Assembly: GCA_031423795.1 (NCBI GenBank)
Contig: JANPGH010000123.1
Span: forward strand, 14,206-78,205
Direction of reading: 5' to 3'
Source: Elusimicrobiota bacterium
Lineage (GTDB): Bacteria > Elusimicrobiota > Elusimicrobia > UBA1565 > UBA9628
Length of the DNA stretch: 64,000 nucleotides
The notes under the pieces were generated by a model. That model worked only from the letters and a program-made list of their open reading frames with translations. It ran no database searches and was not told where the DNA came from. Below are positions 1 to 64,000 of this stretch, piece after piece (the first letter of the stretch is position 1; each line of letters opens with the position of its first letter). Both the position numbers and the translations under genes were made by a program.

Positions 1-2949
1 ATCCAATGACGGGGAATTGATGGTGTCGATGGCCAAGACTTTACGCCCATCCTTCAATTGGGTGAGCATCATTCCGATATAACCTTTGGGCGCGTTGGAA
101 TTCCCCTTATGAACGGAGTAGTAAATCGTGTCCTCGTGCATCGCGCGGGTATAGGCTCTTCCTTTTGAGGCCTCATCATTGAAAGAGCAGTCGATTATGC
201 CCATGCGCCCGCGAAACACCGCCAAAAACCCCTGCGGGACCAAGCGATAAACATCCGTTTCACCCGGAACGACCACCAGGCGAGTTTTGGCCAACTCCAC
301 GTAAAGGTCATGGCAAAAATCGCCGATCGCGCGAGCCAAACCCTTTACCGCGCTTATTTGTATTCCCATCGAATCCGGTAGATGATTTTTGTAGTCCTCA
401 TAGACCGTCCGAAAGGCCACTATTTTTTCAGCGATGAAGCCCGTGCCGACCAGGACTCCCCGTATGTCCATGTCCCAATATGCGTCCGTCAGTATCAAAT
501 CCCTCATCAACGCGACCAACTTCTTGGACAGTCTTCTCTCGCCCAACCGCGCACGCGCAATCTCAAAGACGGTGCGATAGTAGGCTTTCGGATTCCTGAG
601 CAACTCCTCCATTATTTCCATGTCCCCGTCATCCGGAAACGCGACGGAAAACCGTTGGCCGGGCGACCACAAGCCCTGATCCTGCGCCTGGCTTCTTTTG
701 AACTGATAGTAGATATTCCTCAACGACAAGCCTTTGTCTTTGGGAAACTCCGCCTCGATCCAACTGAAATCGCGGATCCGGGTTGCGGCGGCGTCGAGTT
801 CCGCCGCGTTGCGATACAAAACTTCTTCACTCAAATCGTTGAGTTCCAGCTGCACCGCCTGCCCGCTGACCGTCATCGCGGGTAATCCTGCCGTCTTGAC
901 GAACAATCTCCGGAAATATTCGGGATGTCGGTCCTGATATGGGGAAATAATATTTACCCTCAAGTCGAAATCTTCCTGGGTTATTTCGATCTCGTGGGAG
1001 CGCACTGCCGTGTAGGCCAGCGCGCGTTCACGGGCACTGTTTGGATCGAAGCCCTTTTGAATGAAGACCTCGGCTTGAGCCTTCAAATCTTGGATAAATG
1101 CGGGGCCGTCGCTGGCCGCCGCGTATTGCCCCGCCAATTGCTCGTCGGCATACGGCAGGCCAAAGTTGCGCCAGCGTTGGAGCTTCTCCTGCTCGGCGGG
1201 AAGCAGAAAAATATGACCCATCTCGGCCATCGCGACATAGACTTTAGTGAGCACCTCCTCAACACGGATATATTTGCGCCTCTCTATTGAAAAAACCTTA
1301 TTTTCCAGGTCATATCGTGAAATGTCAACGCCTTTGCGCAGCATCGCGCCAAAAATCGTCCCTAGGGCCTCGACGGCATCGTTACGCTTCCAATTCTCAT
1401 AAAGCGGCGCCAGCGCGACCTTCCGGCCTTGTTCGATCATCGCAACATAGATATAGGTCAACGCTTCCGTGGCCGCGGAATTTCGGGACGGATTCGTGCC
1501 GTTCATTATGACTATGAGCTTTTTTCTGGGAGCATCCACTCCGCGCCGAACGTCGGCCGCATAGATACGTCCCAGAGCGATGGCCGCCACCCTGACTTCT
1601 GAATCATCCTGGTTATTTAATTGGGATTCGAGCTCGGTTATCGGTATCTCCATGCCGTTAGCTCTCATCGCGGCATAGACCTGCCCGACGGCCCTCGCGA
1701 TCGGCTTCTCCAAATGAAGCGGAAGATGATCGATTTCTCTGAATCGGGAGACCAACGGCTCAATATCGGCCGCGATATGATTTTCGATCTTCGCGGCGAG
1801 CAGATTGCCCGCCAACTCCAGCGTATCTGCGCCCCAATTCAGCTTGTCTTCGAAGAAACGATCCAACGGGGCGGTAGAAACCGGGATTCCCCTTCGGATC
1901 ATCGCCACATATATCTCGCTTAATGCCACCGCGACCTGTCGGCGCACAAGGCGGAAACCGGGGTCATCGAGAAGCCCTTCGATCCATGCCAGGCGAATGT
2001 CCTGGCCTTTGTCGATCATCTCCAAATAGACCGGCGTCAGGATCTCCAGCGGGACCGGCCCAGGAATCGTGCCGCCGCCAAATAACTGGAGTTCCAGTTC
2101 TTCGAGCGGTATCGCCTGGCCTCGGGCGACCATCGCGGCATATATTTGGCCGCGCGCCTTCGCGATCGCGCCGGGGGCCACGTCATCATCAGAAACCGAC
2201 GCGAGCTCTTCGGCAAATTTCCCGGGAGCGGGCAGGCCGCGGCGAATCATCGCCGCGTAAATTTTCCCGAGCGCGCTGCAAGCCGCAATACGCGCTTTGC
2301 GTCCAGCCTCTCCGGGCGTCGCGAGCATCGCTTCTAATCTCGCGTTTGAAAAGCGCCGACCGCCCTTAATCGCCGCGACGTTCATGGCCGCCACGACGTC
2401 GGCTTCATTCTCCGGCTTCAAAGGCATAAGCCGCCGCAGCGACCGCTGCGAAATTTCTTTATCCGAGGGCGAGTTTTTTCCCCACATTGGTGCGCTCGGA
2501 ACGGGATCGACGTTCGCGACGACCGCCGGCGCATTTACCCATGTCGGGCGCCAAGACGCGTCGAAGAATCGATCCAAGACGCCCAGCTTAGCCTCATCCT
2601 TTGAATTGCCCAAGAGAGAACCAATGCGCCGAACCGAAAACAAACCCTCCGCAGCGACGTCCGCGGATTGGGACGCAAGCTCAATCCGTGGCCCTGCCCT
2701 ATATTCGGCGGCCGATTCCGGGCCGAATATGAGCGAATTCGCCCCGAGATTCCAGTTCGGGAAAGTGAACGCCGTGGTGGCGGGTATTTGAACGACGGTA
2801 GGGAGGGATCTTGTCGGAATGACGTGCGGAGCCGCTTTGAGGACGGGCATGCAAAACGCTCCTCCGGGCGCAAAAAACGTCAGCGCACAAACAAAAAGGT
2901 GCCCCGCAGGGCGTGTCAACCAATGAAAGAAATGAGGCGACATTCGCAT
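1..2949 (-). CDS. large secreted repeat protein (HEAT/ARM-like repeats); 3' end lies outside the window
   Basis: Absent from the ORF track because it has no stop in the window. Manual reverse translation of 1..2949 in one frame is uninterrupted (~983 codons). ATG at 2949 gives MRMSPHFFHWLTRPAGHLFVCALTFFAPGGAFC, which looks like a signal peptide. At least 7 degenerate copies of the motif (A)LGxIY(A/V)AMxxRGxxIP follow. The + strand ORFs listed for 382..2791 are its antisense shadows. Confidence 0.7.
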   Translation of the reverse strand, partial: MRMSPHFFHWLTRPAGHLFVCALTFFAPGGAFCMPVLKAAPHVIPTRSLPTVVQIPATTAFTFPNWNLGANSLIFGPESAAEYRAGPRIELASQSADVAAEGLFSVRRIGSLLGNSKDEAKLGVLDRFFDASWRPTWVNAPAVVANVDPVPSAPMWGKNSPSDKEISQRSLRRLMPLKPENEADVVAAMNVAAIKGGRRFSNARLEAMLATPGEAGRKARIAACSALGKIYAAMIRRGLPAPGKFAEELASVSDDDVAPGAIAKARGQIYAAMVARGQAIPLEELELQLFGGGTIPGPVPLEILTPVYLEMIDKGQDIRLAWIEGLLDDPGFRLVRRQVAVALSEIYVAMIRRGIPVSTAPLDRFFEDKLNWGADTLELAGNLLAAKIENHIAADIEPLVSRFREIDHLPLHLEKPIARAVGQVYAAMRANGMEIPITELESQLNNQDDSEVRVAAIALGRIYAADVRRGVDAPRKKLIVIMNGTNPSRNSAATEALTYIYVAMIEQGRKVALAPLYENWKRNDAVEALGTIFGAMLRKGVDISRYDLENKVFSIERRKYIRVEEVLTKVYVAMAEMGHIFLLPAEQEKLQRWRNFGLPYADEQLAGQYAAASDGPAFIQDLKAQAEVFIQKGFDPNSARERALAYTAVRSHEIEITQEDFDLRVNIISPYQDRHPEYFRRLFVKTAGLPAMTVSGQAVQLELNDLSEEVLYRNAAELDAAATRIRDFSWIEAEFPKDKGLSLRNIYYQFKRSQAQDQGLWSPGQRFSVAFPDDGDMEIMEELLRNPKAYYRTVFEIARARLGERRLSKKLVALMRDLILTDAYWDMDIRGVLVGTGFIAEKIVAFRTVYEDYKNHLPDSMGIQISAVKGLARAIGDFCHDLYVELAKTRLVVVPGETDVYRLVPQGFLAVFRGRMGIIDCSFNDEASKGRAYTRAMHEDTIYYSVHKGNSNAPKGYIGMMLTQLKDGRKVLAIDTINSPSLD

Positions 2950-2950
2950 C

Positions 2951-4171
2951 TTAGGGCTTGTGCGGAGGCTTTTGACCTCTTGCCCAAGAGACATCCAGCC
3001 ACATTTTCCTCATCGCCGCCAAATCCGACAAGCTCATCTCGAGGTCGACCGGCAGGAAGTCATCGGATGGCGGCAAATTCAAGAATTCAGGATCAAGGAG
3101 ATAGGCGTGGCCATCGGTTCCTAGCCGAAAATTGAGGTCAACAGGAGATAAATTTAATTCACCCTCGATTACAGAATAGGCATGCCTGATGTCTTGTTCC
3201 ATCATGTCGGTAATCGCGAAGTCCGGCCGACGCTCAAACATTTTTTTCATTGTCTTCCACTCCGAGGTCCCCTCCCATCGCGGACTGGTAAGGTGCGCGC
3301 CGTCGATGTATTTGATAACAGTTCCCAAATTCCCGTCGATTTTCGTGAGGCTGTGAAACCGAGCGACTTTCACCGAGAGATAATGTAAAGCTTTCAACCA
3401 CGTGGCTTCGTTCATCCTGAACATAAGCGGCCTTCGAGAGAGCTTGATGAAGACTTTTTCTCCGTTGAATGTCCCGACGAATCTTTTGATCGTACCCAGG
3501 CCATGCAGGGGATCTCCAGCGTTCCTGGCGCCGATCACTTTCATGTTTTCGATCGACGCCGAATCTATTTGTGGGAAGTTTCGAACGTTTCGAAACAGCA
3601 TGCTGACCGGATCTTTCCCGACCAGAGCGAGATGAAGCGCTAATTGACGCTCCTGGCTGGCCGGTATCGGTATCACGGAACCAGTATTTGTCGCCCCCCA
3701 CGCCGCGGTCACTTGGCTTATTTCGTCTTCGATTTCGTCACGGCGATTTTGTGACATTCTCTCGACCAGCGCGGCTCGCGCCGATTGCAGCGGCTTGAGA
3801 TCTACCTTACCCATACGCACAAATGCCCTTTCGAGAATGCCGAGCCTCGAAAAAAGCTCCGCAGCATGGTCGGGCCGCGCTAAATCTTCGACTCGAATTT
3901 CGTCTGCGGTAACTATTGAGTCATCGTGAATGGCAAAATTCTGCGGGTACCTCGCAAAATCGCCGAGCGGCGAGTTAGGGCGAAGAAATTCATGGACTCG
4001 AGGCCTCAATTCAACCGGCAGTGCGGTAAACATCGATCGCAAGGCGACCGTCGCCTTGGCGGAAGGAACAGTAGACGCTGCGGCAAACCCCCGTTGGCCA
4101 GCGCCGGCGACGATCAGAAGCGCCAGACCTAACCGGCGGTAAACCGACGATCCTTGAAGTCTGCAATACAT
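2951..4171 (-). CDS. secreted protein-kinase-fold protein, paralog A (Kdo/WaaP-like atypical kinase core)
   Basis: Track ORF is 2951..4267. The start was moved to ATG 4171 (MYCRLQGSSVYRRLGLALLIVAGAG...) because this aligns with M1 of paralog B and leaves the conserved 58-bp element non-coding. Signal-peptide-like N-terminus. The C-terminal half carries kinase-like motifs: VFIKL, NEATWL, DLNFRL, LLDPE. The stop lies 1 nt from the start of the 1..2949 gene. Confidence 0.6.
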   Translation of the reverse strand: MYCRLQGSSVYRRLGLALLIVAGAGQRGFAAASTVPSAKATVALRSMFTALPVELRPRVHEFLRPNSPLGDFARYPQNFAIHDDSIVTADEIRVEDLARPDHAAELFSRLGILERAFVRMGKVDLKPLQSARAALVERMSQNRRDEIEDEISQVTAAWGATNTGSVIPIPASQERQLALHLALVGKDPVSMLFRNVRNFPQIDSASIENMKVIGARNAGDPLHGLGTIKRFVGTFNGEKVFIKLSRRPLMFRMNEATWLKALHYLSVKVARFHSLTKIDGNLGTVIKYIDGAHLTSPRWEGTSEWKTMKKMFERRPDFAITDMMEQDIRHAYSVIEGELNLSPVDLNFRLGTDGHAYLLDPEFLNLPPSDDFLPVDLEMSLSDLAAMRKMWLDVSWARGQKPPHKP

Positions 4172-4205
4172 GCAACGATATTTTGAGCTATCGGACAGGA
4201 TTCCG

Positions 4206-4263
4206 ACAGGGTCATCGGGACCCCGCAACGTGGGATAAAAGACCCATCCTCGATATAATCGCC
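4206..4263. repeat. 58-bp conserved upstream element, copy 1
   Basis: acagggtcatCgggaccccgcaacgtgggataaaAgacccatcctCgatataatcgcc. It matches 5541..5598 at 55 of 58 positions and contains the dyad GGGTC-N5-GACCC. Confidence 0.85.
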
Positions 4264-4279
4264 CCACGTGCGACGCGGC

Positions 4280-5506
4280 TTAGGGCTTGCCCGGAGGCTT
4301 CGGGGTGTGCGACGAAGCAACTTCCCGCCACACATCCTTCATTCCCGCTAAATCCGCTAAACTAAGTCTAAGAGGGACGAGCGGAATTTTATGGGATGGC
4401 GGCATATTTAAAAGCTCAGGATCGATGAGATAGGCGCTGCCGTCGGTGCCCAACCTGAAGTTGAGATCGTGCGGGGCCAAATGCAATTCGCCTTCGATCA
4501 CGGAATAGGCGTGCCGAATATCTTGCTCCATTCCGTCAGTGAAAGCGAAATCCGGTTTGCGTTCGAAGATTTTTCTCATACGCCGCCATTCCGGAGTGCC
4601 CGGCTGCCTCACTTCGAAAAGATGTATGCCGTCAACATATTCGGAGACGAGTCCCCAATATCCGGAAATCTCCGTAAGACCGTAGAATCGGGGGACTTTC
4701 ACCGACAGGTCACGCAGAGATTTTAACCACGCGGCTTCGTTAAAAATAAGAAAGGTCTGATTCAAGGTCTGCCGCAAGGAAAGTTTGACGAAGACTTTCT
4801 TCCCGTTTATTACTCCGACAATTCTTCTCAGCGTGCCCTTGCCCATTAAGGGATCCCCCGGATTCTTAGGGCCGATCACCTTCATATGTTCGATCTTCGC
4901 GGCCTCGATATGCGGAAAATCATTGGCCGTTCGAAGGAAAATGTTGATGGGATCTTTTCCAATGAGCGCACGCCGCACCGCGAGCACCCTTTCCTGGGCG
5001 CTGGGCACTGGAGAACCGAGCACCGGCGCCGCCCAAGACCTAGTCTCCTTGGCGACTCGCGCTTCGATTGCGGCGCGATGCTCTTCGGACATCCTCTCGC
5101 CGACGAGCGCCCGAGTCTGGTGCAACGGCCTGAGATCGACATTCCCGACGCGCTTAAGCGCCTCTTCGAGAATTCCGAGCCTTGAAAATAGCTGTGCTGC
5201 ATGATCGGGTTGCGCCAATGCTTTCGTCGCGATTTCATTCGCTGAGGCGATCGCCGCATCGTCGGCCATGAAATCCCGGACCACGTCTCCAACGTGGCTA
5301 ATCGGCGAGTTGGGACGAAGGAATTCATAGGCCCGGGGTTGCAACGACACCGGAAGGGCGGCGAACATCGAGCGTAACGAGTGCGCAACCTTCACGGACG
5401 CAACGCCGTTTGACGCGGCATGACCTGGGCGGGACGCGCCGACGCCGAGCAGGAGGGCCAGGCCCCACGCGCAAAATACCGACCGGCTTGTCTTTCCATC
5501 TTCCAT
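4280..5506 (-). CDS. secreted protein-kinase-fold protein, paralog B
   Basis: 408-aa ORF with signal-like N-terminus MEDGKTSRSVFCAWGLALLLGVGAS. Collinear with paralog A over its full length (e.g. DIRHAYSVIEGEL, DLNFRLGTDG, DPE). Confidence 0.65.
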   Translation of the reverse strand: MEDGKTSRSVFCAWGLALLLGVGASRPGHAASNGVASVKVAHSLRSMFAALPVSLQPRAYEFLRPNSPISHVGDVVRDFMADDAAIASANEIATKALAQPDHAAQLFSRLGILEEALKRVGNVDLRPLHQTRALVGERMSEEHRAAIEARVAKETRSWAAPVLGSPVPSAQERVLAVRRALIGKDPINIFLRTANDFPHIEAAKIEHMKVIGPKNPGDPLMGKGTLRRIVGVINGKKVFVKLSLRQTLNQTFLIFNEAAWLKSLRDLSVKVPRFYGLTEISGYWGLVSEYVDGIHLFEVRQPGTPEWRRMRKIFERKPDFAFTDGMEQDIRHAYSVIEGELHLAPHDLNFRLGTDGSAYLIDPELLNMPPSHKIPLVPLRLSLADLAGMKDVWREVASSHTPKPPGKP

Positions 5507-5540
5507 ATAGCGTTAGTTTGACGAATCGAGTCTTCTTCGA

Positions 5541-5598
5541 ACAGGGTCATTGGGACCCCGCAACGTGGGATAAAGGACCCATCCTTGATATAATCGCC
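5541..5598. repeat. 58-bp conserved upstream element, copy 2 (divergent control region between paralog B and the GlpD-like gene)
   Basis: Same sequence as 4206..4263 with 3 substitutions. Dyad GGGTC ATTGG GACCC at 5544..5558. Confidence 0.85.
5586..5594 (+). promoter_or_regulatory. extended -10 promoter (TGATATAAT), probably giving a leaderless mRNA
   Basis: TG at 5586-87 and TATAAT at 5589-94. The GTG start at 5601 lies 6 nt after the -10 hexamer. There is no Shine-Dalgarno sequence. Confidence 0.45.
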
Positions 5599-5600
5599 GC

Positions 5601-6941
5601 GTGCCCTACGACCTCGTCGTGATCGGCGCCGGCGTAACGGGCGCGGGCGTGGCGCGCGACGCGGCGCTGCGCGGCCTCAAAGTCGCCCTGATTGAGCGCG
5701 GCGAGCCCGGTGGTGGAACGACTAAAGCCTCCACTCACCTAATTCATGGCGGTGTGCGCTATTTGCTGTACGACCGCCTGACCACGCACGCGACGTGCTG
5801 GGATTCCGGCCATATTGTGCGCACGGCCGGCGACCTGATGACCCGCCTGCCTATCGTTTGGCCGGTATATCGTGATCACAAGCGCGGCCTGGAAACCGTC
5901 GAGACTTTATTTGAGGAGTACGATCGGTTTCAGCCGATGAAATACGGTCGCCCACACTTGCGGCTAACTCCGCAAGCGTGTATATCCTTAATACCCGGCC
6001 TCAAGGCGGAGGGATTACGCGGCGCATTGGTATTCGATGAATGGTGGGTCGATGCGCAGGCGCTGGCCGCGCGCACATTGGATTCCGCCAAATCCGCGGG
6101 AGCAGAGGTATTAGTCAGAGCCGCGGCGGACGCTATACTCCGCGAAGGGACACGCGCCGTTGGAGTTAGGGCCGGAGGGAAGGAATTTCGCGGCAAGCTC
6201 GTGATCAACGCCGCCGGGCCCTGGGTGGACAAGGTCGCGCGTTTGGCTGGTGCCAGCCTGCCGCTCCGGCTGATGAAGGGCACGCATCTAATTTGGAATG
6301 ATCCAAAAAAAGTTCCCGTCGGCCTATTGCTCGAAGCGGCCGATCACGAACGATATGTCTTCGTCATTCCCTCGCCGTTGGGCACATGGGTCGGTCCCAC
6401 CGATTTGCCCGGACCCGCCGATCCGGACGCGGCGCGCACGACGCCCGAAGAGGCGAAATACCTGCTCGAATCCGTGCGCCGTTATTTTGCCGATTGGCCA
6501 ATGCAACCGGACGCGACGATCATCGGATCGCGCCCCATCCTGGGCCAGCCGGGCGCTGAGAAACTACTCTCCCGCGACTTCGAGGTGTTCGACCATGAGA
6601 CGCGCGACGGCGTCCCGGGACTGCTCACCATCGGCGGTGGAAAAATGTCCGACTACCGGGCCATGGCCGAAGCCACGGTCGACGCGGCCTGCCTCAAGCT
6701 CGGCATACGCACCAATGGAACCACCGCGCAGTTTAAGCTCGACGGTTCGGCCGTCGGCGAGATTCCCGACTGGAATCCTCCCGCGCCGGGGCTCAAGCAC
6801 TTCCTCAAGACCCGACCGCATCTGCGGGAACTACACGCTCTCGCCCATTTAGGAGGCGCCTTCGGCGCCCATCTGCTGCGGCGCGCGTTGGGACGCTGCC
6901 CGGATTCCGATATCGAAAAATTTCGCGACCACTATGCGTGA
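5601..6941 (+). CDS. FAD-dependent oxidoreductase, glycerol-3-phosphate dehydrogenase/oxidase (GlpA/GlpD)-like
   Basis: N-terminus DLVVIGAGVTGAGVARDAALRGLKVALIERGE...GTTKASTHLIHGGVRYL is the GlpD-type dinucleotide-binding signature. Substrate cannot be proven from sequence. Confidence 0.7.
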   Translation: MPYDLVVIGAGVTGAGVARDAALRGLKVALIERGEPGGGTTKASTHLIHGGVRYLLYDRLTTHATCWDSGHIVRTAGDLMTRLPIVWPVYRDHKRGLETVETLFEEYDRFQPMKYGRPHLRLTPQACISLIPGLKAEGLRGALVFDEWWVDAQALAARTLDSAKSAGAEVLVRAAADAILREGTRAVGVRAGGKEFRGKLVINAAGPWVDKVARLAGASLPLRLMKGTHLIWNDPKKVPVGLLLEAADHERYVFVIPSPLGTWVGPTDLPGPADPDAARTTPEEAKYLLESVRRYFADWPMQPDATIIGSRPILGQPGAEKLLSRDFEVFDHETRDGVPGLLTIGGGKMSDYRAMAEATVDAACLKLGIRTNGTTAQFKLDGSAVGEIPDWNPPAPGLKHFLKTRPHLRELHALAHLGGAFGAHLLRRALGRCPDSDIEKFRDHYA

Positions 6942-7002
6942 CGCGCCAATTTTTTTGTAAAGTGAAGCGTCGGTTACCCATTTCAATTCTCGGAGAGCTC
7001 CC

Positions 7003-7683
7003 ATGAACAACGTTTGGTCACGAATCGAAGCCGTCCTCGAAGAAAAGTCGCTGCTCAAGCACCCCTTTTACCAGGCCTGGAACATGGGCACATTGACGCG
7101 CGAAGACCTCTCCCATTACGCGCAACAGTATTACGCGCAGGAATCCCGGTTTCCGCGATATTTGAGCGCGGTACATTCGAACTGCCCCGACGCCGCGACC
7201 CGCCGCGTGCTACTCGACAACCTCAATCATGAGGAAGCCGGCCCTGACAACCATCCCGAACTGTGGCTGCGCTTTGCCGAAACTGTCGGTGCCGATCGCG
7301 CCTCGGTGCTTTCCGCCGTGCCCCACGCGAAGACGACGGAGTGCGTCGAGTCCTTCGACCGCCTGTCTCGGGGAAGCTGGCAGACCGGTCTGGCCGCTTT
7401 GTATGCCTACGAAGTGCAGCAGCCGACCGTCGCCAAGACCAAGGTCGACGGCCTCGTTTCGAAGTACGGCCTCAATTCGAAAGCGGCCTTGGGCTTCTTC
7501 CAAGTCCACGAGACGCTCGACGCGTGGCATTCGGAGTCCGAAAAGAATATCTTGGACGGTGAAGTGAAGCGCGATCCCGCGTTGGCCGACGAATTGGTTA
7601 AGTCCGTCTCCTCGGCCTGCGACGCGCTAAACGCGTTGCTCGACGGCGTTTGCGAAGCGCGCGGCATCGCCTGCGCCTGCTAA
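7003..7683 (+). CDS. CADD/PqqC/TenA-like haem-oxygenase-fold di-iron protein
   Basis: LLKHPFYQAWNMGTLTREDLSHYAQQYYAQESRFPRYLS and NHPELWLRFAE resemble the CADD (Chlamydia CT610) family. GGAGAG Shine-Dalgarno sequence upstream. Confidence 0.65.
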   Translation: MNNVWSRIEAVLEEKSLLKHPFYQAWNMGTLTREDLSHYAQQYYAQESRFPRYLSAVHSNCPDAATRRVLLDNLNHEEAGPDNHPELWLRFAETVGADRASVLSAVPHAKTTECVESFDRLSRGSWQTGLAALYAYEVQQPTVAKTKVDGLVSKYGLNSKAALGFFQVHETLDAWHSESEKNILDGEVKRDPALADELVKSVSSACDALNALLDGVCEARGIACAC

Positions 7684-7687
7684 ACGC

Positions 7688-8149
7688 TCAGTAAACGCCG
7701 CGCTCCTGGTACCAGGGGATTTTCTTGCTGGACGGTTTCAGGCAATCGATAAAGACGATCACGCGCTCTTGGCCGTACACGTAGCCCCAGCGTCCGGTTC
7801 CCTTTAAGCTTGAGCCGTTGATCACCCCGTCGCTTAGGATGCCCGATCCGTAGTATTGGACCTTGTCCGTTTCTGAGCCGCAGGCGGGCAAATCGACCGC
7901 CGGTATGTTCGCGATGTATTTCGGCACCAAGTCGGTCAGCTTCGCGGGGATTTTTCTCTCCGCCTTGATGTAATCAGCGATAGCACTTTCAATCGATGCC
8001 AAGTTCGTGCGGGCTTTCGTCTCGCGGAAACTCATCTCTTCGTTGCGCGTCGCCCGTTCGAACGTGTCAGAAGTCTCATCGTGCATGAGCGAATTCATGC
8101 ACGCGGACGCCGATAAAATCAACGGAAGCAGAAAAAGTTTCCGTTTCAT
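7688..8149 (-). CDS. lipoprotein with pilin/pseudopilin-like core
   Basis: MKRKLFLLPLILSASAC lipobox. SIESAIADYIKAERKIPAKLTDLVPKYIANIP resembles a pseudopilin helix-loop. The start overlaps the mnmA stop by 4 nt. Confidence 0.5.
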   Translation of the reverse strand: MKRKLFLLPLILSASACMNSLMHDETSDTFERATRNEEMSFRETKARTNLASIESAIADYIKAERKIPAKLTDLVPKYIANIPAVDLPACGSETDKVQYYGSGILSDGVINGSSLKGTGRWGYVYGQERVIVFIDCLKPSSKKIPWYQERGVY

Positions 8150-9210
8150 TGGATTGCTCCTCTCATGATCGTGCCGCCGCCCAAGACGAAGCTGCCGTCG
8201 TAGAACACCGCGGCCTGGCCCGGCGCCGGCGCGCGTTGCGGCGCGTCGAAACGCACGAGAACCGTGCCGTCGGCGTTTAAGGACAGTCCGGCGGACGCCG
8301 GACTGTGTCGATGACGCACCCGCACTTGCGCGCGCACCGAACTAGCGGGCACACCCGCGGTCCAGGTGACGCTGCCGGCGACCAGAGAAGACGCCATCAC
8401 GTCGTTTTCGTCGCCGACGACCAATGTGTTCGTCTCGGGCTTCATACGCACGACATACAGCGGATCAGGCGATGTAACGCCAAGTCCCTTGCGCTGTCCG
8501 ACGGTGTAAGAGGCCAGACCGGAATGTTCGCCGATCACCCTGCCGTCGGTCGATTCAATGGGTCCTGGCATCAAGGTCGCAGCTCCGGCAGACTCGGACC
8601 GCGACGCGACAAAGCCGCGCACATCCCGCTCGGGAACGAAGCAGGTTTCCATGCTTTCCGGCTTGTCGGCGGTGCGCAATCTTAAGGTCCGCGCGCGTGC
8701 GCGCACTTCGTCCTTGGTCAGCGCGCCGACGGGGAACTCCGCCTTCGCCAGCTCTTTGGCCGTCAATGTATAAAGGAAGTAGGTTTGGTCCTTGCGCACA
8801 TCGATGGACGTAGACAGACGTCCATCGATGATTCTTGCATAGTGCCCGGTCGCGACCTTCCCACAGCCCCAGGCCTCGGCTAAATGCAGCAAGTGGCCGA
8901 ACTTCACCGATCGGTTACATTCGACGCACGGATTGGGAGTCGTGCCGTCAAGATAAGCGGCGACGTACGGCTTAATGACTTTCTGCTCGAAGCGTTCGGA
9001 CATGTCGGCCACGTAGTGGGGAATGCCCAGGGCCTCGCAGACACGCTTGGCGTCATCCACGTCCGCCGGAGAGCCGCAGCAGCCGAATCCCGTCGCCGCG
9101 CGCGGCAAGAGCTTCATCGTCACGCCGACGACGTCCTCGCCCCGCTCCTTAAGAATGGCGGCGGCCACCGAACTATCCACACCACCACTCATCGCCGCCA
9201 AAATCCTCAT
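8146..9210 (-). CDS. mnmA: tRNA 2-thiouridine(34) synthase MnmA
   Basis: MRILAAMSGGVDSSVAAAILKERGEDVVGVTMKL PP-loop motif. The start was moved to ATG 9210, which forms an ATGA overlap with the nifS stop (track ORF starts at 9258). Confidence 0.85.
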   Translation of the reverse strand: MRILAAMSGGVDSSVAAAILKERGEDVVGVTMKLLPRAATGFGCCGSPADVDDAKRVCEALGIPHYVADMSERFEQKVIKPYVAAYLDGTTPNPCVECNRSVKFGHLLHLAEAWGCGKVATGHYARIIDGRLSTSIDVRKDQTYFLYTLTAKELAKAEFPVGALTKDEVRARARTLRLRTADKPESMETCFVPERDVRGFVASRSESAGAATLMPGPIESTDGRVIGEHSGLASYTVGQRKGLGVTSPDPLYVVRMKPETNTLVVGDENDVMASSLVAGSVTWTAGVPASSVRAQVRVRHRHSPASAGLSLNADGTVLVRFDAPQRAPAPGQAAVFYDGSFVLGGGTIMRGAIQ

Positions 9211-10361
9211 GCCACGCTCGCCACCGACCGCAGACGACCGATCGCCACCGGCAGGCACTTCAAAAATCGGTCGATATCGGCCTCAGTCGTTCCCCAACCC
9301 ACGGAAATCCTCAAGGATCCGGCGGCAAGCCCGGGGTCAATTCCCATCGCCGTGAGGACGTGCGACGCAAGCGATGCCCCCGAGGAGCAGGCCGGACCGC
9401 TGGACACGCAGAATCCTTCGAGGTCAAGGGCCACGACCAAGTGGTGCCCATCGACCCCGCTGAAGACAAAATTGGAGGTATTCGGCAGGCGCCGCTCCGG
9501 GTGGCCATTGAGGCGCGCATCGCTAATTTTCAGCACGCCGGCTTCCAGGCGTCGCCGAAGAACCAATGCGTGAGCGGCACTCGACTTTAATTCGCGCAAA
9601 GCCAGCTCGCATGCCACGCCGAGGGCGGCGATGCTCGCGACGTTCTCCGTTCCGCCCCGCCTTTCCTTCTCTTGATGGCCGGTCAGGACCGGCGACAGTC
9701 GCACTCCGCGGCGCACGTATAGGGCACCGACCCCTTTCGGTGCGTTGAGCTTGTGCCCAGACAACGAGAGCATGTCGACTCCCAAAGCTTTCACATCGAC
9801 GGCGACCTTGCCTAGGGATTGCACGGCGTCGGTATGCATCAATGCGCCGCGCGCGCGCGCCAAGGCGGCGATCTCGGCGACCGGCTGCAGGACGCCGGTC
9901 TCGTTGTTGGCGTGCATCACGCTGACGACGATCGTGCGCTCATCAATCGACGCGCGAAGCGCGTCGACGGCGACGACGCCATCCGGGCTGCACGGCGCTT
10001 CCCCAATATCGAATCCTCGATGGCGCAATTCGCTCAGCTGACCGCGCACTGCGTCATGCTCGATCCGCGTTGCCAGGACTGTCCCGCGGCCGTTTTTCTC
10101 GGCGCGAGCCTGCCATGCGGCGCCTGAAATCGCGAAGACGTCGGATTCGGTGCCGCCGGAAGTGAAGATGATTTCGGATTGATCGGCAGCCCCGATCAAC
10201 GAGGCGACCGACTCGCGAGCGCGCTCGACGGCCGCCCGCGCCTTTTGTCCCAGCGAGTAGACCGAATTCGGATTGCCGTACCCGTCCCTCAGCCACGGCA
10301 ACATCGCATCGAGGACTTCCGGTCGGATCGGGGTGGTCGCGTTGTGGTCGAGGTAGGTCAT
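9207..10361 (-). CDS. nifS: cysteine desulfurase (NifS/IscS class)
   Basis: MTYLDHNATTPIRPEVLDAM...SGGTESD...SLSGHKLNAPKGVGALYVR (PLP lysine motif)...SSGPACSSG. Confidence 0.85.
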   Translation of the reverse strand: MTYLDHNATTPIRPEVLDAMLPWLRDGYGNPNSVYSLGQKARAAVERARESVASLIGAADQSEIIFTSGGTESDVFAISGAAWQARAEKNGRGTVLATRIEHDAVRGQLSELRHRGFDIGEAPCSPDGVVAVDALRASIDERTIVVSVMHANNETGVLQPVAEIAALARARGALMHTDAVQSLGKVAVDVKALGVDMLSLSGHKLNAPKGVGALYVRRGVRLSPVLTGHQEKERRGGTENVASIAALGVACELALRELKSSAAHALVLRRRLEAGVLKISDARLNGHPERRLPNTSNFVFSGVDGHHLVVALDLEGFCVSSGPACSSGASLASHVLTAMGIDPGLAAGSLRISVGWGTTEADIDRFLKCLPVAIGRLRSVASVA

Positions 10362-11068
10362 TGCCCGAAGCCGAAACCCTTAAAGAGGTCTTCTTCCCCG
10401 CCCGCGGCTTTCCCCGCGGGGGCACCTTCCGCGGCGGGTTTCGGTTCCTCAGCGGCAGGCTTGGTTCCAGGCAGGGTGGCGCCCTTAGGCGCGCCTTTGG
10501 CAGTCACGCCCGATACGATCGTTTTGCGCACGCCTTCGGCGAAAATAATCCGGCCTTTTTTGCGGTCGTAAAACAGGCGGAATTGGCTTTGCTTGGTCTG
10601 CGGTTCGTAAGCCTTACCAAGGTTGTCGCGCTCCTGCTCCCAACCGGGGTTGTAGAGCAAGCGTCCGCGCAAATCGACCTTGTTGCTCAACACCGGAAGG
10701 CTGAAACGGATGCGATAAAATCCGTTGGTATCGGAAACGCCGGGATCGAACGATGAGGTGGCAAATCCGGAGGGCCGGGCCTCGCCTTCCTCCACAACGT
10801 TCTCACCGCTGGCGACCGCGCGCACGACCACACCTTGAATGGGGTTGTCCTTGTAGTCCGTGATCACGCCTTGAATATATCCGTCGAGAAATTGCGTCTT
10901 CTGCGCGACAGAAAACACCAACAACTCGGTGGTTCCGGTCAGCTTTTCGGTGATCGAAAGATCGACGACCCGACCCTCGGCGAAATCCTCGACCACCACA
11001 TTCTTGTTCGAGGGTCCACAGGCGGCGAGCAAAACGAGAAGCCCGACGGTAAAAACACGGCGCAGCAT
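10358..11068 (-). CDS. lipoprotein with carboxypeptidase-regulatory-like beta-sandwich and Pro/Ala/Lys-rich tail
   Basis: MLRRVFTVGLLVLLAAC lipobox. GVVVRAV...TDTNGFYRIRF motif. 19 nt downstream of motB; its stop overlaps the nifS start. Confidence 0.5.
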   Translation of the reverse strand: MLRRVFTVGLLVLLAACGPSNKNVVVEDFAEGRVVDLSITEKLTGTTELLVFSVAQKTQFLDGYIQGVITDYKDNPIQGVVVRAVASGENVVEEGEARPSGFATSSFDPGVSDTNGFYRIRFSLPVLSNKVDLRGRLLYNPGWEQERDNLGKAYEPQTKQSQFRLFYDRKKGRIIFAEGVRKTIVSGVTAKGAPKGATLPGTKPAAEEPKPAAEGAPAGKAAGGEEDLFKGFGFGQ

Positions 11069-11087
11069 GGTTTATTTTACCATTTGA

Positions 11088-11840
11088 CTAGCGTTTCTCG
11101 GCGACAGGCACGGGCGCCTGAGCGTCGGCAGGAGCCGTTGTCGCCGCCGCTTCTGTCGGGGGTGCCGCCGCGGACTTGGCCGCCTTCTCGGCGTTTTCCT
11201 TGGCCAAAGTCGGTTTCGGAATCGATGCGCTTTTCACGAAAAAAACCACGCGCCGATTTTTGGCCCTCCCCTCCGGGGTCGCGTTCGGCACGACGGGCCG
11301 CGCGTCTCCATAACCGACGGCGCCGAGGTGTCCGGCTGGGATCCCGTATTTTTCAATGAGCAGCCGGGCCACGCTGGTCGCACGCGCAGTAGAAAGCTCC
11401 CAGTTCGAGTCGAAATACATGTTGTGGATCGGTTGGTCGTCGGTGTGGCCCTCGACTAAGATCTCGTGATCAGCGCCGAGCCTGCGCAAATTCGGCACGA
11501 GCAACGCGAGCTTGGCGTCCATTTCGGCGGTGGGTTCGGCCGCCCCTGACCCGAAGAACGGGATTCCCCCCTGTTCTTCGATCGAAATCTTGAGACCGTC
11601 CTTGTCGACTGTCACCTCGCCCTTCATTTTGCCCTTGTCCATCATGTCCTTCACGTCGGAAGCAGCCTTCTGGACATTTTTGTTCAAGGCCGCCGATAAC
11701 GCGTAGAGAATGACAAAGAAACAGACGAGCTCCGTCATCAAGTCGGCGTAATTGACCAGCCAGGCGGGCGCCGGGTGCCCGATCTGGCAGACTTTCGGAT
11801 CACTCTCGTCGATGAATCCTCTCGGGGCGCGCAGGGGCAC
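11088..11840 (-). CDS. motB: MotB-type stator protein (OmpA-like peptidoglycan-binding C-terminus)
   Basis: VNYADLMTELVCFFVILYAL (TM helix with the conserved Asp). GHTDDQPI...NWELSTARATSVARLL...NRRVVFFV is an OmpA/MotB domain. Confidence 0.85.
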   Translation of the reverse strand: MPLRAPRGFIDESDPKVCQIGHPAPAWLVNYADLMTELVCFFVILYALSAALNKNVQKAASDVKDMMDKGKMKGEVTVDKDGLKISIEEQGGIPFFGSGAAEPTAEMDAKLALLVPNLRRLGADHEILVEGHTDDQPIHNMYFDSNWELSTARATSVARLLIEKYGIPAGHLGAVGYGDARPVVPNATPEGRAKNRRVVFFVKSASIPKPTLAKENAEKAAKSAAAPPTEAAATTAPADAQAPVPVAEKR

Positions 11841-11849
11841 AATATCTCC

Positions 11850-12638
11850 TTAAGCCGCGGGTGTGGCGGATTTGACGATAATGCGTTCAGACGGGGCGAG
11901 ATAGGCCTTCAAGTTCGCCTCGACGACCGACGGGGTGGCGCCGCTTTGCAGCAGCAAGACACCGCGGATGATAATCTCCTTTACCAGAAGCTCCTCCTCT
12001 GAGCGACGCCGCAGCTTTCCGCCCATCGGCAAGAAAATTAAATAGCCAGATCCCAGGCCGTAGAACGCCGCCGCCAAGGCCAGCGCCATGCGGCGCGGCA
12101 CGGCCGCGACGTCCTCGATCGACGAGAGCATCATGATCATGCCAAGCACAGTGCCAATGATCCCGAACGCCGGCGAATAGGTGCCCATCGCGTTGAGGAT
12201 TTCCTGGCCACCCTTGTGACGCTCGCGAATGAAGCCTATTTCGGTCTCGAGCATGTTGCGGATGAATTCGTGATCCGCGCCATCGACGACCAACTGCACG
12301 CCGCGCCGCAGGAAATCGCTCTTGATTCCCCTGACGTCGTTCTGTAGCGCCAGGAACCCCTCTTTTTTGGCCTTCTGTGAGAGGCTAACGAAGGTCCCGA
12401 CGATGTCAGAAGTGTCCTCGCCGTGGGACATCAGCGTCTTCTTGATCACTTTCCCGACGCCGATGACCTGGCTCAGTGGATAATTGACCAGGGTCGCACA
12501 GACGGTTCCTCCCATGACCATCAGAAGCGCTTCCATGTTCATGAAAGGCTTGAATCCCGAAACACCCTCGCTCATGAAGATTGAGCCGATGCACAGGCCG
12601 AAGAAAATGATGATTCCAGCGATGGTTGCGATGTCCAT
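11850..12638 (-). CDS. motA: MotA/PomA-type stator protein
   Basis: 262 aa with a four-TM pattern. C-terminal AFGIIGTVLGMIMML...ALAAAFYGLGSGYLIFLPMGGKL is typical of the MotA/TolQ/ExbB family. Lies 9 nt upstream of motB. Confidence 0.85.
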   Translation of the reverse strand: MDIATIAGIIIFFGLCIGSIFMSEGVSGFKPFMNMEALLMVMGGTVCATLVNYPLSQVIGVGKVIKKTLMSHGEDTSDIVGTFVSLSQKAKKEGFLALQNDVRGIKSDFLRRGVQLVVDGADHEFIRNMLETEIGFIRERHKGGQEILNAMGTYSPAFGIIGTVLGMIMMLSSIEDVAAVPRRMALALAAAFYGLGSGYLIFLPMGGKLRRRSEEELLVKEIIIRGVLLLQSGATPSVVEANLKAYLAPSERIIVKSATPAA

Positions 12639-12662
12639 GTATGTAAAGCTCCTTAAATTCCC

Positions 12663-12893
12663 TTAACTTGCTTCGCGAATGTAACCAGCGATGGGATTGA
12701 CCGGCTTGCCTGAAGTATTGACGGCGCGCCGGTACTCGACGACTTTGGCGACGACTTCTTCCGATTTTTCGCGGACCAGGACCTTATTGCCGGTCGCCAG
12801 GTGCACGACCGTCTGGGGCCCGGGCTCGAGCGTCTCGATGAGTTCGGCGTTGACGACGACTTCGCCGCCGTTTAGTTTATGAAGGACGATCAC
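12663..12893 (-). CDS. flbD: FlbD-like small flagellar protein
   Basis: MIVLHKLNGGEVVVNAELIETLEPGPQTVVHLATGNKVLVREKSEEVVAKVVEYRR matches the FlbD pattern. The start overlaps the stop of the upstream gene. Confidence 0.75.
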   Translation of the reverse strand: MIVLHKLNGGEVVVNAELIETLEPGPQTVVHLATGNKVLVREKSEEVVAKVVEYRRAVNTSGKPVNPIAGYIREAS

Positions 12894-15301
12894 TGCTCCC
12901 CCTTCCCGAAAAGGCGCTTCGTCCAGGGCGTCTGGCGGGTCTCCTCGATCTTGCCTTCGAGCTGGGCGGCGCGGGTGGCGGCACCCTTCTCGGCCTCGCG
13001 CGCCGCGGCAGCCTCGTCGGTAAGCCGCTTGATCTCCGCGCGCATCGTCTCAAGCTCGCGATTGGACGCGTGCGACGACTCCTCCGTCGCGCGACGCGCT
13101 TCTTGGGCCTTTTTCAATTCACTCTCCGCTCGCTCATGAGCAGTGCGAGCTTCGGCCTCCAAGGCCGACTTCTGCGCGGCGATGTCGGCCTCGAAACGCT
13201 CGCGTTCTGCGCGGATCGACTCCGCTGCGCGCTCACGGTCGGATTGTATCTGTTTTTCGGATTCCGTCCGCGTTTTCTCGAGCACGGCGCGTAGCTGCTC
13301 GATCTGCAATTCCCTTGAGCGCAGGCGTTCAGCCACGGCCTTCTCGAAATCCACCCGCATCGGAGTGAGCTCTTGGTACGCGGCGTCGCGCTCTCCTTGA
13401 GCCCGCTGGGCGTTGACGGATTCCCGTTGCAGTTGAAGGCGCGATTGTTCGACCGCTTCCTGGAGATTTCTCATCGAAACGGATTGCGCAGCACTTAAGC
13501 GTTCGGCCTCCACTTTTTCAGCTTGGAGCTCCGTGATTCGGGCCTCGGCGCGCGTTGCGCGCTCGCGCAAATCGGCCAGCGCAGAACGCGTCGACGCCGC
13601 CTGGGCCCGCTCGGTCTCGAGCGTGCGCTCCGCCTCGATGCGGCGATTTGACTCATATTCGCGAGTGGCGTCGAGCTGTTGGATCTTCTGCGCCGAAGTC
13701 TCATGGCGCAGGCGTTCGCCGGCCAACTCCGCTTCGAGCGCGTGCATCCGCTCATACCAACTCGAGTCCTTGGTCGAAAGTTCCCGCCGCAGGCGCGCGA
13801 TCTCGCCTTCCAGCTCGACTCGCGCGGCGTCGGAATCGGTCCGGCCGGCTTGATGGCGCGCGAGCACTTCCCTCTCGATCTCGGCGCGCAATTTCGTCTC
13901 ATGGAGCCGGATCGAGGCCTCGTTCTCCTGACGCAGCTGATCGGCGATTTTCGACGCACGCTGATTGATCTCGTCTTGCGCGAGAATGCGTAGACGGGCT
14001 TTTTCGGCGTCGACGCTTTGCAGCGCCGAGGATTGAGCTTCCGCGCGGACCTCCTTTTCCCGCTCGACCCACTTGCGCTGCAAGACGACGAACTCCGCCT
14101 TGTAACGTTCCTGGGTCCGCTCCCAATCGCCGGAAGCTTTCTTGAGTTCTATCAGCTGCGAACGCGACGCGGCGGATTGACGTTCCAGCGCGCCGCATAC
14201 AGCCCGCAGGCGCTGAAGCTCGCTTTGGGCGCGCTCTGCTATTGATTTGTGCTGAGCAATATCGGCCTCGTACTCAACTTTTGCGCGGCGCAGTTCGGCG
14301 TCTTTTTCCGCGTCGAAGCGCTGCTTGACCGTCGCAAAATCGCGCTGCAAGCGGTCGACATCGGCCTGCAAACGCTCCTCGCGCTCGCGAGAGCTCGAGC
14401 GCAAACTCGTCAAATCCCGTTCCAGCCTCTCTTGGACCAACGCTCCGCCCTGTCGGGCCAGCGTCAGGTCCGCGCGCAACTGGATTGCCTCCTTTTCGCG
14501 CTCGGCGGCGTTTTGCAGGCGAGCTAACGCCTCGGCCCGGTCGCGGGACAACTCCGAGACGCGTTCATCGAGGATTTTCTTCTCCGAAGACACTTTGGCT
14601 AAATCCGTGTCGGCGCCTTTGAGCTTCTCGGCAAGCGACCGCAGATTGCGGATCTCATCATCCTTTGCCATCGCGATTTTCTGCCAACCCGCTTTTTCTT
14701 CCAGCCACCGACGCTCCATTTCTTGGATGCGCAGCGCGAAATGACCCTCTACTTCCTTCTCCTGCGACTCGCGGGCGCCCATCTGATTTTTGAGCGTCGA
14801 TACCCATGTCTCGCGCTCTTGGGCTAAGCGCGACTCCAATTCCAGCGCCCGCTTTTCCAGTTTAAGCTTTGCTTCCTCAGAATCCTGCTCGCGACGGTCC
14901 CGCCGCAATTTATCTTGTAGTTCTTTGAGGCTGACCTCGACTTTCGCGGCCGTGGTCTGCTCCTCCTGACTCTTGAGCTGGTTGACGAGAAGCTTCTCTC
15001 TCTCGTCCTGCAGCCGCCTTTGCATCTCCTCAAGTTTCTTTTCGTAATCGTTCTTGATCTTATCGACTTTCTCGGCGGCCTCTTTTTCCAGGTCACGCGC
15101 CGGCGCCGGTGCGCCTGAAGGCATTCCGGGCAATCTCATTCCCATCGGGGGAAATGACATGCCGCCTCCCGGCAGCGGAGGCGGAGGCACCATCCCCATT
15201 GCTGGTAAAGGAGGTGGAACGGGCGGCCGACCCGCTGAAGCCGGCAGCGGCGGCGGCACGGGAAGTTTCGGTGGAATCTTGTCGTCAGGCGCCATGGTCA
15301 T
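12890..15301 (-). CDS. 803-aa coiled-coil protein with polyproline N-terminus
   Basis: N-terminus contains PVPPPLP, PVPPPLP and VPPPPLP. The remainder is E/R/K/L/A/Q-rich heptad-like sequence. The AAGGAG Shine-Dalgarno sequence fits the third codon ATG at 15295 better than 15301. Confidence 0.6.
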   Translation of the reverse strand: MTMAPDDKIPPKLPVPPPLPASAGRPPVPPPLPAMGMVPPPPLPGGGMSFPPMGMRLPGMPSGAPAPARDLEKEAAEKVDKIKNDYEKKLEEMQRRLQDEREKLLVNQLKSQEEQTTAAKVEVSLKELQDKLRRDRREQDSEEAKLKLEKRALELESRLAQERETWVSTLKNQMGARESQEKEVEGHFALRIQEMERRWLEEKAGWQKIAMAKDDEIRNLRSLAEKLKGADTDLAKVSSEKKILDERVSELSRDRAEALARLQNAAEREKEAIQLRADLTLARQGGALVQERLERDLTSLRSSSREREERLQADVDRLQRDFATVKQRFDAEKDAELRRAKVEYEADIAQHKSIAERAQSELQRLRAVCGALERQSAASRSQLIELKKASGDWERTQERYKAEFVVLQRKWVEREKEVRAEAQSSALQSVDAEKARLRILAQDEINQRASKIADQLRQENEASIRLHETKLRAEIEREVLARHQAGRTDSDAARVELEGEIARLRRELSTKDSSWYERMHALEAELAGERLRHETSAQKIQQLDATREYESNRRIEAERTLETERAQAASTRSALADLRERATRAEARITELQAEKVEAERLSAAQSVSMRNLQEAVEQSRLQLQRESVNAQRAQGERDAAYQELTPMRVDFEKAVAERLRSRELQIEQLRAVLEKTRTESEKQIQSDRERAAESIRAERERFEADIAAQKSALEAEARTAHERAESELKKAQEARRATEESSHASNRELETMRAEIKRLTDEAAAAREAEKGAATRAAQLEGKIEETRQTPWTKRLFGKGEQ

Positions 15302-15320
15302 CTCTCCTTAATGTTATCGG

Positions 15321-17360
15321 TTAAATCGCTTGGGCCTTCATCCCGTCGACCCATTGACGCAGGCCGGGATCGGGATTTTTGACCAGTACCGCCTCAAATT
15401 CCGCGATCGCCTCGCGCTGTCTCCCCATCTGCACGTAACACGTCCCCAAATACTGCCGCGCTTGCCAGAGTGAAGGATCCTGCGAGAGCGCGTATTCCAA
15501 ATACTGCGCCGCCTGCGGGAACTGCCCGGCGTCATGGCTTTGCACTCCCGCCGAGAAATAGGTTTGCGCCTGCGACGCCTGCGCCGGTGTGGCAAGTGCT
15601 GCGGGTGGAAGTGCTACGGGGGCCGCCGCATGCGCAGCGGCTCCCCCGCCCACCGCGGGACCCGAGCCCGCGCTGAGCAATTGCGCAACGGCCTGCTCGG
15701 CTGCGCGCGTGCGAGGTTCGTACTTGGCTCCCCGGTCGGAAGCCACTTCCTCGGTAAATCCGGAGAATGCGCCTCCACGGCTCTCACGGACGCTCACTTT
15801 TCCTTCCTTTTCCAAAACCTTGACGACGTCCATGATCTTCGAGCGCTCATCCTCGACCTGGCCGGCACTCAATCCCGAGGCGTACTCGATGGATTCCTTG
15901 AGCAAGGACGCCGCACCCGACGACATGTTCGACAGGAACTTGTTCAGGATGTCCGGGGCGGCGCCCTGGAGTGCCTTGGCCATCGATTCGGTCTTGAGTT
16001 CGCGCACGATCACTTGCATGTCGCGATCTGGGAAACCCACCACGTCCTCGAAGCTCATAATAAATTTGCGCACGCGCTGATAAACTTCGGGCTTCTCGTT
16101 CTTAAGATACTCCAGGATATTTGCCCGCGTCATCGTGTCCGCCTCATCGAGCAGTTGTGTCAGGCGCTCCATCCCGCCGACGACGAAATCCACGCTTTCC
16201 TTGATGTCGGCGTCTATCGCCATCAACTGTTCGCGCGTCACTTGGCGAAGTTTCAGGGCCTCGATGGCCACCTTCGCCTGCAGTTCCAGCGGCAACGCGG
16301 TTAGCGTCGCGCGCGCGAGATCCGACTTCATGTAGCTGAGCACGACGGCGATCAGCCACGGCTCGTCACCGCGAACCAGGAACAGGTTCCCGAGTCGCTT
16401 AAAGTTCTCCTCCGTGATGTAGGTGAACGGCTCGAACTTCTTCATGGCGTCCTCCACTTCTTCTTCCTCCGGCGGCGGAGGAGGCGCGTCGTCTGGCTTA
16501 CGGCCCATCATCACATCCAAAGCGGCGGCAGATTCCGACTCCTCGGTGCCGTCTCCCGATCCGTCCTCATCCTCGCCAGTGTCGAGCTTGGACTCGACGT
16601 TAACTTCGGCCGCCGGCTTTTCGCGCAACGCGGCGACATACTGACGGAAGAAGCGGGCGAGCGGTCCGAACAGGAACGAAAGAAAAAGCAGGAGGAGCAG
16701 CGCGTACAAAAGCGGCAGGTACACCGAGGGTTTCTTAAGGTCTTCCTTCCAATCCACCAACGGCGGCTTGTCGAATTGGGTCGGGCGGAAATCGATTTGA
16801 TCGTCGCCGAGCTTCTGGTAGTGGCTCATCGCGTCCTTGATGCGGTCGCGAACGACGTCCCGGGCTTTTTTGTCCTTAAGGACGCCGTCGTCGTGAATCA
16901 CGGTGACTTGGAGCCTTTTAAAGATGGGCTTGACGGAAAACCGCTGTTCGTCGACGCCTTTCATCTGTTGGGCTTGCTGGGCTTGCGATTGCTCGGGCTT
17001 TTCCGGATTTTGCTGGGCGGTGATCGTCTTGGGCTTGGGGATGCCAGGCAAGACGAACGTCGTCTGCATCCCACCGCGCGGCGCAGGCGCCTTCTCCTTG
17101 TATTTTTCGGCCACGCCCATACCGGTGCGCGTGGACTCCTGGCTCTCCGCCTTGACCTCCATTTCCACGTCGACGAACGCGGCGGCCTTGCCCTTGCCGA
17201 GCATGGTATCCAACACATCGTGTTGAATGCGCATTTCCGATTCGGCCTTTACCCGCGTCTGCTCCTGCAGCAGCGCCAAATCGGGCGCGACAACGGCCGC
17301 AAGCGCCGGAGTGAGTACCGGCGCCCCTAAGAGCAGGGCGGCGAGCAAATACATTTGCAT
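15321..17360 (-). CDS. FliF(YscJ)-like periplasmic segment + TM + FliG middle/C-terminal-like domains + TPR, in one polypeptide
   Basis: aa 1-25 signal/TM. aa ~40-200 carry VLDTMLGKGKAAAFVDVEMEV and FKRLQVTVIHDDG...RIKDAMSH...GDDQIDF (FliF ring-motif-like). TM at ~213-235. aa ~310-525 carry GGMERLTQLLDEAD... and FIMSFEDVVGFPDRDMQVIVRELKTESMAKALQGAAPDILNKFLSNMSSGAASLLKESIEY...KVLEKEGKV (FliG_M/FliG_C-like). aa ~600-679 are TPRs. Confidence 0.65.
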   Translation of the reverse strand: MQMYLLAALLLGAPVLTPALAAVVAPDLALLQEQTRVKAESEMRIQHDVLDTMLGKGKAAAFVDVEMEVKAESQESTRTGMGVAEKYKEKAPAPRGGMQTTFVLPGIPKPKTITAQQNPEKPEQSQAQQAQQMKGVDEQRFSVKPIFKRLQVTVIHDDGVLKDKKARDVVRDRIKDAMSHYQKLGDDQIDFRPTQFDKPPLVDWKEDLKKPSVYLPLLYALLLLLFLSFLFGPLARFFRQYVAALREKPAAEVNVESKLDTGEDEDGSGDGTEESESAAALDVMMGRKPDDAPPPPPEEEEVEDAMKKFEPFTYITEENFKRLGNLFLVRGDEPWLIAVVLSYMKSDLARATLTALPLELQAKVAIEALKLRQVTREQLMAIDADIKESVDFVVGGMERLTQLLDEADTMTRANILEYLKNEKPEVYQRVRKFIMSFEDVVGFPDRDMQVIVRELKTESMAKALQGAAPDILNKFLSNMSSGAASLLKESIEYASGLSAGQVEDERSKIMDVVKVLEKEGKVSVRESRGGAFSGFTEEVASDRGAKYEPRTRAAEQAVAQLLSAGSGPAVGGGAAAHAAAPVALPPAALATPAQASQAQTYFSAGVQSHDAGQFPQAAQYLEYALSQDPSLWQARQYLGTCYVQMGRQREAIAEFEAVLVKNPDPGLRQWVDGMKAQAI

Positions 17361-17414
17361 TCCTCTTAAGTGTAAGGGGGTGCTGTTACGAAATCAAGAC
17401 AGAAAGACCCGAAA

Positions 17415-19046
17415 TTAGGGTTTCAAGGATTGGAGAAAGTCCCTGACCGAGCGGTTGTTCGGGTCCAGTTCCAGGACCTTGCGCCAAATCGCGACCGCTT
17501 TGTCTTTCTGGTCCATCAAGAAGAACGACGATCCCATGATCTCGAGCGCGGTCACGTTGTTGGGCTCCAAGTCCAGGACGTCTTGCGCGCGGCGCACCGC
17601 GGAGTCGTAATGGCCCTCGTAGATGGACTGCCGGGCGTCGAAGACCTTTTGGTCGACCCACGTGAACTGCTCGGGGCCCTCCAGCCGGCGCGTTACATCG
17701 GCAACCCCCGCTTCCTTCTCGACCATGTTCAACAGGCCGAGCAATTTCTCGTCGCGCGGGTTCTTGTTGAACGCGTAGCGCAGCGCGTTGACCGAGACCT
17801 TGAGGTCGCGCCCGTCGACGTAGGCGATAGCACCCTTGCGCACGAAGGTTTGCGCTTCCTCTCCGCCGGTGGCTGCCGGGACATAGTTGGTCACCGCAGA
17901 CAGGCGCGCGATCATGGTCTCGACTTGCTTGTTGCCGGGTGCTGCGTCCTGGGCCTGGTTGAACTTCTGTGCGGCCAAGGCGAAGTTTCCTTCCTGGAAA
18001 GCTTCCATTCCCGCTTTTACGAAATTCTTGACTTGCGCCGTCGACCGGTCGGACCGAGATTGGCCGAAGCGGAACGTGATCGAAATGCGCGTGCTGGACC
18101 CCAGGTCATGGATTCCTTGGGCGAGGTCGAGCGTAAAGCTGTTGAAATTGAGTCCGAAGCCGAAATCCGTCTCTTGGATCGACGGCAGCCCCAACAAGCC
18201 GAAGCGGAACGCGAACCAGCGAGAAACCCAATATTCGCCGCCAAAACGCAGCTCGGTCGAGGCGCTGAGCGATTTTTGGATGTCCGCTGAGAGCATCAGG
18301 CGCTCCTTGAACAGGCGCATCGAGTTGCCGAGCTTAATTGTCACCGGGTACTTGTCCTGGGTGTCGCCCTGGGTCTGGGAGAACACATTCTGCATTCCCA
18401 GCCCCACGCGGTAGGACGCTCCCATCGTCTTCATCATCCCTAAGTCCAAGGCCTTGGTGTTGTCGGCGGACCCGCCGACCTTGCGCGTGACCTGTTTGAC
18501 GGTCATGCCGAACAGCGTCGTCTCCGTAATGCCTTTGGCCCAAGACAGCGCCATCGCCTGCTGCTGGTCTTGGAAGCTGCCGTTGGTCTTCACCGAGGTC
18601 ACATCGCCTGATGTCGGGTTGTATACGGCGTCTACCTGCTCGAATCCGCTACCCGTGAACTGAGTCATGCTCAGCGCGAACACCGAGCCGCTCTTAGTTG
18701 GGTGGGCATAGCTGAAATACGTAAGTTTGGTCTGCACGTATAGTGTGGCCTGCATCGTCGTCAACTCTTTGCGCTGGAGCTGGGCCAGGCCGGCCGGGTT
18801 CCAATACGCGGCGGAAGCGTCGTCCGAGATGCCGTAGTAGGCACCGCCCATGGCCATCGCGCGGCCACCGACGCCGAAATTCATGAACTGACCGGTAACA
18901 CCACCGCTCTGGGCCGAGGCGTAAGCGGCGCAAAGGCTCAAAAACAGGCCTATTAGCACGCGCGCGCCACCGACGGCCTTTACTACGGCCGACGCAGGCG
19001 AGACGCGCTTGAGAGCGCGCCCCCTCACGTAGTTATAGGGCATCAC
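17415..19046 (-). CDS. outer-membrane beta-barrel (PorV/UPF0164-like N-terminal motif) with C-terminal TPR domain
   Basis: Signal peptide ...LSLCAAYASAQ. GGRAMAMGGAYYGISDDASAAYWNPAGLAQL motif, then alternating beta-strand pattern ending ...RISITFRF, followed by ~190 aa of TPR-like repeats. The first codon is GTG 19046, followed by ATG 19043. Confidence 0.6.
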   Translation of the reverse strand: MMPYNYVRGRALKRVSPASAVVKAVGGARVLIGLFLSLCAAYASAQSGGVTGQFMNFGVGGRAMAMGGAYYGISDDASAAYWNPAGLAQLQRKELTTMQATLYVQTKLTYFSYAHPTKSGSVFALSMTQFTGSGFEQVDAVYNPTSGDVTSVKTNGSFQDQQQAMALSWAKGITETTLFGMTVKQVTRKVGGSADNTKALDLGMMKTMGASYRVGLGMQNVFSQTQGDTQDKYPVTIKLGNSMRLFKERLMLSADIQKSLSASTELRFGGEYWVSRWFAFRFGLLGLPSIQETDFGFGLNFNSFTLDLAQGIHDLGSSTRISITFRFGQSRSDRSTAQVKNFVKAGMEAFQEGNFALAAQKFNQAQDAAPGNKQVETMIARLSAVTNYVPAATGGEEAQTFVRKGAIAYVDGRDLKVSVNALRYAFNKNPRDEKLLGLLNMVEKEAGVADVTRRLEGPEQFTWVDQKVFDARQSIYEGHYDSAVRRAQDVLDLEPNNVTALEIMGSSFFLMDQKDKAVAIWRKVLELDPNNRSVRDFLQSLKP

Positions 19047-19125
19047 AATTCGGTAGCCTGACGCTCCCGGCGCCCGGGAGTCACGGCTTTGCGCCCCTGG
19101 CTTGCGCCAAGTTTGCCGTTATCGC
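19047..19125 (-). promoter_or_regulatory. candidate c-di-GMP-I (GEMM-I) riboswitch aptamer in the operon leader
   Basis: Minus-strand RNA reads AACGGCAAAC-UUGGC[GCAA]GCCAG-GGGCGCAAAGCC-GUGACUCCCGG[GCG]CCGGGAGCGUCAGGC-UACCGAAUUGUGAUG. By eye this matches the hallmarks recalled from V. cholerae Vc2 (GGGCAAACC, a GNRA-capped hairpin, GGGACGCAAAGCC, a long second hairpin, and the tail ..UUACCG). The tail ends 7 nt before the start codon. No covariance-model scan was run. Confidence 0.55.
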
Positions 19126-19215
19126 CTATCCGTATCTACTGCTCACGCCGCGCCCCAGGATCATCCACCCCCGATCCGAAAGCGGCGTGCAACACGGCTA
19201 GGATGCAACTCTCGT

Positions 19216-19243
19216 ATTGTAACGGGAATATGGCACCTGTCAA
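19216..19243 (-). promoter_or_regulatory. sigma70-like promoter for the 19046..7688 operon
   Basis: The minus strand reads TTGACA (19243-19238), a 16-nt spacer, then TACAAT (19221-19216). Predicted leader is ~160 nt and contains the nested hairpin 19144..19189 (CACGCCGC...GCGGCGUG with inner GGAUC/GAUCC) and the riboswitch-like segment. Confidence 0.55.
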
Positions 19244-19368
19244 GGCCCAGATTCCCTCTGAAACGACGCGTTTTTTTGACTTTTAGGTGGAACGCCCACG
19301 CCCTTTAATTCCGCCGGCCGCCGAATCCGCGGCGATCCCATTTTTTCCATATTTTTATATCGAAACAC

Positions 19369-19397
19369 TTGACGCCACCATGGTCGGGGGCTAAACT
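19369..19397 (+). promoter_or_regulatory. sigma70-like promoter with AT-rich upstream tract; no obvious gene attached
   Basis: TTGACG (19369-74), a 17-nt spacer, then TAAACT (19392-97), preceded by cccattttttccatatttttatat. The next annotated + gene starts 480 nt downstream and has its own promoter. Confidence 0.45.
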
Positions 19398-19840
19398 GCG
19401 ACCGCGACGACTTTATGCTCCGATTTCACCGTACTGATGTTTTCTGCGCCGCGATCGGTGTATGTGTCCAACCAAGCTGTCTTCGACGGCGTAATGAACC
19501 GCTTTCGGCCTAGATTCTGGGGGAGCGTCACCGTTCGTTAGAACTCAACTTAACAACGGCCCAACGTTGGGGGAAAGGTAGCCTCCAATTTTTTAAGGTC
19601 GCTTTTTGGCGACCTTTGATTCGGTTAACAAATTCCATCTCGCTATTTTGTACTTGTTGGTTATACTCGCGTTAGTCCCGGGGGAAGAGCGGATTGTTTT
19701 TGTTTTTAAACTTTATTACCTTTCTCTGTATATGGCCAATGGTTGACTTGGTGTTTTGCAAAGGTCATTCCGGAGCCAATGAGTATGGGCCTGATCCATT
19801 AGCCCCCTCTTAATTCTAGCCTGGACGCAATCTGAGCCCC

Positions 19841-19869
19841 TAGACAACTCCACTTCGCCCTGTTAAACT
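19841..19869 (+). promoter_or_regulatory. promoter (TAGACA-17-TGtTAAACT) giving a leaderless mRNA for 19877..20500
   Basis: -35 TAGACA at 19841-46, TG at 19861-62, -10 TAAACT at 19864-69. ATG at 19877 lies 7 nt after the -10. No Shine-Dalgarno sequence. Confidence 0.5.
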
Positions 19870-19876
19870 TCCGTTT

Positions 19877-20500
19877 ATGCCCGAATCAGAGTCGGATTCT
19901 AAATTAGATAGACAAAAGCTGACTCTTTGGCTGTCGATTGGAGCTGCGATCTCCCTAATTCTGCCACTGCTTATCGCGGCTTATATGCATTGGGGCGGAA
20001 ACGGCGGGCCGGGGGGGCCAGGGATGCGCAATGACGTTTTCGAACATCGCGAAGGCGCCGATCGGCGGATCGTCCCGAACCAAGCCTTGGCCATGCCTGT
20101 AGCGCCGCCGCCGACCAATAAAGTCAACCGCCAAGACCTCGAGAACAGCGGATCTTCTCTCGATTTTATCAAGCCGGCTTCGGAAATCGCCGGTAAAGTC
20201 GCCCCTCCGGCCGCGGTGCCACCAGTCGCCCCGGCTCCCGAAAAGACACCCGTGGCAGCGCCCCCGCCGAAAGCCGTGCATAAACCCGCGCCAAAGAGCA
20301 AAAAGAGTTTCGCAACACCCAAGCTGCAGCCGTCGCGCGGGTTTACGAAGATGGGCGGATCGAAAAATGCGACGCCGACCGCAAATGGTTCCCCGTCGCA
20401 GGGCGGGAGCCAACAGGACTTGCTGAAAAACCTAGTGCCGGAAGCGGCCAACAATCCCCAGCTTCAGCAGTACCTCAACCAACATGGTCAGGGGCAGTAG
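19877..20500 (+). CDS. single-pass membrane protein with Pro/Ala/Lys-rich extracytoplasmic region
   Basis: TM helix LTLWLSIGAAISLILPLLIAAYM followed by a low-complexity P/A/K-rich region. No recognisable family. Confidence 0.45.
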   Translation: MPESESDSKLDRQKLTLWLSIGAAISLILPLLIAAYMHWGGNGGPGGPGMRNDVFEHREGADRRIVPNQALAMPVAPPPTNKVNRQDLENSGSSLDFIKPASEIAGKVAPPAAVPPVAPAPEKTPVAAPPPKAVHKPAPKSKKSFATPKLQPSRGFTKMGGSKNATPTANGSPSQGGSQQDLLKNLVPEAANNPQLQQYLNQHGQGQ

Positions 20501-20503
20501 GGC

Positions 20504-21400
20504 TTAAGCGGCCAGCGGGCGACGGGATTTCAAAACGGTCTCGCCGATCTCGGACAGGTTTTCGACCACCGTGATGCCAGCCGCGCGCATCGCCGCAATC
20601 TTCGACTCGTGGGTTCCCGCTCCACCTTCGACGATCGCGCCCGCGTGGCCCATACGACGGCCCACCGGAGCGGACTTACCGGCAATGAAGCCGAAAACGG
20701 GCTTGGTCATCTTGTCCTTGAAGAATCGCGCCGCGTCCTCTTCGGCCGCACCCCCGATCTCGCCAATCATGACGACGGCTTCGGTCTGGGGATCCGCCTC
20801 GAATTTCGCCAGGATGTCCGAGAAGTTCGAGCCCGCGATCGGGTCGCCGCCGATGCCGACGACCGTCGACTGGCCGAGGCCGCGCTTGGTGAGCTGGTCA
20901 ACGGCTTCGTAGGTCAAGGTACCGGACCGTGAGACGACGCCGATCGACCCGGGTTTATGGATGAATCCGGGCATGATTCCCGCCTTGCACTCTCCGGGCG
21001 TGATCACGCCGGGGCAATTCGGGCCGATGAGCGTGATTTCACGCCCCTGGCGCGACTGGATATCGATGTAGCGCTTGACGCGCGCCATGTCGAGCACGGG
21101 AATGCCCTCGGTAATGCAGATGATCGTCGAGCAGCCCGCGTCGACCGCTTCCATGATCGAGTCCGCGGCGTACGGCGCGGGGACAAATATCAACGAGGCA
21201 AACGCGCCGGTGTTGCGCACCGCGTCGTGCACGGTATTGAACACCGGACGATCGAGGTGGGTCTGGCCGCCTCGGCCGGGGGTTACGCCGGCCACGATTT
21301 GCGAGCCGTATTCGATGCACTGCTTGGCGTGGAAGGAGCCCGCCGAGCCGGTAAATCCTTGCACGAGAATCTTCGAGGATTTGTCGAGGATGATGGACAT
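20504..21400 (-). CDS. sucD: succinate--CoA ligase subunit alpha
   Basis: [45 protein letters not shown]...MGHAGAIV. The start was moved to ATG 21400, just after the sucC stop at 21403 (track ORF starts at 21448). Confidence 0.9.
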
Positions 21401-21402
21401 GG

Positions 21403-22566
21403 TTATTTCCCCTTCGCCGCGTCGACCGCTTTTTGGGCGGCCTCCCAAAGTTCGTCCGCTTGAATCAACGGGATTCCCGAGTCACGGAGAATTTTCTTGC
21501 CCGCGTCGACGTTCGTGCCCTGCAGCCGCACGACGAGCGGGATGCGCAGCTTGATTTTCTTCAAGGCGGCCACCACTCCGGCCGCGATCATATCGCATTT
21601 CACGATGCCGCCGAAGATGTTGATCAAAATCGCCTTGACCTTCTTGTCCTTCAGGATGATTTTGAGCGCGTGCGTCACGCGGGCCTCGTCGGCGGAACCG
21701 CCGACGTCGAGGAAATTCGCCGGACTTCCGCCGGCGAGCGCGATCGTGTCCATGGTCCCCATCGCGAGCCCCGCACCGTTGACCATGCAGCCGATGGTAC
21801 CGTCCAGGCCGACGTAGGAGATGTCGTGTTTTTTGGCCTCGATTTCAAGGGCCGTCGCCTCGTGATCCGGGCGTCTCGCCAAGTCCTTCTGACGGAACAG
21901 GGCGTTGTCGTCGGTGATCATTTTGGCGTCCAACGCCATAATGCCTTTAGGAGTCAAAATCAGCGGATTGATTTCCAGCATCGAGCCGTCCAAGTCGATG
22001 AATGCCTTGACCAAGGCCTTAGTCACGCGACAGAATTCGCCAACTCGGTCGTTCGGAATGGCCAGCGCGAACGCAAGCCGGCGCGCGGCGAAGTCTCTCA
22101 AGCCAACGTTTGGATCGACGCCCATGCGGATGATCGCCTCGGGATGCTCCTCGGCCAAGGTCTCGATTTCCATCCCGCCTTGGGCTGAGGCGATGATGAC
22201 CGGGCCCGCGGATTTGCGGTCCATCACGACGGAGAAATAAAGCTCGCGCTCGATCTTGACGCCGCCTTCAATCAATAATTCATTAACCTTGATCGCTTGG
22301 CCGTGCGTTTGGTGCGTGATCAGGTCCATACCGATCATCGCCTTGGCGAAGGCCGCGGCTTCCTTCGGCGTTTTGGCGAGCTTGATTCCGCCCGCCTTGC
22401 CCCGTCCGCCCGCCAACACCTGAGCCTTGAGCACCCATGGAGCCTTCCCCGCACGCCGCAAAGCTGCTGACAATTGGCCCGTCTTCTTGATCACTCCGCC
22501 GTTCGCGGGGACCGGCACGCCACGCTCCTTCAAAATTTCCTTCGCCTCGAACTCGAGAAGCTTCAT
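21403..22566 (-). CDS. sucC: succinate--CoA ligase subunit beta
   Basis: [20 protein letters not shown]...[20 protein letters not shown]...[10 protein letters not shown]. Confidence 0.9.
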
Positions 22567-22593
22567 TTCATCTCCTTGTCAGCGTTGACGGCG

Positions 22594-23628
22594 TCAGGCG
22601 ACGGTCCAGGTCTCGGGGCCCTTGAGAAGCTTTGCGAGATCGGCCGGCTTTTCCTTCTTCGCGTGGTCGATTTGCCCGGTCATCAGCTCGTGTAGCGCGG
22701 GGCGTTCGACGGAGCGCAGTACGCCGAGCGGCATCGGGTCGCCTATCTGCGCGAGCACGTTGGCCAGCGTGGGTGTGGTCGCGTGCTCATTGTGCGTCAA
22801 CAAATCCGCCGGCGGGTTGGCAGGGTCGAAGGTCACGACCTCGGTCTCCAGGCCCTTCAGACGCAGGCCTTTGTCCTTCTTCGCGCCGAAAATCATCGGC
22901 TTGCCGTGCTGGAGCTTGAGCGTTTTCTCGTCGCGCACACCTTTGGCGATCACTGGATCCCAGACAGCGTCATTGAAGACAATGCAGTTCTGGAAAATCT
23001 CAATGAACGCGGAGCCTTTATGCTTCGCGGCTCGGCCTAACACCTCGGCGAGATGGGGCAGGTCGGTGTCGGCGGCCCGGGCGACGAAGCTCGCCTCGGC
23101 CGCAAGTGCTATTGCAATCGGATTAAGCGGTGCGTCGATCGTCCCCATCGGCGAAGACTTGGTCTTCATGCCGAGTTCCGAAGTCGGCGAATACTGTCCC
23201 TTGGTCAACCCGTAGATCTTATTGTTGAACAACAATATCTTCAAGTCGACGTTGCGCCTGAGGGCGTGTATTAGGTGGTTGCCTCCGATCGACAGGCCGT
23301 CGCCATCGCCGGTGATCACCCAGACTTGGAGCTCGGGGCGCGCGCACTTGACGCCGGTGGCCACCGTCGGAGCGCGGCCGTGGATCGAGTGGAAGCCGTA
23401 GGTGTTCATGTAGTACGGGAACCGCGACGAGCACCCGATTCCCGAGACGAAAACGATGTTCTCTTTGGGAATTCCGACGCTCGGCATCAATTTCTGGACG
23501 ACAGACAAGATCGCGTAGTCGCCGCAGCCGGGGCACCAGCGGACCAATTGGTCCGACTTGAAGTCCTTCGCCTGAAGCACGGGGCCCGACGCGGGCAGGG
23601 TTTCGAGTTCGTCTTGCATATCGGCCAT
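22594..23628 (-). CDS. korB: 2-oxoacid:ferredoxin oxidoreductase beta subunit (2-oxoglutarate type inferred from context)
   Basis: WCPGCGDYAILSVVQKLM...GIGCSSRFPYYMNTYGFHSIHGRAPTVATG...ITGDGDGLSIGGNH (TPP-binding motif). Confidence 0.85.
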   Translation of the reverse strand: MADMQDELETLPASGPVLQAKDFKSDQLVRWCPGCGDYAILSVVQKLMPSVGIPKENIVFVSGIGCSSRFPYYMNTYGFHSIHGRAPTVATGVKCARPELQVWVITGDGDGLSIGGNHLIHALRRNVDLKILLFNNKIYGLTKGQYSPTSELGMKTKSSPMGTIDAPLNPIAIALAAEASFVARAADTDLPHLAEVLGRAAKHKGSAFIEIFQNCIVFNDAVWDPVIAKGVRDEKTLKLQHGKPMIFGAKKDKGLRLKGLETEVVTFDPANPPADLLTHNEHATTPTLANVLAQIGDPMPLGVLRSVERPALHELMTGQIDHAKKEKPADLAKLLKGPETWTVA

Positions 23629-23629
23629 G

Positions 23630-25495
23630 TTACTTGTCCCCCAACAACGATTGAATCCCGGCTTCGATCTCAGACACTTTAAATGGCTGTCCCTTGACCT
23701 TGTTGAGGCCCGTCGCCGGCACCAGGTATTTCGCGCGCAGGACCTTCAAGAACTGGCCCATGTTCAACTCCGGAACGAGAACGTGTTCGTATGCGGCCAG
23801 GATGTCGCCGAGATCCGGAGGCAGGGGATTAAGGTGCCGAATGTGCACCGACGACACGGACTTTCCGGCTTTCTGAAGGTTCTGGACGGCAGCCGTGATC
23901 GCGCCGTACGTGCCGCCCCAACCGACGACGAGGACCTTGCCCTTCTTCTCGCCGAGCACTTCGGTCGGCGGGATGTCTTGGGCGATCTTGTTAACCTTCG
24001 CCGCGCGCAAACGGACCATGCGCTCGTGGTTTTCTGGGTCATAGGACACCGTGCCGGTGATGTCCTGTTTCTCGATACCGCCGATACGGTGTTCGTAGCC
24101 GGCTAGGCCCGGAGCCACCCACGCGCGCGCCATCGTCTCCGGATCGCGCTTGTAGGGCTTCCAATCGGCCGCGGGCGGAGGCGTCGCTTTTTCGAATTTT
24201 TGGAGCTTGCTGGGATCGGGAACGGCCCATGGTTCGGAACCGTTGGCCAAATAACCGTCGGTGAGCAGGAACACGGGTGTCATGTACTTGACCGCCAGGC
24301 GGCAGGCCTCGTACGCCATTTCATAACAGTCTCCCGGTGTGGCCGCGGCGATCACGGGCACCGGGCACTCGCCGTTGCGGCCGTACAAGGCTTGCAGAAG
24401 GTCCGCTTGCTCGGTTTTTGTCGGCAGCCCGGTCGAAGGTCCGCCGCGTTGAACGTTGAGGATGACCAACGGCAGCTCGGTCATTACCGCCAGACCAATC
24501 GCCTCGCCCTTGAGCGCGATGCCCGGACCCGACGTCGTGGTGAGCGCCAGGCAACCCGCAAAAGACGCCCCAATGGCCGATCCGATGGCGGCGATCTCGT
24601 CTTCCGCCTGGAATGTCTTCACTCCGAAATTCTTGTGCTTCGACAGCTCATGCAGGACGTCGGATGCCGGCGTGATTGGGTAGGAGCCCAGCCATAGTTG
24701 CAGTCCCGACAATTGAGAGGCGGTAATGAACCCCAGCGCGGTCGCCTCGTTGCCGGTGATGTTCCGGTACAGGCCGGGCTTGATCGGCGCCTTGCGCACG
24801 CGGAAGTGATGGCCGAAAATTTCCGCCGTCTCGGCGTAAGCGTTGCCCGCGTGCAGCGCGCGATGGTTGGCTTCCACGTACTTCGGGTTCTTCTTGAACT
24901 TATGCTCGATCCATTTTAAGGTGGCGTCCATGGGCCGGTCGTAGAGCCAATACGTCATACCGAGCGCGAAAAAGTTCTTGCAGCGCTCGGTCTCCGTGGC
25001 CGAAAGACCCAGGCCTTCGAGCGCGTTCCGGGTCAGGCGGGACAACTCGACTTGGATCAAGCGAAAATCGGAGAGACTGCCATCGTCCAGCGGATTTTGG
25101 GTGTAACCGGCCTTCACCAAATTGGCCTGGCTGAACGTGTCCTTGTTAACCAACAGAATGCCACCCGTGCGTACATCCTTATAATTGGCCTTCAGGGCCG
25201 CCGGGTTCATCGCGACCAGCACGTCGGGAGCGTCTCCCGGAGTGAGCACTTCGCGCGATGAAAATTGGATTTGGAATCCGGACACACCGGCGATGGTGCC
25301 AACGGGGGCGCGGATCTCGGCGGGAAAGTCGGGAAGGGTGGAGAGGTCGTTTCCGGCGAAGGCGGTAGTGGTGGTGAATTGAGAGCCGGTCAGCTGAATA
25401 CCGTCACCCGAGTCTCCTGCAAAACGAATCACGGCAGATTCAATTTCCTCGACCGGCAGCGCCGCGGGCTTTGAGGTAATGGTGGTGTCGCTCAT
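23630..25495 (-). CDS. korA: 2-oxoacid:ferredoxin oxidoreductase alpha subunit (fused gamma-alpha type)
   Basis: VIRFAGDSGDGIQLTGSQFT...SYPITPASDVLHEL...GLPTKTEQADLLQALYGRNGECP. Its stop lies 1 nt before the korB start. Confidence 0.85.
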   Translation of the reverse strand: MSDTTITSKPAALPVEEIESAVIRFAGDSGDGIQLTGSQFTTTTAFAGNDLSTLPDFPAEIRAPVGTIAGVSGFQIQFSSREVLTPGDAPDVLVAMNPAALKANYKDVRTGGILLVNKDTFSQANLVKAGYTQNPLDDGSLSDFRLIQVELSRLTRNALEGLGLSATETERCKNFFALGMTYWLYDRPMDATLKWIEHKFKKNPKYVEANHRALHAGNAYAETAEIFGHHFRVRKAPIKPGLYRNITGNEATALGFITASQLSGLQLWLGSYPITPASDVLHELSKHKNFGVKTFQAEDEIAAIGSAIGASFAGCLALTTTSGPGIALKGEAIGLAVMTELPLVILNVQRGGPSTGLPTKTEQADLLQALYGRNGECPVPVIAAATPGDCYEMAYEACRLAVKYMTPVFLLTDGYLANGSEPWAVPDPSKLQKFEKATPPPAADWKPYKRDPETMARAWVAPGLAGYEHRIGGIEKQDITGTVSYDPENHERMVRLRAAKVNKIAQDIPPTEVLGEKKGKVLVVGWGGTYGAITAAVQNLQKAGKSVSSVHIRHLNPLPPDLGDILAAYEHVLVPELNMGQFLKVLRAKYLVPATGLNKVKGQPFKVSEIEAGIQSLLGDK

Positions 25496-25574
25496 GCAGT
25501 CATTCTACCCCCGCACACCACGCGGATTCAATTGATTCAGGTCAACGAATGTAAAGACTTTGGCCCGTCGTCAG

Positions 25575-26780
25575 TCAGGTAATTTCGCGCATTTCGAACT
25601 GCATCGTTGTCGCACCACAGTCTATCAAGTCTCCTTCCTTGAGGAGAACCGAACCGGAAATCTTGGAGCCATTGACCAGAGGATATTTGTCGGTCACCGC
25701 CACTAAAACGAACCCCTCGGTTTTCCGATGAATGGACGCGGCCACTTCCGGGGCCGAACCGAAAAGACCCGCCCCCTTTATTGGAATTTGAACCCTATCG
25801 GATTTTCCGATATAAGTGGACGTTCCACGAAGTTCATACTCGCTGGCGCCGATGACGCCTTTGAGGATCCGTAACCAGGCCTGCCGGCGCTCCGTGGCCA
25901 CGGCCTTCGGCGGCAACGCACCGCTGTCGTTCTTCGATTCGGTCTCTTGCGACAAGGCGAGATCGACCACTTCGGCCTTTACGTTCGGTAGCGAGCTTTC
26001 GGGTTTGGCCACGAGGGGATCAAAGGCGTCGAGCTTATCCACCGCGGGCTCGGCTTTGGGTGCCATTGGTTCGGGTTTTAGAGCCGCCGGTTCTGGTTTG
26101 TCGACGGCGGGCTGTGGCTCCGGATCGATCTCGAGATTGGATTTGGGCGGAAACGTCGCCGGCTTCGCCGACGACTCCGTTACGGGTTCGAATTTCGGCA
26201 ATGCTCCCGACGCGGAACCCGACTTCGGCACGCTCGCCGAAGGGAATTCCATCTTCGGCAGATTGGCGGCCGGGAACTCCATTTTCGAGGAGGCTTTGGG
26301 CAGATTTTCCGCCGGCAGGATCGTACCGGGAAGGGGCGGTGGGGACGCCTTGGGGACGCCCGCCGGAGGCACTGCCTTTGGCGTCAGAACGACCGGCGAT
26401 TGCGTCTTGGGGCCTGGCAGCGGCGGATCTGCTTTCGGCTTGACCTGGCCCGGGGCGTCGGTCGGAGAAATCGGCAAAGGCATCGTCGGCGGCTCGGCTT
26501 CGATGAAAACCAGCGTGTGTTTGGCCACGCTGATGATGTCGTGATGACGCAACCCCGCCTTCTTGACTCTCTTGTCGTTGACGAAAGTTCCATTCGTCGA
26601 TTCCAAATCTTCGACGAAGACGGACCCGTTCTGTACGGTGATCCTGCAATGGTGCCCCGAAACAGCGGGATTTTCGATCACCAGATCATTGTCGGGCTTG
26701 CGCCCGACCGACAGCGTGCTCTTGGAAAGCGGAATTTCCTTGATTACCGCTGCGTTGAACTTAAGAAGAAGCTTCTGCAT
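25575..26780 (-). CDS. FHA-domain protein (N-terminal FHA, Pro-rich linker, C-terminal FHA-like domain)
   Basis: LSVGRKPDNDLVIENPAVSGHHCRITVQNGSVFVEDLESTNGTFVND is a canonical FHA domain. The C-terminal YIGKSDRVQIPI...ASIHRK...PLVNGSKI is FHA-like. Confidence 0.8.
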   Translation of the reverse strand: MQKLLLKFNAAVIKEIPLSKSTLSVGRKPDNDLVIENPAVSGHHCRITVQNGSVFVEDLESTNGTFVNDKRVKKAGLRHHDIISVAKHTLVFIEAEPPTMPLPISPTDAPGQVKPKADPPLPGPKTQSPVVLTPKAVPPAGVPKASPPPLPGTILPAENLPKASSKMEFPAANLPKMEFPSASVPKSGSASGALPKFEPVTESSAKPATFPPKSNLEIDPEPQPAVDKPEPAALKPEPMAPKAEPAVDKLDAFDPLVAKPESSLPNVKAEVVDLALSQETESKNDSGALPPKAVATERRQAWLRILKGVIGASEYELRGTSTYIGKSDRVQIPIKGAGLFGSAPEVAASIHRKTEGFVLVAVTDKYPLVNGSKISGSVLLKEGDLIDCGATTMQFEMREIT

Positions 26781-26799
26781 CGATCATTCTCCCTCATTG

Positions 26800-27615
26800 T
26801 CAGCGCTTGAATAGGCGCGAGACAAATCCTCTCACACGTCCTTCCCTACGACCCGACAAGCCCGCGGCCACGACTGTGACGTTGTCCACGCCTCCGGCTG
26901 CACGCGTTTTCAAAATCAGAGCCTCCACAATGAGCTGCGGCTCCCGCAGCGCCGAAATTGTGCGCGAAATCTCTTGGTCCGACACCATTTTCGACAGACC
27001 ATCCGTGGCGACGAGAACGATGTCGCCCGGCAACAACTGATGATCGGTCACGTCCACTTGGACGACCCCTTCGCTGCCCAGCGCGCGCGTAAGGATGTTC
27101 TGCAGGTTAGAACGAGAAGCGTCTTCCATGCTGATCTGGCCGCGGCGGACCTGCTCGCCGACCAAGGAATGGTCCTGCGTCAATTGTGAGAGCTCCTCCT
27201 GGCGATGCAAATAAAGTCGGCTGTCGCCGACATGGGCGACCGTCACCGAACTTGAGTCTATGATCGCCGCAACCACCGTCGTTCCCATGCCCGAATCTTT
27301 CGGGAAAGCCTGGCCTTTACGGAAAATCACCTCATTGGCCGACTGGACGCAAAATTCGAGTTGACGCCCACGCGGACTCAACCCCGGGCTGCCTCCCCGA
27401 GGAAGGAAAGGCGGATTGCTTGCGTTTATCTTGCGCGCGAATTCGACGATCGTTTTGGTCGCGATATCGCTGGCCACCTCACCCGAATTATGGCCCCCCA
27501 TACCGTCAGCGACGACGATCAAACCCAATCGGGCGTCGACGGCGAAATTGTCCTCGTTATTCTTGCGCACACATCCTGGATCTGTAGCGCCCGTGATCAC
27601 CAAAGTGTCCCTCAT
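26800..27615 (-). CDS. PP2C-family Ser/Thr phosphatase
   Basis: TDPGCVRKNNEDNF...VADGMGGHNSGEVAS...VATDGLSKMVSD...GGVDNVTVV. Confidence 0.85.
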   Translation of the reverse strand: MRDTLVITGATDPGCVRKNNEDNFAVDARLGLIVVADGMGGHNSGEVASDIATKTIVEFARKINASNPPFLPRGGSPGLSPRGRQLEFCVQSANEVIFRKGQAFPKDSGMGTTVVAAIIDSSSVTVAHVGDSRLYLHRQEELSQLTQDHSLVGEQVRRGQISMEDASRSNLQNILTRALGSEGVVQVDVTDHQLLPGDIVLVATDGLSKMVSDQEISRTISALREPQLIVEALILKTRAAGGVDNVTVVAAGLSGRREGRVRGFVSRLFKR

Positions 27616-30419
27616 TGGGGCTCCGTCGGCGGCGGGGTGAGCCGCACGGTTTGATCCGGACCGGTGCTCGTCGGAGTTTTGGGCATCGGCGTGGGCATCG
27701 ACTGATATTTCGACAGCTCGCGACCCGCCGCTCGGAGGATGGCGTCGAGCTCTGGCAAATCGCCGGAGGGAAACTCGCCCGCTTTCGAGGCGAACGCGGG
27801 CGGAGTCATTATCGGCGCCATGCGCATGGTCTCCTCTTCAAAGACCGGCGAGGTGATCGGACTCGTTGTCCGGTTGATATCGGCCTTCGGGGCGCTGATG
27901 ACCACAACGCTCGATGTGAGCGCGGTACGAAGTGCTGCCGCCATCTCTGACCCCCGCTGGAAACGATCATCGGGGTTTTTCTGAAGCCCGCGCTCAACGA
28001 CCCCCTTCAGAGCGGCGGGAATGGCCGGATTGATAACACGGATGTCGGGAGTCGGGTCGTTGGCAATCTGGAATAGAAGAGTTCCAATGCCGTCGCCGCC
28101 CTTGAACGGCTTTTCCCCGGTCAAAAGTTCGAAGAGCGCGACCGTCAACGAAAATAAATCGGAACGACCATCGACTTTGCGCCCTGCAACCTGTTCGGGG
28201 CTCATGTAGGAGGGCGTGCCCATCACGGTTCCTGTAGCGGTGTTCGACGAGGCGGTGATGCGGGCAATCCCGAAATCGGCCACCCGCACCGAGCCGTCCT
28301 TGATCAGCATAATATTCGCGGGCTTAATGTCGCGGTGCACGATTCCCTGTTTGTGGGCGTAGTCGAGGGCATCGGCGACGGTGGAGATATATTCAACGAC
28401 CTTGCCCATCGGCAAGAGCGTGTCCTTGGACGTGTTCTTCGTCAAATCCTGGCCATCGAGCAATTCCATCGCGATATACGCGACGTCATTTTCCTCTCCG
28501 GCGTCGAAAATCCGCACGATGTTCGGATGATTGAGCGTTCCGGCCGACTCGGCTTCGCGAAAAAACCGTTCTTTGATCTCCTTGACCGACCCGACGTTGG
28601 AATCCCCCTCCAACATCAAAGTTTTGATCGCGACCATCCGATTAATGTTCGGATCACGTCCGAGATACACGACTCCCATCGCACCGCGGCCCAATTCTTT
28701 TTCAATCTCGTACCGCCCTAACGTGGGCTGAGTCACACCGTCGGTCAGCAGTAGCGTGCTCTTCTTTTTGACTTCGCCGATGGTCCCGAATACGGCCCCG
28801 TCGGCCGCCGCCTTGAGCATGGTTATCTTCGCTGTGATGTCTCGGTAATTTGGATCCTCGGTGGCGATGTGCTCCAGAACGGACGCCGCCTTGGCGAGCT
28901 GGCGTTTGCGTTCAAAATCGAGGGCCAAATTATACAGCGCTTCTTTCAAATTCTGGTCGAGCGGGCATAAGCGGAATTTATCGAAGGCAAGATCAAACAT
29001 CCCCTGGCCTTGAAAGGACAAGCCCAACATCTTGTTCGTTTCAATAGCGGACGTTTCGGCTAGCTCCTTGCCCTTTTCCGTCACCAGGATTTTTTTAGAG
29101 ATGGCGAAGACAAATCCAGCCAACAGCAGCGCAAGCGGATGCCCGATCTTGACCCATTCGCCGGAAACGAAGAAGAAAGTTCCCGCGGACGCAATTGCGA
29201 CAGCGATCATCGTCGAAAGAACCACGCCCCAAAAAGCACGCAAGCGCGGAAGGCCCAATATCACGAAAAGACCGACGGCTACTATTGTGGCGACCTCCAC
29301 AAGGCGTGCCCACAGCGGACGCGTGACAAAACGTTGGTGTATGAAGTTCTCGACGGCATGGGCCATAATTTCGACAGACGAAACTTCGCCGGCCATCGGC
29401 GTCGAAAAATTGGACTGCGTTCTTGACGCGGTCAGGCCCAGCAGCACGATCTTATCCTTGAAAAAATCTGGCGCGATCGACGCGGTCAAAAGCTGTTGAT
29501 AGGGAATGCGCTTAATCACCTGCGCGCTTGGTGGACCGAGGAAGGTCACGGAAGTGAGTCCATCTTCGTCGAGCGGAACGTGAAGCTTCCCCGCCTGCAA
29601 CCCCGCTCCCGGCGTGAAATGAAGGTCCTCTGGGGTCAGTCCGAAATAACTCATCGCGACGCGCAAAGCAAACGACGGGATCAAGGACTTATCGTATTGG
29701 TACAGCGGTGCGGCTCGACGTACGACGCCATCGGATTCCGGAAGCAAATTCGCGTGGCCGATCCCGCCAGCCGCAGCCGCAAACGACTCGATCGGAGCGA
29801 TGATTTTTTCGGCCATCGGCAGCGATTCTTCGCGAATCGGAACTGCAATGGCGCAGCGCGCAATCTCTGGGGACAAAGCGGGCGATTTAGCTCCGGTCGG
29901 GTTTGCCACGAACAAAAGCGGCATTATGACGTTTCCCGCAGCCGAGACGGACGCCAGCAACCGGGCGTCCGAATCAAGCGCCGATGACACATCCGAGAAT
30001 TCCTTGGAAAAGTCCACTCCGCGCTGGACTAGTTCGCGCTTGACCAGCAATTGCTTGTAACGACCTTCGAGCTGCCGGATTTGATTCAAGCCCTGATTTT
30101 CTTCAGGCTCCGAGAAAAGAATGTTCAGCCCGATGACCCGCGGCTTATCCTGCGCGATGCGGTCCACCGCGTCGGCAATCGCAGACCGCGGCCACGGCCA
30201 GCGGCCTTTTTGGGCGATCGCGTCGTCATCGATGGCGACGATGACGATTTCCTCAGGAGATTTTAACGTTTCCATTAACTTCGAACGCAGGTCGTATGCC
30301 TTGAATTCGACGGCCTCAAGCAACGGCCCCGCGAACACTCCAAAATAGGAGCCCAAGACGAAAAGGGTGAGCGCCGAACCGATGCCCACGTCAAGAGCAA
30401 GAGATTTATTGGCGTTCAT
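27612..30419 (-). CDS. CHASE2 sensor domain / transmembrane / Ser-Thr protein kinase
   Basis: The N-terminal ~380 aa fit a CHASE2 pattern (KAYDLRSKL...IVIVAIDDDAIAQKGRWPWPRS...), followed by TM helices. Kinase core: LGRGAMGVVYLGRD...VAIKTL...HRDIKPANIML...DFGIAR...GTPSYMSPE. ATGA overlap with the PP2C gene. Confidence 0.8.
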   Translation of the reverse strand: MNANKSLALDVGIGSALTLFVLGSYFGVFAGPLLEAVEFKAYDLRSKLMETLKSPEEIVIVAIDDDAIAQKGRWPWPRSAIADAVDRIAQDKPRVIGLNILFSEPEENQGLNQIRQLEGRYKQLLVKRELVQRGVDFSKEFSDVSSALDSDARLLASVSAAGNVIMPLLFVANPTGAKSPALSPEIARCAIAVPIREESLPMAEKIIAPIESFAAAAGGIGHANLLPESDGVVRRAAPLYQYDKSLIPSFALRVAMSYFGLTPEDLHFTPGAGLQAGKLHVPLDEDGLTSVTFLGPPSAQVIKRIPYQQLLTASIAPDFFKDKIVLLGLTASRTQSNFSTPMAGEVSSVEIMAHAVENFIHQRFVTRPLWARLVEVATIVAVGLFVILGLPRLRAFWGVVLSTMIAVAIASAGTFFFVSGEWVKIGHPLALLLAGFVFAISKKILVTEKGKELAETSAIETNKMLGLSFQGQGMFDLAFDKFRLCPLDQNLKEALYNLALDFERKRQLAKAASVLEHIATEDPNYRDITAKITMLKAAADGAVFGTIGEVKKKSTLLLTDGVTQPTLGRYEIEKELGRGAMGVVYLGRDPNINRMVAIKTLMLEGDSNVGSVKEIKERFFREAESAGTLNHPNIVRIFDAGEENDVAYIAMELLDGQDLTKNTSKDTLLPMGKVVEYISTVADALDYAHKQGIVHRDIKPANIMLIKDGSVRVADFGIARITASSNTATGTVMGTPSYMSPEQVAGRKVDGRSDLFSLTVALFELLTGEKPFKGGDGIGTLLFQIANDPTPDIRVINPAIPAALKGVVERGLQKNPDDRFQRGSEMAAALRTALTSSVVVISAPKADINRTTSPITSPVFEEETMRMAPIMTPPAFASKAGEFPSGDLPELDAILRAAGRELSKYQSMPTPMPKTPTSTGPDQTVRLTPPPTEPQ

Positions 30420-30536
30420 TAATAGTGCCGGTGAGATTGCCCCTTTGTAATATTTCTCAATTCGGGCTCAGTGTAGCGGACGACCGGCAACGTGTCAACC
30501 CCGAATTAACACGAAATTAACGTGCTTAACCAAGTT

Positions 30537-31130
30537 TTAACGCGACTGGTCGCGGCCTAGGAGTTTCCACCCCAACGGGAGCAGGCCTGCGGAAAGACCC
30601 GCCTTGATGAGGTCTCCGGGAATAAAAGGCCATAAACCCGCCGTGAGTAACTTATCAGAGGGAAGGAATCGGGAAAGGCCCAAGATCCCCAGTCCGAATA
30701 TCGGCACACTACCGGCAAGCATCATATAAAACGCCCGTATGGGCGTGCGATCCCAGCCGTGTTCCGCCAGGAGCCCGACGACATACGCCCCCACGGGGAA
30801 TCCCGCGAGATATCCGCCCGTGGGACCGACCAAATGCAGCGCTCCTGCTGCTCCGCCGGCGAATACCGGCATTCCCGCCGCTCCCTCAAGAAGATAGAGC
30901 AGCACCGACGCCGCCCCACGCTGAGCGCCGAGCAGCGCTCCCGCGTATAACACGCCCAAGGTGGCACCCGAAATCGGAACCGGGGTGAACGGCAGCTTGA
31001 TTTGAACCTGCGCGCACACGGCGATGAACAGGCTTGACACAACGACGGATAAAGCGTCGGCCAACGCACCCGACGGCAAAAACGAGTCGGCAAGCACTGG
31101 AGCCGGCGAGGACAAGGTTTTCATTTTCAT
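30537..31130 (-). CDS. bioY: biotin transporter BioY
   Basis: VQIKLPFTPVPISGATLGVLYAGALLGAQRGAASVLLYLLEGAAGMPVFAGG... is typical of BioY. Confidence 0.8.
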   Translation of the reverse strand: MKMKTLSSPAPVLADSFLPSGALADALSVVVSSLFIAVCAQVQIKLPFTPVPISGATLGVLYAGALLGAQRGAASVLLYLLEGAAGMPVFAGGAAGALHLVGPTGGYLAGFPVGAYVVGLLAEHGWDRTPIRAFYMMLAGSVPIFGLGILGLSRFLPSDKLLTAGLWPFIPGDLIKAGLSAGLLPLGWKLLGRDQSR

Positions 31131-31157
31131 GTCTCCTGGAAATCCAGCTTACTAAAT

Positions 31158-31186
31158 TTGACGCGACTCCTCGGAAAAGCGACAAT
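31158..31186 (+). promoter_or_regulatory. promoter TTGACG-17-GACAAT, leaderless GTG start
   Basis: -35 at 31158-63, -10 at 31181-86. The in-frame GTG at 31193 lies 6 nt downstream. Confidence 0.35.
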
Positions 31187-31192
31187 CACAGT

Positions 31193-31429
31193 GTGGAACC
31201 CACCGATCCCGTCAAGCTCGCAGAATACCTGGATCGCCTAAGCGCGGGCCTGGAACAGACCGCCGAAAATCTGAAGTTCGAGATCCCCTACTACAAACCC
31301 GACGACATCCAGGGCCACTACGCGAAAAAATATCTCACTTCGGTCGAAGAACATCTCGCGCAGACGAAAGCCCGCCTCGAAGACATCCGCAAATCCCTTC
31401 CCCCCGCGCCCAAACCCGAAGGCCACTGA
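31193..31429 (+). CDS. small hypothetical protein (78 aa)
   Basis: This is the C-terminal part of track ORF 31034..31429 (VEPTDPVKLAEYLDRLSAGLEQTAENLKFEIPYYKPDDIQGHYAKKYLTSVEEHLAQTKARLEDIRKSL...), with coding-like composition. The upstream part of the track ORF overlaps bioY in antisense. Confidence 0.4.
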   Translation: MEPTDPVKLAEYLDRLSAGLEQTAENLKFEIPYYKPDDIQGHYAKKYLTSVEEHLAQTKARLEDIRKSLPPAPKPEGH

Positions 31430-31436
31430 AAAAACT

Positions 31437-31508
31437 TGGGCCGTGAGGGGATCGAACCCCCGACCTTTCCCGTGTAAGGGGATCGCTCTACCGCTGAGCT
31501 AACGGCCC
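31437..31508 (-). tRNA. tRNA-Val (anticodon TAC)
   Basis: The reverse complement GGGCCGTTAGCTCAGCGGTAGAGCGATCCCCTTACACGGGAAAGGTCGGGGGTTCGATCCCCTCACGGCCCA folds as a cloverleaf. Anticodon loop is CTTACAC. Confidence 0.9.
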
Positions 31509-31517
31509 ATCCTCTGG

Positions 31518-31526
31518 AGTTTATCA
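31518..31526 (-). promoter_or_regulatory. extended -10 (TGATAAACT) for tRNA-Val
   Basis: The minus strand reads TGATAAACT, ending 9 nt before the tRNA 5' end. Confidence 0.4.
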
Positions 31527-31581
31527 GGTTTCGCTCCCAGGCGCGAGTCCCGCCGAGAATTAGGCCCCGACGATGTTGATG

Positions 31582-31590
31582 TGATATAAT
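31582..31590 (+). promoter_or_regulatory. extended -10 (TGATATAAT) for tRNA-Asp
   Basis: gTGaTATAAT ends 9 nt before the tRNA 5' end. Same 9-mer as at 5586. Confidence 0.45.
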
Positions 31591-31599
31591 GGCCGCGCT

Positions 31600-31677
31600 G
31601 GGGTCATGGTGTAGCTGGCCTAACACGCTGCCCTGTCAAGGCAGAGATCGCGGGTTCGAATCCCGTTGACCCCGCCA
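31600..31677 (+). tRNA. tRNA-Asp (anticodon GTC), CCA encoded
   Basis: GGGGTCATGGTGTAGCTGGCCTAACACGCTGCCCTGTCAAGGCAGAGATCGCGGGTTCGAATCCCGTTGACCCCGCCA. Anticodon loop is CTGTCAA. Confidence 0.9.
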
Positions 31678-33381
31678 GTTTAGCCTCAAATTAACCACCG
31701 CTGTTCCCTTGACAGGCTGCGGATGGGTTGAAGTATCGGTCGCATTTGCCTCCCGCCGTCTTAATGTCTCATGGGGGCCAAATGCGACCGCTTTTTTTCC
31801 TCCAAGGGCTCGCTGGAAATCGGAGATGGCGATTTCGTGCGTCTTCACGTCGATCCCATCCTTGCGGACCATCACTTCCCGAATCAGCAGCCCGATAATC
31901 TGGACTTGAAGCGATAGGGGAATCCTGTTGAAGAATCGCGCGAAGCGCTGCAACGCTCCCTGCACGACGTCAACGTCGTAGACCACGCGCTTCCTGAAGG
32001 CCAGCTGCGCCTCCAATTGGACCGAGTGGGCCTCGAGCGTTCTCTTCGTCTCTTCCAATCGGCCGACTTCCTCGGCGGCATTACGCGACGCCCCGCCCTG
32101 CTTGGCCAGATTTAACAGTCCCTGGATTTCCCGCTGAACGCCCTGGAGGCGGTCATCAACCTCACGCTTCTCCTTTTCGAGCGGCCGGATCGAGGCCTTA
32201 GAAAGAACATCGGCCTTCTGCGTCACCCTCTCCAAGAACGCCCGGTCCCAGCCGACCGCCGCCAATTTCTCGACCAGGTATTCCTCGACTTTGTCCGCGT
32301 TCACGCTCCCAAACGAGCACCGCGCCGAGATGCCGTTCCGTTGGGCCAGACACTTGTAATATCGGTACGTCTTGCCCTTCTTGATCCGAGCGTAACCGGC
32401 CACCACGCCGCCGCACACGCCGCACCGGATCAGGCCTTTGAGGAGAAAGCCATGCCTGTTCGCGGCGTAGTGAATCTCCCCGCCCCGGTGGTTGTGGCCG
32501 GCGAGCAATTTCTGGACGCGCTCGAAGACGTCGGGTGCCACGATAGCCTGATGCTGGCCGGGGAACTCCTTGCGGGTCCGCTCGTTGGTGATAAGCCCGA
32601 TGTAGAGCTTGCGCCGTAGCGTTCGCCCCACGGCGTCCATGTCCCAGGGCTTGCCACCATAAAGTTTGCCGATCAAAGTCTTGTAGGTCTTGCGGCGGTA
32701 GCCCAGGCGGTTGAGCTCCTCGGCCACGCGGATCGAGGACTCATGTTCGAGGTAGAGGGTGAAGATGCGCCGAACGAGATCGGCCTCGCTCTCGTTGACC
32801 ACCAGCAGCTTGTCCCTGATGTCGTAGCCAAGCGGCGGCAGCCCCGCGCACCATAGCCCTTTGCCGGCGCGGGCGAGATGAAAATCCTTGGACCTCTCCA
32901 CGTCCATCTCCCGGTCGTACTGGGCGAACTGGACCATGATCGCCGTCATAAGCCGGCCCTGCGGGCTCTTCGTGTCGATCGACTCCGTGGCCGAGATGAA
33001 GGCGACGTTGCGTTTCTCGAACAACTCCAGCAGATAGTGGAAATCCTTGCTGTTGCGAGTAAGCCTATCCAGCTTGTAGACGATGACGCCCTGGACCTTG
33101 CCCTCCTCGATGGCCTTGAGAAGCCGCTTGATGGCGGGGCGCTTGAGATTCTTTCCCGACTCGGCCGGATCATCGAAAGCCTCGGGGTACTCCTGCCACC
33201 CCTTCTCCCGCTGGATCGCTATGTAGCTGCGGGCGCAGGTCTTCTGGTTATCAAGCGAGGTGACGGCACCGTTGAGATTTTCGTCGTTGCTTTTCCTCGT
33301 GTAGATCGCGATCTGGACAGGGCGCGCTCCGACGGCCGCCGCCTCGCCGCCCATCACTCCCACCCCCTCATTGTTCGCCAT
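31636..33381 (-). CDS. large serine recombinase/integrase
   Basis: Resolvase catalytic N-terminus (VQIAIYTRKSNDE...YKLDRLTRN), recombinase domain, zinc ribbon (CGVCGG...YYKC) and C-terminal coiled coil. The last 14 codons (..WRGQRDSNPRSLP) are the reverse complement of tRNA-Asp. Confidence 0.85.
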   Translation of the reverse strand: MANNEGVGVMGGEAAAVGARPVQIAIYTRKSNDENLNGAVTSLDNQKTCARSYIAIQREKGWQEYPEAFDDPAESGKNLKRPAIKRLLKAIEEGKVQGVIVYKLDRLTRNSKDFHYLLELFEKRNVAFISATESIDTKSPQGRLMTAIMVQFAQYDREMDVERSKDFHLARAGKGLWCAGLPPLGYDIRDKLLVVNESEADLVRRIFTLYLEHESSIRVAEELNRLGYRRKTYKTLIGKLYGGKPWDMDAVGRTLRRKLYIGLITNERTRKEFPGQHQAIVAPDVFERVQKLLAGHNHRGGEIHYAANRHGFLLKGLIRCGVCGGVVAGYARIKKGKTYRYYKCLAQRNGISARCSFGSVNADKVEEYLVEKLAAVGWDRAFLERVTQKADVLSKASIRPLEKEKREVDDRLQGVQREIQGLLNLAKQGGASRNAAEEVGRLEETKRTLEAHSVQLEAQLAFRKRVVYDVDVVQGALQRFARFFNRIPLSLQVQIIGLLIREVMVRKDGIDVKTHEIAISDFQRALGGKKAVAFGPHETLRRREANATDTSTHPQPVKGTAVVNLRLNWRGQRDSNPRSLP

Positions 33382-33399
33382 AGACCGCGCCTCCCGCCA

Positions 33400-33576
33400 T
33401 CATGAATTACCTTCGTTCCCGCTTGGAATCAAGGCCTTTCTTCCCGGTTCTCCGACGAAAGATTCAGGCCCCAACTCTCCCGATTCGGCCAAGGCGACGA
33501 GCCCCTCAGCAAATAGATCGGCCAAAGCGTCCAGCCGATCCGCAGGCGTCGTCTGCCTCGGCGGTTCAAAATGCAT
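33400..33576 (-). CDS. small acidic hypothetical protein (58 aa)
   Basis: MHFEPPRQTTPADRLDALADLFAEGLVALAESGELGPE... Its ATG overlaps the upstream stop (TGATG). It lies 18 nt upstream of the recombinase start, which has a GGGAGG Shine-Dalgarno sequence. Confidence 0.35.
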   Translation of the reverse strand: MHFEPPRQTTPADRLDALADLFAEGLVALAESGELGPESFVGEPGRKALIPSGNEGNS

Positions 33577-33689
33577 CAGTCGTCCCATCCCAGCCGCCGC
33601 CCGCATGCTTCGCACAGGACCGAGGCCAAGGCGTCGGCCCGCTCCTCGGGGATCATCTGATCATCGGGATACCAACGCTGCGGCTTCAT
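33576..33689 (-). CDS. very small hypothetical protein (37 aa)
   Basis: MKPQRWYPDDQMIPEERADALASVLCEACGRRLGWDD. ATGA overlap with the upstream gene and a GGAGGG Shine-Dalgarno sequence. Below the track length cut-off. Confidence 0.3.
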   Translation of the reverse strand: MKPQRWYPDDQMIPEERADALASVLCEACGRRLGWDD

Positions 33690-34132
33690 GACCCACCCTC
33701 CTTCCTGCTGAGAAGGATGGAAATCACCTGGCCCGGATAGTGGAAGCTGGGCCAGGCGGCCACGTCGGCCTTAAGCCCGTGCCGCTCGCAGAACGCGACC
33801 AGCTTGCGCATCGTCTCCCACTCGAGACCGTAAGGCTGCGTGACGTACATGGCCGGCTTGCCGTTTTGAAGCCACAGCGTGTCATGATCTCCCGAGGGAG
33901 GGACGCAATCTTTCAAGTTGCATTGTCTGCCCCATAGCCGCTGCACACACAGCCTGCCATCCGACTGCTTGAATCCCTTGCCCGCGAACGCTTGGTAGTG
34001 GTTCTCGGCCACGGCCTCGGCATAAACCGAGCTCACCGCATCCATCCCTTGCGCCTCGAGCAGTTCCCGCAGCGCCCTCAAAGCCCGCAGGTATTGCTCC
34101 GTCCTTTTCTCGCCACTCGCAAACTGTCTCAT
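33686..34132 (-). CDS. hypothetical protein (148 aa)
   Basis: The start was moved to ATG 34132, preceded by AGGAGGAGGAG, just after the terL stop at 34146. No recognisable family. Confidence 0.5.
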   Translation of the reverse strand: MRQFASGEKRTEQYLRALRALRELLEAQGMDAVSSVYAEAVAENHYQAFAGKGFKQSDGRLCVQRLWGRQCNLKDCVPPSGDHDTLWLQNGKPAMYVTQPYGLEWETMRKLVAFCERHGLKADVAAWPSFHYPGQVISILLSRKEGGS

Positions 34133-34145
34133 AACGCTCCTCCTC

Positions 34146-35558
34146 CTAGATCCACCCCAGGTCATCACTAAACGCAATCCGCGGCTCGGTCCTTTGGACG
34201 TTCATCGCCCGAAGCGCCAAGACCAACGCGTCGAGCAAATCGTCGTCGCCGTTGGGAAAGTCCGTCATCTCTCCTTCAAGCTGAGAAACCCACTTGGCGA
34301 ACTCGGGCCGCGGAAGCCGCAACGTCCCATTCTCGACTAAGGGAGCCACGGCGCTGATACGCGCCTCCTTGGGATCGGTCACGGGAACCATCTTAAGCGG
34401 CATGCGCCGAGCCTCTGGATCAACGCGAAGAAGCTGGCCAAAAACGCCTTGATAACCCACCGACTCGGCGACGATGAGGACGGGGTTGAATACCCGCCAG
34501 ATGCGCTTGGCATGGGCGATCTGATCGACGACTCCAATTTGGCCGCGGAAAGCGTCGATGACGAAGGCAGTGCCCGCCTTGTCAAACCCAGCAACGACAT
34601 AAGCGAACTTCGAGGCGTTTTTCTTTTCGCTGATCGCCAAGTCGATTCCCACATACACTCGAAGGCCCTCGGGTATCTTGTCGAATCGGCCGCTTTCGAT
34701 CCATTCGACCCGAAACGTCGAGTCTTCCTGGCCAGTGATGTCATTTAGGAATTGGGTTCGGTAGGCCGAGCTGCCCATGTTGGCCCTGAGGCGATCAAGC
34801 GTCTCGGGCGGGAATTTCTCTGGGAAAAGAATCCTGCGGGTCCCATCGGCTTCCGTCCACTCGCTTCTTTGCTCGATCACTTTCCAGTTCTTAAAACCGG
34901 GATCGGACGCGATTATGCCGGCGAGATCGTCCTTATGCCACCGCGTCATGCAGATCACGATTTTTCCGTTGGGCTCCAAGATCGGCAGGACCGTCTTCTG
35001 AAACCAGGACAGGACTTTCTTGCGTTGAAAAGGCGAGCCGGAGTTTTTCTCGCCTTGAGGATCGTCGATAATGACCAAATCCGAGTGTTGGCTGACGATG
35101 GTGCCGCCCATGCCCGCCACGCTGATGCTGGGCTCTTTCAATATGCGATCGCGCGGGATCGTTATTTTCTCGCTGGTCCAGGTTTCGCTTAAAGTGCCCC
35201 AGTGGCCGTAGGTCTCCTTAAAGCGATCGGTGGATATATGGGCCTTGATTGCCCCTAGAAAATCGCGGGAATTCCCGAGGATCTCGTTGAGCAGGAGCAC
35301 CCTGAGATTTTTGTTCTGGGTCAGGCTCCATAAGGCAAAGGCGACGCTGATGCAACTCGTCTTCATATGGCCTCTGGGACTCAAAAGCAAGACGAATTGA
35401 TGGCGCAGGATTTCCTGGTACCAGCGGAGGTGGAACTCGGTTAAATCCCGATACCCACAAACATCGCGCGCGAAAGTGAAAAGATCGAGCAAGCGGGCCT
35501 GCTCTTGAGCGTCCATGGGAAGCAGCTTGCGGGGATCAGAGTCCATAGTCATAGGCAT
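34146..35558 (-). CDS. terL: phage terminase large subunit
   Basis: ATPase motifs LLLSPRGHMKTS (Walker A-like) and DLVIIDD (Walker B). C-terminal RNaseH-like nuclease motifs VYVGIDLA, AESVGYQ, DDLLDALVLAL. Confidence 0.75.
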   Translation of the reverse strand: MPMTMDSDPRKLLPMDAQEQARLLDLFTFARDVCGYRDLTEFHLRWYQEILRHQFVLLLSPRGHMKTSCISVAFALWSLTQNKNLRVLLLNEILGNSRDFLGAIKAHISTDRFKETYGHWGTLSETWTSEKITIPRDRILKEPSISVAGMGGTIVSQHSDLVIIDDPQGEKNSGSPFQRKKVLSWFQKTVLPILEPNGKIVICMTRWHKDDLAGIIASDPGFKNWKVIEQRSEWTEADGTRRILFPEKFPPETLDRLRANMGSSAYRTQFLNDITGQEDSTFRVEWIESGRFDKIPEGLRVYVGIDLAISEKKNASKFAYVVAGFDKAGTAFVIDAFRGQIGVVDQIAHAKRIWRVFNPVLIVAESVGYQGVFGQLLRVDPEARRMPLKMVPVTDPKEARISAVAPLVENGTLRLPRPEFAKWVSQLEGEMTDFPNGDDDLLDALVLALRAMNVQRTEPRIAFSDDLGWI

Positions 35559-35711
35559 CGCTCCTGGCGCAAAAACTGGCGCAAATTAAATTTTTGGGAT
35601 ACTTGCCCCGATCGGCGACCAAAAATCCCGCTTTTTCCATCAATGGCCCAGGAGCCGATTCTCCGTCGAGAAACGACTGCACCTAATACCCCATTAGGTG
35701 CGGTCAATGGG

Positions 35712-36278
35712 CTAACGTGGCGCATGTTTTTCCTCGCTCGGCGGCGCGTCGTAGGCGCTTGGGCCCGCCTCTGCGGCCTTTTCTAGAGCGGCGCGATCGG
35801 CCTCGTCCAGGCTCTTAACGGGCTCTACCGTTACCTCAACGATTTTGGGAGTCTCGATGACTTCAGACAGCGATCTCTGAAAAATCATCAAGGTTTCCGA
35901 CGCTTTTTGTCTCTCGGGCAGCCGAGGCACAGTCCTGGCAGCCGGCATCAACGTCCTCAGCTTGACTACGGCCTCGATCATGGAAGCCACGTCCCGCGGC
36001 GTGGACTTGGGGGCCAGAGCGATTCCCTGGCGCATATAGCTCTCAAGGACCGCCCAGAACAGCCGCTCGCGTTGGCGGGCGGTGCCGACCTGGGCCGACG
36101 CCTCCACGTTCTGCTCTTTGGCCTCGGCCGGCAACCTTGCGCTTTCCGCGCAGCGCCGCACCGAAGAGCGGGACATTCCTTTCTCTTTGGCCAGCGCCGA
36201 GGGGCTCTCGCCCGCCGCCACCCGGGCTGCGAGTTCGGCTATGAGCTCATTTTGGTATTTGGGTTTTCTGCCTTTCAT
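35712..36278 (-). CDS. HTH protein in the terminase small subunit position
   Basis: N-terminus KPKYQNELIAELAARVAAGESPSALAKEKGMSRSSVRRCAE is helix-turn-helix-like. It lies immediately upstream of terL. The TerS call rests on position only. Confidence 0.4.
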   Translation of the reverse strand: MKGRKPKYQNELIAELAARVAAGESPSALAKEKGMSRSSVRRCAESARLPAEAKEQNVEASAQVGTARQRERLFWAVLESYMRQGIALAPKSTPRDVASMIEAVVKLRTLMPAARTVPRLPERQKASETLMIFQRSLSEVIETPKIVEVTVEPVKSLDEADRAALEKAAEAGPSAYDAPPSEEKHAPR

Positions 36279-36317
36279 GTTTTGTTGCCTCCTCTAGGTT
36301 TATGAGCCAGCATCCTC

Positions 36318-36584
36318 TCAAGGCAGAAGATCGGTCTTGTCTGCCTTGAACCAGATTTCTTGGCAGCCGCCGCAGACTAAAACCAGGCGGTAGAGATCAG
36401 TGACTCGGCGATAGATCATGTGTACGCGCCAATCCCGGCTTCCACAGTTGCAGACAACCTGGGCCGGGTTTTCATCATAGGGCCACCGCTCTGTTGACTT
36501 GGTCGGCTTCAAATCCGGCATAGGACCACTGCTAGATTCAACAATCACGAGTCTTTTCATGCCGAACACCATTTCGTCTTTCAT
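36318..36584 (-). CDS. small Cys-pair (zinc-ribbon-like) protein
   Basis: VVCNCGSRDW...LVCGGCQEIW. Overlaps the upstream gene by 4 nt. Confidence 0.45.
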   Translation of the reverse strand: MKDEMVFGMKRLVIVESSSGPMPDLKPTKSTERWPYDENPAQVVCNCGSRDWRVHMIYRRVTDLYRLVLVCGGCQEIWFKADKTDLLP

Positions 36585-36982
36585 GACTTACCTCCGTTTT
36601 TATTTATTTTTTTGCCTTCTGTAGGTCTTACGTCAAACCAGGGCATAAACGTAACTTTGTCCTGTTTTTTAGAAAGCACGACGCCCACGCGCTTGCTTCC
36701 CACCTGCCACAGCCGGCCGGCGCCAAGCGGCGTGGCGACAGTCTTGTTCACAAAAGGATAAAGGCGCGCTGGACCTTGGCCGAATTTCGCCTCGCATTCG
36801 CGGCTCTCAGCCGGCCACGGAATGCCCAGGTAAGCCAAGACCTCCGCTTTGCGGCTCTTGATCTCGGCCGGCAACTCGGCGGCCTGGGACGGAGCGCAGG
36901 CGTGGGCACACTTGTAGCGAAGCGCGCCATCGTGGATGGAGAGGCAATAGCCCAGCTCGCGGAGCGCCTCGACAACTCTCAT
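36581..36982 (-). CDS. hypothetical protein (133 aa)
   Basis: ATGA overlap with the primase gene stop. No recognisable family. Confidence 0.45.
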   Translation of the reverse strand: MRVVEALRELGYCLSIHDGALRYKCAHACAPSQAAELPAEIKSRKAEVLAYLGIPWPAESRECEAKFGQGPARLYPFVNKTVATPLGAGRLWQVGSKRVGVVLSKKQDKVTFMPWFDVRPTEGKKINKNGGKS

Positions 36983-39900
36983 AGCGAGCCCTCCATGAGA
37001 TCGAGCTCGGCTTGACCCTCGGCCGGTGAACCTGGTGAACCTGCGGGCATAGGTTCACTCTGAGGTTCACTTTGAAATTCCGATTTATTTTCCAGGTGAA
37101 AACCGTTAGTCAGTGAACCTGGTGAACCTGTTTGGCACTCACCGTTTCCTCCCGGTATATATATTTCTTTTTCATGAGGAAAAATCTCCTCGCCTCGTGC
37201 ATATGGGTTGGAAAAAGGTTCACTAGGTTCACCGTCATCGGATAGCATTGGATTTACAATCACTTTTTTAGGTGAACCTATCGGTGAACCTGGGGTGAAC
37301 CTCGCCGGAGGTTCACCTACGGGCGTCGCCTCGGCCTGACTGGGCATGGCTACAAGCCGCCATTTCTTGGCCCGCTGGCGCTCCCCGACCAAAACGATCC
37401 GCAAGCTCTCGAACTGGCGGTCGCGCAGCTTGACCAATTCCTGGCCCAACTTCGTCTTTTGAGCTTTTTCGGTACCCTTGCCGAGGTCGATAGGCTCGTC
37501 CAAAGCATTCGCCAGCTCAAAGAGCTCGGAAACGCCGACCTCTTGGTCGCCGAACTTCTCCCACCAAACTTTCACGAATCCGCGCCAGATGGCTCCCTCG
37601 AAATCCGAGTTCGAATAAAGATCGGCGAGGTTGCCCAAGAATCCCTTGATCCCAGCCACCTCGAGAATCCCGCCCATGATCCGACTCCAAGAATCGAACA
37701 TTCCAAGGGCCTGGCCTTTCCAAAGCGGGCGACCGGCCGCAAACCAGGCTCGAATCAAAGTCAGCGCCGACCAAAGAAGCTCCGCTCGGTGCTCCCTGAC
37801 CCAGCTGCGCAGATCCGGATGCCGGAATCCTTGCCTGAGCCATGGACAGTCCACCTTGGCGTCCAGGCGAATGCGGACGGTTCGACGGGATACCTCATGC
37901 GACAGCGAGGCATTATTTCCACTCGCAATCCAAACCGCTCGCACCGGAAGGCGGATAATCTTGGACTGGCCCAGGATTCGGTCCTCCCAAAAAGAGCAGG
38001 TCAGCGCCGATGAAAACGCCGCCGAGTCCAGACGTCGTCTTAGGTTGTCGATGACGATGATGCTGGGCAGCCCCATCAATTTCGAAGAAATCCTCTTTCG
38101 CATCTCGTCCTCATCGCGGCCCTCGGTCATCAAGGCCGGCCAGCGGCCCAAGGCGATGTAAGCCAGGACCTCCGTTAAAAGGCCCTTGCCGGTCCCCGGC
38201 GAGGGAGCCTCGATGAGGTGCAGCGGGGTGGGGCCGTCGATCAATTCTCGTATCAACGGCAGAAGGACAATGGCTATCGCATGAGCTAGCTCGGAATCGC
38301 TGACGAACGGGAAATCCCAAAGCAGATCCCTGATCAAGCCGGTCGCCTTTTCGATCTCAGATGATGTCGGCCGATCGGAAACGGGCGGCAGGGAAAATCC
38401 AGGCAGCGGCGCGTAATATGTGCGGCCAAGTTCGTGATAGCCGGGCGTTGATTGCAGGCTGCCGTTGTTGAAAAAGACGGGGAATTCGATGATTCGATTT
38501 AAGATCGGTAGCGGAGGGTTAGGATCAGCCAGCATGTCGCGAACCATATCCATCGGCGGAGGGACAGGAATGATGCTCTCCTCCTCGCCCTTCTTTTTGA
38601 TGATGAAGAAATGCGCGGCACGAGCCAACGCATGCCGCGTCCGGTCGAGGTTGAGATCTCGGGATATCTCGATACTCTCGTCGTCCCTCTCGATGCGCAT
38701 CAAGAGGCCCCCGCAGCGGAAGTAACGCTCCGGCCGGTTGGCCTTGTTTAGAGCCCTCCAAGCCTTCGCCGCGGTCCGTTTAAGCTCGCCATCCTCGGCA
38801 GAGATCCAAGGGAGATCGTCGCCCTGTTCTGCGAACTCGGAATCATCTTGAGAACCGCCGGGGATGGATTGATGTCGGGGCTCCTTGGCCTTTTCCTTTT
38901 CCAGCCGCCTCTGCTCGGAGAGAACCTGGTCTAGGAGCTTGGGCTTAAGGCCGGTGATTTTCTCGATTTCTTCAAGAGCCCGCTTGCGCTCAAGGGCGGG
39001 GCAACGCACGAGGCGGCCGATCGCCTCCGTCAGAAGCGCGTTGCGCTCCTTTTCATCCGCGGCCGCGGGCCACTTTTCCTTAATGGTCGCCAGCTCCGCG
39101 TCCACATCGACCGGCGGCTGCTCCGGCGCTTTCTTGACGCCATCGCGCTCACGCCACAATCCCAACGACTTCAAGACGCCTTTCTTGTGCCGGTCCCAGC
39201 CGATCACGTCCTTAAAATCTTTCCAGTGAGCGTTGCTGTCGTGCTTGCAGGAGGCCGAGTAGCGGCCATCGGCCTCGACCATGACGCAGCACTCAAAAGT
39301 GTGGCCGTCGTCATCTTTGTGGTGAGGGCATTTCTCAAAAATGAAAAGCGTCCGCCCGCCTTTCTCTTCTTTTCGAAAGCCAAAACCGGATAGAGTCAGA
39401 ACACCTTCCAAAACCGCGAGACCCTCCTCGCGCGTCCAGGAGCGTTTGCCGTCGGAAGTTGGCGCGGCAGGTTGAACAGAAGAAGGCTTTGGCTTCTGCC
39501 GCTCCTTGAGTTCTTGACGATACGCATCCAGTACGTCCTTGAGTTTGGCGAAGAGGTCGATGTCTTCCGGGGCCGCATTGGGATCGATGCTCGCCCAGCG
39601 ATGCGGCCGCTTGCCCACCAGGTTGGCGCCTTTTACGTTCAACGTGCCATAAAGCCGCAGGATGCGCGCGGGATTAAAGATGGTCGTATCCACCTTGGCT
39701 TGGCCCGTGTTGAAATGTTCCGCAAGCCAGTGAAGCAGGAGCTTCGACTCTTCCGCGGCCCGGGCCAGGTCCTCGCCTTTGTAAGGAATGGTCGGAATGA
39801 GCAGGTGATAGCCGTTGCCCGAGTCCGCCCAGATCGCCTCGATCCCGTTTTCCAAGAACCACTCTCTGACCTTCTGGGCGACCAAAAAAGCGCCTTGTTT

Positions 39901-40425
39901 TTCCTCGTCGCTGGCTGAAATTTGACTTTTGCGCTCGGGATCGACATCTACGCCGAACATGTCATATGCGACGATGTCCGCATCCGAGGTGGTCTGCTCG
40001 GCATACTTGATGCAGTTCGCCACACGGCCAAGAAGATCGGGGTCGACAGGTCGTAGACTGAAATAGATATTGGCTTCGCCGATCCGCGGGTAATCCCCGT
40101 AGGGAAGTTTTGATCTAGGCGAGATAGATAGCGGCTGGATCGCTTTGATGAGCTCACGCCAATGATCCTTGTCAAAATAACCACACCACACAGCCTTCTT
40201 TCCGCCGGACCCACCAAGGATGCGTACTTCAGTGACGCCGCCGTGCGCGTCGTGCCGGGCCGTGATCCACTGCACAAATGGAATAAGGCTCTCCCGGCAT
40301 GCGGGAGACTCCAGGTACAGCTTGGTTTCACCGACTGGTTCTTTCATCATTTTTCCTGTCCCAACAAAAAGGCGCTGCCCCCCGGCCTTTAGGCCGGAGT
40401 GGCAGCGCCTCGGTTTTCCCGACAA
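36979..40425 (-). CDS. primase-polymerase (AEP) fused to a P-loop helicase-like domain; replication initiator
   Basis: AEP motifs FGVDVD, SGNGYHLLI and NPARILRLYGTLNVKG. Cys/His cluster CPHHKDDDGHTFEC...CKH. P-loop-like APSPGTGKG and Walker-B-like SIIVIDN. The C-terminal tail is encoded by the iteron array. Confidence 0.7.
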   Translation of the reverse strand: MSGKPRRCHSGLKAGGQRLFVGTGKMMKEPVGETKLYLESPACRESLIPFVQWITARHDAHGGVTEVRILGGSGGKKAVWCGYFDKDHWRELIKAIQPLSISPRSKLPYGDYPRIGEANIYFSLRPVDPDLLGRVANCIKYAEQTTSDADIVAYDMFGVDVDPERKSQISASDEEKQGAFLVAQKVREWFLENGIEAIWADSGNGYHLLIPTIPYKGEDLARAAEESKLLLHWLAEHFNTGQAKVDTTIFNPARILRLYGTLNVKGANLVGKRPHRWASIDPNAAPEDIDLFAKLKDVLDAYRQELKERQKPKPSSVQPAAPTSDGKRSWTREEGLAVLEGVLTLSGFGFRKEEKGGRTLFIFEKCPHHKDDDGHTFECCVMVEADGRYSASCKHDSNAHWKDFKDVIGWDRHKKGVLKSLGLWRERDGVKKAPEQPPVDVDAELATIKEKWPAAADEKERNALLTEAIGRLVRCPALERKRALEEIEKITGLKPKLLDQVLSEQRRLEKEKAKEPRHQSIPGGSQDDSEFAEQGDDLPWISAEDGELKRTAAKAWRALNKANRPERYFRCGGLLMRIERDDESIEISRDLNLDRTRHALARAAHFFIIKKKGEEESIIPVPPPMDMVRDMLADPNPPLPILNRIIEFPVFFNNGSLQSTPGYHELGRTYYAPLPGFSLPPVSDRPTSSEIEKATGLIRDLLWDFPFVSDSELAHAIAIVLLPLIRELIDGPTPLHLIEAPSPGTGKGLLTEVLAYIALGRWPALMTEGRDEDEMRKRISSKLMGLPSIIVIDNLRRRLDSAAFSSALTCSFWEDRILGQSKIIRLPVRAVWIASGNNASLSHEVSRRTVRIRLDAKVDCPWLRQGFRHPDLRSWVREHRAELLWSALTLIRAWFAAGRPLWKGQALGMFDSWSRIMGGILEVAGIKGFLGNLADLYSNSDFEGAIWRGFVKVWWEKFGDQEVGVSELFELANALDEPIDLGKGTEKAQKTKLGQELVKLRDRQFESLRIVLVGERQRAKKWRLVAMPSQAEATPVGEPPARFTPGSPIGSPKKVIVNPMLSDDGEPSEPFSNPYARGEEIFPHEKEIYIPGGNGECQTGSPGSLTNGFHLENKSEFQSEPQSEPMPAGSPGSPAEGQAELDLMEGSL
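37025..37317. repeat. iteron array (GGTGAACCT / AGGTTCACC) flanking an AT-rich tract: candidate replication origin
   Basis: Twelve copies of the core GTGAACCT/AGGTTCAC, starting at 37025, 37034, 37051, 37063, 37112, 37121, 37216, 37225, 37271, 37283, 37294 and 37309, plus a degenerate copy at 37095. Both orientations occur. An AT-rich stretch gtatatatatttctttttcatgaggaaaaatc at 37155..37186 lies between the two iteron clusters. Confidence 0.7.
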
Positions 40426-40435
40426 CGCTATTGCT

Positions 40436-40615
40436 TTACGAGTTTTTCAGTGTTTCCGCTTCGAAGTCGTGCATTTTCAGTGTCTCTTCGATCTTGACAT
40501 GGACAATTTTTCCGTTCTCCCAACAGAGGATGGTCTTGCCAAAAAAGCGCTTCGCGCGCGTACGCCGAATCCATTTCAGAAGCAGCTCATCGGTGATATG
40601 CGAGTTTCCATTCAT
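40436..40615 (-). CDS. small hypothetical protein (59 aa, YezD/DUF2292-like pattern)
   Basis: MNGNSHITDELLLKWIRRTRAKRFFGKTILCWENGKIVHVKIEETLK... The internal ATG was chosen so that the ORF does not overlap 40636..40929. Confidence 0.35.
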   Translation of the reverse strand: MNGNSHITDELLLKWIRRTRAKRFFGKTILCWENGKIVHVKIEETLKMHDFEAETLKNS

Positions 40616-40635
40616 GGCTATCTTCACGCTAATTC

Positions 40636-40929
40636 TTACGCGCAAGCCTCGGACCTGAAAACCTCGACCTTGAAAGAATCGCGCCCCATCGTCTTCCTCA
40701 GCGATTCCAAGAAAAGTCGGATTAGGTACTCCCCGCAACCCGGCTGCCCCTCGATGATCCAGCCAGGATTTCGGCCAGAGCGCATCATCCCGACTTCCTG
40801 AAGGCGCTTCCTCCCAAACAATGGCTCGACCGTGGCGCAGGCCTCGGCCAAGAGCCGCGAGGCGAGCTTGAGGTCCGCCGCGCTCTTAAATCGAATGCCG
40901 TAGAGCTCCGCCTCCGTCTTCATCGTCAT
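40636..40929 (-). CDS. hypothetical protein (97 aa)
   Basis: ATG is preceded by AAGGGGGA. No recognisable family. Confidence 0.4.
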   Translation of the reverse strand: MTMKTEAELYGIRFKSAADLKLASRLLAEACATVEPLFGRKRLQEVGMMRSGRNPGWIIEGQPGCGEYLIRLFLESLRKTMGRDSFKVEVFRSEACA

Positions 40930-40994
40930 GATTCCCCCTTGCCCGTCCTAACTTTCACACTCCGCTTCATTTCGCTACCCTAATCGGCAAAAAA

Positions 40995-41888
40995 TTATTC
41001 TAACTGATGCGCCAAATGAAGGGCTTGGTACCGCGTTGGCGTATTGAGCGGCAGCATTGCCCCCGTGTCCAGCTTCTCCTTTTGCCGGCCCCGGGCGATC
41101 AGCCCGCAGAATCGGCTGGTCATGAGCTGGGATAAATAGGCCTGCGCCGCGCTGAACGTGCAGGTCGTCAAGGGAACATTTCGATGAGCCGCCACGCATT
41201 CCTCCCAATGTATCCGTTGAATCACATGATCCAACTCGTCGCGGCACTTGATGGCGTAATCAGGTCCGACCTTGATCTTGCCCCCGGAACGAGCGTAACA
41301 AACGAGATCCAACGCTTTTAGGAATCCGGAAAAATACCCGAACTGGGTCGTGCGCAGCGCCTCTTCTATTTTCTCGTGAGCCCGCTGCTGAACTACTAAT
41401 CCCCAGGTGTAATCGGCGAGACTGATCATCAGGGTCAGATAATAGAGGTTCGCGGCCTCGTGTCCCAGGTCAGCGTCCGTCTTCTCCCGCTGCGGCGCCA
41501 GCTCGTGAAGCTCCTTAAGCATCTTGAGAAATAGATCGAAAAAGCCGTCCAGGTACTCGGCCAGCAGTTTGTGCACGGCCTTCTTGAATTCAGGCTCCGA
41601 GGCCCATTTTCTCTCCAAGGTATAGCTGCTCTCGATTCTTTCCGCGAGCAGCTTATGGCTGCGAAGAGTCCAGTTGCCGAGGACCAGCATGAGCACTTGC
41701 GCCATGAATTTCTTTTTGGGGACCGGGCGCTTCTCATCGCGCGGGATGCCCTTGCGCTCGGGCTCCGCGTAGTTCTGGCATTTCTTAAAGGTCCACTCCA
41801 CGAGATCGAATCGCAGCACGAACTCCTCGCGGCTGAGAAACGGTCGCGGAGGATTAAGGCGCGTCATCCGATCCATCACATCTACCAT
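40995..41888 (-). CDS. hypothetical all-helical protein (298 aa)
   Basis: The start was moved to ATG 41888 (MVDVMDRMTRL...), immediately downstream of its own promoter. The track ORF start at 41984 would overlap the XerD-like gene. Confidence 0.5.
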   Translation of the reverse strand: MVDVMDRMTRLNPPRPFLSREEFVLRFDLVEWTFKKCQNYAEPERKGIPRDEKRPVPKKKFMAQVLMLVLGNWTLRSHKLLAERIESSYTLERKWASEPEFKKAVHKLLAEYLDGFFDLFLKMLKELHELAPQREKTDADLGHEAANLYYLTLMISLADYTWGLVVQQRAHEKIEEALRTTQFGYFSGFLKALDLVCYARSGGKIKVGPDYAIKCRDELDHVIQRIHWEECVAAHRNVPLTTCTFSAAQAYLSQLMTSRFCGLIARGRQKEKLDTGAMLPLNTPTRYQALHLAHQLE

Positions 41889-41898
41889 GGTAGCAATA

Positions 41899-41926
41899 TT
41901 ATTACAGATGTTAATATAGTTGTCAA
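41899..41926 (-). promoter_or_regulatory. strong promoter in an AT-rich island (TTGACA-16-TAATAA / TGtAATAAT)
   Basis: The minus strand reads TTGACAACTATATTAACATCTGTAATAATATTGCTACCATG. The ATG lies 9-10 nt after the -10, giving a leader of 0-3 nt. Confidence 0.5.
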
Positions 41927-41956
41927 GGGCTTTTGCGAACCGTTTTTCTGCAAGGA

Positions 41957-42841
41957 TCAGAACCGCGGATGCGCCCGCTCGCAAGTCTCACGCATAAAGG
42001 CGGCGCTTACATGGGTGTATCTTTGAGTCGAGGTCACACTCCGATGCCCTAAAATTTCCTGCACGACCCTGAGGCTTGCTCCCCCTTCGAGGAGCCGTGT
42101 CGCCGCACTGTGGCGGATTTTGTGGGGATGCACGCCATCCTTGAGTCCCGCTCGGCGCGCAAGCTCCCGGAGCTGACACCAGAAGTCCGTCCTTGAAATC
42201 GGCCGGCCGCGATAGCTTAGAAACAGAATCTCCCGCTCTCCGGGAAAGTGTTTCTGCCTTGAGGACAGGTACTTTGTCAGAGCTTCTTGAGCACGCGGAC
42301 CCAGGGGCAAAACCCTCTCGCGCCCGCCTTTGCCATGCACGCGGACCCAGCCTTCCTCCATATTAAGCTGATCCAACTTTAGGTTGGCCATTTCGGAAAC
42401 CCTCATACCAGTCGTGTAGAGCATCTGAAGCGCAGCGCGAGTCCGCACGAGATGAAACTTGTCGCCCGTGGGCATCGCCAGAAGTTTTTCCATATCGACA
42501 CTGGTCAAGGGCTCGGGCAAGCGCTGCTTATACTTCGGCAAGCTCATGCCGGCAGTTGGGTCGCAAGCAGCCGCTCCTCGATCCCTGAGAAAACGATGAA
42601 ATTGGCGGACAGCGATTGCCGCGGAAAAAACGCTCGCGCTTCTTAACCCATCGTTCTTGCGCCGCTCGAGGTAAGCCAGGACGTCCTCACGGCCGGCTGA
42701 ACAAACCTCGAGTTGCCGCGCCGCCAGGAATTTGAGGTAGCTCCTGATCTGATAGCGATATGAAGACCAGGTGCGCGGAGACAGATTACGCTCCACATTA
42801 AGATAGCGAATGAATTCATCCAACAGGCTCCCATCGCTCAT
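41957..42841 (-). CDS. XerC/XerD-family tyrosine recombinase
   Basis: N-terminal SAM-like domain (FIRYLNVERNLSPRTWSSYRYQIRSYLKFL). Catalytic residues in context: TGMRVSE...HKIRHSAATRLLEGG...LGHRSVTSTQRYTHV. Confidence 0.8.
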   Translation of the reverse strand: MSDGSLLDEFIRYLNVERNLSPRTWSSYRYQIRSYLKFLAARQLEVCSAGREDVLAYLERRKNDGLRSASVFSAAIAVRQFHRFLRDRGAAACDPTAGMSLPKYKQRLPEPLTSVDMEKLLAMPTGDKFHLVRTRAALQMLYTTGMRVSEMANLKLDQLNMEEGWVRVHGKGGRERVLPLGPRAQEALTKYLSSRQKHFPGEREILFLSYRGRPISRTDFWCQLRELARRAGLKDGVHPHKIRHSAATRLLEGGASLRVVQEILGHRSVTSTQRYTHVSAAFMRETCERAHPRF

Positions 42842-43200
42842 GGTTTCCTCGCTCGGCCCATTACAAGTTCGTAGTCTCGATCACAACCTCGACTATCATA
42901 GAGCTATCCCCATCGTTCGTTTGCCGACCCGATTCCGCGAACCTTACCATCGGGACAGCATGAAGTTACAGCGATTTCGCTAAGGAAGCAAGGCCTTTCT
43001 TCGTCGGAAAGACGAGAATCTTCGCCGAATTCGCAACACGTTGCGACGTTCGGCCTGGAATTCAGGGCTCCGAACCGGGGACATAAATCGCTCGAGTTCG
43101 GGGGAAGAGGGTTACAACATGGAAAGTATCGCTATCACCGACCGCGATCTTGCGGCGCCGGATGGTGAAGTACAGGATGCTTTCATGTTTCGCGACTCAA

Positions 43201-45666
<2,466 letters not shown>

Positions 45667-45696
45667 TTTTATGCCTTTATCCTTCCCGTCTTCAAT

Positions 45697-46944
45697 TCAC
45701 CAAACCAGCAGAAGCAACGCCCCAGCGGCCAGTGAGCAGAGCCACGGCATGAGGAGCGCCTTGAAGAACGCCCTGCCCCCCATGAATCCGGCGATGGCTC
45801 CCTTGAAGAACACGTTCGACATGCCGGCGATGATGATGAGAGGCCAGCCTTCATGAGGAAGGAGTTTGCCGGTTCCGACAAGCCTTGATGTCGACAAGGT
45901 GATTGCGTCCATATCAGTGACACCGGATACGGCGGCGACGACCGCCAAGCCCCCGTTGCCGAGGTATTTCCTGGAAAAAGCCACTGCGAACAATATGATC
46001 GCGTAAAGAACACCGAAGGCCAGCGCGGTTCTTAATTCAGCCGGGTTGTCTTGAGCCGGCATGCCCCTGCCGCCGCTTTTGAGATTTTTCCAAAGCCACA
46101 GCGTGGAAAGCATTGAAACCAAAAACATGACGCCGAGCGGCAGCCATATGGCTTGAAAAGAAGGGGCCGCCACAAGGACTTCCAGAAAAAGACGGACGTA
46201 TACGGTCGTCCATGCAATGAGGACGACGACCGCGTTTTGCGGGATGGTGCCGACGAGTTCCTTGGAGCGCCTCGCGTAGCTGGTGGTGGTCGCCGTGCTC
46301 GAGATCACCCCGCCCAGTATTCCGCCCAATATGATCCCGGCTCCTTCGCCGAAGAACTTGTAGATGACATAACCCAACAGCGAGACGGCGACGATGACGA
46401 CCACCATCAGCCAGATATCGTGAGGGTTCAGAACCGCGAGCGGACCAAAAAACTGATTGGGAACGATCGGGAGAATCACCAGAGAAATCAAGACGAACTG
46501 CATGATCGCCCGAATCTCCTTGTCGCTGAAACGCTTCGCCAATCCATGAAGCTCCATCTTCGCCTGCAAGACGACGGCCACTATGCCGGCAAGCGCGGCC
46601 CCGAGCCATATCGGTCCGTGGACGAGAACGCCCGCGCAATACATGAGGAGCATGGCGAGTTCGGTCACGAGCCCGGAGTGGCCCGACGCGTGATCCGTCT
46701 TTATTGAAAGACGGCCGCCTATCATGGCCGCGATGACGCCGAAAAAACCCGCTCCTATGATCCACCCACCATACTTTTCGGCGAGCAGGGCGCACACGGT
46801 CCCGAACACGGAGATCAGCGAGAATGTTCTGATGCCGGCGAGCGGCGAGTCGGCCCTTTGCCGCTCAAGCCCGACGAGAAGGCCCAGTGCCAGAGATATG
46901 ATGAGCTGATGAAAGGGATGGACGTCTTGAATACTTAACAACAC
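45697..46944 (-). CDS. MgtC/SapB-family membrane protein with DUF4010-like extension
   Basis: 415-aa polytopic membrane protein. The N-terminus LALGLLVGLERQ...AGIRTF is MgtC-like. Confidence 0.55.
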   Translation of the reverse strand: MLLSIQDVHPFHQLIISLALGLLVGLERQRADSPLAGIRTFSLISVFGTVCALLAEKYGGWIIGAGFFGVIAAMIGGRLSIKTDHASGHSGLVTELAMLLMYCAGVLVHGPIWLGAALAGIVAVVLQAKMELHGLAKRFSDKEIRAIMQFVLISLVILPIVPNQFFGPLAVLNPHDIWLMVVVIVAVSLLGYVIYKFFGEGAGIILGGILGGVISSTATTTSYARRSKELVGTIPQNAVVVLIAWTTVYVRLFLEVLVAAPSFQAIWLPLGVMFLVSMLSTLWLWKNLKSGGRGMPAQDNPAELRTALAFGVLYAIILFAVAFSRKYLGNGGLAVVAAVSGVTDMDAITLSTSRLVGTGKLLPHEGWPLIIIAGMSNVFFKGAIAGFMGGRAFFKALLMPWLCSLAAGALLLLVW

Positions 46945-46991
46945 GAAGCCCCCCCTTCTTCGCGCATCATGTCCCGCTCACGAACTCCATA

Positions 46992-47228
46992 TTAAGGCTT
47001 CCTACCAAGGACTGGAGCGCTGGATGACGGTACGATGAACGACGGTTCATCGGGCGCCGTATGAAGCGGCAGCCCGTGACCGCGGTCATCGTGCCCCGCG
47101 CTCCCTGTGCGAAGCGCTGATGACGAGGAGCCGGACGTGACGGGATGGCCCGACCATTGAAAGGTCGAACACGCCCCAAACAGGAGAACGGGCGCGCCAA
47201 GAAGCACCACAATTTCAAGGCTTCTCAT
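46992..47228 (-). CDS. small lipoprotein, Ser/His-rich (78 aa)
   Basis: MRSLEIVVLLGAPVLLFGAC lipobox with a GGGGAG Shine-Dalgarno sequence 6 nt upstream. It competes with the overlapping ORF 46967..47218, which lacks such signals. Confidence 0.4.
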   Translation of the reverse strand: MRSLEIVVLLGAPVLLFGACSTFQWSGHPVTSGSSSSALRTGSAGHDDRGHGLPLHTAPDEPSFIVPSSSAPVLGRKP

Positions 47229-47301
47229 AAATTCTCCCCAATGTTTTTGTACCCATGCAGTTGACCGTCGCCGGAGGTCCGCTACGCAGACCGTTTTTTT
47301 G

Positions 47302-47982
47302 TCATGACTTCCCCGAGAACTCGCTGATCGGATGGGCTCGGCAACATTCCGGCAACTCTTCTTTGATCAGATCGACGGCCTTCGCAGCCTTCTCCAGAAA
47401 GTTCTCCGTACTCTCGATGAAGAAGCGCCGGGGATGACCGTCCCAGACTTGAGCGATCCGCTTATCGACCCTGGCGGCCTCAAGCGCGGACTCGGTGCGG
47501 ACCGGATTGCTGTGATTGTATCCCCGCTCTAGCGAAGTGCTTCGCATGTGAATAACCGCCTGATAGCGGGCGAATTCCTCAGCGCGCCGCGCCCCCACTT
47601 CCTCCCAGAATAGTTCCTCGGGACCGGGCCAGTAGGCCAGGCCATCCAACGTCCCCCGGTCGCAGAGCGTAATCGCCGACTCCTGCTCATCCGTGACGAG
47701 GCGTTCGAGCTCGCGTTGCACATGGAAGATCGCGCGCTGTGCGGCTTTCTTTCCCGGGATCGTATTCTTGCGCCAGAAGCCCCCGCCAAAAATGATGCTG
47801 GCAGCCTCAGGCAGTACTGCCACATGCCTGCAGAAGTTCTTTTTCACGATCTCAAGAACGGCGGTCTTGCCGGCTCCAGGGCCGCCGGTCAAGACCACGC
47901 GCCGGCACCCATGCGTGGGGTCCTGGCATCTGCAGGCGACCGGATCAGTCGAGCTCAAGGGTGTCTCCGTAGGATGGAGCAA
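47302..47982 (-). CDS. P-loop ATPase (AAA_28/NadR-kinase-like)
   Basis: VVLTGGPGAGKTAVLE Walker A motif. Overlaps the upstream gene by 38 nt as annotated; the start is uncertain. Confidence 0.55.
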   Translation of the reverse strand: MLHPTETPLSSTDPVACRCQDPTHGCRRVVLTGGPGAGKTAVLEIVKKNFCRHVAVLPEAASIIFGGGFWRKNTIPGKKAAQRAIFHVQRELERLVTDEQESAITLCDRGTLDGLAYWPGPEELFWEEVGARRAEEFARYQAVIHMRSTSLERGYNHSNPVRTESALEAARVDKRIAQVWDGHPRRFFIESTENFLEKAAKAVDLIKEELPECCRAHPISEFSGKS

Positions 47983-49348
47983 CGACGCCGGTCCAACCGT
48001 CCTTATTCAAACGTGCGGCCAGGGCGTCTCGTTGGGTGGGATCGCCATGCACGAGAATGATGCGGCGCGGCTGGGGTTTGAGTCCTCCGATGAAAGCGAG
48101 GATGTCATCGCGGTCAGCGTGGGCGGAGAGGCTGTGCATCGCCTCGACTTTGGCGCGTACGCTGTGCTCGAGACCGAAGATGCGCACCTTGTCCGCCCCA
48201 TCAAGCAGCCTGCGGCCGAGGGTGCCGGACGCCTGGTAGCCGACTATCAGCACGATCGTGTTAGGCTTGTCGATGCTGTTTCTGAGGTGATGGAGGATGC
48301 GGCCGCCCTCGCACATGCCCGACGCCGAGAGGATCACCATCGGACCCGTCCGCTCCATGAGCGCCTTCGACTCTGCAACGGAGCGGACGTATTTGACGGT
48401 CTTGAAGCCGAACGGGTCCTCGGAATCGCCGATGGTGGCCAGGTATTTCGGATCGAAGCAGAAGCACTCGGAATGCTTGCGGAAGATGTCCGAGACATTG
48501 ACCGCCATCGGACTATCGACGTACACGGGGATTTTTGGGATCGAGCCCTGCCGCCTAAGCTTTTCGAGAACGAAGACGATCTCTTGGGTGCGCTCAAGGG
48601 CGAAACTCGGGATGAGAAGTTTTCCTTTGCTTTCGATGATGCGGCGAATCACATCCGTCAGCCGGCTCTCGACAAGATCGAGCCCCTCATGGAGCCGATC
48701 CCCGTAGGTGCACTCGATCATGAGATAGTCGACGTCGGGCGGCGGCTTGGGCGGCTCCATGAGAAGCGTCTCGCGACGGCCGAGGTCTCCCGTGTAGAGA
48801 ATGCGGCGAGGGCCGCTCGTCGTCTTGACATCCACCTGAATCATCGCGGACCCCAAAATGTGCCCCGCGTTGAGAAGCGTGGCGACAGCCCCGCCCGCGA
48901 TCTCAAACGGCACGTCGTACTTGTGCTCTCGGAGGAGAGCGAGCGTCGCGCCGGCGTCCGTGTCATCGTAGAGAGGCTCGATGCGTTGGCCGTCCTTGGC
49001 GTGAATCTTGTTGAAGAACTTCGCGTCTTCGAGCTGAAGGTGGGCCGAGTCCAGGAGCATGACGCCGCAGAGGTCGCGCGTGGGCCGCGTGCAGTGGATG
49101 GGAGCGGTGAGCCCGTTCTTGGCCAGAATGGGCAGGCCGCCCGTATGGTCGATATGGGCGTGGGAGACGATGACGCCGGCAAGTTCGCGCGGCTTGAAGG
49201 GTAGGCTGCGATTCTTATCCATCGATTCACGTCGATGGCCCTGAAACATGCCGCAATCGAGGAGAATCTTCGCACCGCCAGTTTCCAACAGATGCCGCGA
49301 GCCGGTCACCTCGCCTGCAGCGCCGAAGAACGACAACCTTATTCCCAT
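47945..49348 (-). CDS. MBL-fold beta-CASP hydrolase (RNA-metabolising metallo-beta-lactamase family)
   Basis: SHAHIDHTGGLP (HxHxDH), ...GDLG..., ...SAHAD..., ...LVHG. GAGGAG Shine-Dalgarno sequence upstream. Confidence 0.75.
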   Translation of the reverse strand: MGIRLSFFGAAGEVTGSRHLLETGGAKILLDCGMFQGHRRESMDKNRSLPFKPRELAGVIVSHAHIDHTGGLPILAKNGLTAPIHCTRPTRDLCGVMLLDSAHLQLEDAKFFNKIHAKDGQRIEPLYDDTDAGATLALLREHKYDVPFEIAGGAVATLLNAGHILGSAMIQVDVKTTSGPRRILYTGDLGRRETLLMEPPKPPPDVDYLMIECTYGDRLHEGLDLVESRLTDVIRRIIESKGKLLIPSFALERTQEIVFVLEKLRRQGSIPKIPVYVDSPMAVNVSDIFRKHSECFCFDPKYLATIGDSEDPFGFKTVKYVRSVAESKALMERTGPMVILSASGMCEGGRILHHLRNSIDKPNTIVLIVGYQASGTLGRRLLDGADKVRIFGLEHSVRAKVEAMHSLSAHADRDDILAFIGGLKPQPRRIILVHGDPTQRDALAARLNKDGWTGVVAPSYGDTLELD

Positions 49349-49575
49349 AACAGTACTCCTCGTCGCGACGGCAGCGACCTATTCCGTCGGCTTGTAGCCC
49401 GCCTTGTCAACGAGCAACATTCCAGCCAAGCGTCAGCGTTGATTGAACTGCTCCGCAACGCCTAATGCAATCTAGGACACGTCATTGTTCTGTGCAGCCA
49501 ATGTAACAAGGCCAGCCCCTGAAGCAGCGAGCTCCTGTGGATTATCCCCAATGCCTAAACCCCTAACAATGCGAG

Positions 49576-49601
49576 GTAATACGCATGTCCCTGCGTATTA
49601 C
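49576..49601. promoter_or_regulatory. perfect 10-bp inverted repeat (candidate operator or hairpin) in the divergent control region
   Basis: GTAATACGCA-tgtccc-TGCGTATTAC, located between the MBL operon start (49348) and the cusC start (49756). Confidence 0.35.
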
Positions 49602-49755
49602 TCCGCATTGGCGCGCTCTATGGAAGAAGGTACCGTGAGGAGCAAGGCAAGGGAGACCGCCGATGAAACCGTTTGACGAGTGTATTTGCGCGGTCTAAAA
49701 ACCCTTACAACCGCGCCATAGCTTCGCGCTGGCAGAAGTGTTGCTATGAATTAAG

Positions 49756-51177
49756 ATGAGCCGCTTACTGGCTATTTGGGAAACACTGATGATGCGATTT
49801 TCGTTGTCTTGCCTCTGTCTTACGCTCCTAAGCAGTGTCTGCTTTGGAGCGCCCCTCACGTTGCAGGGATATCTGGATCAGGTTGAGGCCGCCAATCCGG
49901 TCATCCAAGCGGCGCGGGCGCACGCTTCAGCCAGTACATCCCGGGTCAGAGCGACATCCACCCTGGACGACCCCTTCGTGGCCGCGGGCATCGATCAAGT
50001 CCCCTTTTCCGGACCGGACATGACGTCGGTCACACGGTATCAACTGAGCCAGGCTCTACCCTTTCCGGGCAAGCTGTCGGCCAAGCGGCGCGCGGCGGAA
50101 GGCCGTGCTCGCTCATCGGATTACGATGCGCAGACCGTCCGCCGCCAGACGCTCGTCCAAGCCGAGCAACTGTTTCTCAAGGCGTATTTCAACGGACAAG
50201 TGCTTGAGTGGAACGCCCGTCTGGGCAAGCTGTTTGACGACCTAACCGAGAGCGCCAAGATCCGCTACAAGACAGGCGGATCAGCGCATCATGAGTGGCT
50301 TCTCGCCAAGCTTGAGTCCTCGACCTTGTCTGTCGAGAAGCTCAAACTTGAACGAGAGCGTAAGACCTTGACGGCCCAACTCAACGAGTTGCGCAACGTC
50401 CCCGCTACTGAGTCCATAGAGATCGTTCCGGTCGAGTTTTCGACTGCGCCCATCGTGGAGGATTCATTGGCCGATCAGCCGGAACTCCGGTCGCTCAACG
50501 CCGTGGCCGACGCCGCGAACGCGGACCGTCGGCAGGCCCGGCTTTCCTATCTGCCCGATTTCGTGGTTCAAGGCATGGCCATGCGGCCGCGTGCGGCAGG
50601 TATGGAAGGTTCGGGTAATTGGGGCGCGATGCTCGGCATGAACCTGCCGATCTTCTTCTACAGGAAGCAGGCCGGACTTGTTGCCGCAGCCGACAGTGAG
50701 AGAAAGGCGGCCTTGGCCGAGGAGGACGTCATCAAGAACAGACTGGCGGCCGAACTCGTGGAAGGAAAAGAACAGTTGCGGACGGCCCAGGACATAGTGG
50801 CCCTTTACGAGAAAGAGATCATCCCCGTGACGCAGATCGCCGCGAAGAACGCGGAAGCGGCCTATGCGTCCAAGCAAGCCCCGCTCTCCCAATTCATCGA
50901 GGCGCTCAAGGTCCAGCGCACGCAAGACCTGGAGCTTTTGGCGGCGCGCATCGACCTCGAGTCTGCACGAATCCGCATCAAGGACCTTCTCTCCTCGCCG
51001 CCGTTGCTGCGGCTAGCGCCGGTCCGTCCCACGCTGCTGGGCGGCGGCGCCATGGGAAGCGCCGAAATGGGCGTGTCCGGTACGGTCAACATGGGTCGGG
51101 GCATGAGCGGACCGACACGCAAGGCGTCGAATGCGCCCGCTGCCGCGCAGCCCTCGGGAATGGGAGAGATGCAATGA
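49756..51177 (+). CDS. cusC: TolC-family outer-membrane efflux protein (CusC/CzcC-like)
   Basis: Signal peptide followed by the duplicated TolC-like helical/beta pattern. First gene of a C-B-A efflux operon. 4-nt overlap with the next gene. Confidence 0.7.
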   Translation: MSRLLAIWETLMMRFSLSCLCLTLLSSVCFGAPLTLQGYLDQVEAANPVIQAARAHASASTSRVRATSTLDDPFVAAGIDQVPFSGPDMTSVTRYQLSQALPFPGKLSAKRRAAEGRARSSDYDAQTVRRQTLVQAEQLFLKAYFNGQVLEWNARLGKLFDDLTESAKIRYKTGGSAHHEWLLAKLESSTLSVEKLKLERERKTLTAQLNELRNVPATESIEIVPVEFSTAPIVEDSLADQPELRSLNAVADAANADRRQARLSYLPDFVVQGMAMRPRAAGMEGSGNWGAMLGMNLPIFFYRKQAGLVAAADSERKAALAEEDVIKNRLAAELVEGKEQLRTAQDIVALYEKEIIPVTQIAAKNAEAAYASKQAPLSQFIEALKVQRTQDLELLAARIDLESARIRIKDLLSSPPLLRLAPVRPTLLGGGAMGSAEMGVSGTVNMGRGMSGPTRKASNAPAAAQPSGMGEMQ

Positions 51178-52334
51178 CGAAATCACTTCAAATTACCTTC
51201 GGAATCTGTCTGACGTTGTCTCAGGCATCCGCAGTTTGGGCCCAACATCAGCATGGGCAGCCGGCGCATGAGTCTGTACCCACCCCCGCTCCCGTCTCCG
51301 GCGCCAAGGCCGTCAAGGAGGAGCCGCGCGCCGCGGTGGACATCCCTCCAGATCAGCAGGCGCGCATGGGCATAGCGACCGCCGTGGCCGTGAAAAAAGC
51401 GGTCGCTCATACGATTCGCACGGTGGGCATCGTCACAGCCGACGAAAGACGTGAGGCGCACGTGCATACGCGAATCAGCGGCTGGATCGAGAAGATCTAC
51501 GCCGACTATGTCGGCAAACCGGTCAGCAAAGGGCAGCCGCTGTTCGGCCTCTACAGTCCCGAACTCCTAGCGACTCAGGAAGAGTATTTGGCGGCTCGCG
51601 GCAAAGGTGATACCGGTCAAGAGATCGCCGGCGTCGCTCTGGAGCGGCTCAAGCTTTGGCAGGTTCCACGCAGCCAGATAGAACGCCTCGATCGCACGGG
51701 CCACGCGGAGCGAGCCGTCACGTTTGAGTCGCCGGTCGATGGGATTATCGTGGAGAAAACGGCAATACAGGGCATGTACATCACTCCTGAGATGGAGCTT
51801 TACCATATCGCCGATCTCAGCACCATTTGGATCGTGGCCACGCTCTACCAGTACGACCTCGCGCTGATCAAAGCCGGCGACAAGGCCGACGTGCAGCTGC
51901 CGTATAATCCATCGAAGACCTTCAGCGCCAAAATCACCTATATCAATCCGGAGCTCGACGTCCAGACCCGGACGGCTAAAGCCCGAATTGAGTTCCCGAA
52001 CAAGGATACCGTCCTCAAACCCGGGATGTTCGCCAACGTGGAGATCAAGAAGGACCTGGGAACCGTTATCGTCGTGCCCGAAGACGCCGTCATCGACACG
52101 GGCGTTCGTCAGATCGTCTTCGTGCGCGTCTCGCCCGTCCGCTTCGAACCCCGCGAGGTTACGGTCGGAGCGCGGGCGGACGGCCAGTTCGTCGTACTTT
52201 CCGGTTTGAAGGAAGGCGAGACGGTCGTCACAAGCGCGCACTTCCTCATCGACGCAGAGAGCAAGGTCCAGGCGGCCCTTCTCAAAGGGGCGCAGCCTTC
52301 TCCCGCCGGCCACGGATCGCACAAAGGGAACTAA
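51174..52334 (+). CDS. cusB: RND efflux periplasmic adaptor (CusB/CzcB-like)
   Basis: ...RISGWIEKIYADYVGKPVSKGQPLFGLYSPELLATQEEYL...VTFESPVDGIIVEK...VVPEDAVIDTG... Confidence 0.75.
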   Translation: MTKSLQITFGICLTLSQASAVWAQHQHGQPAHESVPTPAPVSGAKAVKEEPRAAVDIPPDQQARMGIATAVAVKKAVAHTIRTVGIVTADERREAHVHTRISGWIEKIYADYVGKPVSKGQPLFGLYSPELLATQEEYLAARGKGDTGQEIAGVALERLKLWQVPRSQIERLDRTGHAERAVTFESPVDGIIVEKTAIQGMYITPEMELYHIADLSTIWIVATLYQYDLALIKAGDKADVQLPYNPSKTFSAKITYINPELDVQTRTAKARIEFPNKDTVLKPGMFANVEIKKDLGTVIVVPEDAVIDTGVRQIVFVRVSPVRFEPREVTVGARADGQFVVLSGLKEGETVVTSAHFLIDAESKVQAALLKGAQPSPAGHGSHKGN

Positions 52335-52339
52335 CGTAA

Positions 52340-55300
52340 ATGATCGCGAAGATTATCGGCTGGTGCGGCAGAAACCCGAAGATCACCCTCGCGGTGGGTC
52401 TGGCTTTCGCTCTGTGGGGCGGCTACTGCCTCAAGAACAGCAAAATCGACGCCATCCCCGACCTCTCCGAGACGCAGGTCATCATCTTCACGGAATGGAT
52501 GGGGCGCAGTCCGGACTTGATCGAGAACCAGATCACCTATCCGCTGGTGACCGCGATGCTGTCGGCGCCCAACGTCTCGGTGGTGCGCGGGTTCTCGATG
52601 TTCGGGATGTCGTTCGTCTACGTGATCTTCAAGGACGGGACCGATCTCTACTGGGCCAGGTCGCGCGTGCTCGAATATTTGTCCAAGCTCTCGGGCAATC
52701 TACCGACCGGAGTGACCCCGACCATAGGCCCGGATGCCAGCGGCGTCGGGTGGGTCTTCCAGTACGCGCTCGTTGACAAAACGGGCAAGCGTGATCTGGC
52801 AGAGATCCGCACCTTTCAGGACTGGTACTTGCGGTATTGGCTCTCTTCTGTGCCCGGCGTCGCCGAAGTGGCCTCGATCGGCGGGTATCAGAAGCAATTC
52901 CAGGTCGAGGTTGACCCAAATCGGATGGCGGCGCTCAAGATCCCGCTGGATCGCGTCGTGGCGGCGATTCGAAGCAGCAACAAAGACGTCGGAGGCAGGA
53001 CGCTCGAGGTCAGCGAACGCGAATACTACGTCCGCGGGCTGGGCTACGTCAAGAAGCCGGCCGACCTCGAGAACGTCACGATCGGCCTGGGGTCGGGCGG
53101 AGTCCCCATCCGCATCGCCGATGTCGGCCGGGTGACTTTGGGCCCGAACATCAAGCGCGGCGTGTCGGACCTGGATGGAAAGGGCGACGCGGTGGGCGGC
53201 GTGGTCGTCATGAGGCAGGGCGAGGACGCCTCCCGCGTGATCGACGCGATCAAAAAGAAGCTCGAAGAAGTAAAGCCTGGATTTCCCGAAGGCTTGGAGG
53301 TCAAGATCATTTATGACCGCTCCTCCCTGATCCGCGAGGCTGTCGCCACTTTGGAAGAAAACGTCGTCGAAGAAATCATTATCGTCTGCCTCGTGATCAT
53401 GCTCTTTCTTTTCCATTTTCGAAGCGCGCTGATCGTGGCCATCACTTTGCCGGTGTCGGTCCTGATCTCATTCATCCCGATGTACTACCTCGGCATGGGC
53501 CTCAACATCATGTCGATGGGCGGCATCATCCTGGCCATCGGCGACGTGGTCGACGGCGTCGTTGTCTTCATCGAAAACGCCCACAAGAAACTGGCGGCCG
53601 GAGAGGGCGCGGGCAAGTCGCCGACCGAACTCGCCATCGAGGCCTGTTCCGAACTGGGACCATCCATCTTCAGCTCGCTTCTGATCATCGCGGTTTCGTT
53701 TCTGCCGATCTTCGCCCTCCAGGCCCAAGAGGGCAAGCTCTTCCACCCTCTCGCCTACACGAAGACCTTCGCCATGCTCGTTGCCGCCGTGGTCTCCATC
53801 ACGATGACTCCGCCCCTCATCGCCATCTTCGTCAGGGGCAAGATCCGCTCCGAGGAAGAGAATCCCGTCAACCGGACCCTTCAGAATCTGTACAAACCGG
53901 CGTTGGATTGGTGCTTGCGTCACGGGAAGAGCGTGCTAGGCGGCATGGCGCTCTTGACGGCAGTGGCCGTCCTCGCCTTCATGCGTCTTGGCTCGGAATT
54001 CATGCCGCCACTCTGGGAAGGCGACCTCCTCTATATGCCGATTACGGTGCCTGGAATCTCGGTAACCTCGGCGACAGACTTATTGACCCGTCAGGGGGCC
54101 GCCATAAAGGCAGTCCCCGAGGTCGAGACCGTCTTCGGCAAAGCCGGCCGCTACGAAACGCCGACGGACCCCGCGCCGCTGTCGATGTTCGAGTACACGA
54201 TCCGTCTCAAGCCTCGCGCCCAGTGGCGCAAGGGCGTCTCGCAAGACGGCTTGGTCGCCGAACTCGATCGGGCCGTGGCCGTTCCCGGTCTCAATAGGGC
54301 CTGGACCAAGCCCGTGCGCGGGCGCACCGACATGCTGAGCACGGGAATTCGGACTCCCATCGGCATCAAAATCTTCGGTAAGGACCTCCAGGTTATCCAA
54401 GGTATCGGCGAGCAACTGGAACGCGCGCTCAAGGACGTCCGCGGGACCCGCAGCGTCTATGCCGAGCGTATCGGCGGCGGCTACTACCTGGACTTCGAGC
54501 CCGACCGGGCCATGCTCCAGCGCTACGGCCTCAATGTCGGCGACGCGCAGATGATCATCGAGACGGCCATCGGTGGTATGGATGTCTCTCAAACAATCGA
54601 CGGACGCGAACGCTATACGATCAACGTCCGCTATCCGCGCGAGCTTCGAGACGACGTTGAGAAGCTGAGCCGGATACTGGTCCCGACTCCGACCGGAACG
54701 GTCGTGCCCCTCGGCCAACTCGGGAAGCTGACCATGCGCAGCGGACCTCCCATGGTCCTCGATGAGAACGGCTCGCTGGCCGGCTACGTCTATATCGACT
54801 TAAAAGACCGCGACCCGGGCGGCTACGTGAGCGACGCCAAGGCGGCTGTCGCCAAAAGCGTCCAGCTGCCCCAGGGGTACTTCCTGTCCTGGACGGGTCA
54901 GTACGAATACCTCGTCCGCATGCAGCGCCGCATGAAGATCGTCCTACCGCTGACGTTGGCGCTGGTGTTCATGCTCCTCTATTTCAGCCTGAGATCGGTG
55001 GGCAAGAGCCTTATGGTCATGATCTCCGTGCCGCTGTCGCTAGTGGGCGGCATCCTCCTCATGTGGGCACTCGGCTACAACACAAGTGTCGCCGTCTGGG
55101 CCGGCGCTATCGCGCTTATCGGCGTCGCCGTCGAGACGACTTCGATTATGGTTGTCTTTTTAGACGAAGCCTGGCAGGCGCGGGCCAAAAAGGGGCAACT
55201 CAAAAGCGAGGACGATTTCCGCAACGCCACTTGCGAGGGCGCGCGAAAGTGCCTGCGTCCCGTGCTCATGGCCGTGGGCATGAACATTTTCGGCCTGATG

Positions 55301-55465
55301 CCGGTTATGATCGCGACCGGCCTTGGCGCCGACGTCATGAAGCGCATCTCCTCGCCCATGTTTGGCGGCCTGCTTTCGCTGACTTTGCTGACCTTGGTGG
55401 TGATTCCGGTGGTCTATAAGATGCGGGAACAGCGCCTCGTGCTGAAGAACGGAGAAACTCCATGA
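52340..55465 (+). CDS. cusA: CusA/CzcA-family heavy-metal RND transporter
   Basis: 1041 aa with 12-TM RND architecture. MIAKIIGWCGRNPKITLAV...DAIPDLSETQVIIFTEWMGRSPDLIENQITYPL is typical of the HME-RND family. Confidence 0.85.
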   Translation: MIAKIIGWCGRNPKITLAVGLAFALWGGYCLKNSKIDAIPDLSETQVIIFTEWMGRSPDLIENQITYPLVTAMLSAPNVSVVRGFSMFGMSFVYVIFKDGTDLYWARSRVLEYLSKLSGNLPTGVTPTIGPDASGVGWVFQYALVDKTGKRDLAEIRTFQDWYLRYWLSSVPGVAEVASIGGYQKQFQVEVDPNRMAALKIPLDRVVAAIRSSNKDVGGRTLEVSEREYYVRGLGYVKKPADLENVTIGLGSGGVPIRIADVGRVTLGPNIKRGVSDLDGKGDAVGGVVVMRQGEDASRVIDAIKKKLEEVKPGFPEGLEVKIIYDRSSLIREAVATLEENVVEEIIIVCLVIMLFLFHFRSALIVAITLPVSVLISFIPMYYLGMGLNIMSMGGIILAIGDVVDGVVVFIENAHKKLAAGEGAGKSPTELAIEACSELGPSIFSSLLIIAVSFLPIFALQAQEGKLFHPLAYTKTFAMLVAAVVSITMTPPLIAIFVRGKIRSEEENPVNRTLQNLYKPALDWCLRHGKSVLGGMALLTAVAVLAFMRLGSEFMPPLWEGDLLYMPITVPGISVTSATDLLTRQGAAIKAVPEVETVFGKAGRYETPTDPAPLSMFEYTIRLKPRAQWRKGVSQDGLVAELDRAVAVPGLNRAWTKPVRGRTDMLSTGIRTPIGIKIFGKDLQVIQGIGEQLERALKDVRGTRSVYAERIGGGYYLDFEPDRAMLQRYGLNVGDAQMIIETAIGGMDVSQTIDGRERYTINVRYPRELRDDVEKLSRILVPTPTGTVVPLGQLGKLTMRSGPPMVLDENGSLAGYVYIDLKDRDPGGYVSDAKAAVAKSVQLPQGYFLSWTGQYEYLVRMQRRMKIVLPLTLALVFMLLYFSLRSVGKSLMVMISVPLSLVGGILLMWALGYNTSVAVWAGAIALIGVAVETTSIMVVFLDEAWQARAKKGQLKSEDDFRNATCEGARKCLRPVLMAVGMNIFGLMPVMIATGLGADVMKRISSPMFGGLLSLTLLTLVVIPVVYKMREQRLVLKNGETP

Positions 55466-58173
55466 GCTCTATAGCTGTCCTTAACAGACAAAAGCAGCAG
55501 CACGAGGCGCTTCAGGCTCGTCGAAACCAGGCGGGGAAGGCCTACGCCGATCTGATGAGCCCCTGGAGTTCCGAGGGCGATGCCGTCTGCAAGGAGCTTT
55601 CATCCGATCCCCAAGCGGGTCTCTCTCAAGGTGAAGTAACGGAGCGGCTGGAATTATACGGCCCGAACGCTCTTAAGGCGGAGCGCAAGACGCCTTGGTA
55701 CAAGCGGCTGCTGGCTCAATTCATGAGTCCTGTCGTGATCACGCTCATTATTGCCACGGTCATCTCGGCTTTCCTCGGCGAGCGGGCGGACGCCATCGCG
55801 ATTATCTCCATCGTGATCATCAACGCCATCGTCGGGTATCTTCAGGAGGCGAAGGCAGAGCAGGCCGTCGAGGCACTCAAGCGAATGTCCGCTCCGAAGG
55901 CCCGGGTCCTCAGAGGCGCAAACGTGATCGAGGTCGAAGCCCGTGATGTATGCCCAGGCGACATCCTCGTGCTGGAAGCAGGCGACTTTATCGCCGCGGA
56001 CGCCCGGCTGATTGTCGCCAGCCAATTGTCCACGGATGAGGCGGTCCTGACCGGGGAGTCGCTACCCGTCACCAAGACAACGAAGGTCCTTCCCAAGGAA
56101 ACTCCTCTGGCCGACCGGCTCAACATGCTCTTCGCCGGGACGGCCGTCGCCGGCGGCAGCGCCAGAGCTGTCGTCGTCGAGACGGGAATGAATACTGAGA
56201 TAGGCCGGATCGCAGGCATGATCGAGTCCGCCGGAGAGAGCCGGACCCCATTGCAGGAGCGCCTGGAGCAAGTCAGCTCGAAATTGCTTATTTTCTGCAT
56301 CGGTGTCGTCATTGTCGTCGCCATCTTCGGTCTCATTCATAAAGACCCGTGGATAGAGGTGTTGATGACCGGGATCAGTCTCGCCGTCGCCGCCATCCCC
56401 GAGGGACTGCCCGCCATCGTCACGCTCGCATTGGCGCTGGCAGTCAGGCGCATGTCGAAACGCAACGCCATCGTCAGGCACCTGCCCGCCGTAGAGACAT
56501 TGGGTTCCACGGACGTCATCTGCACCGACAAGACGGGAACGCTTACGACGGGAAAGATGGGCGTGCGCGATGTCGTCGTGGGAGCGAAAGCGTCCGTGGC
56601 GACGGATTCAGCGTCGTTAAACGGCGACGAGGGATTCGCAAATCTCGTCAGATCCTCCGTGCTCTGTTCGAACGCTTCGTTGGGAGACAAAGGGCAGGGC
56701 ATCGGCGATCCCACGGAAGTCGCTCTACTCCAACTCGCGAAGGAACACGGAGTCGATGGCGCCGCGCTCAATCACGAACATCCACGAATCGCGGAATGGA
56801 GCTTCGAGAGCGTACGAAAACGCATGAGCGTCGCTGTCTCCGACGGCGGCAAGTCGGTTCTGCACGTCAAAGGAGCGCCGGAGTCCGTTCTAGCACGATG
56901 CACGCTTTCCGAGTCCGATAAGCAGACGATCTCGGCGCAGATCGAGGCGCTTTCCTCCCAAGGAAGGCGGCTGCTGGCCGTCGCCTCACGGACCCTGGGA
57001 GAATCTCCCGCGGAGCTTCCCGCGAAGCAATTTACGGCGGATGCGGTCGAATCCGGGCTCACCTTCCTCGGATTGGTGGCCATGGCCGATCCCCCCCGCG
57101 CCGAGAGCATCGACGCGATCAGCAAGTGCCACGGCGCCGGCATCAAGGTCGTCATGATCACCGGGGACCATCCGATCACGGCGAAAGCCATCGCCACCGA
57201 GCTTGGCATCATCTTGCCGGGCAAATTCGACCAGGTGTTGACCGGCCCCGACCTCGACGCGCTCTCGGACGAGGCGCTGGTCAAGCGGGTCGAGCAGGTG
57301 GCGGTCTATGCCCGAGTTTCCCCCGAGCACAAACTTCGGATTGTGAAAGCCTGGAAGACCCAGGGCAGCGTCGTGGCGATGACCGGCGACGGGGTCAACG
57401 ACGCTCCCGCGCTCAAAGAGGCATCCATCGGAGTTTCCATGGGCAAAGGCGGAACGGAGGTCGCCCGCCAGGCATCCTCGATGATCCTGGCTGACGATAA
57501 CTTCGCCACCATTGTCTCCGCCGTTGAGGAAGGGCGAGCCATATTCGGAAATATCCGAAGAAGCATCCAGTATCTGTTATCGGGCAATCTGGCTGAGATC
57601 CTCATCATGCTGGGAGCAGCGGTCCTCGGCTGGCCCGCTCCGCTGGCTCCAATACATCTGTTGTGGATCAACCTCGTGACCGACGGCTTGCCCGCTTTGG
57701 CTCTGGCGGCAGAACCGGTACCGAAAGGACTCCTGACGAGCACGGGACGGCCGTCGCCGGCTTCATTTTTCGATCGCAACTTTTATCAGGAGATGATCCT
57801 TGTCGGCGTCACCGTCACGGTCCTGGCTTTGGCTGTGTACGGCTACAGCATGCGTTACGAAGACGAGATAACGGCCCGCACCCACGTTTTTACGTTCCTC
57901 GTCTTCGCGGAGCTATTCCGCTCTTTCGCCAACAGGAGCGAAACGAAAACATTCTTTCAACTCGGCCCAGCTTCGAACCTTTACCACCTGGGGGCCGTGT
58001 CCGTGCCGATCACGTTTCAGATGATGCTTCACCATACGACCTGGTTCCAAACCTTCTTCAAGGTGAGAATGGTGAACTGGACCGAGTGCCTCGTACTGCT
58101 GGCTTTGACCTTGGTCCCCGTCACATTTCTCGAGGTTAGGAAATATATGCGATTCGGGAGGACAGCGTCATGA
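55462..58173 (+). CDS. P2-type (SERCA/PMCA-like) cation-transporting ATPase
   Basis: TGESLPV, ICTDKTGTLT, AIPEGLPA, MTGDGVNDAPALK. ATGA overlap with the cusA stop. Confidence 0.8.
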   Translation: MSSIAVLNRQKQQHEALQARRNQAGKAYADLMSPWSSEGDAVCKELSSDPQAGLSQGEVTERLELYGPNALKAERKTPWYKRLLAQFMSPVVITLIIATVISAFLGERADAIAIISIVIINAIVGYLQEAKAEQAVEALKRMSAPKARVLRGANVIEVEARDVCPGDILVLEAGDFIAADARLIVASQLSTDEAVLTGESLPVTKTTKVLPKETPLADRLNMLFAGTAVAGGSARAVVVETGMNTEIGRIAGMIESAGESRTPLQERLEQVSSKLLIFCIGVVIVVAIFGLIHKDPWIEVLMTGISLAVAAIPEGLPAIVTLALALAVRRMSKRNAIVRHLPAVETLGSTDVICTDKTGTLTTGKMGVRDVVVGAKASVATDSASLNGDEGFANLVRSSVLCSNASLGDKGQGIGDPTEVALLQLAKEHGVDGAALNHEHPRIAEWSFESVRKRMSVAVSDGGKSVLHVKGAPESVLARCTLSESDKQTISAQIEALSSQGRRLLAVASRTLGESPAELPAKQFTADAVESGLTFLGLVAMADPPRAESIDAISKCHGAGIKVVMITGDHPITAKAIATELGIILPGKFDQVLTGPDLDALSDEALVKRVEQVAVYARVSPEHKLRIVKAWKTQGSVVAMTGDGVNDAPALKEASIGVSMGKGGTEVARQASSMILADDNFATIVSAVEEGRAIFGNIRRSIQYLLSGNLAEILIMLGAAVLGWPAPLAPIHLLWINLVTDGLPALALAAEPVPKGLLTSTGRPSPASFFDRNFYQEMILVGVTVTVLALAVYGYSMRYEDEITARTHVFTFLVFAELFRSFANRSETKTFFQLGPASNLYHLGAVSVPITFQMMLHHTTWFQTFFKVRMVNWTECLVLLALTLVPVTFLEVRKYMRFGRTAS

Positions 58174-58580
58174 TATCCAATGCTCCCATGTACATCATCG
58201 ACAGCGGCAGGACGGTCCACGATATCCAAAAGGATTTCCCCCGAGTCGCGTCGCGGCACAAATATGGAGTCCTGGCGGTTTACGATCTCCGTCAAAAGAT
58301 GCATGAGAAAGGCATCGCTTTCGCGCACGACTGCCTTGTCTTTTCGGTATGCAATCCCAAGCAGGCCAAGCATGTGCTGGAGGCAAACATGGGGATTTCC
58401 GCCCTCCTCCCGTGCCGCATATCCGTCTATAGAGAAAACAACCGCACGAAGATCGCGACAGTGAGGCCCACGGTTCTATTGAGCGCCCTCGGACACGCGC
58501 AACTCAAAGTGGCCGAGGACGTAGAGCGTAATCTCCTGCAAATCATGGAAGAACTGGCCGCACCGAAAAAGAAAAGATGA
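58170..58580 (+). CDS. DUF302-family protein
   Basis: Size and the pattern ...LVFSVCNPKQAKHVLEANMGISALLPCRISVY... fit DUF302. ATGA overlap with the ATPase gene. Confidence 0.55.
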   Translation: MISNAPMYIIDSGRTVHDIQKDFPRVASRHKYGVLAVYDLRQKMHEKGIAFAHDCLVFSVCNPKQAKHVLEANMGISALLPCRISVYRENNRTKIATVRPTVLLSALGHAQLKVAEDVERNLLQIMEELAAPKKKR

Positions 58581-58611
58581 GCTGGGCCGAGTGACAACGA
58601 AGGAGGATGTT

Positions 58612-58848
58612 ATGCATACAGGCGGCTGCTGCGGCGATAAAATGCGGGCGAATTGGGTCCTTTGGATTCTTCTTGCTTCCGTTGGCATCTACGCGGTCAT
58701 GGAGCATCGGAATCATCTGTTTCGGGCATTGCCTTACCTGATCTTCCTTGCTTGCCCGCTGATGCATCTCTTCCACGGTCACGCGCATCAAGGGAATCAT
58801 CAAGATGTCCAGCACGGCACTCCCCCTCTTCCCACTCAAAAGAAGTGA
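58612..58848 (+). CDS. DUF2933-like small membrane protein, Cys/His-rich
   Basis: MHTGGCCGDKMRANWVLWILLASVGIYAVMEHRNHL...CPLMHLFHGHAHQGNH. AGGAGG Shine-Dalgarno sequence at 58601. Confidence 0.5.
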   Translation: MHTGGCCGDKMRANWVLWILLASVGIYAVMEHRNHLFRALPYLIFLACPLMHLFHGHAHQGNHQDVQHGTPPLPTQKK

Positions 58849-58853
58849 CACCG

Positions 58854-59723
58854 ATGAACCATGATCATTTTATTGTTCCGCCGGGAAAAAAGATTCGCCT
58901 GAAGAATTACGATCCCGGATTCACGTGTCATTACAAGAACAAGGACGAGGCCTCCGAGAAACTGCGGAAGGACATCAAGCGGCTGGCGAAATATCAGAAC
59001 GTGCTCTATGCACACAAAACATACGCGCTGCTCGTGATGCTGCAGGCGATGGACACAGCCGGTAAAGACGGCGTGATCCGGCATGTGATGTCGGGCGTAA
59101 ATCCGCAGGGCACGCAAGTCCATTCTTTCAAAGCTCCTACAGCGGAAGAGCTTGGCCATGATTTCCTCTGGCGGAACATGAAGGCTTTGCCGGAACGCGG
59201 CGGAATCGGCATTTTCAACCGCTCGTACTACGAAGAGGTGCTTGTCGTCCGCGTCCATCCGGAGATTCTGAAGGCGCAAAACCTGCCGCCTGGAACAACG
59301 GGAAAAACCATTTGGAAGCATCGCTTCGACGAAATCAATAGTTTCGAAAAGTATCTTGTCCGGAACGGAATCGTCGTCTTGAAATTCTTTCTCAACCTCT
59401 CGAAAGAAGAGCAGAAACGCCGACTGCTCGCACGCATCAATACGCCGGAGAAGAACTGGAAGTTTTCCTTCAACGATGCCAAGGAGCGCGCGTACTGGGA
59501 TGACTACATGAACGCCTTTGAGGACACCTTAAATCACACCAGCACTGAACACGCGCCGTGGCACATCATCCCCGCCGATAACAAATGGTTCACCCGCACG
59601 GCTGTCGCCGACGTGATAATCGAAAAACTCAAATCGCTCAAATTGAGCTACCCGGCGGTCAGCGAAGAGCACCGGAAGCATCTTCTCGAGGCTAAAGTGC
59701 TCTTGGAAAATGAACCTGCCTAA
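58854..59723 (+). CDS. ppk2: polyphosphate kinase 2 family protein
   Basis: ...YALLVMLQAMDTAGKDGVIRHVMSGVNPQG...FNRSYYEEVLVVRVH... is the PPK2 signature. The start was moved to ATG 58854 (track ORF starts at 58653, overlapping the previous gene). Confidence 0.8.
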   Translation: MNHDHFIVPPGKKIRLKNYDPGFTCHYKNKDEASEKLRKDIKRLAKYQNVLYAHKTYALLVMLQAMDTAGKDGVIRHVMSGVNPQGTQVHSFKAPTAEELGHDFLWRNMKALPERGGIGIFNRSYYEEVLVVRVHPEILKAQNLPPGTTGKTIWKHRFDEINSFEKYLVRNGIVVLKFFLNLSKEEQKRRLLARINTPEKNWKFSFNDAKERAYWDDYMNAFEDTLNHTSTEHAPWHIIPADNKWFTRTAVADVIIEKLKSLKLSYPAVSEEHRKHLLEAKVLLENEPA

Positions 59724-59762
59724 AAAATGATCCGACTCAATGACACGTGTAAGGAGATAACC

Positions 59763-60332
59763 ATGAAAACATCCGCAGGAAACCTATCAGAGAAGTTGAA
59801 AGAGTCAGGTTCGACGAACAAGAGTGTAGTCGTCGCCGTCTATGACACTCACGTAGAGGCGGAGCAAGCGGTTCGTGAAATCCAGAAATCGGGATTCGAC
59901 ATGCAGAAACTGTCTATCGTGGGCAAGGATTACCAGACTGAAGAACAGGTAGTCGGCTATTACTCCACAGGCAATCGCATGAAATCGTGGGGCAAGACGG
60001 GAGCCTTCTGGGGTGGAATATGGGGGCTGATGTTTGGGTCAGCCTTCTTCCTTGTTCCTGGCATCGGACCACTGCTCGCAGCCGGACCGCTTGTCGGGTG
60101 GATAGTTGGTGCACTGGAAAGCGCGGTAGTGGTTGGCGGCTTGAGCGTGCTAGGCGCGGGCCTGTCTAGTATCGGGATTCCCGAAGACAGCGTCATCGAA
60201 TACGAGACGCAGATCAAAGCCGGGAAGTTCGTCATCATTGCCCACGGCTCGCCGGACGAAGTGAACAAGACCAAAGGCGCCCTCGCGGGGACCAAGCATC
60301 AAGGCATGAAAGAACATTCCTGCTGCGCGTAA
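59763..60332 (+). CDS. general-stress/DUF1269-like membrane protein
   Basis: VVVAVYDTHVEAEQAVREIQKSGFDMQKLSIVGKD followed by a Gly-rich TM segment. AAGGAG Shine-Dalgarno sequence at 59751. Confidence 0.5.
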   Translation: MKTSAGNLSEKLKESGSTNKSVVVAVYDTHVEAEQAVREIQKSGFDMQKLSIVGKDYQTEEQVVGYYSTGNRMKSWGKTGAFWGGIWGLMFGSAFFLVPGIGPLLAAGPLVGWIVGALESAVVVGGLSVLGAGLSSIGIPEDSVIEYETQIKAGKFVIIAHGSPDEVNKTKGALAGTKHQGMKEHSCCA

Positions 60333-60424
60333 GCGACGTTTTATGAAGACGGTAGCGGCGATAAGCACTCGTCGTAATAGGGCTTCGTCGCCGCTGCTGT
60401 CTTCAAGTCTCTGAGAGTTGACCC

Positions 60425-61633
60425 ATGGAATCTGCATTGCCTTGCGTTCTGACAATCAACGCCGGCTCATCGAGCATCCGATTTGCAGTGCATGAGGCAG
60501 GCGAAACGCCGCAGCGGCGGCTTGCTGGGAAGATCGAGCGTATCGGTTTGAGCGGCACGAATTTGATCGTCAACAGTCCGGCTGGGAAACCGCAAGTCCT
60601 TCGCGACCTTGTCGCCGCCGACCACCGTGCGGCTGTAGATTTTCTTCTGGACTGGATTGAGACCCAGCCGATCTTCGCGACGGTTAAAGCCGTGGGACAC
60701 CGCGTAGTGCACGGCATGAAGCATTCCGAACCGGAGCGGATAACGCCGAAGCTGCTCGCAGAACTGCGCTGCATCACGCCATTTGCTCCTATTCACCTGC
60801 CGCAGGAGATCGGACTGATCGACGCGTTCTTGCGGCGGTATCCGAAACTGCCTCAGGTCGCATGCTTCGACACGGCGTTTCACCGAACCATGCCGCGGGT
60901 CGCCAAGTTGTTGCCGATCCCGCGACGCTATGCGGCAAAAGGCGTCGAGCGTTACGGCTTCCATGGCCTGTCCTATACCTATTTGATGGAGGAACTCGAC
61001 CGCCTCGATCCCGCGGCCGCGAAGGGCCGCGTGATTCTCGCGCACCTCGGTAATGGCGCCAGCCTGGCTGCCGTTCGCCACGGTAAAAGCATCGATACCA
61101 GCATGGGCTTTACTCCCGCGGCAGGATTGGTGATGAGTACGCGCACAGGGGACCTCGATCCCGGCTTGATTTACTACCTCGCGCGCACCGAGCGCATGAC
61201 CGGAACGCAATTCCAGCGGATGATATGCCATGAATCAGGTCTGCTCGGGGTTTCTGAGACCAGCTCCGACCTGCGCGATTTGTGCGCTCGTGAAGCCGCC
61301 GATGTCCGGGCGGCGGAGGCGGTGGAGCTGTTTTGTTACCAGGCGAGAAAATGGATCGGCTCCTTTGCCGCGGCATTGGGCGGCCTGGACACGCTTATTT
61401 TCGCCGCGGGCATCGGTGAAAACGCGCCCCTCATTCGAAAGCGAATCTGCGACGGGCTCGGCTTTCTCGGCATCGAACTAAACAAAAGGAGCAATGCGAA
61501 GAATGCTCCTCTGATTTCATCGGAAGCCGCTCGCGTCAAGGTGCGGGTCATCCACACCGATGAGGAGCTCATGATCGCGAGGTCTGTCTCCCGCATTCTC
61601 AATCTCGGCCCGATTCGAAATTCTAAATCATGA
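60425..61633 (+). CDS. ackA: acetate kinase
   Basis: [15 protein letters not shown]...GHRVVHG...FDTAFH...YGFHGLSY...AHLGNGASL...GIGENA... Confidence 0.85.
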
Positions 61634-64000
61634 AAACCAGAGTGCTCGCGCCGGACCTTCTCCATAAGATCGATGCCTACTGGCGGGCCGCCAACTATCT
61701 ATCTGTCGGACAAATTTATCTTCACGACAATCCGCTCCTGAAACGGCCGCTGACGCTCGCGGATGTGAAGCGCATGCTGCTAGGCCACTGGGGCACGACT
61801 CCCGGGCAGAACTTCATTTATGCGCACCTGAACCGGGTCATCAAAAAATACGGCCTCGACATGATTTATGTTTCCGGCCCCGGGCACGGCGGCCCGGCCG
61901 TCGTGAGCAACACTTATCTCGAGGGTACTTACAGCGAGATATATCCCACCATCAGCCAGGACGAGGCCGGGCTTCGGAAGCTTTTTACTCAGTTTTCGTT
62001 TCCCGGAGGAATTCCCAGCCACGCATCACCGGAGACGCCCGGTTCGATTCACGAGGGCGGCGAGCTCGGCTATTCGCTCAGCCATTCATTCGGGGCGGTG
62101 TTCGACAACCCTGATCTCATTGTCGCCTGCGTCGTCGGCGATGGCGAGGCGGAGACGGGTCCTCTGGCCACCGCATGGCATTCGAACAAGTTTCTCGATC
62201 CAGTGACCGATGGCGCGGTGCTTCCGATCCTGCATCTCAACGGCTACAAGATTTCCAACCCGACCCTCCTCTCCCGCATCACCCGCGAAGAATTGGAACA
62301 GTTGCTCCGCGGCTACGGGTGGACGCCCTACTTCGTCGAGGGTCACGAGCCCGAACTCATGCATGAGGCCATGGCCGAGACGCTCGACGCGGCGGTGGAA
62401 CAGATCAGAAAATTCCAGCAAGATGCCCGCGTCCACGGCAACTTTGTGCGTCCACGCTGGCCGATGATCGTTCTCAAATCACCCAAAGGCTGGACGGGGC
62501 CGAAGATAGTCGATGGTTTGCAGATAGAAGGCGCCTTCCGGTCGCATCAGGTGCCACTCCACCCGGCCGCCCATCCCGAACACCTTAAGCTGTTGGAAGA
62601 CTGGTTGAGGAGTTACCGGCCAGAAGAAGTCTTCGATGCGCAAGGCCGCCTGAAATCGGAACTGGCCGAACTTGCCCCCGAAGGCAAACGACGCATGGGC
62701 GCCAATCCCCATGCCAATGGCGGCATCCTGCTCCGCGACCTGCGGATGCCGGATTTCCGCGACTACGCGGTCGAGGTGCCCTTACCCGGAGTACGCGGCA
62801 TCGGCGACACGCATGTGCTCGGACGTTTTCTGCGCGATGTGACGAAACTGAACAGGGAACAGCGAAATTTCCGGGTCTTTGGTCCCGACGAGACGCTCTC
62901 CAACGGCCTTGAAGCCCTCTTTGAAGAGACCAACCGCCAATGGGACGCCACGACCGCGCCGAACGACGAATTTCTTGCGCCCACTGGGCGCGTGATGGAA
63001 ATGCTCAGCGAGCACCAATGCGAGGGGTGGCTCGAGGGCTACCTGCTCACCGGGCGGCATGGCCTCTTCAACTGCTACGAGGCGTTCATTCACATCGTCG
63101 ATTCGATGTTCAATCAGCACGCCAAGTGGCTGAAAGTCACGTCGCACCTGCCGTGGCGGCGAAAGATCGCATCGCTCAACTACCTGCTGGCCTCGCATGT
63201 CTGGCGCCAGGATCACAACGGCTTCACGCATCAAGATCCCGGGTTCATCGACCACGTCGTGAACAAGAAGGCCGAGGTCGTACGCGTTTACCTTCCGCCG
63301 GATGCGAACTGCCTGCTCTCGGTGATCGATCACTGCCTGCGCAGTCGCCATTACGTCAACGTCGTGATCGCCGGCAAACACCCGGCGCCGCAGTGGCTGA
63401 CGATGGATGCTGCGGTCACGCACTGCGCCAAGGGAATCGGCATCTGGCAGTGGGCGAGTAACGACCAAGGCGCGGCCCCCGACGTCGTCATGGCCTGCTG
63501 CGGAGACGTCCCCACGCTAGAGACCCTAGCCGCCGTTTCCATCTTACGCGAGCATTTGCCCAATCTTAGAATCCGAGTCGTCAACGTCGTCGATCTCATG
63601 AAGCTGCAGCCGCAAACCGAGCACCCACACGGATTGAGCGACATGGATTTCGACGCGCTCTTCACCAAAGACAAGCCGGTCATCTTCGCCTTCCACGGCT
63701 ATCCAACTCTGATCCACAGGCTCACTTACCGCCGCGCCAACCACGACAACATCCATGTCCGCGGCTACAAGGAAGAGGGCACCATCACCACGCCCTTCGA
63801 CATGACCGTGCTAAACGATCTGGACCGCTTCCATCTCGTGATGGATACCATTGACCGACTGCCTCAGACCGGCGATAAGGGCATATCCCTGAAGCAACAG
63901 CTCAAGGATAAACTGATCGAGCACAAAAACCACATCGACCAATACGGCGAGGACCTACCGGAAATCCGCCATTGGAAGTGGGATGCGCCCAACGATGGGA
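61630..64000 (+). CDS. xfp: phosphoketolase (xylulose-5-P/fructose-6-P), 3' end outside the window
   Basis: Absent from the ORF track because it has no stop in the window. Manual translation from ATG 61630 (ATGA overlap with the ackA stop) gives [37 protein letters not shown]...[18 protein letters not shown]...[36 protein letters not shown]... Confidence 0.85.

Follow-up and report, generated by a model that had tools for sequence, protein, structure and literature searches.

A modular family of capsid-less, probably satellite-like integrative elements with their own terminase and PrimPol-helicase replicon in Elusimicrobia

Organization of the element and its tRNA-Asp target

The window, by which we mean the whole 64-kb stretch of DNA analysed here, contains between 31.6 and 43.0 kb an element of ~11 kb whose genes all lie on the minus strand. 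The element and its relatives originate from groundwater Elusimicrobia, and seven or more further metagenomic lineages hold collinear relatives (L001, L002, L009, L022-28, L030 and L031). ORF and profile checks confirmed all ORF positions and gene identities of the initial annotation. The stop/start overlaps described there are real, namely those at 36979-36982 and 36581-36584, the ATGA at 33686-33689, which is the start of a 37-aa ORF, and the TGATG near 33576.

The integration target is tRNA-Asp(GTC) (31600-31677, plus strand; detected by ARAGORN and Rfam), next to which lies the presumed integrase, a 581-aa protein (31636-33381, minus strand). With Resolvase (PF00239, 8.7e-31), Recombinase (PF07508, 1.2e-15) and Zn_ribbon_recom (PF13408, 1.8e-11) domains in Pfam and a length above 450 aa, this protein is a large serine recombinase; it matches the PHROG integrase family phrog_95 (4.7e-109), and its top NCBIfam match is CcrB, under the cut-off. 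The ORF does end inside tRNA-Asp, as first noticed: its final 13 codons and stop lie antisense to the 3′ end of the tRNA. The recombinase shares 61-62% identity with the L001 and L002 copies (dN/dS 0.20-0.27) and adjoins tRNA-Asp in the window, L001, L002 and L031, four lineages in which the tRNA has different host flanks. In L029, the same tRNA adjoins an unrelated large serine recombinase element. The acceptor stem of the L001 tRNA-Asp contains two mismatches, which are consistent with a chimeric tRNA and suggest a crossover inside it; the element probably contributes the 3′ part of tRNA-Asp. No attR or tRNA 3′ fragment is recognizable at the right end (42780-43260 of the window).

Two small ORFs precede the serine recombinase gene. 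The first encodes a 58-aa protein (33400-33576, minus strand), or 71 aa (p71) if GTG 33615 is the start, with the motif (P)EERLDALAEVLAEGxxYLAE, which recurs in L001, L002 and L031 in the ORF immediately preceding the serine recombinase gene; a counterpart is missing in L030, a variant with a tyrosine integrase. The protein may serve the serine recombinase as a partner or directionality factor. The second, the 37-aa ORF (p37; 33576-33689, minus strand), is translationally coupled on both sides and is weakly similar to the N-terminus of a 72-aa protein of L002.

At the opposite end lies a 294-aa XerD-like tyrosine recombinase (41957-42841, minus strand; Phage_integrase, 1.2e-47). It scores 286.3 bits against TIGR02225, below the cut-off of 329.6 for a XerD equivalog, and clears only the threshold of PRK00283, a generic tyrosine-recombinase subfamily (285 vs 279). 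The gene travels with the element: copies with 54-74% identity occur in L002, L009, L024-27 and L030, in each case at the opposite end from the dedicated integrase, and its product is presumed to be a multimer resolvase, not an integrase. Just beyond it, tblastn with a 142-aa LexA-like repressor of L009 (phrog_362) detected a remnant in the syntenic place (42867-43019, minus strand; 60% identity over 25 aa, E = 9e-6), which contains an internal stop and is without the N-terminal HTH, while the repressor is intact in L009. This pseudogene marks the truncated right arm of the window copy. Part of the regulatory arm on that side is gone, and the copy may have become unable to excise. No match to Stl, AlpA or MerR master-repressor profiles was obtained in the element.

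A 298-aa protein, p298 (40995-41891, minus strand), is encoded between the XerD-like gene and the replicase. The promoter previously assigned to it is matched by a sigma70-like site (TTGACA-17-AATAAT with an upstream TG) at 41926->41898, just upstream of the ATG at 41891. Its AlphaFold2 (AF2) model is all alpha (pLDDT 87, pTM 0.84), and no structural neighbour better than E = 0.3 was obtained in PDB or BFVD. Conservation among 102 remote homologues extends across residues 30-130, and a few of these weakly match HTH or TerS-HTH Pfam families. An N-terminal HTH is probable, making p298 a candidate regulator. A capsid or portal identity was considered for p298 and rejected, given the all-alpha model and the absence of a viral fold neighbour.

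Three further small proteins flank the replicase. The conserved p97 (40636-40929, minus strand) is 75-85% identical in L002 and L009 (dN/dS 0.17) and has no protein-family match. p133 (36581-36982, minus strand), coupled to the replicase, is conserved in L002, L009 and L025 (63-79% identity, dN/dS 0.14-0.25), with a single internal stop in the L009 copy and no family or PDB match. p88 (36318-36584, minus strand) is an accessory cassette of the window and L009, missing from L002, L024 and L030; its DNA is 92-96% identical between the two copies, vs an average of 79% (dS 0.08).

The replicase and a candidate origin

The gene at 36979-40350 (minus strand) encodes a replicase of 1122/1148 aa in which an AEP PrimPol is fused to a P-loop helicase of the D5/P4 type. 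Although the window protein itself has no sequence match in Pfam or PDB, its initial description as a PrimPol-helicase is upheld by invariant motifs, the predicted fold and the helicase domains of its homologues. The AEP motifs DxD, SGNGxH and D221 are invariant in 31 replicase homologues (D135, D137, S177-G180, H182). The AF2 model of the N-terminal domain resembles LigD-Pol, Prim-PolC, CAPP and PriS folds (from E = 7e-5), with a Foldseek probability of 1.00 for the first three. Motifs and fold agree with the definition of an AEP primase-polymerase, an AEP fold that bears DxD, sGxGxH and hD. The C-terminal half matches phrog_10537, phrog_29234 and phrog_19930 ('DNA polymerase/primase'), homologues of this part bear DUF3987, D5_N, DUF5906 or AAA_25 domains, and a Walker A motif, GTGKG, can be read directly in the sequence.

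Within the 3′ end of the replicase gene we found an array of 12 iterons, GGTGAACCT, in both orientations (37025-37317; at most one mismatch, AT-rich core). The 64-kb window contains 20 matches, 12 of them inside these 293 bp. The array is conserved in four lineages, iteron copy number, order and orientation being kept in L002, L009 and L024/25. The array underlies the disordered C-terminal tail of the replicase (pLDDT <30) and is a newly found candidate replication origin.

The terminase module and the search for virion genes

Upstream of the integrase region lies a terminase module. TerL (470 aa; 34146-35558, minus strand) matches phrog_38 (5.8e-84) and Terminase_6C (4.8e-10). An alignment of 36 TerLs shows conservation of K66, D165/D166, D306, D440 and D443, and nowhere does the window copy depart from a conserved column; it is predicted to combine a Walker A/B ATPase with the acidic residues of an RNase H-like nuclease, as in terminase large subunits. 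With all catalytic residues conserved and a dN/dS of 0.07, the lowest among the element genes, TerL is as intact as it had first appeared. One lineage has a frameshifted TerL in two of its four contigs (L024 and L026), which could be assembly error or decay. The 188-aa HTH protein in the TerS position (35712-36278, minus strand) carries HTH_7 (7.5e-6) and a weak match to the TerS family phrog_1482. In keeping with its assignment by position, it shares 36-41% identity with the product of the gene that immediately precedes terL in the complete prophages L003-L008.

In these prophages, homologues of TerL and TerS adjoin portal, S78 protease and HK97 capsid genes, the portal following TerL within 0.5 kb, and their TerLs share 53-70% identity with that of the element. 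In an unbootstrapped neighbour-joining (NJ) tree, a phylogeny called for at the outset, TerLs of the checked capsid-less lineages and unchecked close relatives form one clade (gene context was checked for five of its nine tips), which is sister to the TerLs of complete Elusimicrobia prophages. At the level of sequence, these comparisons trace the TerS-like protein and TerL back to the terminase of HK97-capsid Elusimicrobia prophages and show that strong purifying selection has maintained both in elements without a capsid. The replicase, in contrast, differs from that of the related phages.

TerL is accompanied by p163 (33686-34150, minus strand; ~149-154 aa from an internal ATG), found directly after TerL in the window, L002, L024/25, L030 and L031 (51-79% identity, dN/dS 0.13-0.23) and missing there in related phages. 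This 149-163-aa protein is tied to TerL in five of six lineages, and has no match in Pfam, PHROG, PADLOC, NCBIfam or PDB.

The reported lack of portal, protease, capsid, tail and lysis genes holds in our profile scans. Structural, tail or lysis families were found neither in Pfam (all ORFs but the 37-aa one) nor in PHROGs (all but the 37-aa ORF and p71), and no further structural genes were recovered with NCBIfam (all but p88 and the 37-aa ORF) or PADLOC (all but the 37-aa ORF). Apart from p298, the ORFs of no known family are all at most 163 aa long. The genes flanking the element are cellular, and capsid, portal, tail and lysis genes are absent within ~20 kb to the right, including beyond 42.8 kb where their discovery would have overturned the capsid-less interpretation, and within ~30 kb to the left. 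Pfam and PHROGs detected no conjugation, mobilization or size-redirection genes in the element. In IMG/VR, the replicase gene is not present, and TerL matches are at most 53% identical and reside in complete phages.

A modular family and its relation to known satellites

The diverged capsid-less copies have replicases 67-82% identical. In every shared gene except p88, dN/dS is 0.07-0.28 (0.54 in one divergent p298 pair) at a dS of 0.4-3.4 (0.8-1.7 in large genes), and no internal stop occurs other than that in the L009 p133. The copies sit in hosts differing in GC and flanking genes, with a GC of 0.55-0.62 for the element vs 0.47-0.67 for host flanks. The single long operon first proposed is too simple a description, as the family is modular: the integrase is exchanged, being a serine recombinase in some members and a tyrosine recombinase in others, and one member has a different replicase. 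Three integrase types come directly after the TerL-p163 module, with host DNA beyond them; in L030, for example, the element ends with a tyrosine integrase and host genes begin. As far as sequence comparison goes, the region is a member of a previously undescribed modular family and not a one-off remnant. Between the two readings originally offered, a satellite with a complete terminase or a prophage remnant, the data at the family level favour a satellite-like element, because the capsid-less architecture recurs under purifying selection in varied hosts and its TerLs form their own clade.

PICIs (phage-inducible chromosomal islands, e.g. SaPIs) are ~10-15 kb long; they have a terminal integrase, encode a primase/replicase of their own with an iteron origin, bring a small terminase that sets packaging specificity, insert at a specific site and are without virion or lysis genes (PMC10085698). 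In PICIs, a helper protein relieves a master repressor of the Stl, AlpA or MerR type, and a helper phage is needed for induction, replication and packaging. The element is alike in size, in its end integrase with site-specific chromosomal insertion, in its replicase with iterons as a putative origin, in its terminase specificity gene and in the absence of virion and lysis genes. However, PICIs carry terS or capsid-redirection genes but no terL and use the helper's TerL, whereas the element family carries a full-length, conserved TerL. The element further differs in its integrase, a large serine recombinase (tyrosine in some variants), in its second, XerD-like recombinase, in giving no match to the master-repressor profiles named above and in its host phylum, Elusimicrobia. 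The capsid-forming PICIs (cf-PICIs) are satellites that do encode phage-derived TerS and TerL (PMC10085698; bioRxiv 10.1101/2022.09.08.507074), as the element does, but their gene sets extend to capsid, portal, protease and head-tail adaptor/connector, none of which was found here, and tails are all that they steal.

P4-like satellites share with the element integration into a tRNA gene and a fused primase-helicase, the helicase half of the element falling in the same D5_N/DUF5906/DUF3987 neighbourhood, whereas its primase domain is an AEP PrimPol. P4 is without terminase genes, uses Sid, Psu and Delta with the P2 cos site, and has a tyrosine recombinase as integrase; genes for Sid, Psu and Delta have no PHROG or Pfam match in the element. 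The integrase of the PLE of Vibrio cholerae is, like ours, a large serine recombinase. PMC11417361 describes PLE as a satellite that encodes a replication initiator of its own and tampers with the packaging motor. Both possess their own replication initiation, but PLE relies on the ICP1 TerL, a RepA_N-type initiator and integration at VCR repeats, and has no sequence relationship to the element family. In the archaeal satellites pSSVx and SRCEs, a plasmid-type replicon is paired with an incomplete morphogenetic module, in which a packaging-type ATPase may be present (bioRxiv 10.1101/2025.02.15.638363). The likeness lies in joining a replicon to a partial morphogenetic module; the virus realm (spindle-shaped viruses), ATPase family and domain of life are different.

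Competing explanations and a possible life cycle

We favour, with a probability of about 0.6, the view that these are modular integrative, self-replicating, capsid-less Elusimicrobia elements, satellite-like with their own terminase. Weighing against it are the absence of the element from IMG/VR, the undefined right ends, the repressor pseudogene and unrecognizable attR of the window copy and the TerL frameshifts of one lineage; nor was a pac or cos site, a helper phage, an excised circle or an encapsidated copy seen. An integrative plasmid-like element that spreads by other means and uses TerS/TerL as an anti-phage device, cutting or mis-packaging the DNA of related phages or titrating their portal, would account for a TerL that is strongly conserved where cognate capsid genes are missing and for the absence of detectable size-redirection or capsid genes, and satellites and prophages are described as targeting packaging motors in PMC11417361 and bioRxiv 10.1101/2025.02.27.640495. 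Yet PADLOC defence models gave no match, and the element has spread among hosts of different GC without conjugation or mobilization genes, so that some vehicle is required; interference and self-packaging are moreover mutually compatible. We regard this explanation as unlikely.

Slightly more improbable is that the window holds the truncated end of a larger temperate phage with a permuted map, in which int/attP separates terL from portal and the structural genes lie beyond the XerD-like gene. The right arm is indeed truncated in the window, the contigs of all relatives break at or near the XerD-like gene, leaving the right end undefined in every locus, and the L009 and L002 contigs stop amid extra genes upstream of it, so larger versions with more genes are possible for those relatives. 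The L009 genes there, however, are small regulators including the LexA-like repressor, without structural genes; the portal lies within 0.5 kb of TerL in related complete prophages, and a split at that point in every lineage, with three integrase types and then host DNA after TerL-p163, would be unusual. The IMG/VR results also speak against it. Least probable in our estimate is a decayed prophage, a functionless, vertically inherited deletion derivative that retains the replication-to-terminase segment. The phage ancestry of TerS and TerL, the repressor pseudogene and missing attR of the window copy, and the TerL frameshifts in L024 and L026 would fit such decay, but the gene set persists at near-saturated synonymous sites with low dN/dS and ORFs intact except for the p133 stop, in hosts with different flanks and GC, with exchanged integrase modules and a replicase that is not that of related phages, and its TerLs are grouped in the NJ tree, not scattered among phage TerLs.

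Under the satellite-like reading, dependence on a helper phage and packaging of the element are probable, since a phage-derived packaging enzyme without shell genes implies that the element probably rides in helper capsids. As a plausible life cycle, a helper phage of a related lineage would infect the cell or be induced, whereupon the serine recombinase would excise the element, possibly aided by the small protein encoded just upstream. The PrimPol-helicase would fire at the iterons, and multimers would be resolved by the XerD-like enzyme. The element's own TerS/TerL, with p163, would then recognize its DNA and pump it into helper procapsids via the helper portal, and helper tails would complete the particle. 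Arrival in a new cell would be followed by insertion, through the serine recombinase, into the 3′ part of tRNA-Asp, for which the element would bring a replacement.

More tentatively, and at somewhat less than even odds, the family may represent a new class of satellite that encodes TerS, TerL and a TerL-linked 149-163-aa protein but no shell, steals only empty procapsids and tails and is independent of the helper's packaging specificity, with a serine integrase at a tRNA gene whose ORF runs across the attachment junction. If so, because the ORF spans this junction, the C-terminus of the integrase would change between the integrated and the excised form.

Gene content of the element and its flanks

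The element is an unbroken run of minus-strand ORFs extending from tRNA-Asp (31600-31677, plus strand) to about 43.0 kb. Its left end encodes a large serine recombinase of 581 aa (31636-33381, minus strand; Resolvase, Recombinase and Zn ribbon domains; phrog_95, 4.7e-109), the final 13 codons of which are the antisense of the tRNA-Asp 3' end. The run also contains TerL (470 aa, 34146-35558, minus strand; phrog_38, 5.8e-84; Terminase_6C), an HTH_7 protein identified by profile search (188 aa, 35712-36278, minus strand) and an XerD-like tyrosine recombinase (294 aa, 41957-42841, minus strand), whose 286 bits fall short of the XerD equivalog cut-off (329.6). This low score, and the fact that the gene accompanies the element in five lineages, led us to reject its assignment as the host's own XerD. 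The stop/start overlaps reported in the initial annotation exist, among them an ATGA at 33686-33689, where a 37-aa ORF begins, and the promoter ascribed to the 298-aa protein (p298) corresponds to a putative, near-consensus sigma70-like site (TTGACA-17-AATAAT, TG-extended) just upstream of its ORF.

The run of ~11 kb had been described as devoid of virion genes, and among the ORFs scanned we found neither virion nor lysis genes, whether in the element itself or in the roughly 20 kb to its right and 30 kb to its left. Both flanks are cellular, with tRNA-Val, BioY, a CHASE2 Ser/Thr kinase, PP2C, FHA and POR genes on the left, and a CopA-type ATPase, MgtC/DUF4010, an RNase J-like protein, an RND efflux system and PPK2 on the right. 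PADLOC returned no match to a defence system. Farther out, a 679-aa protein (15321-17360) combines the middle and C-terminal domains of FliG with TPR repeats and adjoins a second TPR protein; there is no further flagellar gene among the ORFs scanned.

The 1122/1148-aa replicase has no Pfam match and no PDB sequence match. The motif-based reading as an AEP PrimPol joined to a P-loop helicase nevertheless holds, on the basis of invariant motifs, AEP fold matches and helicase-family homologues. D135-x-D137, S177-G-N-G180-x-H182 and D221 do not vary across the 31 homologues aligned. The AF2 model of residues 10-290 (pLDDT >90) gives fold matches at probability 1.00 to LigD polymerase, Prim-PolC, CAPP Prim-Pol and archaeal PriS. 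A Walker A motif (GTGKG) is present in the C-terminal half, which matches phrog_19930 ('DNA polymerase/primase'), and its homologues are annotated as DUF3987/YfjI, D5_N, DUF5906 or AAA_25, i.e., the P4/D5 helicase neighbourhood. Within 37025-37317, twelve copies of GGTGAACCT (at most one mismatch) lie in both orientations around an AT-rich core; the rest of the window (63.7 kb) has just eight matches at one mismatch. Three related loci (L002, L009 and L024/25) keep the same twelve iterons in unchanged order and orientation, in surrounding DNA that is only 70-80% identical. The array underlies the last 120 residues of the replicase, which are predicted to be disordered. This array in the 3' end of the replicase gene is a new finding; it has the anatomy of an iteron origin, from which we infer an origin function.

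The remaining proteins were screened for distant homologies. The p298 model (pLDDT 87) is all helical, with no neighbour in PDB or BFVD better than E = 0.3, and we rejected a hidden HK97 capsid or portal on account of this all-alpha fold. The conserved N-terminal region and weak HTH matches in relatives suggest that p298 is a DNA-binding regulator. Profile searches against PDB sequences returned nothing significant for p133, p163 or the TerS-like protein, and p163 matches nothing known; a phage 126-aa protein tried as the p133 counterpart proved unrelated.

Terminase module and related prophages

TerL, described as intact-looking, has retained the lysine of Walker A, the acidic pair of Walker B and the aspartates of the nuclease, and shows no deviation at the columns conserved among 36 TerLs. 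Homologues with 70% (P0010), 69% (P0014) and 53% (P0024) identity reside in complete Elusimicrobia prophages. In these, TerL is preceded, in order, by AAA_24, a DEAD helicase, a 1108-1110-aa protein and a 180-188-aa protein, and followed by small ORFs, the portal (with Mu F), a methyltransferase, the S78 protease and the HK97 capsid. The window HTH protein shares 36-41% identity with these 180-188-aa proteins and the same conserved place before TerL, which supports its proposed assignment as TerS. The phage 1108-1110-aa proteins were also considered as replicase homologues and rejected, since beyond a 17-aa segment similar to AEP motif III no homology can be detected. As far as sequence comparison can tell, the terminase module alone is common to the element and these prophages. 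Among deposited phages, none has a TerL more than 30% identical.

In a neighbour-joining tree without support values, the capsid-less TerLs (checked contexts in the window, L001, L002, L025, L030 and L031, plus four unchecked close relatives) form one clade that is sister to the phage-context TerLs. This clustering fits one terminase capture followed by diversification. TerLs of the clade are 465-466 aa long, except the 470-aa window copy. In two loci (L024, 6415-7811; L026, 5611-7007) TerL is split by a frameshift (425 + 40 aa), while in L025 (5793-7190) and L027 (5996-7393) it is intact (465 aa); the replicase protein is identical across these four contigs, which come from different samples, and the frameshift could be a genuine polymorphism or an artefact of assembly. 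Five of the six capsid-less lineages have p163 directly after TerL; none of the phages does.

Several related complete prophages carry putative DNA-modification genes in the packaging module (L006, 13898-19297; L003, 13786-16224; L007, 11406-12179). Very large MethyltransfD12-containing proteins (up to 1799 aa) are encoded directly 3' of the portal gene and, in one prophage, a Mom-like protein directly 3' of TerL, which suggests that the packaging module bears heavy DNA-modification cargo.

Related elements and the tRNA-Asp attachment site

Relatives of the element were recovered via TerL and replicase homologues. L002 (a 10,988-bp contig of GCA_016207665.1) matches the window collinearly, at 76% DNA identity, all the way from the XerD-like gene to that of the serine recombinase, and stops inside the tRNA-Asp antisense, with the break exactly in the T-loop; L009 is 80% identical from the XerD-like gene into TerL. 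L001 and L031 carry TerS, TerL, small ORFs and a serine recombinase ending in tRNA-Asp, beyond which the host genes differ (tRNA-Glu and others in L001, an RlmD-like gene in L031). In the L024-L028 group the shared stretch runs from the XerD-like gene through p149, beyond which lie a 180-aa protein, an 820-aa protein and a tyrosine integrase. In L030, where a different protein of 933 aa takes the place of the replicase, the order is XerD-like gene, this protein, TerS, TerL, p149, a 61-aa protein and a tyrosine integrase before host genes. These gene orders define a conserved core of XerD-like recombinase, replication module, TerS, TerL and p149/163, with an exchangeable integrase at the host junction. 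Scanning IMG/VR with the replicase gave no match, and with TerL only phages at 53% identity; a metagenome scan contributed one more lineage and one fragment. The 61-aa zinc-ribbon protein found in L030 and L031 has a homologue after TerL in phage L006.

Each serine recombinase gene is immediately preceded by one for a small protein with a PEERLDALAEVLAEG motif; this protein is missing from the tyrosine-integrase variant L030, which marks it as a candidate partner or directionality factor of the serine recombinase. In L030, five TCCATAC copies lie within 200 bp downstream of the tyrosine integrase (9540-9720), at the host-gene junction, and look like arm-type integrase binding sites.

We sought an empty tRNA-Asp site in a syntenic relative and found none. 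The closest host (L029, a 428-kb Elusimicrobia scaffold) is syntenic with window 17-31 kb, its kinase being 69% identical; its tRNA-Asp is occupied by another element (1-5717), and the similarity to the window ends 4 nt beyond the tRNA. The 556-aa serine recombinase of that element is 29% identical to the window's, its ORF likewise ends inside tRNA-Asp, and its cargo consists of unannotated 68-, 276-, 208-, 341- and 458-aa proteins. tRNA-Asp thus appears to be a hot spot for elements borne by large serine recombinases in the phylum. The tRNA-Asp of L001 (5024-5101) has two acceptor-stem mismatches, 3-70 T·C and 4-69 C·C, and those of L029 (5640-5717) and L031 (4470-4547) have one G·U each where the 5' strand predicts a Watson-Crick pair. 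Because these stems are imperfect, the comparison suggests that the element supplies the tRNA 3' strand, with a crossover inside the tRNA that would leave chimeric tRNAs. At the right end of the window copy, a displaced tRNA-Asp 3' fragment or direct repeat was sought by repeat finding, by pattern searches allowing 3 mismatches and by local alignment compared with a null, and nothing rose above chance.

Upstream of the XerD-like gene, L009 and L002 both encode a 282-aa protein, and L009 additionally a LexA-like repressor (phrog_362). In the window, the 100 bp upstream of the XerD-like gene encode just the C-terminal third of an L009-type repressor (60% identity over 25 aa, E = 9e-6), with an internal stop and without the HTH. 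Since the repressor is reduced to this remnant, the window copy is truncated on the right and without its regulatory arm; its attR is probably lost, and the copy may be locked in place, though its eleven other genes are intact. Beyond the remnant come a long palindrome, GCCGAATTCGCAACACGTTGCGACGTTCGGC (43020-43055), and then the stop of CopA. The palindrome may be the CopA terminator or mark a deletion/junction point of the right arm.

Selection, mobility and comparison with known satellites

The initial annotation left two readings, a helper-dependent satellite or a prophage remnant. Pairwise Nei-Gojobori comparisons of the window with L002, L009, L001 and L025 gave dS of 0.4-3.4 in shared genes (0.8-1.7 in large genes) and dN/dS of 0.07-0.28 in every shared gene except p88, with one divergent p298 pair at 0.54. 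TerL is the most constrained gene (dN/dS 0.07), and the only internal stop in the compared genes is in p133 of L009. The element has a GC content of 0.55-0.62, compared with 0.47 (L031), 0.59 (window), 0.64 (L001) and 0.67 (L030) in adjoining host DNA. Combined with the differing flanks, selection and GC show that the element has moved horizontally between distinct hosts, and together they argue against a decaying, vertically inherited remnant. The satellite-like reading is therefore supported for the family, whereas the window copy itself is partly decayed. The exception, p88 (36318-36584, 88 aa), is found only in the window and L009 and is absent from L002, L024 and L030; its DNA is 92-96% identical between the two, against an element average of 79% (dS 0.08, dN/dS 0.83). 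The pattern is more like that of a small cassette exchanged recently, or of a conserved site acting in cis, than that of a normal gene.

Helper dependence and packaging are inferred for the family, whose nearest functional match is the PICIs, which likewise combine an integrase, their own replicon with iterons and packaging specificity without virion genes. However, the family has terL, which places it outside the PICI definition, and it lacks the capsid, portal, protease and connector genes that define cf-PICIs (PMC10085698). PLE and P4 are described as depending on the helper's TerL (PMC11417361), whereas this family carries its own. Archaeal pSSVx/SRCE, with a helper-type ATPase on a plasmid replicon, offer a conceptual parallel. 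Full-text literature searches returned no described bacterial satellite with TerS and TerL but without capsid genes.

Known bacterial satellites either borrow the packaging motor of the helper (P4, PICI, PLE) or bring a motor along with a capsid of their own (cf-PICI); TerS and TerL kept under strong selection without capsid genes would be an intermediate between them. If true, a terminase can be maintained for docking on another's portal, which bears on the evolution of packaging specificity and helper range. Side products are serine integrases for a conserved tRNA-Asp site and a compact PrimPol-helicase replicon with a clearly defined candidate iteron origin. The family would also document satellites, and a likely helper-phage lineage, in the Elusimicrobia, an under-studied uncultivated groundwater phylum.

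Follow-up and report, generated by a model that had tools for sequence, protein, structure and literature searches.

Octamer repeat array in the 3′ end of a primase-helicase gene as the probable replication origin of an integrated element from Elusimicrobiota

The Rep-ori modules of SaPI/PICI were composed of a self-loading SF3 helicase, the C-terminal winged-helix domain of which read 6–12 short repeats near the rep 3′ end (PMC9371898, PMC6092414). The Streptomyces plasmid pWTY27 displayed the locus organization repB (Prim-Pol)–repA–300-bp iteron region; its array was required in cis for replication and was specifically bound by RepA in EMSA and footprinting, and replication was bidirectional (PMC3583192). 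Lambda carried repeats and an adjacent AT-rich region within the gene O reading frame (PMC3349717). The crr site of P4 (accession number NC_001609) contained ten repeat copies in both orientations and was located directly 3′ of the alpha gene.

The locus described here was found in a 64-kb window (the whole stretch of DNA analyzed) from an Elusimicrobiota genome, within an ~11-kb integrated capsid-less element (~31600–42841) that harbored a tyrosine recombinase, a primase-helicase, an HTH protein, a large terminase, and a serine integrase at tRNA-Asp. A 12-repeat array in this element was probably (roughly 85%) its replication origin, read by the element's own helicase. An earlier note on the same DNA had proposed an origin recognized by the protein that encodes it, and this proposal gained support from site conservation, a winged-helix-like domain encoded upstream of the array, co-variation, and homology to pWTY27 RepA (see below).

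Repeat array and primase-helicase gene

The features of the locus were as follows.

36979–40425, minus strand: primase-helicase ORF, 1148 aa from TTG 40425 (PHROG matches)
39346–40347, minus strand: N-terminal domain, putative AEP-type primase (AEP-like motifs DVDPE and SGNGYHLL read by eye)
37561–38772, minus strand: D5-type SF3 helicase domain (~aa 552–955), Walker A APSPGTGKG and Walker B IVIDNL (AlphaFold2 plus Foldseek)
37336–37548, minus strand: C-terminal winged-helix-like domain (~aa 960–1030), presumed repeat reader (topology and co-variation)
37025–37317, no strand assigned: whole repeat array, 12 copies of AGGTTCAC(C/T), proposed origin (counts, conservation, and 9-mer scan)
37272–37316: outer group nearest the winged-helix coding part; plus-strand copies at 37272, 37284, and 37295, inverted copy at 37309
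37216–37232: core arm, two abutting copies 9 bp apart, GTGAACCT on the minus strand
37130–37215, no strand assigned: central 86-bp spacer with AT-rich tract 37155–37186 (proposed melting site)
37113–37129: core arm, two abutting copies inverted relative to 37216–37232, GTGAACCT on the plus strand
37026–37070: outer group nearest the stop codon; plus-strand copies at 37026 and 37035, inverted copies at 37051 and 37063
36982–37014, minus strand: conserved C-terminal tip QAELDLMEGSL, following the repeat-encoded linker
36581–36982, minus strand: downstream 133-aa gene, its start overlapping the helicase stop

GTGAACCT/AGGTTCAC had 12 exact copies in the window, every one at 37026–37316 (seven on the plus strand and five on the minus strand), which agreed with the 12 copies in 293 bp and the use of both orientations reported in the earlier note; dinucleotide shuffles averaged 1.1 copies and never exceeded 4. 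Outside the array, a scan of the window for the 9-mer with one mismatch allowed gave no clustered match. The degenerate 13th copy of that note (GGTGAAAACC, 37096–37105) was conserved in no relative and was therefore not counted. The AT-rich tract said to lie between two clusters was confirmed (78% A+T at 37155–37186), while the copies fell more accurately into a core and an outer group on either side. Among duplexes in the 30–44-kb region, the 30-mer at 37156 ranked second lowest in stability (−30.1 kcal/mol; mean −43.7, sd 3.5). The left end of the spacer had a TTTTC..ACCC..T(A/G)CGCAC-like sequence conserved family-wide, 120 related arrays, as well as pWTY27, had an arm equivalent to the core arm at 37216–37232, and the copy positions of the outer group at 37272–37316 were kept in the related loci L009, L010, and L011. 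An Rfam scan of 36500–37800 gave no known RNA family at E ≤ 1.

A genome-wide count had been suggested as a check: GGTGAACCT occurred 26 times in the assembly (2.88 Mb, 159 contigs), including 8 occurrences in the array and 18 scattered singly, and its reversed-pattern control occurred 23 times, so the repeat word was not common. The search for a crr-like second cluster, also suggested, found none in the window or in the 2.88-Mb assembly, an absence that is not absolute because the assembly was 92% complete.

The repeats were indeed translated as the C-terminal tail of the 1148-aa protein, giving GSP, GEP, SEP, and RFT peptides in the minus-strand ORF 36979–40425; the database gene call (P0002) started at ATG 40347 and gave 1122 aa. 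Pfam and NCBIfam gave nothing significant for this protein, phmmer against PDB gave no match, and PHROG 10537, 29234, and 19930 ("DNA polymerase/primase") matched aa 524–1024. The earlier label "PrimPol-helicase" was upheld in its helicase half, with a D5/SaPI-type SF3 fold: the AlphaFold2 model of this domain had a pLDDT of 92, and its top Foldseek matches were ASFV PrimPol, poxvirus D5/E5, and SaPI5 Pri-Rep 7OLA (E 1e-8 to 1e-6). The PrimPol half drew no support from Pfam (E ≤ 10), PDB sequences, or hhalign against a Prim-Pol-bearing family member; other family members carried Prim-Pol, Toprim, or DUF3854 domains at the same N-terminal position.

The C-terminal domain displayed the topology H-H-H-beta-beta in the AlphaFold2 model; its Foldseek matches were weak (best E 0.1), the best ones being winged-helix domains, and the P4 alpha origin-binding domain was not among the matches of the isolated model. 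Its recognition-helix residue T991 was encoded at 37453–37455 and its wing residue Q1017 at 37375–37377.

At the 3′ end of the gene, the helicase stop codon (36979–36981) overlapped the ATG of the following gene as ATGA, which suggested translational coupling, and a GGAGGG Shine-Dalgarno sequence of this downstream gene was located within the coding sequence of the C-terminal tip. The family-wide equivalent of the tip was P-[DA]-W-L-[KR]-E-[VL], with synonymous third-position variation. The downstream 133-aa gene was syntenic in L009–L013, L094, and L095; the protein was also compared with the additional domain present at the C terminus of Toprim-type relatives (e.g., P0009), and no similarity was found.

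Conservation of the array and co-variation with the helicase

The helicase family had 1147 database matches and no Pfam model, and it spanned hundreds of prophages, satellites, and islands in Elusimicrobiota, Planctomycetota, Alphaproteobacteria, Acidobacteriota, Chloroflexota, and Bacillota; a search for circular (episomal) contigs among the relatives found no terminal overlaps. The close-relative comparison set was composed of L009, L010, L011-13, L094, and L095. Six relatives (67–83% aa identity) kept all 12 sites at identical offsets (−338 to −55 from the stop codon) and in the same orientation. Third-codon-position divergence was 0.09 in the repeats, 0.39 at tail positions outside them, and 0.45 across the body of the gene, synonymous divergence in the repeats thus being about five times below that elsewhere; the non-repeat tail diverged in a near-neutral manner (0.35, 0.27, and 0.39 at codon positions 1, 2, and 3, respectively). 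Judged from these rates and from the fixed site offsets, selection acts on the repeat DNA.

At the same spot, 124 of the 152 related loci, from many phyla, harbored 8–18 copies (median 11) of a lineage-specific 8-mer, with words such as AGGTTCAC, ACGTTCAC, ACATTCAC, ACGTTCCC, and ACCTCCCC; as a control, the top-repeated 7-mer elsewhere in each locus had a median of 6 copies. The central spacer was conserved across the family. The array lay wholly inside the ORF in 111 of these 124 arrays, as it did here (ORF end at 36979). Of 107 distinct arrays, 88 kept this frame open, whereas the other two frames were open in 9 and 0, and the indels in distinct arrays were all multiples of 3. Most or all repeats were non-coding in pWTY27, L019, L024, and L072, and the DNA motif was therefore independent of being translated. 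The proposed origin DNA also codes for an ~100-aa, nearly unconstrained linker leading from the winged-helix domain to the conserved C-terminal peptide; the frame in which this linker is read continued directly into the downstream gene. This dual-coding DNA is constrained, presumably as a protein-binding array, while its translation is kept open yet nearly free to drift.

Residue-base co-variation was analyzed in 135 homologues with phylogenetic correction (independent contrasts), and two pairs were recognized: (i) repeat base 3 and residue 991, with A accompanying Ile in 23/23 loci and G accompanying Thr in 103/103 (10/10 independent contrasts, p = 0.002) and (ii) repeat base 7 and residue 1017, with C accompanying His in 59/61 loci and A accompanying Gln/Arg/Lys/Glu in 71/74 (12 contrasts in the same direction, 0 opposite, and 2 without difference, p = 0.0005). 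For residue 989 and repeat base 4, a joint Gln-to-Arg and T-to-C change was only suggestive (4/5 contrasts, p = 0.125), and the pairing of Lys/Arg 990 with repeat base 2 was lost after phylogenetic correction. Among helicases with a core >90% identical, winged-helix divergence was 0.03, 0.19, 0.26, 0.33, 0.50, and 0.66 at repeat Hamming distances of 0 to 5, respectively, and the drop in identity was confined to aa ~960–1039; for example, L026 and L041 differed by four residues in the winged-helix domain, of which three were wing residues, and their repeats differed by an A-to-C change. Joint recombination of the adjacent winged-helix part and repeats could yield some of this co-variation without direct recognition. 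If the code is true, T991I is predicted to favor AGATTCAC, and Q1017H, with the neighboring wing residues in the G-[VIL]-x-H-[QK] form, is predicted to favor AGGTTCCC; such a recognition code would further predict which elements are compatible or cross-replicating, and it might be used for designing orthogonal replicons.

Proposed origin function and alternative readings

In the mechanism proposed, the D5-type SF3 helicase would bind the 8–9-bp repeats AGGTTCAC(C) via its C-terminal winged-helix-like domain (aa ~960–1030) and assemble on both sides of the 86-bp spacer, which is flanked by the inverted repeat pairs and has its AT-rich center at 37155–37186; it would then melt the spacer, load itself, presumably as a double hexamer, and use its N-terminal domain for priming, while the eight outer repeats may raise local occupancy. 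This model of assembly, melting, and self-loading follows the described action of SaPI Rep, P4 alpha, and pWTY27 RepA. If it holds, a helicase family without a Pfam model gains a proposed replication origin, and an annotation rule follows for this family: the origin should be sought within the final ~350 nt of the coding sequence.

Among the alternatives, an array bound by the winged-helix domain yet auxiliary in function (a crr-like enhancer, a copy-control/handcuffing site, or an operator controlling read-through toward the packaging genes downstream), with replication starting elsewhere, was judged unlikely. It would be in line with P4, in which the cluster directly 3′ of alpha is crr rather than ori, and with the location of the array within an operon, upstream of translationally coupled genes, where a bound array could stop transcription or translation. 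However, the same-position array of the homologous pWTY27 sufficed in cis together with repAB (PMC3583192), no other repeat cluster was present in the window or the assembly to act as the "real" origin, and the array held its own AT-rich, low-stability center between inverted repeats.

A cos/pac site serving the downstream terminase genes was a still poorer explanation. An HTH_7 protein (35712–36278; possible small terminase) and TerL (34146–35558) were encoded 0.7–1.5 kb downstream of the array, and the sites bound by small terminases are in many cases short repeats preceding the terminase genes, as in lambda cosB. In full prophages, however, the array stayed with the helicase: the alphaproteobacterial prophages L105 and L157 kept it there, with TerL located 5–6 kb away behind RuvC, HNH, and ParB-methylase genes. 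Because the array tracked the helicase rather than the terminase in these prophages, the packaging reading was rejected; the co-variation of the repeat word with the helicase C-terminal domain, and the homologous array of pWTY27 at a locus without a terminase, likewise argued against it. Least probable of all, the repeats would have arisen through selection for a low-complexity peptide tail (GSP/GEP), without DNA function, which would fit the translated open frame, the multiple-of-3 indels, and the conserved peptide after the tail, but one DNA word in both orientations and in different frames gave the unrelated peptides GEP, GSP, and RFT, synonymous sites were conserved in the repeats amid a near-neutral peptide, the array was non-coding in pWTY27, L019, L024, and L072, and the repeat word co-varied with a putative DNA-binding domain.

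Within the preferred reading as an origin, it is conceivable, though rather doubtful, that the origin is purposely kept in frame in >100 elements from many phyla and that translation through it matters. Three ways would be possible: (i) the origin may code for a disordered ~100-aa tether presenting the tip (P-[DA]-W-L-[KR]-E-[VL] in the family and QAELDLMEGSL in the clade of the window) to a partner; (ii) a nascent winged-helix domain close to its own binding sites may cause cis-preferential initiation, since this domain is encoded tens of bases upstream and would emerge while the ribosome was still coupled to the site-bearing DNA; and (iii) occupancy by the initiator may gate the translationally coupled downstream (packaging) genes.

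Comparison with known replicons

The sequence comparison was applied to pWTY27 (accession number NC_013667.2): tblastn with aa 540–1040 as the query matched the gene at 621–2237 (33% identity, 72% query coverage, E 1e-48), and pWTY27 RepA is thereby a distant homologue of the helicase plus winged-helix part. The pWTY27 repeats GTTCCCAC/GTGGGAAC belonged to the same word family as those of the window, and the array was located directly 3′ of repA with the same "<< spacer >>" layout (read from L177). The two loci displayed three differences: (i) pWTY27 had a separate, upstream, co-transcribed primase gene repB, while the N-terminal domain was fused into one 1148-aa ORF in the window; (ii) the pWTY27 array was non-coding and followed a terminator hairpin, while that of the window was translated as a protein tail; and (iii) pWTY27 was a conjugative plasmid from Actinomycetota, while the window contained an integrated satellite-like island from Elusimicrobiota.

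The SaPI/PICI origins and that proposed here shared an AT-rich center and at least two repeats per side in opposite directions (12 repeats in the window), both were found on small integrated elements of phage-satellite type, and SaPI5 Pri-Rep (7OLA) was among the top structural matches of the helicase. The helicases had no sequence-level homology in the Pfam and PDB-sequence searches, and SaPI repeats were of 5–6 nt and outside the ORF, just downstream of rep, while those of the window were of 8–9 nt and inside the ORF.

P4 alpha and the protein of the window each combined a primase (putative in the window), an SF3 helicase, and a C-terminal origin-binding domain (presumed in the window) in one polypeptide; hhalign between them aligned only the Walker A–C region, with a probability of 13%. 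The P4 octamer given in the earlier note was correct: the type-1 repeat of NC_001609 was TGTTCACC, sharing GTTCACC (7 bases) with AGGTTCACC of the window, a resemblance only. P4 needed two sites (ori and crr) 4.5 kb apart, its repeats were non-coding, and its primase was of Toprim type, while the window contained a single cluster of coding repeats.

The analogy drawn earlier with lambda, an origin within the initiator gene, held in principle: lambda and the window both had repeats and an AT-rich region inside the initiator's own frame, and the lambda ori stretch codes for an inter-domain segment of O that is tolerant of change. Lambda O, which has no helicase fold of its own to load, relies on P to bring in host DnaB, while the initiator of the window is itself an SF3 helicase, and the element showed no gene resembling O or P; lambda ori was located mid-gene with four 19-bp repeats, in contrast to twelve 8–9-bp repeats at the 3′ end of the helicase gene. 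Lambda ori is a precedent for dual coding, which is here traceable through >100 lineages. The general kind of system was known already from SaPI/PICI Rep-ori, P4, pWTY27, and lambda ori inside O; what is new is an origin that stays in frame and encodes the linker of ~100 aa leading to a conserved C-terminal peptide, as well as a protein-to-repeat code that can be read.

The repeat array and the element carrying it

The helicase gene belonged to a series of minus-strand genes spanning ~11 kb, with ordinary cellular genes on both flanks:

41957-42841, minus strand: XerC/D-like tyrosine recombinase
between the tyrosine recombinase and the 1148-aa protein, minus strand: unknown proteins
36979-40425, minus strand: 1148-aa protein (the helicase)
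after the 1148-aa protein in gene order, minus strand: 133-aa protein and 88-aa protein
35712-36278, minus strand: HTH_7 protein
34146-35558, minus strand: large terminase (TerL)
between the large terminase and the large serine recombinase, minus strand: 163-aa protein
31636-33381, minus strand: large serine recombinase, its end overlapping tRNA-Asp

Capsid, portal, and tail genes were absent from this ~11-kb element, and it thus looks like a phage-satellite-type island or remnant. Its boundaries were (i) the serine recombinase/tRNA-Asp end, where tRNA-Asp on the opposite strand (region 31600-31677) contained the end of the recombinase ORF and tRNA-Val was 90 nt away, and (ii) the other end near the tyrosine recombinase; the island therefore harbored two unrelated recombinases. 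The related loci L009, L010, L012, and L013 were metagenome contigs of 9.8-11 kb composed of nearly the whole element and little else, and these contigs displayed no terminal overlaps indicating a circle.

The array occupied the final ~350 nt of the helicase ORF, and its repeats encoded the peptides GSP, GEP, SEP, and RFT. As described in the earlier note, GTGAACCT was present in both orientations (7 copies on the plus strand and 5 on the minus strand), and all 12 copies in the 64-kb window fell within 37026-37316, compared to a mean of 1.1 and a maximum of 4 in dinucleotide-preserving shuffles of the window; the degenerate 13th copy also claimed there (37096-37105) was not conserved in relatives. 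With one mismatch allowed, no further cluster of AGGTTCACC was found in the window outside the array. A genome-wide count and a search for a crr-like second cluster had also been proposed: GGTGAACCT occurred 26 times in the 2.88-Mb assembly (159 contigs), 8 in the array and 18 as scattered singles, which was comparable to 23 for the reversed-pattern control, and thus the repeat word was rare, while no second cluster was detected in this assembly, in which the window corresponds to C123:14206-78205. The AT-rich tract 37155-37186 (78% A+T) contained the second least stable 30-mer of the 30-44 kb region (-30.1 kcal/mol; mean -43.7, sd 3.5); the only other duplex as unstable in that region was an AT-rich patch at ~41895, upstream of a 329-aa ORF.

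Conservation of the array and its reading frame

The sequence comparison was applied to six elements with a common gene order, namely the window, L009, L010, L011-13, L094, and L095 (67-83% identity). All six kept 12/12 repeats, and neither their orientation nor their distance to the stop codon varied. In pairwise comparisons, third codon positions diverged by 0.45 in the gene body, 0.39 in the tail outside the repeats, and only 0.09 inside the repeats; across codon positions 1, 2, and 3, divergence was 0.19, 0.13, and 0.45 in the gene body and almost equal (0.35, 0.27, and 0.39) in the non-repeat tail. In these close relatives, it is thus the DNA of the array, rather than the encoded peptide, that is under selection. 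All indels in the nucleotide-level alignment were multiples of three (3, 6, 12, 18, 24, and 30), and the reading frame through the array is maintained despite the drift of the tail. Five of the six elements had a common ORF end, overlapping the start of the next gene as ATGA or GTGA; the helicase ORF of L095 was six codons longer and ended in TGATG.

The helicase had 1147 database matches at E <= 1e-3; the scans yielded 80 genome loci and 80 loci on viral contigs, of which 152 in total were analysable. In 124/152 loci, a single 7-mer recurred 8 or more times (median 11) within the 840-nt stretch where the winged-helix coding region ends, compared to a median of 6 copies for the most repeated 7-mer in any other 840-nt window per locus. 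The repeat word was lineage-specific yet stayed within the pattern A-[CG]-N-[TC]-N-C-[AC]-C, as in AGGTTCAC, ACGTTCAC, ACATTCAC, ACGTTCCC, ACCTCCCC, ACCCTCAC, AGGCTCAC, AGGTCCCC, AGGTACAC, and ACGTCCAC. The common layout was composed of two to three repeats in one orientation, a spacer (median 56 nt), two to three repeats in the opposite orientation, and outer repeats beyond. The spacer had the order TTTTC.ACCC.TACGCAC, a (CG/CA)n alternating purine-pyrimidine run, and GAGAGG plus CCGGAAA, and it could be a melting or priming site. Among the central spacers of 120 related arrays, it was conserved across phyla; the window's clade (window spacer 37130-37215) had an AT-rich run where the others had the GC-alternating run.

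The ORF spanned the entire array in 111/124 loci, and over 107 distinct arrays the gene frame was open in 88, the other two frames in 9 and 0. In L019, L024, and L072, the helicase gene ended ahead of most or all repeats, which were therefore largely non-coding there. A purely peptide-level repeat was excluded by these non-coding examples, by the use of both orientations, and by the conservation of synonymous sites inside the repeats. Beyond the repeat-encoded stretch, most of the family (e.g., L036, L047, L051, and L105) had a conserved peptide P-[DA]-W-L-[KR]-E-[VL] as the last ~8 aa of the ORF, replaced by QAELDLMEGSL (36982-37014) in the window's clade; its third codon positions varied synonymously, which indicates selection as protein.

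The helicase and its co-variation with the repeats

The only library matches of the 1148-aa protein were PHROGs 10537, 29234, and 19930 ('DNA polymerase/primase') at aa 524-1024. The AlphaFold2 structure predicted for aa 540-1040 with 61 homologues (pLDDT 92) matched the D5-type SF3 helicases ASFV PrimPol, poxvirus D5/E5, and SaPI5 Pri-Rep helicase 7OLA (E 1e-8 to 1e-6). The final folded unit (aa ~960-1030) had a predicted helix-helix-helix-hairpin topology; modelled by itself (pLDDT 83), it gave weak structural matches (E >= 0.1), the best being winged-helix domains of Cdt1, MukE, MCM, ORC, and MarR/ArsR types. The N-terminal domain was a putative, unconfirmed 'PrimPol', the corresponding position in related helicases being a Prim-Pol, Toprim, or DUF3854 domain. 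Across lineages (proteins P0008-P0121; sequences of P0009, P0024, and P0111), this module of helicase, winged helix, and repeats was fused to at least three unrelated primase domains: Prim-Pol/AEP, Toprim/DnaG-like with zinc finger, and DUF3854. Some relatives had an extra domain beyond the repeat linker. Distant homologues in giant Caulobacter phages (C1, C2, CcrBL9, CcrSC, and others; records H10-H22) were labelled 'PE-PGRS family protein', apparently a wrong annotation.

Among helicase pairs >90% identical in the core, winged-helix divergence was 0.03, 0.19, 0.26, 0.33, 0.50, and 0.66 at 0, 1, 2, 3, 4, and 5 repeat differences, respectively, and the loss of identity was limited to aa ~960-1039. 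Most of the signal lay in two single positions: (i) residue 991 (beginning of helix 3; the window has Thr), which was Ile in 23/23 cases with A at repeat base 3 and Thr in 103/103 with G, and (ii) residue 1017 (a hairpin residue; the window has Gln), which was His in 59/61 cases with C at repeat base 7 and Gln/Arg/Lys/Glu in 71/74 with A. When independent pairs were counted on a tree of the helicase core alone, residue 991 agreed with base 3 in 10/10 (p=0.002), and residue 1017 agreed with base 7 in 12, with 0 opposite and 2 without difference (p=0.0005). For a third pair (Gln989 to Arg, repeat base 4 T to C), the signal was only suggestive; a fourth pair was lost after this correction. L026 and L041 differed by four winged-helix residues (three in the wing) and by a repeat change of A to C. 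The winged-helix-like domain adjoins the repeats, and part of the co-variation therefore stems from the two recombining together; this notwithstanding, the one-to-one residue-base pairs argue for direct reading of the repeats by the domain. In L010 (=L015), the 340 nt at the 3' end of the helicase gene mixed two words, AGGCTCAC at six sites and AGGTTCAC at five, and the recognition helix of this relative had S-R-K-T in place of A-Q-K-T; this array may represent a change of specificity still under way.

A cos/pac site is unlikely, because the repeat co-varies with the helicase and, in L105 and L157, both full prophages, the array remains with the helicase gene, 5-6 kb from TerL and separated from it by RuvC, HNH, and ParB-methylase genes.

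Comparison with known replicons

By tblastn, the helicase matched repA of the Streptomyces plasmid pWTY27 (33% identity, E 1e-48), in which GTTCCCAC/GTGGGAAC repeats lay directly 3' of repA in the same '<< spacer >>' layout as in the window's family. In pWTY27, replication was bidirectional, both repA and repB were required, a 300-bp repeat region was needed in cis, and RepA bound specifically to the inverted repeat arms and left the 'loop' unprotected (Wang et al., PMC3583192). An auxiliary role of the window's array, crr-like or as an operator, retains some probability; against it stand the lack of a second cluster in the assembly and the homologous pWTY27 array, which suffices in cis. The observation of the earlier note is confirmed, and its proposal, that the array is the element's origin recognized by the protein encoding it, is supported.

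The general model comes from three further systems. SaPI Rep proteins are described as self-loading SF3 helicases whose C-terminal winged helix reads 6-12 repeats beside rep, these repeats surrounding an AT-rich centre (PMC9371898), and in PICIs the AT-rich region is 'always' flanked by two repeat sets (PMC6092414). Two parallels drawn in the earlier note were also borne out: the P4 record had TGTTCACC as type-1 repeats, with ten crr copies directly 3' of the alpha gene, and lambda ori (repeats plus AT-rich region) is inside gene O (PMC3349717). This kind of origin, in which repeats lie beside the gene of a self-loading SF3 helicase initiator, is already known; what is new is (i) a putative origin kept inside the reading frame throughout a large, unannotated, multi-phylum family, (ii) a candidate origin sequence encoding a drifting linker that leads to a conserved terminal peptide, and (iii) a probable residue-to-base recognition code readable from sequence alone.
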